Source: Cuniculiplasma divulgatum (GTDB lineage: Archaea; Thermoplasmatota; Thermoplasmata; Thermoplasmatales; Thermoplasmataceae). From it: DNA of 32,000 bases. Positions within the stretch are counted from its first letter, which is position 1. Every line of letters begins with the position of its first letter. The DNA lies in NCBI RefSeq assembly GCF_900083515.1, contig NZ_LT671858.1, forward strand, positions 1,890,001-1,922,000, in the 5' to 3' direction. The position numbers were made by a program, and so were the translations under genes. Positions 1-32,000 of this stretch are shown here, one piece after another. The notes under the pieces are model-generated. The model was not told the origin of the DNA and searched no databases. It worked only from the letters and a program-made list of their open reading frames with translations.

Positions 1-163
1 GCCTAAGATTATCCACAATACCGCTATTTCTTATCATATCATCAAGCGTATCCGGCATCCTTATACCCATCAATTCCTCCATATCTTTGAGCTGAAGGAA
101 TTTATCATTCAGGCAAATGGATGGAAATCCTCCTGAATAGTTTTTTAACATACAGAACTTCAT
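1..163 (-). CDS. 5' part of an unidentified ORF that runs out of the window (first 54 codons)
   Basis: Own reading of the minus strand: ATG at 163-161, then open to position 1 (MKFCMLKNYSGGFPSICLNDKFLQLKDMEELMGIRMPDTLDDMIRNSGIVDNLR...). TATA-like TTTAAGAA (plus-strand 184-191) lies about 25 nt upstream. Too short for the ORF track; no family recognised. Confidence 0.3.
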   Translation of the reverse strand, partial: MKFCMLKNYSGGFPSICLNDKFLQLKDMEELMGIRMPDTLDDMIRNSGIVDNLR

Positions 164-309
164 ATGGATGCAATTATACTGTATTCTTAAACGTTGGCTC
201 AATACCAATCTTGTTAACTTAAACCCAATAAAAATCTGATATCATTTTGCGAGTGATGCTAACTATGTCAGATGCTTGTCCGATATTTGTATTTCGAATT
301 TAAAAAAAG

Positions 310-318
310 TTTATATAT
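310..318 (+). promoter_or_regulatory. TATA box (TTTATATAT) with A-rich BRE-like upstream, serving ftsZ
   Basis: The box is centred about 26 nt upstream of the ATG at 340, which is the archaeal leaderless-mRNA geometry. It lies inside the TTG-started ORF of the track, arguing against the 319 start. Confidence 0.45.
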
Positions 319-339
319 TTGTCTGTCAATTGTCTATCA

Positions 340-1383
340 ATGATGGAATATGACAGCGAGATGGAAAAAATCCTTAAAACCGCTAAAGTAAGGATTAAGG
401 TAATAGGCTGTGGTGGTGCAGGATGTAACTCTGTTACAAACCTTAAGAAGTTTGGACTATCAGGTGCAAAACTCATTGCACTTAACACTGATGCCGCACA
501 TCTTAAAGATAAAACTGATTCTGATGTGCTTATGCTCATTGGGGAAAGATTAACTAATGGACACGGTGCAAAAGCTGATCCAAATGTGGGGAGAGATGCA
601 GCCATAGAAAGTAGAGATTCGATTATGAAGGCTACTGCAAATGCAGATCTTGTCTTTATTATAGCCGGGATGGGTGGAGGTACTGGAACCGGAAGCGCAC
701 CCATAGTTGCTCAGGCAGCAAAGGCCAATGGTGCACAGGTTATATGTTTTGTAACCCTCCCAACAAAAAGTGAGGGCGAAATAAGAAAACAAAATGCAAA
801 GATAGGTCTAGAGAGTCTCACAAAAGTCTCGCATACAGTCATAGTTATTTCAAATGAAAGGCTCAAGCAGATAAACAACAAAAAAAATGAGGAGGAAAGC
901 TATGCTATGGCCGATAAATTCATTGTAGATCAGATTTCAGGTATTGTTAATACGATTACAGACACCAGCCTGATAAATGTTGAATTCTCTGACCTCATGA
1001 GGGTGTTATCGCACTCAAGAGCTGCATATGTTGGAGTGGGAGAGTCTTCAGGTGGAGAAAAAAGAATGGATTTTGCCCTTAATGATGCCTTAACAAACCA
1101 GTTGATTGATGTGGATATATCAAAGGCGAAGGGATGCTTGATGAGGGTCATAGGAGGTAACTTTACCATCGATGAATTTGATGACATATCAAAGAAAATG
1201 CTAGGGATGATGAATGAAGATTGTGAATTTATAGTTGGAGCAGACATAAAGGAAGAGATGGGCGACGCGGTTAAAATTTTCCTGATTATTACAGGTGTTG
1301 ATTCCAACTTCATAATCGGAAATGGTGACGATATCGATCCTCACCTTTTTGGCGATGATGACAGTGACAATAGAATTGCATAA
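340..1383 (+). CDS. ftsZ: Cell division GTPase FtsZ (tubulin/FtsZ family)
   Basis: IKVIGCGGAGCNSV N-terminus, NTDA motif (ALNTDAAHL), tubulin signature GMGGGTGTGSAPIVA, and T7-loop-like INVEFSDL. Start moved from TTG 319 to the in-frame ATG 340 because of the TATA position. Confidence 0.9.
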   Translation: MMEYDSEMEKILKTAKVRIKVIGCGGAGCNSVTNLKKFGLSGAKLIALNTDAAHLKDKTDSDVLMLIGERLTNGHGAKADPNVGRDAAIESRDSIMKATANADLVFIIAGMGGGTGTGSAPIVAQAAKANGAQVICFVTLPTKSEGEIRKQNAKIGLESLTKVSHTVIVISNERLKQINNKKNEEESYAMADKFIVDQISGIVNTITDTSLINVEFSDLMRVLSHSRAAYVGVGESSGGEKRMDFALNDALTNQLIDVDISKAKGCLMRVIGGNFTIDEFDDISKKMLGMMNEDCEFIVGADIKEEMGDAVKIFLIITGVDSNFIIGNGDDIDPHLFGDDDSDNRIA

Positions 1384-1410
1384 AGTCTGAAAACTACATT
1401 TTACCAATTT

Positions 1411-1420
1411 TTTTATATTA
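1411..1420 (+). promoter_or_regulatory. TATA box (TTTTATATTA) for pyrF
   Basis: Centred about 25-26 nt upstream of the ATG at 1440; leaderless geometry. Confidence 0.4.
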
Positions 1421-1439
1421 TTTGTAATTAGCCATCATT

Positions 1440-2066
1440 ATGAATCATAAAATTGTTGCATCCCTTGATATAACAGACGAGAAGAAGTTGATTTCTATTG
1501 CTGAGGAAATAAGTAACAGCGTGTTTGCAATTAAAATAAACTGGCCAACAATATTGAGCCTCGGAAAATCAATTATAGGAAAACTTTCCATGTTTTCAAA
1601 AGTGATTTGCGATCTGAAGATAGCAGATATACCGAATACCAACAGGCTTATTATTGAACAAATTTCAAAGGAAAACCCATGGGCAGTTATTGGACACCTC
1701 TTTCCAGGACCTGATTCTATGAAATCTCTTGTTGATAATTCTGGTGAAATAAAAATAATTGGAGTTGCATCAATGAGCAATCCCGGGTCTAATCTGTATC
1801 TTAACCCAAACTTTGAGAATCTAGTTTCTGATGCTATAACTCTTGGATGTTACGGTATTGTGGCACCTGGAAACGATTATGAACTCCTCGGAAAAATATC
1901 AAGGACAAAAGGACCATTGAAGATTTTCTCTCCTGGAGTTGGCGCACAGGGTGGTGGATACAAAAAAGCAATTAGCTCCGGCTCAGACTATGTAATAATA
2001 GGTAGATCTATCTATGAGAATCCTGAACCACTGAAATATATAATGAATCTGGAAGGAGAAAACTAA
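1440..2066 (+). CDS. pyrF: Orotidine 5'-phosphate decarboxylase
   Basis: Active-site motif DLKIADIPNT (D-x-K-x-x-D-I), AIKINWPT segment, about 208 aa TIM-barrel size, C-terminal IIGRSIY phosphate-binding-like segment. Confidence 0.85.
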   Translation: MNHKIVASLDITDEKKLISIAEEISNSVFAIKINWPTILSLGKSIIGKLSMFSKVICDLKIADIPNTNRLIIEQISKENPWAVIGHLFPGPDSMKSLVDNSGEIKIIGVASMSNPGSNLYLNPNFENLVSDAITLGCYGIVAPGNDYELLGKISRTKGPLKIFSPGVGAQGGGYKKAISSGSDYVIIGRSIYENPEPLKYIMNLEGEN

Positions 2067-2228
2067 CCACGAGAAAATGTCACAGGTCGTTAACTATTCG
2101 GCCGTAAAGTTGATCCAGTATTTTTGTAAGTATAAGTAAGATTTATGGGAGTATTTATGCAAATTAACTACGAAAGTTATATATTGTAATCAAAAATACA
2201 GGTAATATCACTACAAAGACTGATCATT

Positions 2229-3116
2229 ATGAGTGACGTCCTTCCTGAACTAGAACAGAAAAGAGAGATTTTAAGAAATCTGGTCGAAGACCATATCAAG
2301 AGGCGAGATGAGCTTTCGCAAGAAGCCCATTATTACGCTGAAGAGAGGGATAAACTTAACCAGAAATCTAAATCTATGCGAGAAATTGTTATGAAAAAGA
2401 TTGACGATAAGGGACAGCTTATCGAAAAAATTCAGAAAATGAGAAATGAAAAAGAAGATCATTTTAAAGAACTTTCTGAATTGAGAAGGGAGTTAAGAAA
2501 ATACCGTGATTCATTTAAATCACAGGGTGCTGATCCTTCTGAATTAAGAAGAAAGGAGAAGGAACTTCAAAGGCTTGAGAAAACCCAGCAGACTACGCAG
2601 CTTAAGAAGGATGAGGAAAAAAGGATAGTTCTTGAGATCAGGAAGCTCAGCAACGATATTAGAAAAACAAGGGAAGCTGTAGAAAAAGAACTGAAAGAAA
2701 ACGACAGTGTTAAGGATTTATCTGGAAAGATAAACGAGAAGAGAAAAGTTGTAGATGAGTTCAAGAAGGAAATTGACGAAATATCCAAACAGATAAATGG
2801 GCTTGGAGACGAGATTAGTAAGGGTCTTCAGGAACTTGATGAAACAAGAAAAAAAGCCGATGAATTTCATGAAATGTTTATAAAGTTCAATAAGGAATCT
2901 GAGAAAGAACATGAAGGGTTCATAAAGGCAAAAACTGAACTCAGAGACCTTGAAAAGATACTTGGTGGAATGGCAGCAAAAACTAGAGCCACCAGAAAGA
3001 AGGAGAAGGAAGGGGAATTACAGAATAAGGCAAATGTTCTTTTTGATAAATTTAAGAATGGGGAACAGCTCACAACAGAGGATCTCCTGATTCTCCAAAA
3101 AGCTGGATTTCTCTAA
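2229..3116 (+). CDS. Long K/E-rich coiled-coil protein (resembles the uncharacterised archaeal coiled-coil family I remember as COG1340)
   Basis: 295 aa that is almost entirely heptad-like charged helix, with no enzymatic motif. The long antisense ORFs on it are low-complexity artefacts. Confidence 0.65.
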   Translation: MSDVLPELEQKREILRNLVEDHIKRRDELSQEAHYYAEERDKLNQKSKSMREIVMKKIDDKGQLIEKIQKMRNEKEDHFKELSELRRELRKYRDSFKSQGADPSELRRKEKELQRLEKTQQTTQLKKDEEKRIVLEIRKLSNDIRKTREAVEKELKENDSVKDLSGKINEKRKVVDEFKKEIDEISKQINGLGDEISKGLQELDETRKKADEFHEMFIKFNKESEKEHEGFIKAKTELRDLEKILGGMAAKTRATRKKEKEGELQNKANVLFDKFKNGEQLTTEDLLILQKAGFL

Positions 3117-4201
3117 TCCAGGCTATTATTACTTTCAGAAGAAAGAGATACATTATAAATTCTTGACCCGTCCTGTATATTTATGTTTGATGAAAGAGCG
3201 CTCTCTATTACCTCACAGTCCTTCCCTATGGACGTCCCTTTCATTATTACTGACTTTGAAACAGTAGATTTCTTTCCTATACTACAGTTTTCAAATATTA
3301 TAGAATCCCTGACATTGCAGTTCTCTGCTATTACAGCATTGTCATAAACTGTTGAATTCTCTATTAAGGCATTCTTTCCAATTTTAACTCCTTCTCCTAT
3401 ATAGCAACTTCCTGTAACAGTAAAATCTGATCCTGCAGGTCTTTCCCTGATTATCATTTTCCCTTTAAAATTGGTCTCATTTATTTCGTTACCATACTTT
3501 TCTGACATGAGCTGGTTTGCAAGTATAAGTTCTCTTGGTCTTCCTGTATCAAGCCATGCTCCCTTGCCGTGATAAGTATTTATCTCAACTCCCTCTCTCA
3601 ATAGTTTAGGAAAGAGCTCCTTGGCAAAGTCATAAGTTTGATCTTCAGGTATATGATTGAATATTTCTGGTTCAAGAACATATATTCCGGCATTCACCAT
3701 ATTTGTAAAAACCTCAGCAGCAGTAGGTTTCTCAAGGAATCTCTTAACAATATTATTTTTATCCTCAACAATACCAAACTGCGTTGGATCTTCAACTTCA
3801 GTTAGTACTATGGTTGCAATCTTTCCACTCTCCCTGTGTGACCTCACCGCCTCTTCTATATCAAAGTCAGCAAGAACATCTCCACTTGCTACAACAAAGG
3901 TATCATTCAGAAAACCCTCAACCATTTTTACAGAACCTGCAGTTCCTGCTGGTTCTCTCTCTACAGAATACAGTATACTCTGCTTCTGGTGCTTTGTTTT
4001 TATCAATCCTGAGATCAGTGCTTCGAATTTATATCCTGTAGTAACTATGATATCTTCAATGCCAGCCTGTGCAAACGATCTAATTGGGTATTCCATACAA
4101 GGTATACCAGCAATGGGTACCAGTGGTTTAGGTATTGCATAGGTTATTGGCCTCAGCCTTGTTCCTCTTCCACCGGCCATTAAAACTCCCTTTAGAGACA
4201 T
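3113..4201 (-). CDS. Sugar-1-phosphate nucleotidyltransferase with C-terminal left-handed beta-helix (NDP-sugar pyrophosphorylase)
   Basis: N-terminal LMAGGRGTRLRPITYAIPKPLVPI (G-G-x-G-T-R-L-x-P signature). The C-terminus has hexapeptide repeats (IGEGVKIGKNALIENSTVYDNAVIAENCNV...). Sugar and nucleotide specificity cannot be read from the sequence. Confidence 0.85.
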   Translation of the reverse strand: MSLKGVLMAGGRGTRLRPITYAIPKPLVPIAGIPCMEYPIRSFAQAGIEDIIVTTGYKFEALISGLIKTKHQKQSILYSVEREPAGTAGSVKMVEGFLNDTFVVASGDVLADFDIEEAVRSHRESGKIATIVLTEVEDPTQFGIVEDKNNIVKRFLEKPTAAEVFTNMVNAGIYVLEPEIFNHIPEDQTYDFAKELFPKLLREGVEINTYHGKGAWLDTGRPRELILANQLMSEKYGNEINETNFKGKMIIRERPAGSDFTVTGSCYIGEGVKIGKNALIENSTVYDNAVIAENCNVRDSIIFENCSIGKKSTVSKSVIMKGTSIGKDCEVIESALSSNINIQDGSRIYNVSLSSESNNSLD

Positions 4202-4330
4202 AGTTCTACATACTCATTAATATTAAAAATATTGAGTATATAGAAGATGTGGAGGAAAATAGATAAAACCTATATTTTCTTCATTTGGTTTATAACTTCC
4301 CGTGATAGATTATAAGATCTATAATGCGGA

Positions 4331-6004
4331 TTATTTCTCTTCTTCGCCGTAGTATGGAATCTTAAATTTTACCCCCTTTCTCAGTAACTCCTTCGATGAT
4401 TCATATCCCGCATCCGCATGTCTTATAACTCCAATTCCGGGATCTGCATTGAGTACCCTTTTAATTTTATCCTCTGCTTCCTTTGTTCCATCGGCAACAA
4501 GTACAAAACCGGAATGGATTGCGTTACCTATTCCTGTACCTCCACCATGATGTACTGAAACCCATGTTGCTCCAGATGCAGTGTTTAGTAGAGCGTTAAG
4601 TATGGGCCAGTCTGCAATGGCATCAGAACCATCCTTCATGTTTTCTGTTTCCCTGTATGGAGATGCCACAGAACCCGTGTCGTGGTGATCTCTACCGATC
4701 GCAATTGGGGCCGAAAGATCTCCATCCTTTACCATGTCGTTCATTATAAGACCTATTTTTTCTCTTTCTCCATAGGCGGCGTAACATATCCTTGCCGGTA
4801 ACCCCTGGAACTTTACCTTTTCCCTTGCAAGTTTCAACCATTTCACGAGGTGATCATTATATCCTAGATGATATGAAATTGCCTCGTCAAGCTTGTAAAT
4901 ATCTTCCGGATCACCAGATAGGGCAACCCATCTAAACGGACCGGAACCAACTGCAAATAAATCTCTAATATATGCCGGCACGTATCCCTGTATCTCAAAT
5001 GCCCTGCTTTCTCCACCTTCCTTTGCTCTGGTTCTCAGGTTGTTACCATAATCAAAAACTTTAGAACCATATTCCTTCATCTTCAGTATCGCCCTAACTT
5101 CCTTGACTATGGATTCATAAACCTTCTTTCTGTATGCCTCGAAATCCTCTTCCCTAAACTTTGCAGCACTTTCAACGGTATATCCTTCTGGTATGTAACC
5201 TAAGTTCAGGTCATGGGCCGCTGTCTGATCCGTTACCACATCCGGAACTATTTTCTTTCTTGCAAGCTCATCGAAAATAGTTGCAGCATTTCCAAGCAAA
5301 CCAATTGATATGGGTTTTTTCTTCTGCACGTATTCATCCTTAATCCTAAGGGCATCGTCAAGATCCTTTGCCTGTACATCAAGATATTTTCCTTTCAATC
5401 TTCTGTCTATTTTCTCCTGATCGACATCTACAACTAAGCCAACACCATTATTCATTGTAATTGCCAGAGGTTGAGCACCTCCCATCTCTCCAAGACCAGC
5501 TGTGAGAACCCATTTTCCTGTTAGATCTGGTTGATTGAAATCCTTCTTGGCCATTGCGTGCAATGTTTCGTATGTACCCTGAAGAACACCCTGACTTCCT
5601 ATGTATATCCATGAACCTGCCGTCATCTGCCCAAACATTGTGAGACCTCTCTTTTCAAGATCCCAGAATATATCATCAGTTGCCCATTTTGGGACTATCT
5701 GGGCGTTGACAATAATAACACGTGGTGCTTCCTTTGTTGTCTTGAAAGCACCCACCGGCTTGCCAGACTGAATCAGTAGTGTTTCGTCGTTGTAAAGCTC
5801 TTTCAGCATTGCAACAATTTCATCAAAATCTTTCCATGTTCTTGCTGCCTTTCCTTTCCCTCCATAAACTATAAGGTTTTCTGGGTCCTTTGCAACTTCT
5901 GGATCGAGATTGTTCATAAGTAAACGAAGTGCGGCTTCCTGTTGCCATCCTCTTGCATTTAATTTTTTCCCTCTTGGAGCCCTTATTTCTTTATATTCTC
6001 TCAT
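4331..6004 (-). CDS. hutU: Urocanate hydratase (urocanase)
   Basis: 557 aa, a typical urocanase length. NAD-site motif [12 protein letters not shown] (canonical GLGGMGGAQ), plus conserved [13 protein letters not shown] and IGRDHHD segments. Confidence 0.9.
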
Positions 6005-6088
6005 AATTGTGTAAGGAAAATTAGTTTAATAACTCTTCTTTACCTAATAAGGGGTATTTCGGTGGTTCCTGCATATTATTTATGAAAT

Positions 6089-6676
6089 TTATTTTTCAGT
6101 TTTTACCGAATAGTAGAGACTCCCACCAAACGCTAGCGCCCAAATTATATTCGGAATCAGTATCAATCGTTCTATTCCCCCTACCCCAAGTCCCAGATCA
6201 TAGTATTTTGAAACTTCTATAGTTAGAGTGAAGAGTATTAAAGCTACCAGACCAAATGCTCCAAGAATGGCCCATATGATTGCCATTCCATCTTTCTTTT
6301 TGAAAAACACAAAAAATGAAGCTATTGATGCAAACACGAAGGCAAACAGTGCAAATATGAGATGGATATCTCCAAAGTGTTCATTGAATATTCCAACACC
6401 TGCTGCCCCTATTCCAGATAGTATAAGTGATACAGTTACCCCCATTGAATATTTCTTAAGAAATATTCCAGATAGCACCTCAAATATACCAAGAACAATT
6501 ATGCTGATATCAAAAATATAGGGAGTACTGTCGATTCCCAGATGACTTATGGTGTTGTTTGATATACTGTATCCCTTGTCCACAAAAGCAGCTATATTCA
6601 GAAATATGAAAAATTGGGCTATCCCTATGAAAAGGAACAAACCCCCATATTTGAAACTTTTATTATTTGATGCCAT
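6089..6676 (-). CDS. Polytopic membrane protein, DUF998-like
   Basis: 195 aa with about 6 hydrophobic spans. An ISHLG segment after the first span is as I remember for DUF998 proteins. Family call from memory only. Confidence 0.55.
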   Translation of the reverse strand: MASNNKSFKYGGLFLFIGIAQFFIFLNIAAFVDKGYSISNNTISHLGIDSTPYIFDISIIVLGIFEVLSGIFLKKYSMGVTVSLILSGIGAAGVGIFNEHFGDIHLIFALFAFVFASIASFFVFFKKKDGMAIIWAILGAFGLVALILFTLTIEVSKYYDLGLGVGGIERLILIPNIIWALAFGGSLYYSVKTEK

Positions 6677-6762
6677 AAAATATCAGTAGATTATACAATT
6701 TAAACTATAGTATAATTCTATTTTATTTAATAACTAAAATGGTTATGTGGTTAAAATTGATT

Positions 6763-8595
6763 TTACTTCATTGTTTTTTCAAGAAAGTTCCTTGTTTCCT
6801 TCATGGATTGTAGTATATGTTCCTTCTCTGTAAAACCGTGGCCTTCTCTGGGAAATAGAAGCAATCTTACGTCCTTTCCATTTTCCTTTAATGCTCTGTA
6901 GAACTGGAAGGACTGGCTTACTGGAACACATGGATCGGATTCTCCATGCATTATGAGAAGTGGTGTCTTTATGTTCTTTACGTATCTTAAAGGTGAGAAC
7001 TTTAAAAATTTATCAAACTCGAGTGCTTTCTGATCGTACTGAATTTCATCCCATTCTGGGATATTTGTTGTACCATGAAAACTGATCCAGTCAGAAATTC
7101 CGAAGAGAGAAATCGCTGACCTGAAAATGTCTGTTTGTGTAATTGCCCATTGAGTCATGAATCCACCATAGGAACCACCTGTTATTGCTATTTTATTCCT
7201 GTCAGAATATCCTTCTTTAATCAAGAATTGAACACCTGTTATCACATCATGCAGATCCATTCCTCCCATGTCACCAAAGTTCAAGCCCGCAAACTTCCTT
7301 CCTCTTCCTGTACTGCCCCTAAAATTTGGCATGAAAATGGAGTACCCCTCAGGAAGAAGGTATGAATATCTGTCCATGAAAGTTTCCTTTACAGAACCGG
7401 TTGGACCTCCATGAACTATCACAAGGGACGGCATATTCTTTCCTGGGTTCCTCAGGAAACCATTTATCTCAAGACCATCAACTGATTTCCATGATACAGA
7501 TTTCCATTCATAGGCCTTTATTTCCTTCATTTTCTCATTGTGTGTTGTGATCTGTTTATCGTTTCTTTCACCAATATTTACTACGAAAATCTCAGATGGA
7601 TTACTCTGGTCCGAAAACTCTATGAATATTTTTCCTGAAGTATAAACAAAGTCTGGAGCCATACCTGGACCCACACTTCCTCTCTTTTTCCATAATATTT
7701 CAGAATTTCCGCTAGAAAATCTCTCTATCATGAAATATTCCTTTTCCTGACAAATTGCAAGAAGATTTCCATTTTCATCCCACCTGGGTCCGCTATAGCT
7801 TTTTTCTGCATCCTTACTTATGTTTGTAACTTTACCTGATGTCGTTTCAAGGAACATTAGGTCCCCTGTCGTTACACCTCTATCACTCCATATAGATTCC
7901 ACAAAACTTAGTCTCGAACTATCATTTGAAAGTGATGGTAGTGCAACTTGCCCATTACTTGGCCTGTAGATCTTTCTCCATAATCCATTCATACTTATTT
8001 CAGCTATATAATTCTCGAACCAGCTCCCTTCTCTTGGTGAATCCGATGAAACCGCGTAAATCTTGCCGCTTTTATAATCGAATTCCCATATATGAGGAGT
8101 ATCCTTTATTTCACTGAATCCTTCTGTTAACCTGAGTTTGAATATTCTATTCTTTTCATCAGTTTCTTCAAAGAAATGCCCATCTTCTGCCTTCTCAATT
8201 TTATCCTTTGTGATAGGGGACGTGAGCATAATGATCTCATTATCTTTGCCCCACCTATAGTCTATTGGGGCCCCAGGGCACTTTAATTCCATTTCAGCTT
8301 TCTCCATTAAATTCCTTATATGAAGATTCCAGCTATCGTCCGTTCCTGAAATATACGATAGATGCTTATCGTCCATAGAAAATTTAGGAAGAGAAAGTTG
8401 ATGACCAGATTCTGATATAGATTCTTCAGACCCAGAGTCGATATTTTTCAATATAATTTTATTTTCCTGAGGTTTCTTAAATTCCTTATATCCCTGACCC
8501 AGTACATAACTTAATAACTTTCCATCACCACTCACAGTTTTCCCGGTTATGGTACTTAGATCGAAAATGCTTTCAATAACTGGTTCTCTTGACAT
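6763..8595 (-). CDS. S9-family serine peptidase (acylaminoacyl-peptidase / prolyl oligopeptidase type) with N-terminal beta-propeller
   Basis: C-terminal alpha/beta-hydrolase domain with nucleophile elbow ITGGSYGGFM, Asp in HGESDPCVP and His in REGHGF. The long N-terminal region is propeller-like. Confidence 0.85.
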   Translation of the reverse strand: MSREPVIESIFDLSTITGKTVSGDGKLLSYVLGQGYKEFKKPQENKIILKNIDSGSEESISESGHQLSLPKFSMDDKHLSYISGTDDSWNLHIRNLMEKAEMELKCPGAPIDYRWGKDNEIIMLTSPITKDKIEKAEDGHFFEETDEKNRIFKLRLTEGFSEIKDTPHIWEFDYKSGKIYAVSSDSPREGSWFENYIAEISMNGLWRKIYRPSNGQVALPSLSNDSSRLSFVESIWSDRGVTTGDLMFLETTSGKVTNISKDAEKSYSGPRWDENGNLLAICQEKEYFMIERFSSGNSEILWKKRGSVGPGMAPDFVYTSGKIFIEFSDQSNPSEIFVVNIGERNDKQITTHNEKMKEIKAYEWKSVSWKSVDGLEINGFLRNPGKNMPSLVIVHGGPTGSVKETFMDRYSYLLPEGYSIFMPNFRGSTGRGRKFAGLNFGDMGGMDLHDVITGVQFLIKEGYSDRNKIAITGGSYGGFMTQWAITQTDIFRSAISLFGISDWISFHGTTNIPEWDEIQYDQKALEFDKFLKFSPLRYVKNIKTPLLIMHGESDPCVPVSQSFQFYRALKENGKDVRLLLFPREGHGFTEKEHILQSMKETRNFLEKTMK

Positions 8596-8779
8596 CTGGA
8601 ACCATTGATTTCTGATATTTATAATTATTTAGGATTCACGATGACTTCCGTTGCTTTATTATATGGTAAAGATTTATTGATTATATTACTTGGAACAATT
8701 TGAATACCCATTAGATTAGTCGCCACTGTGATAAGATTTTTCTTAAAGTATTTCTAATAAGAAAGATTACCAGTTTAAC

Positions 8780-8852
8780 GCCACTGTGGCTTAGTAGGTA
8801 GAGCAGCTGATTTGTAATCAGCAGGTCGGGGGTTCAAATCCCTCCAGTGGCT
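8780..8852 (+). tRNA. tRNA-Thr (anticodon UGU), no encoded CCA
   Basis: Hand-folded cloverleaf:
- acceptor GCCACTG / CAGTGGC
- D stem GCTT / GAGC
- anticodon stem GCTGA / TCAGC with loop TT-TGT-AA
- variable loop AGGTC
- T stem GGGGG / CCCTC with loop TTCAAAT
- discriminator T. Confidence 0.9.
8812..8852 (+). repeat. 41-bp direct repeat copy 1 (attL-like), equal to the 3' half of tRNA-Thr
   Basis: TTGTAATCAGCAGGTCGGGGGTTCAAATCCCTCCAGTGGCT, identical 41/41 to 13406-13446. Identity ends on both sides (T vs C on the 5' side, C vs T on the 3' side). Confidence 0.9.
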
Positions 8853-8865
8853 CTTTTCTTGTTTT
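8853..8865 (+). terminator. T-rich tract after the tRNA (CTTTTCTTGTTTT)
   Basis: Archaeal RNAP terminates at oligo-T; the tract begins immediately after the discriminator base. Confidence 0.35.
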
Positions 8866-9323
8866 CCGAAGCAATGTACATTAATCGGAAGCTGACTTGC
8901 AATGAAATTAATTGAACAGTTTACTCTGCAGTTAACATATCCCTGAGACTATTCTGAAGCAGATAGTTCAAAATCCTGATTTTAAGGTGAGATTCCAGAG
9001 GGAAGTGGTAGAGAATCAAAAATAACTGTGCAGCATTTATTTTGAGTTGTTAAAAATACTTCATGAATTATTTTTGTATGTCCATCCAAAAAATTAGCAG
9101 TTGTTCTAGAATCTCCAAAGCATTTGAGTATGATAGCTGATCTTTAAATATTGCATAATAACTTAATTTGCTTCTATAAAGTAACATTGACTGTACCATA
9201 ATCCTCTGTGTTAGCGGAAATATCCTATTGATACTGATTTTTATTCTCTAAAATTTCAGTCCCAAATAGGAAAAAAACTTCTCCTAACTGTTTCCACTTT
9301 AACTGCACAATTTTGTTCCTTAG

Positions 9324-10577
9324 TTATGGTACCAAGGACTTGTGATGATTAATCCAGCAGACAACCATAACGATTCCTCCGGAAATGGCCATAAGTGATG
9401 CAACGCCTATAAACACATCTCTGACATTTAACCCGCTAGCTAGTATTCCTACAAAGATAGCGCCAAATCCATAGCCGGAATCCCGCCAGAGCCTGTAGAT
9501 ACCAAGTCTTGTCCCTCTTTCAGAGGGTTTGACCTTATCATTCACGGCGGCGATTAGAACAGGATACAGAAAAGCCATTCCGAGACCTGCAAGAAAACTC
9601 AGCAAGGCAATAATTACAATTCCATGAAAAAAGACGAAACCAACCATGGCAGTTGAATCAATCCAGAATCCAGTAATTATAAGGACATTGCGGTCAATAT
9701 GATCCGATAGCCTTCCTGTGATGATCTGGACTACCCCCCATGTTATCTGATAAATTCCAACCAAAACAGCTATGGTAAACAGGCTGAAGTGAAGTGAAAG
9801 AAGGTATAATGGCATGAGCCCCCAAAATACAACATCTACAAATTTCTCAAAGAGACCAGCCTGTGAATAGGAAAAGAGGAGTCTGTTTGACCATGATGTA
9901 TCTGTGAACATCTTAATGAATGAAACCGAACTACCTGCTTGATTAATTCCAAGTTCTTCTGATTTAGTAAAGCCTACAGTTTCCCTTATTGTGAGTGCCG
10001 TTGTTCCTATGGCCACAATTACAACTACGATTCCGAACAGAAATGATGCCCCCCTTAATCCATATGAAGCAGCCATGTACCCCGTAATGATTCCTGCAGT
10101 GGCCTGACCTATGTAGCCGGCCGCCTCGTTCAGTCCAACCGTGAGGCCCCGGGATGTGCTTCTGCTCAGATCCAGACCTGCGGTTACTGTCATAGTCCAG
10201 GCAAATGCCTGATTTACGCCTACGCCTATATTGGCCAGCACAATCATATTCCAGCTTGTCGAGAAGTAGAATATGAATGGGACTGGAATAGCCACAAGCC
10301 ATCCTATTAGAAGCAGTTTCTTTCTTCCAATGTCATCCGATATTTTTCCCGATACCAGATTGAGTACACTCTTTGTGAAGCCAAAAGCCGCCAAGAACGA
10401 GAGAATATATAAATACGATGAAATATGATATATGTCATTAGCCATTGCTGGGACGAGAACACGCTCTATCCCAAGGAACCATCCAATGAACAGGGTTAGT
10501 ATCAGAAGGATAACGTACTGTGTGGTGTCATGTGTTAATCTTTGTGGCGTGTCACCATTTTTCATACGAGAAACCAT
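9324..10577 (-). CDS. MFS transporter (12-TM type), substrate unknown
   Basis: 417 aa and highly hydrophobic. MFS motif-A-like GKISDDIGRKKLLLIG between TM2 and TM3, with a second-half repeat GRLSDHIDRN. The start is 3 nt after the stop of the upstream TrmB gene. Confidence 0.8.
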   Translation of the reverse strand: MVSRMKNGDTPQRLTHDTTQYVILLILTLFIGWFLGIERVLVPAMANDIYHISSYLYILSFLAAFGFTKSVLNLVSGKISDDIGRKKLLLIGWLVAIPVPFIFYFSTSWNMIVLANIGVGVNQAFAWTMTVTAGLDLSRSTSRGLTVGLNEAAGYIGQATAGIITGYMAASYGLRGASFLFGIVVVIVAIGTTALTIRETVGFTKSEELGINQAGSSVSFIKMFTDTSWSNRLLFSYSQAGLFEKFVDVVFWGLMPLYLLSLHFSLFTIAVLVGIYQITWGVVQIITGRLSDHIDRNVLIITGFWIDSTAMVGFVFFHGIVIIALLSFLAGLGMAFLYPVLIAAVNDKVKPSERGTRLGIYRLWRDSGYGFGAIFVGILASGLNVRDVFIGVASLMAISGGIVMVVCWINHHKSLVP

Positions 10578-10580
10578 GAA

Positions 10581-11351
10581 TCACTCCTTTGAGCATGCTG
10601 GTCTGGATCTGTCCCACATCATTTCGAAATGTTCTCTGGACTGTAAAACGCAATTACTGCAAGGTTCCACTATTCCGTAGATCTCATGGTCTTTCTCCAT
10701 GGATATCATAAACGAGGTCTCGTTGTCAAAAACATAGTACCTTGAATTCAACCTGTCATATATTCTTGAGAATGGTATGAGATCATCTGGAATTTCTTTT
10801 GCTTCGCTGGAGGAAAATATCATTTTCAACTGCACACCAGTTTTTGTTTTGATATTTTCTTGCAATTTACCATCCAGTGTTCTGATCCCCGGGTCCATTA
10901 CATAAATTGAATGTCGAGCTTTTTTTACCATGGTTTGGAGGTAATACTGTACTTTACTGGAACCCACTATGCTCCATGACACTTTGAGATCTCGCGATCT
11001 GTGTTCGTTCCTTCTCACCACTGACAAGTAATTGGTTAAATGATCCTCAATCTCATCGATCCTAGACCTTCCCTCCTCACACAGAATACTGATAACAATT
11101 TCTGGTTCAGGGATTAAGAACATAGAAGGATTACTCGAGACCTTCTGTACCAGATTAAGTTGGATCAATTTTTCTAAAACTGCGTATACTTTCGTGTAGG
11201 GAATCTCTGTTGTTTGGGAAAGCTCCTTTGCCGTCATCCCTCCGCGGGATAGTGTGAGAAATAGCTCAGCCTCATATTGTGTAAGCCCAAGATATTCAAG
11301 CTCATCTAATATTTCAAAATGTACATCTGGATTATCTTCAATATATGACAT
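10581..11351 (-). CDS. TrmB-family transcriptional regulator (N-terminal wHTH plus C-terminal TrmB-type effector domain)
   Basis: N-terminus LEYLGLTQYEAELFLTLSRGGMTAKELSQTTEIPYTKVYAVLEKLIQLNLV matches the TrmB wHTH pattern. At 256 aa it is long enough for a C-terminal sensing domain. The start is 1 nt after the MBL stop. Confidence 0.8.
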   Translation of the reverse strand: MSYIEDNPDVHFEILDELEYLGLTQYEAELFLTLSRGGMTAKELSQTTEIPYTKVYAVLEKLIQLNLVQKVSSNPSMFLIPEPEIVISILCEEGRSRIDEIEDHLTNYLSVVRRNEHRSRDLKVSWSIVGSSKVQYYLQTMVKKARHSIYVMDPGIRTLDGKLQENIKTKTGVQLKMIFSSSEAKEIPDDLIPFSRIYDRLNSRYYVFDNETSFMISMEKDHEIYGIVEPCSNCVLQSREHFEMMWDRSRPACSKE

Positions 11352-11352
11352 A

Positions 11353-12084
11353 TTAATCTTCCCTGATGTTTATCTCCCTTATCTTCTCCTTTTCAGATAT
11401 GGGTTGAGGTTCCATTTCTCCAAGTTTTTCTCTGAAATCACTGTATGATTCTGTCTGAAGGAGTGGATTGCAGAGCTGCTCATATCCCAGTGTAGAAGAG
11501 ACCTTTGGGCTCATGTTGGCACCACAGACAGATCCAGAATAGTGTGCAGGCATTAATTCGACAAAGCCCGGTAGACGCAATATTTTCTCGGTTATGCTTT
11601 CGTATAATTCATACGAAGTATCCATTCCAGAAATATCTGATCTTCCCACATCGCCAACAAATAGAGTGTCTCCTGTGAAGATTGTTGATGGAGTTTCAGG
11701 ATTTCTCTTATAATCGTAATACACCAAGGATATGCTCTCTGGTGTGTGCCCTGGTGTGTGTAATACCTCAATTCGTGCATTTCCTATTTTCATGGTATCT
11801 CCATCTTTCAGTGGGAGGAAATTAAATTCCACCTTTGCATCTTCAAACATATAAATTGGGGCGTCTACAAATCTATGCAATTTCTTAGCACCGGAGATAT
11901 GGTCGGCGTGAATGTGGGTCTCGATTATACCCTCTATCTTCAGTGCCAAAGAACTGGCCATCTTAATATATGTATCCACTTCATCTTTAGGATCGATTAC
12001 AAATGCTTTTCCGGAACTGGGGCATCCAACAATGTACGAAGCACACGAGTGTTCCTCATTCAGGATTTGTCTTAAAAGAGGCAT
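11353..12084 (-). CDS. Metallo-beta-lactamase-fold hydrolase of the glyoxalase II / persulfide dioxygenase-like group
   Basis: Metal motif ETHIHADHISG (H-x-H-x-D-H), HTPGHTPES, FTGDTLFVGDVGRSD, AHYSGSVCG. The precise activity (thioesterase versus sulfur dioxygenase) cannot be decided by eye. Confidence 0.8.
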   Translation of the reverse strand: MPLLRQILNEEHSCASYIVGCPSSGKAFVIDPKDEVDTYIKMASSLALKIEGIIETHIHADHISGAKKLHRFVDAPIYMFEDAKVEFNFLPLKDGDTMKIGNARIEVLHTPGHTPESISLVYYDYKRNPETPSTIFTGDTLFVGDVGRSDISGMDTSYELYESITEKILRLPGFVELMPAHYSGSVCGANMSPKVSSTLGYEQLCNPLLQTESYSDFREKLGEMEPQPISEKEKIREINIRED

Positions 12085-12090
12085 ATTTTG

Positions 12091-12111
12091 TTATTATCCT
12101 GCGGATAATAA
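12091..12111. promoter_or_regulatory. Perfect palindrome TTATTATCC-TGC-GGATAATAA overlapping the TATA/initiation region of the MBL-TrmB-MFS operon (candidate operator)
   Basis: 9-bp arms with a 3-nt spacer. Read on the minus strand, the distal arm TTATTAT sits about 24-27 nt upstream of the ATG at 12084 (leaderless geometry) and the proximal arm is at about -15 to -7. Confidence 0.45.
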
Positions 12112-12440
12112 GGCTTCTGCTTTTTTTAAATTTAAAGGTTAAATTCAATCAGCAACCCATCAGACTCATCTATAAATTCTTCCCTCAAAGTGAAACCAGC
12201 TCTTCTTTTTGCAGCATGGCGTTTTTCAATGAGTTTGTAAAAACTAGATTGAATGATCATAACTGAAGAAAAATTCTAAGTCCGCATTAACACAATATGC
12301 TCACTAAGGCCAGACGGGGGAGTTGTGGAAAATCAATTTATATTTGACAATAACCGGGAATGCTATGGAGCACATTAAGCAGAAGATTTGTTTAATCTTA
12401 TGTGTTTTTTTTTAATCGTTCCATGATGGTTTTTCGAGAT

Positions 12441-12462
12441 TGTCGTCGATATATAGACAACA
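12441..12462. promoter_or_regulatory. Imperfect palindrome TGTCGTCGATA|TATAGACAACA containing a TATA box, upstream of the small-protein/PadR operon
   Basis: 9 of 11 positions pair. The core GATATATAG is TATA-like and lies about 30-35 nt upstream of the ATG at 12488; a second TATA-like TTATATAG is at 12463-12470. The symmetry is partly trivial because TATA is itself palindromic. Confidence 0.35.
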
Positions 12463-12487
12463 TTATATAGGAAACAATAATACTCTC

Positions 12488-12712
12488 ATGAGGAGAAAAC
12501 AAATGTGTGGAATGAATAAAAACAAGTGTGGATGCGACAACGAAAACATGGAATCCAGAATGTCTCGATGCGGCCAGATGTTTCGGAACCGTTCTGAAAA
12601 GGATGTGGCTGAAGACCTTGAGGACTACAAGGAACAGCTGGAGAATGAGATATCAATGCTTGAGAGAAAACTGGCAAGGATCAAGTCGCACAAGAATGAG
12701 AACGTGGAGTAA
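12488..12712 (+). CDS. Small protein: N-terminal 4-Cys cluster plus C-terminal acidic coiled coil (uncharacterised)
   Basis: The ORF track frame starts at TTG 12440, but that start would lie upstream of the TATA elements. ATG 12488 (or 12503/12512) gives MRRKQMCGMNKNKCGCDNENMESRMSRCGQMF... followed by EDLEDYKEQLENEISMLERKLARIK. No family firmly recognised. Confidence 0.55.
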   Translation: MRRKQMCGMNKNKCGCDNENMESRMSRCGQMFRNRSEKDVAEDLEDYKEQLENEISMLERKLARIKSHKNENVE

Positions 12713-12746
12713 ACGTATCTCCACATAAATTTAGAGGTGACTGGGA

Positions 12747-12977
12747 TTGTTGAAATGTGCTGATTGTGGCGATACTGTAATGCCAGGTAAAGAGTTTCCG
12801 TTTGAAATAGAAGGAGTTGTAAGAGTATACGGTTGTGAACTCTGTGCTCTGCATCATGCAAAAGTTCTTGAGATAGAAAAAATAGAGAAACAGTATGCGA
12901 CAATTGCAGCAAAGAGGGAAGAATTGAAAGAAATAGAAATTCAGAAAGAACTACTAAGAAAGGAGGTTGGAAAGTAA
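12747..12977 (+). CDS. Small protein: CxxC-x21-CxxC zinc-ribbon/TRASH-like module plus K/E-rich coiled coil (uncharacterised)
   Basis: Sequence MLKCADCGDTVMPGKEFPFEIEGVVRVYGCELCALHH... SD-like GAGGTGA at 12734-12740 precedes the TTG start. The stop TAA is directly followed by the GTG start of the PadR gene. Confidence 0.6.
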   Translation: MLKCADCGDTVMPGKEFPFEIEGVVRVYGCELCALHHAKVLEIEKIEKQYATIAAKREELKEIEIQKELLRKEVGK

Positions 12978-13334
12978 GTGGATAAAAATTGCTCCTGTCG
13001 ATGTGGCCCATTCAAAGTAAGTCTTATCCCCCCGGGAGTACTCAAGCCTTTGATACTTAAAATTCTTGAAGATAACCCCATGCATGGATATGAAATAATG
13101 AATGAAATTTCCCTGCGCACACAAGGTTACTGGAGGCCCACCGCTGGCTCCATATATCCTGCCCTTGGCTCACTGGAAAAAGATAGATATGTGGAAAGGC
13201 GTGAATTAATGCAGGGAGAGCGGGCAAGACAGATGTATATTATTACGGATCTTGGAAGAGAAACCATAAAAGACATGTCTCAGTTTTCTGAGAGCTGGAA
13301 GAATGGACTTAATAAGCTTATGGGGTTATTGTAA
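12978..13334 (+). CDS. PadR-family transcriptional regulator with N-terminal Cys cluster (CSCRCG)
   Basis: LKPLILKILEDNPMHGYEIMNEI...GSIYPALGSLEKDRYV is the PadR wHTH signature. SD AGGAGGT at 12961-12967 lies 10 nt before the GTG start. A roughly 20-aa N-terminal extension carries three Cys. Confidence 0.8.
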   Translation: MDKNCSCRCGPFKVSLIPPGVLKPLILKILEDNPMHGYEIMNEISLRTQGYWRPTAGSIYPALGSLEKDRYVERRELMQGERARQMYIITDLGRETIKDMSQFSESWKNGLNKLMGLL

Positions 13335-13390
13335 TAGATACTGGCGAAAAGAATGAAGAATACAACGATATGTCGCGTTTCATTAGAACT

Positions 13391-13400
13391 CTTCTTTTTC
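13391..13400 (+). terminator. T-rich tract (CTTCTTTTTC) after the PadR operon, immediately before the orphan tRNA half
   Basis: Oligo-T of the archaeal terminator type, 57 nt after the PadR stop. Confidence 0.3.
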
Positions 13401-13405
13401 CTATC

Positions 13406-13446
13406 TTGTAATCAGCAGGTCGGGGGTTCAAATCCCTCCAGTGGCT
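13406..13446 (+). repeat. 41-bp direct repeat copy 2 (attR-like): orphan 3' half of tRNA-Thr
   Basis: Identical to 8812-8852. The sequence 5' of it (13371-13405) has no similarity to the tRNA 5' half, so no cloverleaf can form. Confidence 0.9.
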
Positions 13447-13649
13447 TATAGGTAAAATAGTTCATTTTTGATTTGTACTCACTTTAATTTTTCTGGAAGT
13501 GTGTGTCATGTGAATTCTTATTTTTTTCCTTGTTCTGATGCATTTTAATTTATAATGAATTAGTGTAATTAGATGCTTTATGGTGATAGTTAAACATTCT
13601 CACACCGTAATTTAGATCTTACATGTATTAATTTTTTGCTCGATTTCAA

Positions 13650-14276
13650 TCAAATTTTTACTATTTCCAGAATTAGCCTTTTTCTTCCTCCAAAATTATC
13701 GAGAAATATCTTATAATTCACCACTCCAGAGAGACGCATCAACCGTTTGATACTGCCTCTGGTATGATTGAAGCTTGGCATTGCTTCAAATCCGTCGATA
13801 AAGTTTTTTTCCACAAGTCCACTGGACCTGTGATTTCTCATTTCAATAATTGCAATTCCTTTTTCCATTAGTACCCTGTATATTTCGTGAATAACTGCGA
13901 TTTGTTCCTGTTCAGTGGAAAGCTCGCTGAACGCGTTCCACATGCAAATGACATAGTCAAATGAATCTTCCGGGTATGGGATGCTTTGCATGTTCCCATT
14001 TTTGAATTCAATATTCAGACTTCTTTTCTTAGTCTCTTCCCTGGCTCTTTCAATGAAAATTGGAGTGATATCCATCCCATAAACGGTATACCCATATTCT
14101 GCAAGGGGAATCGAAAATCTTCCATATCCACAGGCCAGATCCAATATTGTTGAACCATTTCTTAGGATACCTGTGAGATATGATAATTCACTCTCAGTCT
14201 GGGCAGTGTTTTTTCTCGCAGAAAGCCAATCGACACCCATTTCTGTATAAAATTCCTTTGATGTTTTTATATGCAT
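13650..14276 (-). CDS. Class I SAM-dependent methyltransferase (small-molecule type)
   Basis: Motif I ILDLACGYGRF, an acidic residue ending beta-2 (YGMDIT), and motif post-II FDYVICMWNAF. 208 aa. Confidence 0.8.
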   Translation of the reverse strand: MHIKTSKEFYTEMGVDWLSARKNTAQTESELSYLTGILRNGSTILDLACGYGRFSIPLAEYGYTVYGMDITPIFIERAREETKKRSLNIEFKNGNMQSIPYPEDSFDYVICMWNAFSELSTEQEQIAVIHEIYRVLMEKGIAIIEMRNHRSSGLVEKNFIDGFEAMPSFNHTRGSIKRLMRLSGVVNYKIFLDNFGGRKRLILEIVKI

Positions 14277-14519
14277 ATGTTAATTATTACCAATCGCGTA
14301 TTACAATATTAATCCACCTTTGCCAATTTTGTATGTAATTATCTACCCTTGGTTGTTTTATTGGTAATTCCTTTTTAAATTTTCCACCTATTTATCACTA
14401 ACCAGAGATTCTTCTAATATATAATTGAAATAACTCCTTAAAACTATACTCTGTTTAAATGAAATTTCACAGGGATGAATGATCTCTTTTTTAATATACT
14501 GTAGATTATACCATTCCAT

Positions 14520-15731
14520 ATGGATAGAGACATTGTTCAGGTATCAATGAAAGATGTTGCCAGATTCTCTATTATTCGGCAGCACCTTTCGGAAAAGCCG
14601 GGCAAGAGATTGAATGAGAAGCAGAAAATTTTGGAAATTTTTAAGGATTTAAAATACGTCCAGATCGATCCTGTGTACACAGTAGAAAGAAGTCATTTCC
14701 TTACCCTCTGGAGCAGATTGGGTAACTTTAACAGGCAGAATCTTCTAGACCTAATATACAGAGATCATCTTCTGGTTGAATCCTATGCTCATCAGGCATC
14801 TATTTCAATTATTGACGATCTGCATATTTTAAAAATGAGTATGAATGAAAGAAAGGAAAGATATTTGAAAACACATCCCGAAATAAAGCCTTCAATTGAA
14901 CAGATTAAAGAGTTTATCAGGTCAACCGGACCAACAACATCAAACAAACTTTCAGAGTTAAAAATTGAATCTGGAATAAGTGGCTGGGGGCATGAAAGAA
15001 AGGTAAATTTACTGCTTAACCTGATGCACAGAATGGGAGAATTAATTATATGTGATAGAACAGAATCAAACCAGAAGGTGTGGAATGTCCCTGATAGTGA
15101 TTTTAGTGGGTTAACGGAGAAGAACACTATTGACAGGAAAGAGGTCGAAAAAGTAGTATTTCAGAAATCCCTTGAGTCACTTGGTATTGCCTCTCCAGAG
15201 CAGATCAAAAGGCATTATTCTCCTGTTAGTATTTCTAATGGAGTTCAAATCGTGAACGAACTTCAGGATGAATCAGTTATAGTACCGGTGGAAATAACCA
15301 ATAATAACTCAAAGATGAGAAAAAAATGGTTCATACTAAAAAAGGATATACCATATCTGGAAAATCTTGAAAATAATTGGATGCCACCATCTGTCCTGCT
15401 TTCTCCCTTTGATAATCTAACTATAGACAGAAAGAGGACAGAAGAGATATTCAATTTTGATAGCCGAATGGAAATGTATATTCCAAAACATAAAAGAAAA
15501 TATGGGTTCTACTGCATGCCATTCCTTCATGGTGACAGAATAATAGGAAGAGTTGACCTGAAATTAGATCGCCATAATAGTGAACTAAAGATCAATGCGA
15601 TCTATGATGAGGGTAGATATTTTTCTCAGAAGAGGGTTCTAGGAACAATGATTGATTCGTTAAATTCCTTGTCAGAATTTCTTAACGCATCATCTATTAA
15701 AATTCCTCAAACCATTCAATATAGTAAATGA
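14520..15731 (+). CDS. YcaQ-like winged-helix DNA glycosylase family protein (HTH_42 / DUF1006; interstrand-crosslink glycosylase family)
   Basis: N-terminal VARFSIIRQHL and LKYVQIDPVYTVERSHFLTLWSRL contain the Q-phi-D catalytic motif described for E. coli YcaQ. About 400 aa, typical of the family. Confidence 0.75.
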   Translation: MDRDIVQVSMKDVARFSIIRQHLSEKPGKRLNEKQKILEIFKDLKYVQIDPVYTVERSHFLTLWSRLGNFNRQNLLDLIYRDHLLVESYAHQASISIIDDLHILKMSMNERKERYLKTHPEIKPSIEQIKEFIRSTGPTTSNKLSELKIESGISGWGHERKVNLLLNLMHRMGELIICDRTESNQKVWNVPDSDFSGLTEKNTIDRKEVEKVVFQKSLESLGIASPEQIKRHYSPVSISNGVQIVNELQDESVIVPVEITNNNSKMRKKWFILKKDIPYLENLENNWMPPSVLLSPFDNLTIDRKRTEEIFNFDSRMEMYIPKHKRKYGFYCMPFLHGDRIIGRVDLKLDRHNSELKINAIYDEGRYFSQKRVLGTMIDSLNSLSEFLNASSIKIPQTIQYSK

Positions 15732-16049
15732 GAAGTTTATCCCAAAATTTTCCCTTATTTTAATTGTAATATTTTGGTTTTTTCAACGTTAAATGGGTGT
15801 TGAATGAAGAGAAATGCGCCTCAGAATGACTTATTGTGGGGATTATAACTATTGTTTTAAAGTTGAAATGAAGAATGTTCATATTAATAATGTGTATGTT
15901 AATTATTGATTCTATTAAGAATGGCTGCGTGGAGTATATATCAGAATTTTTCTGAATACAATGCTAATTTGGGATAAAGTAAGATTGTAATCATCTAAAG
16001 AAAGGTTTATATTGCTTGACACTATCTAGCACGATGAACACAAAAAGAA

Positions 16050-16631
16050 GTGGTTTATTTTATAGGCAATGAGAAAACAGATGATAATCTTGAAAAATTA
16101 AGAGAAGATCTTCTATTGAATACTCTTGAAATTACAGATATGTTCAGGAAAAGAGTAGAATTATCACGCCTTATATTTCAGGAAAAGCTAAGGAAAGGTG
16201 TTACCCTTCGTGATAGAAATCAAGAATTGAGGGTTATCAGAAGAATTGGTGTAAGGTCTGTTGAGGAACGCAGTTTCGTTAATGCGCTTTTTGAACTAAC
16301 TACCCAGGCACAGGCAGGTTTGATATCTGGTAAGTCAGAAGAAGAATGTGATTGTGAAACAGCAGAATATCAAATTGGAAGAATAATATGCCTGACTGGA
16401 GATGAAATATACCACAACTGTGACAGGGAGCATCCATTCATTAAAGCGGCAATCTCAAGAGGTTCACATATAGTGTGTGGCAGCATAGAAGATTATGACC
16501 TAAAAATTAGTATTCGAACTGATGAACTTAATCTTAAGATAGACGCTTTCAATAATAAATTGAAGAAATTTTCCTTTGATGATTTGCTAAAACCGAGTGG
16601 ATTCAAGAAAATTCTTGTGGAGTGTGATTGA
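16050..16631 (+). CDS. Chorismate mutase (AroQ-type N-terminal domain) fused to an unrecognised Cys/His-rich domain of about 100 aa
   Basis: LEKLREDLLLNTLEITDMFRKRVELSRLIFQEKLRKGVTLRDRNQELRVIRRI fits the AroQ helical pattern (R...R...K...D..R-E). GTG start. The context next to tyrA and DAHP synthase supports the call. The C-terminal half is unassigned. Confidence 0.55.
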   Translation: MVYFIGNEKTDDNLEKLREDLLLNTLEITDMFRKRVELSRLIFQEKLRKGVTLRDRNQELRVIRRIGVRSVEERSFVNALFELTTQAQAGLISGKSEEECDCETAEYQIGRIICLTGDEIYHNCDREHPFIKAAISRGSHIVCGSIEDYDLKISIRTDELNLKIDAFNNKLKKFSFDDLLKPSGFKKILVECD

Positions 16632-16632
16632 T

Positions 16633-17304
16633 ATGAAAATACTGGTTGTGGGTTCTTCCGGTAGGTTTGGGGCTACTCTCCTGAATTTATTCAAAGGCAC
16701 TGGACATGAAGTGAGAGGAGTTGATATTCAGGATTATGGGAAATTAAAGGAAGAAATGAAGATTGCTGAATTTATATTTCTGGCTGTTCCAGCCTCAGTT
16801 GCCCTGGGTATTATAAATGAGTTTGGTGCTACAAGGAAAATTATCGAGATATCATCCTCAAAGGATCCATTCAAAAAATTTGCGGGAAAGATAATAAGCA
16901 TACATCCGCTGTTTGGTCCTCTTTCCTTAGATGATCTGAAATTGAGAAATATACTGTTCATCAATGACATTTCATTTTTAGGATCAGAAAATATAATATC
17001 TGCTCTTTTCCCTGGTTATAATATTATTCCAATGAAATCTGATGAGCATGATCACCTGATGATAGAACTTCAGGTAATACCCTATGTAATTTCCATGTTA
17101 TCTTCCAGAATCTCCAGTAAAACTGAATTGAAAACTAGATCTAGAATCATTCTGGATCAGATGTCTGATGTTTGTTCCTTACAGGGTTCCTTAACCCTTC
17201 TAGACACTATCAGATTGAATCCTTTTTCAAAGAATGCAATTGAGACTGTAAGTAAAACCATTGATGAACTAAGAGGTGAAATTTTTGATAATAATACCAA
17301 ATAA
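16633..17304 (+). CDS. tyrA: Prephenate dehydrogenase
   Basis: Rossmann start MKILVVGSSGRFG and catalytic-His motif SIHPLFGP. ATG 16633 (1 nt after the upstream stop) is preferred over the GTG at 16597 in the track. Confidence 0.7.
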   Translation: MKILVVGSSGRFGATLLNLFKGTGHEVRGVDIQDYGKLKEEMKIAEFIFLAVPASVALGIINEFGATRKIIEISSSKDPFKKFAGKIISIHPLFGPLSLDDLKLRNILFINDISFLGSENIISALFPGYNIIPMKSDEHDHLMIELQVIPYVISMLSSRISSKTELKTRSRIILDQMSDVCSLQGSLTLLDTIRLNPFSKNAIETVSKTIDELRGEIFDNNTK

Positions 17305-18259
17305 TGAGGCGAACGAACCATTCGTGAATGATGCCCTCATGGATTCTTCAATGTCGTTCCGAAAGATCAGTCTTTATGGAAGGAGCCTTTTTATCACTAA
17401 TTTCTCTTCCACAGAAAATATTGATTACATACCGATCAAGGATGCAATTGTGATATCTGATGGCCTGTACTCAAGAAAGGTAAAAAAGGACTCTACTAAT
17501 GTTACTGTTGGAAACGTGAAAATAGGATCTGGAAAACTTGTGATTGCTGCAGGCCCATGCGCAGTAGAATCGGAAGAACAGTTGATGGAAATTGGAGAGA
17601 GAGTTAAGGAAATGGGTGCAAATATGCTGAGAGGGGGAGCTTTCAAACCCAGAACAACCCCATATTCCTTTCAGGGTTTAGGAGTTAAGGGAATTAACAT
17701 GATGAAGAAAGTTAGTGACTATACTGGACTTCCAACTGTCTCAGAAATTATGGATATATCATATTACAAACATTTTGATGGAAAAATTGACATGATTCAG
17801 GTAGGGTCAAGGAATTCGCAGAACTTTGCACTTCTGAGATTTTTAGGTCAGAAAGGAATGCCTGTACTTCTGAAGAACGGAATGGGAAATACAATATCAG
17901 AATGGCTAAATTCAGCTGAATACATTCTATCGGGAGGTAATGGAAACGTTGTGATGTGTTATCGCGGTGTAAGAAGCTTCGAGGACAGCACACGATTCAT
18001 GATGGATAGTGGTGCCATACCTGTTTTAAGAGAAAGGTCACATTTGCCTGTTTGTGCAGATCCAAGCCATCCTGCAGGAAAGAGAGAATATGTCGAGACA
18101 CTGGCCATGGCGGCAGTTGCTTCCGGAACGGATATGCTGGAAATTGAAGTACACAACAATCCGGATGAAGCTCTTTCTGATGCAAAACAGCAACTTGATT
18201 TTATGGGATTCTCAAAATTGATAAAGAAAGTCAGAAAATTGAAAGAAATTGTTGGATGA
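17276..18259 (+). CDS. 3-deoxy-7-phosphoheptulonate (DAHP) synthase, type I-beta, with a short N-terminal extension
   Basis: AAGPCAVESEEQ (metal Cys), GGAFKPRTTPYSFQGLG (KPRT motif), CADPSH (metal His). The start is uncertain: GTG 17276 overlaps the tyrA end, with an alternative ATG at 17339. Confidence 0.85.
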   Translation: MKFLIIIPNNEANEPFVNDALMDSSMSFRKISLYGRSLFITNFSSTENIDYIPIKDAIVISDGLYSRKVKKDSTNVTVGNVKIGSGKLVIAAGPCAVESEEQLMEIGERVKEMGANMLRGGAFKPRTTPYSFQGLGVKGINMMKKVSDYTGLPTVSEIMDISYYKHFDGKIDMIQVGSRNSQNFALLRFLGQKGMPVLLKNGMGNTISEWLNSAEYILSGGNGNVVMCYRGVRSFEDSTRFMMDSGAIPVLRERSHLPVCADPSHPAGKREYVETLAMAAVASGTDMLEIEVHNNPDEALSDAKQQLDFMGFSKLIKKVRKLKEIVG

Positions 18260-18291
18260 GTTGAGTGAGAGATTTAACAAAGGCATAATAA

Positions 18292-19494
18292 TTAATCCTG
18301 AAAATAATCCTCGTTGAAATGGTATTTGAATAGCCATTCATAGTGGCCACGAAGTGATCCCCAGTAAATTTCTTCCATCACCTTCTTTTCCAGATAGTTC
18401 ATTCTTGATGGCTCAATTTTTTCCACAGGCTTATCGTAAGTTCCAACAACAAACGTAGCTTTGTGAAATCCAGTTTCCATTGAACACTGGGTTCTCCCTG
18501 TAAATTTGTAATTTTTTCCTGTTCCGTGGATATCACCTATTATATTGCTTGCTACTACTATGCCCTCAAGATGAGCCTCAACACCTGCCTTAGATGTTGG
18601 TATATCTGTTGTGTCTCCTATGGCAAAAGCATTGTCATATGTCGTTATATGCAGATCTTTTCTGTCAACCTTTACCCATCCATCTTCGTCTGACATCTCA
18701 GATCCCTTAAGAAAATTTGCTGGCTTATGCGGGGGAGTGAGAAATAAATGATCATATTTCAGCGTTTCTCCTTCAAGAGACGTGATCTCTTTTTTCTCAG
18801 AATCTACTGTGTCAGTATTGAATGTGGTTATGCTTTCAATAGATCTATTCTTATAAATCGGTTCTATCACCTCATTTATTGACTCTGCAGAGTAAATTCT
18901 GGTAAAAGGAGTTATGTACACTATCTCGACCTTGTCTCTTATGCCTTTCCTTGTGAAATATTCATCAAGCATGAATGCAGACTCATTTGGAGATGGTGGG
19001 CATTTATAAGGTAGACCCCCAATACCAACCACTATTTTCCCGGATTTTATACCTGAAATCTCTTTATAAATAAGGCCAGAGCTACTGGCATTTGTGTGAA
19101 AGTCTTTATTTGCTTCCCTAAGTCCAGGAATCTGATCGTAATCTGGAGATGATCCTGTTGATATGACCAAATAATCAAAATCCCTATTTTCGTCACTCCC
19201 TTCAGTCCTGATATACCTGTTTGCAAGATCTACTTTTTCAACATTCTCATACACTATCTTAACCCCAGGGGTCACCAGCTTATTCACATCTTTCCTTATC
19301 TTTGAAGGATCAGTTCCACGGAATGCCACCTCAAGATATCCAGGCTGGAATTCCTGTTCAGTTTTCTTATCATATAGTGTGATAGAAACCTCTTCTTTCT
19401 TGATCTCATTTGACAGTTCCCTTGCTAATTTACTGGATGTTATAAGTCCCCCAGCACCGCTTCCAATTACAGCAATTTTTTTCGTTTTAACCAC
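18292..19494 (-). CDS. FAD-dependent pyridine nucleotide-disulfide oxidoreductase, sulfide:quinone oxidoreductase-like
   Basis: N-terminal KKIAVIGSGAGG dinucleotide fold. Conserved Cys in PYKCPPSPNES and in GRTQCSMETG, at positions comparable to SQR redox cysteines. About 400 aa, next to tusA and dsrE-like genes. Confidence 0.7.
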   Translation of the reverse strand: MVKTKKIAVIGSGAGGLITSSKLARELSNEIKKEEVSITLYDKKTEQEFQPGYLEVAFRGTDPSKIRKDVNKLVTPGVKIVYENVEKVDLANRYIRTEGSDENRDFDYLVISTGSSPDYDQIPGLREANKDFHTNASSSGLIYKEISGIKSGKIVVGIGGLPYKCPPSPNESAFMLDEYFTRKGIRDKVEIVYITPFTRIYSAESINEVIEPIYKNRSIESITTFNTDTVDSEKKEITSLEGETLKYDHLFLTPPHKPANFLKGSEMSDEDGWVKVDRKDLHITTYDNAFAIGDTTDIPTSKAGVEAHLEGIVVASNIIGDIHGTGKNYKFTGRTQCSMETGFHKATFVVGTYDKPVEKIEPSRMNYLEKKVMEEIYWGSLRGHYEWLFKYHFNEDYFQD

Positions 19495-19581
19495 CTTTGT
19501 ATTATTTTGAAGATTGATTGCCAGTAACCGCTTTTTCTTTCAGGTTGCAATGACAATCTCATTTTCCTGACTGTATCATTT

Positions 19582-19818
19582 CTATGCCTTTCTTCCCGTC
19601 ACCTTAATGGTAATTTCGAAAGAGTTGTCTATTTCCTTGGAACCGACAAACTCGTTTTTTGTTCTTTCACACCACACTTTTGCGTCTGGCACTGCACCAG
19701 GATCGTTAGCAACAAGTATTATGGTGTCCCCATTCTGTGCTTTTTTATAAGCTCTTATTAGATCCGTTATAGGACCTGGGCAAGCTGTCCCTTTGCTGTC
19801 TACATTAAATGTTGTCAT
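19582..19818 (-). CDS. tusA: TusA/SirA-family sulfur carrier protein
   Basis: Active-site motif GTACPGPITDL (C-P-x-P), about 78 aa. ATG 19818, preceded by GAGGTGATTAAA, is preferred to GTG 19827. Confidence 0.8.
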   Translation of the reverse strand: MTTFNVDSKGTACPGPITDLIRAYKKAQNGDTIILVANDPGAVPDAKVWCERTKNEFVGSKEIDNSFEITIKVTGRKA

Positions 19819-19828
19819 TTTAATCACC

Positions 19829-20245
19829 TCACAGCATAATGATCTGGTTTTCAGCAGATTGAATCATGAAATTTGTTGCCCCTACAATATCCTCAACAAT
19901 TGGATCGAAATCCTTTTTCTGGAGATTCAAAGCACTTGACATTAATGAACATGCGTAAACTTTTGCATCACCATCTTTCACTGAATTCTGTAAAAGTTCG
20001 TGCCATCCCTGAAACTTTACCTTTATAAGACCCTCCCTTAACTCTTTCATGAATCCTTCAAACCCGGCAGGAACAACTGGCTGCTTTGTATACCCATCTT
20101 TCAAAAACAGAGGAATAGCTGTACCGGTGATGAAAACTCTCAATGGCATTCCAAGATTAACAGCTGTCTGGCTCAGGACTCCCAGCATCACCATTTTTTC
20201 TTCAGTTCCCGTAGATATTACGATTAATATACCTTTTTCACCCAT
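19829..20245 (-). CDS. DsrE/DsrF-like sulfur relay family protein
   Basis: GILIVISTGTEEKMVMLGV... Rossmann-like start and a conserved Cys in KVYACSLMSSAL. About 138 aa. ATG 20245, preceded by GGGTGATTAAA, is preferred to GTG 20254. Confidence 0.7.
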   Translation of the reverse strand: MGEKGILIVISTGTEEKMVMLGVLSQTAVNLGMPLRVFITGTAIPLFLKDGYTKQPVVPAGFEGFMKELREGLIKVKFQGWHELLQNSVKDGDAKVYACSLMSSALNLQKKDFDPIVEDIVGATNFMIQSAENQIIML

Positions 20246-20400
20246 TTTAATCACCCTTTACCCGGTAATAATAAATTGCGTGGCAAATGATAAATAAGCA
20301 ACCTTAGCTGTAAGTCTTTTTTGCGACGGCATAAAGTATATTAAGATATTAAATGGTGAATTGTGCCCTGAATTGATAAAATAAGTTTATCCAAAGATGA

Positions 20401-20925
20401 TTACTTTTGGGGCATATTTTTATACTCGCTGTTCAGTTTCGTAAACTTCACAGTCAACTGTTCTGCTACCCTGTCCTTTTCAGGATCAGGAAGATACTGT
20501 TCTACAAGACTGAAAAGCCCGTTTTCCTCTTTATATACATGCTGAAGCATGATCTTTGCTATCTGACCGCCCTTTCCTATTATTTCCTCCTGAGTGAGGG
20601 TTATGTCCTGTTCTCCTTCATAGATTCTTGGTTTGTTAATCCCATTAAATATACCTTTTACTGATACATGTTCGCCTGATATTATTCTAATAGGCTCCTC
20701 GAACTCCATGTATTTCCTCAGAAATGGACTAAATGCGGGAATGAGTATTACATCCTCCAGAGAAAAATGAACTTTTATTGTATAATCTATGTGCTTTAAA
20801 AATTCAGTAATATCAATTTTGTTGTCCAAAAAATCTTCGGTAACTCCAACGGTTGTATAATGCTGATCTCTCAGTAACTGTGTTGCTCTAGAGCCTTTAA
20901 AATTCATTGTATCCCTGTAGCTCAT
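20401..20925 (-). CDS. Hemerythrin-like (HHE cation-binding) domain protein
   Basis: His/Glu spacing typical of hemerythrin-like four-helix bundles (LRDQH, HFSLED, SGEH, QHVYKEEN). Assignment by pattern only. Confidence 0.5.
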   Translation of the reverse strand: MSYRDTMNFKGSRATQLLRDQHYTTVGVTEDFLDNKIDITEFLKHIDYTIKVHFSLEDVILIPAFSPFLRKYMEFEEPIRIISGEHVSVKGIFNGINKPRIYEGEQDITLTQEEIIGKGGQIAKIMLQHVYKEENGLFSLVEQYLPDPEKDRVAEQLTVKFTKLNSEYKNMPQK

Positions 20926-21071
20926 GAGTATTCATTCCTTTGGATTATATAACCTTAATTAGTATTCTTCAAAGTGATTTTTTTAATTGCAAAATTATGC
21001 CATACCTGTAAATACTAATTTTTTTACATATATGGCTATCAAATTATTATAAAAAAGGTGGTTGATTTCAA

Positions 21072-22010
21072 TCATTGTGGCAGATAATCAATCAGTGCTT
21101 CACTGGATAATGATTCCATCTCTGATATTTCACTCTCTGTAAGTTTAAATGCTGCTGAATCCGCATTTTCCTTTGCCTGCTTGATGTTCTTTGCACCCGG
21201 GATTGGTATTACATCCTTCTTTGAAAGCAACCAGTTCAGAGCAATCTGTGCTGGCGTTTTTGAATATTTCTCACCAAGAGATCTCAGTAGAGAAAGAATA
21301 TCCTTTACAGCCTCAAGATTCTTAGGGGCAAAAAGTTCGTTTCCTTCCCTAACATCACCCCGGGGTATATTTCCTGGATTGTACTTTCCAGTCAGCACAC
21401 CCTGTGCCAGTGGACTCCATGCGATTATACTTATATTGTGTTTTTTACAGTATGGAATAACTTCTTCCTCTATGTTTCTCTGCAGTAGATTATACCTTAC
21501 CTGGTTTGATACTATTGGGACATCTCCCAGTATTCCTCTTGCCTCCTCAATGTCCCTGACCGCAAAGTTGCTGACACCTATTGCCCTGATTTTACCCTCT
21601 TCGTATAGCTTTTTCATTGCCCTGAATGTCTGGCTCATAGGAATCTGCTCCCATGGATCGGGCCAGTGAATCTGGTAAAGATCGATGCGATCTACTCCAA
21701 GTCTCTTAATACTAGCTTCGGCTGCTCTCTGCAGTTCGTCATACCTAAGATGGGCCCCATACACTTTTGTAGCAACGAAGAAATTTTCCCTGCCATATTT
21801 TTTTAAAGCCCTTCCCAGTACCTTTTCACTGTTCCCGTTTCCGTATGCCTCTGCTGTATCTACAAAATTAATTCCATTCTCCTTTGATACTCCAACTGCT
21901 TCTATAACATTTTCTTCATCGGCGTTCCATGCATTACTTGCCTGCCATAAACCCATACCAATTTTTGAAACTTTTAATTCTTTTTTCCCACCTAATGTCA
22001 CATAATCCAT
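21072..22010 (-). CDS. Aldo/keto reductase
   Basis: Catalytic tetrad context DTAEAYGNGNSE (Asp, Tyr), VATKV (Lys), YQIHWPD (His). 312 aa. Confidence 0.9.
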   Translation of the reverse strand: MDYVTLGGKKELKVSKIGMGLWQASNAWNADEENVIEAVGVSKENGINFVDTAEAYGNGNSEKVLGRALKKYGRENFFVATKVYGAHLRYDELQRAAEASIKRLGVDRIDLYQIHWPDPWEQIPMSQTFRAMKKLYEEGKIRAIGVSNFAVRDIEEARGILGDVPIVSNQVRYNLLQRNIEEEVIPYCKKHNISIIAWSPLAQGVLTGKYNPGNIPRGDVREGNELFAPKNLEAVKDILSLLRSLGEKYSKTPAQIALNWLLSKKDVIPIPGAKNIKQAKENADSAAFKLTESEISEMESLSSEALIDYLPQ

Positions 22011-22142
22011 AGAATCATTATGAAAAATTCAAGTATAAACCTATCTTTTCTTTTATGAATAGGCTTATTCTACCATTTAGATAGCTTATTTCAATTGCAG
22101 ATAGAGGAAGGTATAAATATAAATCTTTTAATTGAATCTATT

Positions 22143-24092
22143 ATGACAGAAAGAACTGAAAACAGGGAAGTACTTCCAACTGAAGAAAAATACCACCCCA
22201 GCATGGGTTCCTTTGAAAAGACTTACAGGGATTCAATAGACCACCCTGATGAATTCTGGTCAAAGGCGGCCACGATACTGGACTGGGATAGGCGCTGGGA
22301 TAGGGTTCTTGATGAGAGCAATCCACCATTTTACAAATGGTTTGTAAATGGTAAATTGAATGTTTCATATAATGCAGTGGATAGACATTTACTTTCACAC
22401 AGGAGAAACAAGGCAGCCTTCATTTGGGTTGGTGAGAATGGAGAGGAAAAGATCATAACTTACGATGGACTTTACAGAAGAGTAAATAATCTTGCCTTCG
22501 CTCTTCAGAATCTTGGAATAAAGAAGGGAGACAGAATTCTTATTTACCTTCCAATGATTCTTGAAGCTCCAGTTGCAATGCTTGCCGCAGCCAGAATAGG
22601 TGCAACATTTTCATTCGTCTTTGCAGGTTTTGGAGCCTCAGCAGTTGCAGAAAGGATTGAGGATGCGAAGGCAAAGATGGTAATAACGGCCGATGGTGGC
22701 TACAGGAATGGAAAAATTGTAGAGTTGAAGAAAATTATTGATGAAGCGCTGGAACAGACATCAACTGTATCTAACGTTATTGTTGTAAGAAGAACAGGTC
22801 ATAACGTATCCATGCAGGAAGACAGGGATATATGGTACCACGATGTGGTAAGAGATGGAATGAATTATGTAAAACCTGTAGAAATGGATTCCAATGATCC
22901 ACTGTATATTCTTTATACGTCTGGAACAACTGGAAAGCCGAAGGGAGTTGTCCATGGAAATGGCGGATACGCAGTTTGGGTTGCAAACACAATGAAGTGG
23001 GCATTTAATCCTGATGAAGATGATAGGTGGTGGTGTGCGGCAGATATAGGATGGGTTACAGGTCACAGTTACATTGTTTTTGCCCCACTTATCCTGGGTC
23101 TCACATCAGTGATGTATGAGGGGTCAATAACATATCCAGAACCAGATCGTCTCTGGGAAATCATAGAGCGTTACAGGGTGAATATCCTATATACTTCACC
23201 TACAGCAATCAGAACTCTAATGCGTTTTGGAGAGAAGTATCCAAAGATGCATGATTTGTCAACACTCAAAACTCTTGGAACAGTTGGAGAACCAATAAAT
23301 CCTGCTGCATGGAAATGGTACTATGAAAACATAGGTAATTCAAAGTGCCCAATTATTGACACCTACTGGCAGACCGAAACAGGAGGCTTTGTAATTGCGC
23401 CTGCCCTGGGAATAGGATTGCCACCTCTAAAACCTGGATCTGCATCTTTTCCAATGCCCGGTATTGATCCGGTAATTCTGGACGAAAATGGAAAGGAAGT
23501 AAAAAGCGGAGAAAAAGGATTCATAGCCTACAGAAAGCCATGGCCGGGAATGTTTCTAACCCTGAATAATGATCCAGATAGGTTCAAGAGTGTTTATTTT
23601 GAGAAGTTCAACGGGAAGTATTACTGTGGCGATTATGCTGTTAAAGATAATGAAGGATATTACTGGCTGCTTGGAAGAGCAGATGAAGTTCTCAAGGTTT
23701 CAGGCCATAGACTTGGTACCATAGAAATAGAGGATGCACTTATTTCCTCGAGGGAAGTGGCTGAAGCTGCGGCATTTGGAAAGCCCGATGAAACGAAGGG
23801 TGAAAGCATAGTAACCTTTGTGGTCATTAAGGATGAGTTTAAGGGAACCCCAGAAATGATATCAACACTTAGGAAGAGGATCAGGGAGGAACTTGGTCCA
23901 ATATATGTTCCTGATGAAATACACATAGTAAACACTCTTCCTAAAACTAGAAGTGGAAAGATCATGAGAAGGGTAGTTAAGGCAGTATTTCTGGGTCAAC
24001 TTCCTGGAGACATCAGTACTTTGGAGAGTTCCGTATCTGTTGATGAGATCAGGACCGCCATAGAAACGTTCAAAAAAGAAACAAACAAATAA
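22143..24092 (+). CDS. acs: Acetyl-CoA synthetase (AMP-forming)
   Basis: AMP-binding motif YTSGTTGKPKGV, WQTETGG, and C-terminal LPKTRSGKIMRR. ATG 22143 is preferred to TTG 22095. Confidence 0.9.
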   Translation: MTERTENREVLPTEEKYHPSMGSFEKTYRDSIDHPDEFWSKAATILDWDRRWDRVLDESNPPFYKWFVNGKLNVSYNAVDRHLLSHRRNKAAFIWVGENGEEKIITYDGLYRRVNNLAFALQNLGIKKGDRILIYLPMILEAPVAMLAAARIGATFSFVFAGFGASAVAERIEDAKAKMVITADGGYRNGKIVELKKIIDEALEQTSTVSNVIVVRRTGHNVSMQEDRDIWYHDVVRDGMNYVKPVEMDSNDPLYILYTSGTTGKPKGVVHGNGGYAVWVANTMKWAFNPDEDDRWWCAADIGWVTGHSYIVFAPLILGLTSVMYEGSITYPEPDRLWEIIERYRVNILYTSPTAIRTLMRFGEKYPKMHDLSTLKTLGTVGEPINPAAWKWYYENIGNSKCPIIDTYWQTETGGFVIAPALGIGLPPLKPGSASFPMPGIDPVILDENGKEVKSGEKGFIAYRKPWPGMFLTLNNDPDRFKSVYFEKFNGKYYCGDYAVKDNEGYYWLLGRADEVLKVSGHRLGTIEIEDALISSREVAEAAAFGKPDETKGESIVTFVVIKDEFKGTPEMISTLRKRIREELGPIYVPDEIHIVNTLPKTRSGKIMRRVVKAVFLGQLPGDISTLESSVSVDEIRTAIETFKKETNK

Positions 24093-24142
24093 ATATTTCC
24101 AGACTTACAGTAAAAATAATCCCTAATCTATTTTAATATCTA

Positions 24143-24150
24143 TTTTTTTT
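24143..24150 (+). terminator. T8 tract downstream of acs
   Basis: TTTTTTTT about 50 nt after the acs stop; oligo-T of the archaeal terminator type. Confidence 0.3.
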
Positions 24151-24281
24151 AAGGTCTATTGCACACTCAAAAATATTATTCAGTGCCAATGTGAAATTTA
24201 TCATTTATTGTTTTTTGAGATTAATTACATTCTAAATGGGGTAAATGGACATATATACATAGTACCGTTAGATCAATCATC

Positions 24282-25085
24282 ATGGAAAAAATTAATGTGT
24301 GCATAGCGGGAGCAACTGGATGGGTTGGAAAGGCACTTACCAAAAGGATTCTTGAATCCAGTGACATCAATCTTTCAGGAGCGGTTGCAAGGAAAGCGTC
24401 TGGTATGGATTTGAAAAGTGTTTTTCCTGAGAGTAACACAGAATTAAAATTCGAGTCTTCTATAGAAATGGCTCTTAAAAGAGAAACGGATGTTCTAATT
24501 GACTATACATCTCCTGGTGTTGTTAAGAAACATGTGCTCTACGCCATTGATCACGGCGTAAGTGTTGTTGTTGGCACTTCTGGGCTAACCGATGAAGATT
24601 ACAGAGAAATTGAACAGATTGCAACAGAAAAAAATGTTGGCGTCTTTGCAGCAGGAAATTTTGCCATTTCGGCTGCATTGCTTTTACATTTTTCATCGAT
24701 TGCATCCAGATATATGCAGGGATGGGAGGTCATAGATTATGCATCGTGGAATAAGATAGACTCACCCAGTGGGACGGCACTGGAGATTGCAAACAGATTG
24801 TCTTCAATTGGAAAGCCAGAAGATATAATTTCAGAAGAACAGACGACTGGATTCAAAGAAAGCAGAGGGATAGATATTGGGGGCACCAGAGTACACTCTG
24901 TAAGACTGCCAGGATTCGTCATCGGTACAGATGTGATATTTGGAGGTGATGATGAGAGGTTAACCATAAAATTTGACGCCGGGACCAAGCCAGAAACCTA
25001 TGTTGAGGGTACCTTAATGGCAGCAAGATATGTTATACATATGAAAGGATTGACCAGAGGTCTGGATAAGATTCTTTTTCATTAG
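24282..25085 (+). CDS. dapB: DapB-like protein (4-hydroxy-tetrahydrodipicolinate reductase family) lacking the canonical His-His pair
   Basis: N-terminal CIAGATGWVGKAL dinucleotide motif, VVGTSG, and NKIDSPSGTA matching the DapB K-x-D-A-P-S-G-T-A signature. The preceding E-x-H-H reads D-Y-A-S here (see findings). Confidence 0.75.
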   Translation: MEKINVCIAGATGWVGKALTKRILESSDINLSGAVARKASGMDLKSVFPESNTELKFESSIEMALKRETDVLIDYTSPGVVKKHVLYAIDHGVSVVVGTSGLTDEDYREIEQIATEKNVGVFAAGNFAISAALLLHFSSIASRYMQGWEVIDYASWNKIDSPSGTALEIANRLSSIGKPEDIISEEQTTGFKESRGIDIGGTRVHSVRLPGFVIGTDVIFGGDDERLTIKFDAGTKPETYVEGTLMAARYVIHMKGLTRGLDKILFH

Positions 25086-25112
25086 ATCTCCCAGAAATCA
25101 CCCTTCAAGATC

Positions 25113-26255
25113 CTACTTTAAATCCATTTCTTGATCAATGGTTCCTTTCCCTGGTCTTCCTTTTTCATAGGTAGAAAGTAGCAGAAAGCCAAGAGCAACC
25201 ACTACACATATCAGTATAAACTGAAGTGATTCGGTCTCATTAACTATAAATAGTGCAGAGAAAAACGCACTTCCTATAAATCCAGAAATTGCCTTTCCTG
25301 TGTAGAATACTCCATTATTTGAGGTTGAGAACTTTGTTCCGAAAATATCCCCTATCAAGGACATATACTGGGAAATCATTGACCCTCCAAAGAATCCAAT
25401 AAGTACTATAGATTCAAGCAGATAGCCATTGAGAAGAAGCAATGACCCTATTATTAGGAAAATGTCGATTATTGAAACCATCCTGATCCTTCCAATTCGA
25501 TCTGAAAAGAAGCCAAGAATTGGCCTGCTAATTCCACTGAGTAGGGGAAATAGAGACACAAGAATTGTAAATTCTAAAATAGGTATCCTCTTACCCAGAA
25601 TTCCAAGGGAAGAGGATATTACTATAAGTGGCACAGCCCCAAGTACAAATGAGACATATAAAATCCAGAATCTCCTGTTTCTTAGGTTTCTTGATGGCCT
25701 ATCCCCTGTTACCTGTTTTTCTGGGTACCTTACCTTACTGAGAAGTATGGGAAATAGGATAAGTTCCGTAAGACCAATTATGAGCATGGGCTCCCTGAAA
25801 CTGGTTGCTTTCAGGAGGAATATATTGGCCACAGCTGCCCCAAGCCCAAATCCAAATGAGACAAAACCAACAGCAAGACCCCGGTTTTCCTTAAACCATT
25901 TTACCGCAAGGTTCGTTGCAATACCATATAGAATGCCCTCACCTATGCTTCCAAGAGACCAGAATATATAAAACATTGTTAGATTGCCGCTTACTGAAGT
26001 TCCAAGGAAACCAGCAGCCGATAGAATTGATGAAATTATGCCGATGTTTCTCGGGCCGTTCTTATCCGCAAAATAACCACCAACTCCCTGAAATCCTGTA
26101 GAAAATATTGCGAAAAGAGAAAATCCAACCTGTACCTGTATAAGAGTGACTCCAAGTCCTGTTTTTAGTAGTGGTTCAAAAACATTCCAGGAATACTGGT
26201 ATAAGGAATTCATTGACATTATTAGAATTCCGATTACCAGGAACCCTTTTTTCAT
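25113..26255 (-). CDS. MFS transporter (oxalate/formate antiporter-like subgroup by N-terminal pattern)
   Basis: About 380 aa with 11-12 hydrophobic spans and YQYSWNVF near the N-terminus. ATG 26255 is preferred to TTG 26270 because an ATTTTATTA TATA-like box (minus strand, about 26277-26285) sits about 26 nt upstream. Confidence 0.75.
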   Translation of the reverse strand: MKKGFLVIGILIMSMNSLYQYSWNVFEPLLKTGLGVTLIQVQVGFSLFAIFSTGFQGVGGYFADKNGPRNIGIISSILSAAGFLGTSVSGNLTMFYIFWSLGSIGEGILYGIATNLAVKWFKENRGLAVGFVSFGFGLGAAVANIFLLKATSFREPMLIIGLTELILFPILLSKVRYPEKQVTGDRPSRNLRNRRFWILYVSFVLGAVPLIVISSSLGILGKRIPILEFTILVSLFPLLSGISRPILGFFSDRIGRIRMVSIIDIFLIIGSLLLLNGYLLESIVLIGFFGGSMISQYMSLIGDIFGTKFSTSNNGVFYTGKAISGFIGSAFFSALFIVNETESLQFILICVVVALGFLLLSTYEKGRPGKGTIDQEMDLK

Positions 26256-26355
26256 TTTCTTCAATTTCAAATTTATTAATAAAATTTAAGGGGTTTCTAA
26301 TAGAATTGAAGAGACTATTTGGATAGTTTAAAATAATGTGGCAAAATTTAAAATC

Positions 26356-27312
26356 ATGAATGACCGCAACTCTATGTTTTTGTATATGGCGCAGCTTCTA
26401 CACGAGGGAGATTATAATTCGGGAATATCCTGGAGACAGTTTATAATGGCCTATGAATTTGTAAGTGATGAGAATTCAGCGGATGTGATATCTGATCTAA
26501 AGAAGCATAATAAATTGGAGGATTTTAGTGAAAATGATTCGTTTATTTACTTTCCATCTTCAGACGTTGAAATAAAAGATGAAGATCTTAAAGTGCTTCT
26601 TTCAAAGATTGCAAACCTCCATCCTGCTATTGATATTTCAATGGCCTTTAGGCTTGAACCATCCCTTGTTGATCTAATTTTGTCCTCGAATTTGTATTCT
26701 GGCGATTCTAACTGGGATGATCTGAATAGGGCACTTATTCCAATAATTCTATCTCCTCGCTTCTTAAATGATAGAAGGACTCAAATTTTTATTGACGAGC
26801 TCTTAAGAAACAGCAAAGAGAATTTTAATTTTAAGAAATATGAGACTAAGAGGTGGTTCATAGAACTTGCATTCATGATTAAGCGTGGTCTCTATGGTAA
26901 TGGTGGTTATTCATATGTTTCAGGTATAAGCGACGCGAGAAGGACTGCCCTGATTAATGGGTCATATGATTTACTGGTTTCTGGAGGGCTGTATGAACTG
27001 ATACTGAGGTTCAGATCGATAGTAACTGAAAGTGAATTCGGTTATAGAATGAAGAAATTCCAAAAGCTTGAGAAAATATCTACAAGGATTTCCCACATTT
27101 ATTCTTATCTTTCCATAGGAAACGATATTCTAATTGGAATCGAATTCCTTCTTGGAAGTTTTGAATTTCTTCCAAGGACCATATTTCCCTCGGCCAATGA
27201 GGTGATCGGTGTGTATCTTTTCATAGCAGGTAGTGCAGAATTATTAATTCGTCCCATGATTGAAATAACAAGAAGAATACATCTGAGGATAATTAATGGA
27301 TCTGATTTATGA
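26356..27312 (+). CDS. Hypothetical protein: unknown N-terminal domain of about 230 aa plus a C-terminal two-helix membrane hairpin resembling the YrhK-like domain
   Basis: The C-terminus ILIGIEFLLGSFEFLP...IGVYLFIAGSAELLIRPMIEITRRI looks like the duplicated GS-x-x-F hairpin I remember for YrhK-like proteins. The TATA box TTTAAAAT (26326-26333) is centred 26 nt before ATG 26356. An alternative in-frame ATG is at 26335. The track start 26338 reads TGG in the printed sequence. Confidence 0.6.
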   Translation: MNDRNSMFLYMAQLLHEGDYNSGISWRQFIMAYEFVSDENSADVISDLKKHNKLEDFSENDSFIYFPSSDVEIKDEDLKVLLSKIANLHPAIDISMAFRLEPSLVDLILSSNLYSGDSNWDDLNRALIPIILSPRFLNDRRTQIFIDELLRNSKENFNFKKYETKRWFIELAFMIKRGLYGNGGYSYVSGISDARRTALINGSYDLLVSGGLYELILRFRSIVTESEFGYRMKKFQKLEKISTRISHIYSYLSIGNDILIGIEFLLGSFEFLPRTIFPSANEVIGVYLFIAGSAELLIRPMIEITRRIHLRIINGSDL

Positions 27313-28188
27313 TTTATCAGCGTGTATTTCAGTGTATTTATTCCCATTGACCTTAAATGCTGAAATCTTTATGAAATAATCCTGTTTAAGAAAACCTCTT
27401 TTTACTCTTATTGTTCCATCTCCTGCTATGGATTTATCACTGGTGATAATCTTAAGGAAGTTATCAGAATGCTCCTCTGGAACAAAATAATAGACCCTCA
27501 TCCATGCGCTTTTATATTTCTTCAATAGTTTTGGTCCATAATTTTCCAGAACCTTCCTGGCATTTTCAATTCCCCTCCTGAAATTTTGATCTGTCATTCC
27601 GGTGTTTGAAAATTCCCCTATAAAGTAAGGCAATCCCTCAACGTCAAACCCTATCAACCTTAGTTCCTGGGTGTTTGGCAATGTGTGTCTGGTTCTTATT
27701 GCTCCAACCTCCTTGATCCTGTATACCAGCCAGTTCGCACTCCTTAGCTCAAAATTCTTTCCTTCGGGATCGTCATATTTCTTAACAAATACGTCATGAA
27801 GGTGCTTCAGGAGTTCGTCGCTCATCCCATCATAAAAATTAACACCTGTACCCTTCGGCAGGGGCTCCTTAAAATGTTCACAGGCTGCTTCAACCACGAT
27901 TCTGTGTATCTTCTCCTTCTGCAGATCCACTATGTACTCCTTCCTTGAGAAAGATTCATTCTTTTCATCCTTTTTTGGAACTGCATTGTCTCTCTCTTCT
28001 ACCTTCACTTCCTTTTCATTAAGCTCTTTTATCCATGCTTTCCTTTTCTCTTCTGTCGAATTTTCTGTAATATATTTTATGAGATCCGCCTTCTTATAGG
28101 TTCTAGGAATTGTTTTGAGCCCAGATTTTTTGGCAATTGACTTTAGTTCAGCAAAGGATAGTTTCTCAATTGGATTTTGCTCTTTCAT
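27307..28188 (-). CDS. Hypothetical protein with N-terminal Rho_N/SAP-like helix-extension-helix motif and an unknown C-terminal domain of about 200 aa
   Basis: LSFAELKSIAKKSGLKTIPRTYKKADLIKYI matches the Rho-N/HeH pattern, followed by a K/E-rich linker and then a globular region with no motif I recognise. Own leaderless promoter (TTTATAAT on the minus strand about 25 nt upstream of ATG 28188). Confidence 0.6.
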   Translation of the reverse strand: MKEQNPIEKLSFAELKSIAKKSGLKTIPRTYKKADLIKYITENSTEEKRKAWIKELNEKEVKVEERDNAVPKKDEKNESFSRKEYIVDLQKEKIHRIVVEAACEHFKEPLPKGTGVNFYDGMSDELLKHLHDVFVKKYDDPEGKNFELRSANWLVYRIKEVGAIRTRHTLPNTQELRLIGFDVEGLPYFIGEFSNTGMTDQNFRRGIENARKVLENYGPKLLKKYKSAWMRVYYFVPEEHSDNFLKIITSDKSIAGDGTIRVKRGFLKQDYFIKISAFKVNGNKYTEIHADKS

Positions 28189-28250
28189 GATTTCCTATGG
28201 TTGTTATGATTATAAATTTTTCATAGCTCACATAAAGAGTTGAAGGGTCA

Positions 28251-29282
28251 TCACATTTTTTCCTCAACTTTTTTGGTTGCCTCAACCATATTTAGAAGTT
28301 TTTCAAATCCTACTTCCCTTGATCTTGTCCTCAATCCGCAATCTGGATTTATCCTCACGAGTTTCGGATCCTGAAGGATATCTAGTGCATAATTAATCCT
28401 GTTCTCAATCAATTCAGGGGATTCAATGGTGTCAATGTGCACGTCTGTTACTCCAAGGCCTATAAATCTCTTTTCCTGAAGTGTGTCATTAATTTCCCTG
28501 AAATATCTCAGGTCTTCATAACCCTCTCTGATCTTTTTGTTGACTGAAAGTGAGTCTCTGTTAGCATATTCCAGATTATATCCGTGAAATCCCATTTCAG
28601 GAATTCTGTCATAAAGGATTCTGTAATCTTTGCTGTAGCACACATGGATCGTGAATTCAATATTCCTGAATTTTTCAATTGATGCATTCATTGAATCAAC
28701 CACAATATCCATTTCTGCGGGATGAGTTGTTGTTGCAGGTTCATCTATCTGTATTTCCAGCTTTTCCTTCCTGCCTGATTTGTTCCATGCTTTTTGAAGT
28801 GTTTCTATTTCCTCGTGAATGAGTTCTGCAAATCTCATGGCCAGTTCCCTCCTGCCTTTATAATGCTCATTGAATGACCAGTCCATCATCGTATAAGCAC
28901 CTGTGATTGGAACCTTCAGTGGTTTCACTGTGGTCCTGAGTAAATATTCCAACTCTTCCAGATGAAATGGTTTTTTCCTCTCTGGAATCCCCATCACACT
29001 TCCCTTCTTGTAATACCTGTTATCAAATGATCTGACCAGACCGTAAAATTCAATGTTTGAAACCCTTTTAGCAAAATGTTCATACATTTCCCATCTGTAC
29101 ATTTCTCCACCGACTCCTACATTGTGAAGACCAGCTTTCTTGAATGTTTCAAGTGTTTCATCTGTTGCTTTCTGACAGAGTATGCTGTATTCATCGGTTT
29201 CTTCTATACTGTGAAATTTCCTGCTCAGGTATTCTGGTTTCCTGAAGCTTCCTATTTCCTGTGTTATAAGTTTCTCTGACAT
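28251..29282 (-). CDS. metE: Cobalamin-independent methionine synthase, catalytic (MetE C-terminal type) domain protein
   Basis: EIGSFRKPEYL start. Zn ligands in IHVCYS (His-x-Cys), NLEYANRD (Glu) and NPDCGLRTR (Cys). 343 aa. Confidence 0.85.
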   Translation of the reverse strand: MSEKLITQEIGSFRKPEYLSRKFHSIEETDEYSILCQKATDETLETFKKAGLHNVGVGGEMYRWEMYEHFAKRVSNIEFYGLVRSFDNRYYKKGSVMGIPERKKPFHLEELEYLLRTTVKPLKVPITGAYTMMDWSFNEHYKGRRELAMRFAELIHEEIETLQKAWNKSGRKEKLEIQIDEPATTTHPAEMDIVVDSMNASIEKFRNIEFTIHVCYSKDYRILYDRIPEMGFHGYNLEYANRDSLSVNKKIREGYEDLRYFREINDTLQEKRFIGLGVTDVHIDTIESPELIENRINYALDILQDPKLVRINPDCGLRTRSREVGFEKLLNMVEATKKVEEKM

Positions 29283-30182
29283 CTAATTAACCTCCTGAAG
29301 TATCTTTACCTTCCTATCTGCTATTGTTCTTGGAAGGAAATCCATGTAATCATTATGCGTTAATATCAGATCTTTAAAGTTGAATTCCTTCTGGACTTCC
29401 TCCAGCATTTTTTCTATATCTCCCCCATTTTCTATTTTTGTATTATGTGCATCAAGAACCCCTAAACCTGGTATTCTGGAGTGATCCCCAGCCACGTTCA
29501 AATTCTCTTTCCTGCTGACAACAATAGAATCAAATTTGAAGCTGATCCCATCAAAATACTCAGATTTTATCACTTCTGGTGACAAAAGGATTATTTCATG
29601 AGTTGAGCATATTTTTTTCATGGATGAAACATCGTCTTTATCAATTTGCGGGGCAAATATTAGAATTTTCCTTGAACCCATCCTATCGGCTATTTTGCCA
29701 TATATTTCAAGCAGGTTTTCTGAAAAATCCTGAATAGAATATTTGCTTTCGTTTGATGACATTCGGTACATGGCTACAGGTGACGGAAAAATTGGTAAAA
29801 TTTTTCTATTACCTCCATAAAAAATTGGGAAAGGAGGATTCTCTTCAAATTCCTGATCTGTGAAAATGTCAATCTTAAGTTCTCCTTTTCCCTCAATTAA
29901 AGGTTCCCTGTAAAATGTATTGGTCTCGCCATACCTTCTAAGTGGACCTAACTTTATTCCATTTACAGATAGAGCTACTGGTCTGAAAATATCATGCCAG
30001 TTGAAAAGTGGATCTGTTACAAGATTGATTTCATCTGTCAATCTATAAAATATATCCTTTTCCTCCTTGATTATGTCTTTCAACTTTTCAGTAGAAAGTG
30101 ATCCTCTTTCATGTCTTCCATAATCGAGCCTTAGCCTGTCACTTCTTGGGTAAATTCCATATACCAGTGTTTTAACATTCAT
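29283..30182 (-). CDS. MetE N-terminal-domain-like protein (non-catalytic half of split methionine synthase)
   Basis: The same barrel-like layout as the downstream gene, but without the His-x-Cys and PDCG zinc motifs (THNDYMDF in place of PDCG). Abuts both neighbours with zero intergenic nucleotides. Confidence 0.65.
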   Translation of the reverse strand: MNVKTLVYGIYPRSDRLRLDYGRHERGSLSTEKLKDIIKEEKDIFYRLTDEINLVTDPLFNWHDIFRPVALSVNGIKLGPLRRYGETNTFYREPLIEGKGELKIDIFTDQEFEENPPFPIFYGGNRKILPIFPSPVAMYRMSSNESKYSIQDFSENLLEIYGKIADRMGSRKILIFAPQIDKDDVSSMKKICSTHEIILLSPEVIKSEYFDGISFKFDSIVVSRKENLNVAGDHSRIPGLGVLDAHNTKIENGGDIEKMLEEVQKEFNFKDLILTHNDYMDFLPRTIADRKVKILQEVN

Positions 30183-30995
30183 TTATAAAACCTCCATTAT
30201 TTCTTTTGCAATTTCATTATTTCCAATAGGCATAATATGAACTCCATCAATATATCCTTTCATATCGCTCACAAGATTGTCTATTAGTTTCAGAGATGTG
30301 TCTCTCAGATTTTCAGAGTTAGCAATTATTGACTTTAAGCCTTCTGGAAGTAACACACCCATTTTTGATAGGGATTCTATGTTGCTTTTCTTCAGGATCG
30401 GCATAAAACCCAGAAATAGCTTGAATTTTCTCTGTCTTATCCATTTCTTTTTGAAAGGCTCACTGTTGTAACACATCTGGCTTATGAATAGTGTGGCCCC
30501 AGACTCAATCTTGGATCTTACTATTTCTTCCTCTGAATTTCTGTATGGATTTAGTGCTGCTCCTATTATTGCTTCCTTATCCCTCTCCTGCTCCCTGGAA
30601 AATTTTCTGATATGCCTTATTGTTTCGTTTGTATCCATTTCTCTTACTTCTCTCCCAAAATTACCTGATATTGGGTCACCTCCTATCACAAAGAAATGGT
30701 TGATGCCGAGTTTCTCTGATGTTAGAATCTGGGATGAAATATAGAGAGTATTTTTGTCTCTTGGAGTAACATGAGGCATGGCGATCACATTTGTACCATG
30801 CGTCATTATATAAAGAGCCATAAGTGGATCGATTCCGGGCCTTCCCATCTGGTTTTCTGGAGCGGTAACCATGTCAGCAATGTCTGAAAAGATTTCTCTT
30901 GCTGCCAGCAGATCATCTATGTTTTCGTTCCTTTTTGGAACTATTTCAACTGATTTCAGGATTTTCTGTTTGCTCTGGAAATTTGAAATCTGCAC
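30183..30995 (-). CDS. metF: Methylenetetrahydrofolate reductase (MetF)-like protein
   Basis: SVEIVPKRNE...VTAPENQMGRP...HVTPRDKN...FFVIGGDP follows the MTHFR TIM-barrel pattern. GTG start. First gene of the met operon. Confidence 0.7.
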   Translation of the reverse strand: MQISNFQSKQKILKSVEIVPKRNENIDDLLAAREIFSDIADMVTAPENQMGRPGIDPLMALYIMTHGTNVIAMPHVTPRDKNTLYISSQILTSEKLGINHFFVIGGDPISGNFGREVREMDTNETIRHIRKFSREQERDKEAIIGAALNPYRNSEEEIVRSKIESGATLFISQMCYNSEPFKKKWIRQRKFKLFLGFMPILKKSNIESLSKMGVLLPEGLKSIIANSENLRDTSLKLIDNLVSDMKGYIDGVHIMPIGNNEIAKEIMEVL

Positions 30996-31191
30996 TTCTT
31001 CGCATAATTACTTTGTATTAAGTTTTTAAATTCTAAAAAATTAGTGTGAGTAATTTTACCTTTCAAATTATTCATAAATACTGTTAAGTAAGAAACCGAT
31101 AGATTTTACCAGATACATAGCAACATTCTGAGAATAAAGCCGAAAATAAAGTTGAAATTCATCTGTTAATGGTGTATCTACCGAATAAAAA

Positions 31192-31758
31192 TCAAAGATA
31201 TGATTTGAAAATAAGATCACTCAAACTTGATATAACCTTGCTTGCTACTTCCACGGAACATACAAGAATGATTTCAAGATCAAACCTGTATATCTTTTCA
31301 ATTAAAATCTGTTGCATGCTAAGAAATTCTACCACAAAAAGAGTTATCCCGGGTGCTTTCTTTGCTTCCGGAGGCAGGGTTATTCTTATACACGCAAGAT
31401 TTCCCTCGGGATCGTTTCTGACCAGAAACTTGTAACCTTCCTGAGTTTTATATACGAGGAATACGTCCTCCCTATCTGGATCAAATTCCTTTCCCTCTTT
31501 TTCCGCAAATTTGAATTCCACGTCAAGATTTGATTTTTTTAGATAATTAATCTGATAATCCTCCTTCTCGCCTGGTGTTATGGATGTAATGTATTTTACA
31601 AGTGTGTTGAGTTTTACCTCTTTCCCAGTCATAGACTCCACCTGCTTCTTTATTTTTCTTGCGAGGCTGGTGTAATTCACAATGCCACTCTTAATCATGA
31701 GTGAATACATTGGATTGTTTTCGATTATCAGATCTGTTGCGTTGTTTACTCCTTTCAT
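31192..31758 (-). CDS. Conserved archaeal protein, possibly an ACT-domain amino-acid-metabolism regulator
   Basis: 188 aa. N-terminal HTH-like segment (NYTSLARKIKKQVESMTGKEV) and a C-terminal beta-alpha-beta region (ACIRITLPPEAKKAPGITLFVVEFLSMQQI) reminiscent of ACT. The position upstream of the met genes fits. Weak call. Confidence 0.4.
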   Translation of the reverse strand: MKGVNNATDLIIENNPMYSLMIKSGIVNYTSLARKIKKQVESMTGKEVKLNTLVKYITSITPGEKEDYQINYLKKSNLDVEFKFAEKEGKEFDPDREDVFLVYKTQEGYKFLVRNDPEGNLACIRITLPPEAKKAPGITLFVVEFLSMQQILIEKIYRFDLEIILVCSVEVASKVISSLSDLIFKSYL

Positions 31759-31854
31759 GTTCCCTGATGTTATATGGAAATAAAATCATATCTGTGAATA
31801 AGTAAAAAATTTATGGAATTGTGATAAACTTTTAGAATGCGTATTAATATTGCT

Positions 31855-32000
31855 CTAAATCTTTAGTTTCTCAATGATTGTGCTTGCTTCTGTTCTCGTT
31901 ATCTCGTCCAGAGACTTCTTTCCTATTGATTTCAGGTACTCTGTTACTATTTTCTGATCTTTCTCTGATTTCTGAAGGCTCTTAATGTAGTTTATCTGCT
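31855..32000 (-). CDS. 3' end of an unidentified ORF entering from beyond the window
   Basis: Own reading of the minus strand: ...QINYIKSLQKSEKDQKIVTEYLKSIGKKSLDEITRTEASTIIEKLKI, stop TAG at 31857-31855. No family recognised. Confidence 0.3.
   Translation of the reverse strand, partial: QINYIKSLQKSEKDQKIVTEYLKSIGKKSLDEITRTEASTIIEKLKI

Follow-up and report, generated by a model that had tools for sequence, protein, structure and literature searches.

The window, which is the whole 32,000-nt stretch of DNA analysed here, contains a single tRNA gene according to ARAGORN, namely an intact tRNA-Thr(UGU). A 4.6-kb island lies between this gene and a displaced copy of its 3′ half (Table 1). The island carries only two divergent cargo operons, as had been proposed from inspection of the sequence, with three genes on the minus strand and three on the plus strand. 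The minus-strand operon encodes an MFS transporter, a TrmB-family regulator, and an MBL-fold protein whose best PDB relatives are 3tp9, 3r2u, ETHE1 (4chl), and BpPRF. The other operon encodes two small proteins and a PadR-family regulator. The mechanically defined reading frame of the first small protein starts at 12440 and comprises 90 aa, and in all relatives this gene is called with 66–69 aa. As judged from comparison between copies, the six genes are under purifying selection, and the cargo probably serves in the detoxification of sulfur or organic compounds and in export. In composition, no other 4.5-kb stretch of the window deviates as much as the island, whose tetranucleotide distance is 0.179 (versus 0.134 ± 0.014) and whose GC3 is higher. 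The compositional check that had been suggested earlier for this segment found it mildly atypical.

Table 1. Features of the tRNA-Thr locus and of the inserted island, in window coordinates.
Feature	Position	Strand	Basis and remarks
Host left flank: S9 peptidase	6763–8595	-	Syntenic with tRNA-Thr in all close relatives
tRNA-Thr(UGU), intact, integration target	8780–8852	+	ARAGORN (8780–8853); Rfam RF00005, 74 bits (8780–8852)
attL core, 41-nt block, U33 (anticodon included) to discriminator base	8812–8852	+	Exact repeat
Island segment between the 41-mers	8853–13405	.	4.6-kb cassette
Left arm, 471 nt, non-coding; T-rich stretch directly after tRNA	8853–9323	.	Same position in all island copies
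MFS transporter, 417 aa	9324–10577	-	PF07690, E 8e-42; dN/dS 0.09–0.11 versus other copies
TrmB-family transcriptional regulator, 256 aa	10581–11351	-	PF01978, E 9e-16; dN/dS 0.15–0.23
MBL-fold protein, 243 aa, persulfide-dioxygenase/glyoxalase-II-like	11353–12084	-	PF00753; dN/dS 0.13–0.22
Intergenic region between divergent operons, presumed promoters	12085–12439	.	Position; 40–70% identity between copies
Small Cys-rich coiled-coil protein, 69 aa from ATG at 12503	12503–12712	+	Weak prefoldin-like match; dN/dS 0.16–0.25
Protein of 76 aa, zinc-ribbon-like CxxC...CxxC, coiled-coil segments	12747–12977	+	In all copies; dN/dS 0.13–0.16
PadR-family transcriptional regulator, 118 aa	12978–13334	+	PF03551, E 1e-21; PDB PadR relatives; dN/dS 0.17–0.25
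Right arm, 71 nt, non-coding	13335–13405	.	Alignment of right ends
attR core, displaced tRNA-Thr 3′ half	13406–13446	+	Exact repeat of 8812–8852
Host right flank: intergenic DNA and class I SAM methyltransferase (13650–14276)	13447–14276	-	Contiguous with tRNA at empty site

The two 41-nt blocks are identical at 41 of 41 positions in direct orientation, as direct comparison confirmed, and the identity extends 0 nt beyond either side. About 1e-15 exact 41-mer pairs would be expected by chance in 32 kb. The block begins in the anticodon loop and ends at the discriminator base, and the tRNA-Thr of the window is composed of a host 5′ part (1–32) and this identity block. An anticodon-loop sublocation class of tRNA integration sites was reportedly described by Williams in 2002. 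No third copy of the 41-mer was found in the window on either strand, sub-fragments down to 15 nt included, and no degenerate copy (at least 24/41) occurs elsewhere in it; within the window, the worry that the 41-mer might be a dispersed generic repeat is unfounded. Of the 32 nt that precede the second copy, 6 agree with the tRNA 5′ half, and no tRNA is called at this place by either ARAGORN or Rfam. These results, together with its absence from the empty site described below, uphold the view that the second copy is a displaced 3′ half and not a decayed tRNA gene. The locus thus bears the hallmark of a tRNA-associated island, which is bounded on one side by the complete target tRNA and on the other by a directly repeated copy of the 3′ part of that tRNA.

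The corresponding empty site, which the earlier note had recommended looking for, was found in G-plasma (L033, ATDV01000007.1) and in a second relative (L032, DAHVGN010000002.1). Both are collinear with the window at 97–99% nucleotide identity, with gene order alike, and both contain one 41-mer, with position 8852 joined directly to 13447 and a tRNA-Thr identical to that of the window. Their order is the methyltransferase, then 460 nt holding tRNA-Thr, then the S9 peptidase. In blastn comparisons, window positions 1–8852 correspond to 945–9797 of L033rc (97.2%), and 13406–24276 to 9757–20627 of L033rc/L032rc (98.8–98.9%). The two alignments to L033 overlap by exactly one 41-mer, and there is no further large indel over 20 kb.

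Neither between the repeats nor elsewhere in the window was any integrase, replication, or virion gene detected by Pfam, PHROGs, or tblastn with SSV-type PF16795 integrases, in agreement with what had been noted for the enclosed DNA. Virus or plasmid genes were likewise absent from the island (Pfam, PHROGs). The locus thus lacks the internal tyrosine (or serine) integrase gene that a tRNA island would be expected to have, and also the att-containing PF16795 gene, divided between the two junctions as int(N) and int(C), that would be expected of an SSV-type element; its att, the 3′ part of a tRNA with 41 bp of identity, falls within the ~40–45 bp of SSV-type sites. Moreover, no Int(N) or Int(C) remnant is present in the island, where the open stretches that adjoin the att copies in the integrase frame span just 32 and 37 codons and show no homology to integrases. 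The latter is a 37-aa ORF after the right att without similarity to Int(C), and the right arm, at 71 nt, is too short to hold the C-terminal fragment of an integrase. The left arm has no conserved ORF, and in another copy (L010) it contains stops in the integrase frame.

At least four further Thermoplasmata lineages have the same cassette beside tRNA-Thr, with the same short arms and without an integrase. In L015/16, L017-19, and L020-22, the complete arrangement of tRNA-Thr, island, and displaced half recurs at 82–86% nucleotide identity. In these copies (L015–L022), homology with the window begins at 8780 and ends at 13446–13450, the flanking DNA is different, and no copy carries an integrase. 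The arms (471 nt on the left, 71 nt on the right) are collinear between the window and the older copies (82–89% nucleotide identity), with the left arm 56–73% identical between copies versus 81–94% for the genes. The displaced half stands in the same place in L015–L022 but is decayed there (68–83% identity), about as much as other non-coding DNA. Because it is perfect in the window, the insertion there must be recent, whereas the integrase-less architecture is old.

The closest copy is that of L010, whose island left end and MFS gene are 95.2% identical to the window at the nucleotide level; at the anticodon loop, they adjoin a tRNA 5′ half unlike that of the window, and the upstream flank is also another one. 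In contrast, L001 is syntenic with the window at only 83.8% nucleotide identity and has no island. The integrase-less unit is, in effect, found in differing genomic backgrounds (the window versus its empty-site relatives, L010, L015, L017, and L020). Since the older copies share the arms and have no integrase, and since the 95% copy sits on another tRNA 5′ half and flank, the element was most likely already integrase-less when it entered the genome of the window. Between the window and L017, island proteins are 81–92% identical and the host DAHP synthase 57%, a contrast for distant lineages that rests on one gene, which could be a paralogue. All tRNA-linked copies (window, L010, L015/16, L017-19, L020-22) use tRNA-Thr and no other tRNA or repeat; one related copy (L034/L035) has neither tRNA nor 41-mer.

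The same 41-mer serves as an integration site for integrases of other elements. It occurs, identical, inside a PF16795 SSV-type integrase gene in L011, L012, and L009 (E 1e-44 to 6e-46), where its opposite strand encodes SHWRDLNPRPADYK, and also in the PF16795 gene of L029. In L011, L012, and L009, the integrase gene is split, with Int(N) adjoining the intact tRNA and Int(C) adjoining the displaced half; a matching empty site is provided by L014. The att of the integrase-bearing element in L009/L012 is a 44-bp block (ac + 41-mer + t). This match of a cognate integrase and its att (L009/L012, L011, L029) comes from related metagenomes and not from the window's own genome. The ENA assemblies ERZ27237019 and ERZ27237183 contain such integrases, and contigs identical to the window come from ERZ27237502, of the same number series. 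Judging from this locus, acidophilic Thermoplasmata commonly carry split SSV-type integrases, whereas two reviews restrict their listing of these enzymes to Sulfolobales, Thermococcales, Archaeoglobales, and a few Methanosarcinales. Suicidal integrases of this type can both integrate and excise DNA at tRNA-derived sites in vitro, with no need for cofactors, and integrated elements can be excised by an exogenous related integrase, as in the case of SSV2 and of pTN3 acting on TKV4 (PMC8371274; PMC7253208). In the known cases of excision in trans, the element had kept a related Int(C) fragment that possibly took part (PMC8371274), whereas the island has none.

The explanation favoured here, with moderate confidence, is that 8853–13405 is a small non-autonomous island that recently entered the tRNA-Thr(UGU) of a G-plasma/Cuniculiplasma-type acid-mine archaeon with the aid of a helper enzyme. 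A circular form with one 41-nt tRNA 3′ segment would have recombined with the identical segment of the chromosome, rebuilding the intact tRNA at the left junction and leaving a displaced 3′ half at the right. As the island has no recombinase and apparently had none on arrival, the enzyme would have been supplied from elsewhere. The most likely helper is an SSV-type (‘suicidal’) tyrosine integrase of another, co-resident element with the same 41-mer att, acting in trans. Alternatively, island and helper may have stood in tandem and moved as a composite from which the helper was later excised. A route of cell-to-cell transfer is also presumed. From the sequence alone, the locus had been read as the footprint that a tyrosine recombinase leaves in a tRNA gene, within its 3′ part: the insertion itself is borne out by the empty site and the repeat, and the enzyme family is narrowed to SSV-type PF16795, short of proof. 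Of the two options offered at that time, a decayed or a trans-mobilised island, the second is favoured over the first by the older copies, which share the arms and have no integrase, whereas the copy in the window is a recent insertion with perfect repeats.

Several observations count against a helper. No integrase of 41-mer specificity is encoded within the 32-kb window, none of the six metagenome loci holding the 41-mer contains a circular junction (13405 / 41-mer / 8853), and no tandem arrangement of island and helper was seen in the retrieved loci. Additionally, the hosts of the integrase-bearing elements differ from the window in the tRNA 5′ half and in the flanks. Recombination by host machinery over 41 bp of identity would also yield the same product, a perfect 41-bp duplication with an intact tRNA. 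In a Campbell-type insertion of this kind, host recombination (RadA) would have looped the island out of a donor between its 41-bp repeats, and the circle or a linear fragment would, once taken up, have recombined with the identical 41 bp of the recipient tRNA-Thr, with no site-specific recombinase involved. The lack of an integrase fits this course of events, and the 41-mer, which is identical in many Thermoplasmata tRNA-Thr genes, would offer homology in many recipients. However, the limits of the block are typical of integrase att sites, SSV-type integrases encoded on related contigs have this very block as their att, every tRNA-linked lineage uses tRNA-Thr (the sole copy outside this pattern being L034/L035), and 41 bp is a short substrate for homologous recombination. 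Insertion by host recombination is, for these reasons, held to be unlikely.

The empty sites could also reflect loss. The ancestor shared by the window strain and G-plasma would then have carried the island already, with precise excision in G-plasma and DAHVGN01 and, in the window, repeats kept identical by gene conversion from the tRNA. The age of the island family and its tie to tRNA-Thr in several lineages agree with this, as does L001, in which ~60–70 nt resembling the left arm survive after the tRNA (z = 5.4–6.1), suggesting past occupation in a wider clade. Yet this remnant is equally distant from the arm of the window and from those of other lineages, the nearest island copy lies in a different genomic background, and the island composition deviates from that of the host. 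Precise loss restoring attB would, besides, still need recombination between the repeats and, with it, the same mechanism. Ancestral residence is considered improbable.

A formerly autonomous element might have arrived with its own integrase, either split SSV-type or classical, which was later deleted in place. Archaeal elements are reported to lose integrase genes once they have integrated (PMC8371274), and in L026, a more distant MBL-TrmB-MFS operon adjoins a PF00589 recombinase and a ParE toxin–antitoxin pair. Against such a deletion, the host differs by 1–3% from the empty-site genomes and the repeats are perfect, which leaves little time; moreover, the arms are collinear with those of long-diverged integrase-less copies, so that a deletion must have recreated the same boundaries, and nothing resembling Int(N) or Int(C) is left. 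Decay in place is accordingly very improbable. Two other readings of the second 41-mer, as a working gene for the 3′ half of a split tRNA or as what is left of a decayed tandem tRNA-Thr gene, can practically be dismissed: split tRNA genes are described in some archaea (PMC3218864; PMC3293823), but the intact tRNA-Thr is complete by itself, the preceding 32 nt do not resemble a 5′ half, the displaced half decays like neutral DNA in other lineages, and the empty-site genomes, which contradict these readings already, have no second copy at all.

Among known systems, the helper-dependent island proposed here looks like a hitch-hiker on a borrowed enzyme and, by analogy, an archaeal counterpart of bacterial cis-mobilizable elements. 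Like the CIMEs of Streptococcus and hitchers such as CALINs, as these sources describe them (PMC5704250; PMC7563491; PMC11389934), it is flanked by att sites matching those of autonomous tyrosine-integrase elements (here with their cognate integrases, in related metagenomes), carries cargo and no recombination or transfer genes, and would be expected to depend on a helper in trans or on accretion. It differs from them in its archaeal host, in an att that is a 41-nt tRNA 3′ half, and in its candidate helpers, SSV-type integrases with the att inside their own gene; its dependence on a helper is presumed, and no tandem accretion appeared in the retrieved loci. With SSV-type elements (SSV1/SSV2, pTN3, pT26-2, TKV), the island shares a tRNA 3′ target, a direct repeat of ~41–44 nt that rebuilds the tRNA, and a 41-mer that PF16795 integrases of related Thermoplasmata contigs have as their att, but it has neither their int(N)/int(C) fragments nor virus or plasmid genes. 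In archaeal ‘gene capture’ (She et al. 2001, 2004, as related in PMC8371274), foreign genes are also fixed beside a tRNA between att repeats without a working integrase; there, by that account, an element becomes trapped because its own integrase is split and decays, whereas here the integrase-less form appears to move. The tRNA-targeted islands defined by Islander likewise regenerate the tRNA and leave a displaced tRNA fragment at the far end, but in that description (PMC4383910) they are defined with an internal tyrosine integrase gene, and the island has none.

Small islands without mobility genes are usually dismissed as decayed remnants. Taken together, an empty site at 97–99% identity, older integrase-less copies, and an integrase family of the same gene pool with the same att provide a concrete, testable case for the integrase-less form itself being the mobile unit. 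A broader possibility, put forward tentatively, is that Thermoplasmata harbour a class of integrase-less cassettes, consisting of cargo and a tRNA-derived att only, which spread between genera through the cofactor-independent SSV-type integrases of others. If so, archaea would have their own equivalent of CIMEs and satellites, helper-dependent hitcher elements would extend to archaeal integrative elements, and suicidal integrases would gain a further role in moving DNA that is not their own. An att block that includes the anticodon could, moreover, allow an element to rewrite the anticodon of the tRNA that it rebuilds; among the copies, the tRNA-Thr of L015 has the anticodon CGU and the others UGU.

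The only tRNA in the window is a tRNA-Thr(UGU), called at 8780-8853 by ARAGORN and at 8780-8852 by Rfam (74 bits), and its 3' half is present twice. The segment 8812-8852 recurs in direct orientation at 13406-13446, identical at all 41 positions and with 0 nt of further identity on either side. This block, referred to here as att, extends from U33 of the anticodon loop, thus including the anticodon, to the discriminator base. By chance alone, a sequence of 32 kb would contain about 1e-15 exact 41-mer pairs. No third copy of the 41-mer was found on either strand of the window, and no degenerate att copies were found in the window or in the comparison contigs L001 and L002, and hence nothing points to tandem islands. 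The earlier note had described the second copy as a displaced repeat in the same orientation, preceded by sequence unlike a tRNA 5' half, and both statements hold as written. Of the 32 nt upstream of 13406, 6 agree with the tRNA 5' half, and neither ARAGORN nor Rfam calls a tRNA at this copy.

A homologue (97% amino acid identity) of the methyltransferase encoded just right of the second repeat led to two records from close relatives, 'Thermoplasmatales archaeon Gpl' (G-plasma, ATDV01000007.1; L033) and DAHVGN010000002.1 (L032). In both, the stretch from acetyl-CoA synthetase through FtsZ is collinear with the window, and 460 nt with one tRNA-Thr lie between the methyltransferase and the S9 peptidase. 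In blastn, window 1-8852 corresponds to 945-9797 of the reverse complement of L033 (97.2% identity), and window 13406-24276 to 9757-20627 (98.8%). The two alignments overlap in L033 by exactly one 41-mer, which means that in the relative 8852 is joined directly to 13447 onward. The island with one repeat copy (4594 bp) is the sole large difference over 20 kb between the window and this relative. An empty site of this kind, which the earlier note had proposed to look for, is therefore present in L032 and L033, and it supports that note's reading of an integrase-less insertion into the 3' part of tRNA-Thr.

The insertion is almost certainly real and recent, and it placed an integrase-less cassette of 4.6 kb cleanly and site-specifically at tRNA-Thr. 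Host homologous recombination over the 41 bp, acting with no site-specific recombinase, would be expected to leave the same product, and we consider this route improbable. The host is a G-plasma/Cuniculiplasma-type archaeon, a group whose published genomes show 98.4-98.8% ANI to each other (PMC5155288). The cassette is absent from the genomic-island tables of the same Cuniculiplasma paper, which have no PadR or lactamase entry (PMC5155288). When the window's methyltransferase and S9 peptidase were looked up as exact proteins, the outcome was no match or a single 1.9-kb contig. The Logan contigs that match the island exactly are broken at the repeat; L003 (Logan contig SRR26661587_821; 3469-3499), for instance, stops after 31 nt of the tRNA 3' end. 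Such short-k (k=31) assemblies cannot resolve occupied, empty or circular forms, because the 41-bp repeat breaks them.

Organisation of the island inserted at tRNA-Thr (window coordinates)
Feature	Position	Strand	Remark
Left arm			Non-coding, 471 nt; island left end
MFS transporter	9324-10577	minus	
TrmB-family regulator	10581-11351	minus	
MBL-fold protein	11353-12084	minus	
Divergent intergenic region			Between the minus-strand and plus-strand gene sets
Cys-rich coiled-coil protein	12503-12712	plus	69 aa
Zinc-ribbon-like protein	12747-12977	plus	76 aa
PadR regulator	12978-13334	plus	
Right arm			71 nt; island right end

The island occupies 8853-13405 (4553 bp). As had been noticed from the sequence alone, it carries no integrase, replication or virion gene, and none was found in the rest of the window either. 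A check of composition, also suggested at that stage, identified it as the most deviant 4.5-kb stretch of the window, with higher GC3 in its genes. Against other island copies, dN/dS is 0.09-0.25 in all six genes, revealing purifying selection and thus a functional, not decaying, cargo. The island DNA had no match among PLSDB plasmids and GenBank phages. A functional RNA in the left arm was considered and rejected, because the Rfam scan of the island found the tRNA only and the arm is less conserved than the genes. The nearest solved structures to the MBL protein are persulfide dioxygenases and rhodanese fusions (3tp9, 3r2u, ETHE1, BpPRF). Near the island, at 18292-20254, the host encodes a sulfide:quinone-reductase-like flavoprotein and a DsrE-like protein, with a TusA-like protein in the same neighbourhood according to the annotation of relatives; speculatively, these genes fit a role of the persulfide-dioxygenase-like protein in sulfur detoxification.

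Searching with the TrmB protein and then retrieving the contigs that encode the matches recovered the complete block in three more lineages (L015/L016, L017-L019 and L020-L022), at 82-86% nucleotide identity to the window. In each of them, the block consists of tRNA-Thr, left arm, six genes, right arm and displaced half; homology to the window runs from the tRNA 5' end (8780) to 13446-13450, both flanks differ, and no integrase is present. The displaced half is decayed yet recognisable in these lineages, with 68-83% identity to the window copy (in L017 it reads ctattaatcagcagaccggcggtttcaaatccttccagtggct). Across copies, identity is 56-73% in the non-coding arms and 81-94% in the genes. In a fourth copy, L010 (ACXJ01009984.1), the left arm and the MFS gene are 95.2% identical to the window at the nucleotide level and are joined at the anticodon loop to another tRNA 5' half and another upstream flank. 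Island proteins of the window and of L017 share 81-92% identity, as compared with 57% for the host DAHP synthase. The island is thus patchily distributed and conserved above the level of its hosts, with breakpoints that coincide with the att block, and the cassette is a member of a family of islands that occurs across Thermoplasmata.

After the G-plasma-type genomes, the syntenic relative nearest to the window is L001, whose host DNA is 83.8% identical to it at the nucleotide level and which lacks the island. Right after its tRNA, about 60-70 nt resemble the island left arm (z = 5.4-6.1; 0 of 1000 shuffles reach the score), and the controls L002, L009, L013 and L014 were negative for this remnant. 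Between tRNA-Thr and an AlkZ-like gene (L001 4807-9742, against window 8853-14478), it carries other cargo, namely an ArsR/HTH_34 regulator, an ABC transporter and a RIO kinase, without the window's methyltransferase. This different cargo, together with the remnant arm, marks the tRNA-Thr trailer as a hot spot for gene turnover.

Other occurrences were also recorded. The short contigs L034 (1-4244) and L035 (1-3917) hold an island copy 89% identical and equivalent to window 8909-13402, with no tRNA, no 41-mer at either end and different flanks, so the cassette also occurs outside the tRNA-Thr context. A distant MBL-TrmB-MFS operon (65-85% amino acid identity), without the PadR module, was found in L026 (5719-11644), adjoining a ParE/DUF7557 toxin-antitoxin pair, a 482-aa PF00589 recombinase and an AAA protein, and in L023/L024/L025, in an ORFan-rich region with a TnpB/IS605 OrfB gene. 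The idea that the L001 cargo and L026 are parts of one larger element was rejected, as the only match was one of 43% for HTH_34.

The window insertion is young, with perfect repeats in a host 97-99% identical to the empty-site genomes, and its arms are collinear with those of the long-diverged copies, likewise integrase-less. An integrase present on arrival and lost in place is unlikely, since its deletion would need to restore, to within a few bases of att, the boundaries of the older copies, which lack the gene as well. Frame translation, and tblastn of the island ends with Int(N) and Int(C) (the two parts of an SSV-type integrase gene split at att) and with the reconstituted full-length integrase, gave no match at either att copy beyond the 14 att-encoded residues; L010 has stop codons in the integrase frame beside att. 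An ancestral island precisely lost in relatives would likewise require recombination between the repeats, and the 95% copy located in another genomic background speaks against it. The empty site and the decayed state of the displaced half in other lineages both contradict a reading of the second 41-mer as a split-tRNA half. It is more economical that the unit which integrated would have been cargo plus att, already without an integrase. A helper element in tandem, later excised precisely, might be a variant of this helper-dependent model and is counted within it.

SSV-type integrases in the same gene pool use the same att. An exact-41-mer scan of metagenome contigs gave six loci; those in L011 and L012 lack a preceding tRNA 5' half, and there the 41-mer stands at the start of an opposite-strand ORF matching PF16795 'Archaeal phage integrase' (E 6e-46 and 1e-44), and att encodes SHWRDLNPRPADYK in the integrase frame. 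L009 (1-13381) and L012 (1-2449) are pieces of one 15.8-kb contig, JAEHJW020002670.1. From the positions of Int(N) and Int(C) in these pieces, we infer an intact tRNA followed by Int(N) reading through att, with Int(C) beside the displaced half about 15.4 kb away. This fits the defining anatomy of SSV-type 'suicidal' integrases, a split gene with att inside (PMC8371274). Between the two parts lie an Eco57I-like type IIG restriction-modification gene and a TIR-domain protein (of CAP12/Pycsar type), and the cargo further includes DUF6308 and HSDR_N proteins. Such cargo marks the element as a mobile defence island, and L014 is the matching empty site. L011, L029 and L030 were grouped with this element of about 15.4 kb at the tRNA-Thr att.

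A protein search returned 117 relatives of the reconstituted integrase in Thermoplasmata metagenomes (P0014-P0130). Int(C) fragments of about 275 aa that start with tRNA-encoded peptides (MDRSGFEPEASCLRS..., MNPRPPACKARQ...) are frequent among them, forms of about 305-317 aa among the PF16795 relatives are unsplit, and the tRNA-Thr peptide occurs only in the closest relatives. Two of these closest relatives come from ENA assemblies ERZ27237019 and ERZ27237183 and window-identical contigs from ERZ27237502, accession numbers that lie near one another; samples SRR26661584-89 also contain window-identical contigs. In two published accounts, suicidal integrases are listed only for Sulfolobales, Thermococcales, Archaeoglobales and a few Methanosarcinales. 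In viral contigs, neither a match to the 41-mer nor a relative of the reconstituted integrase was found.

Taken as a whole, the best explanation, and a fairly probable one, is a non-autonomous island whose movement depended on an enzyme from another source; that this enzyme was a suicidal integrase is more tentative, a suggestion that may fall somewhat short of even likelihood. On circular DNA with the specific sites, the pTN3 and pT26-2 integrases catalyse both integration and excision in vitro, for all arrangements tested and with no cofactors (PMC8371274; PMC7253208). Moreover, integrated elements have been excised by an exogenous related integrase, a reaction to which the resident Int(C) may contribute (PMC8371274; PMC7253208). 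The island itself differs from an SSV-type element in that the flanks of both att copies lack similarity to Int(N) or Int(C), and from Islander-type islands, which are defined with their own integrase. Judged by its sequence, it would belong among the cis-mobilizable, non-autonomous elements.

Since the att block begins at U33 and covers the anticodon, the rebuilt tRNA takes its anticodon from the island, which could in principle convert it to another isoacceptor. In L015, the island-joined tRNA (12490-12562) is a tRNA-Thr(CGU), not UGU.
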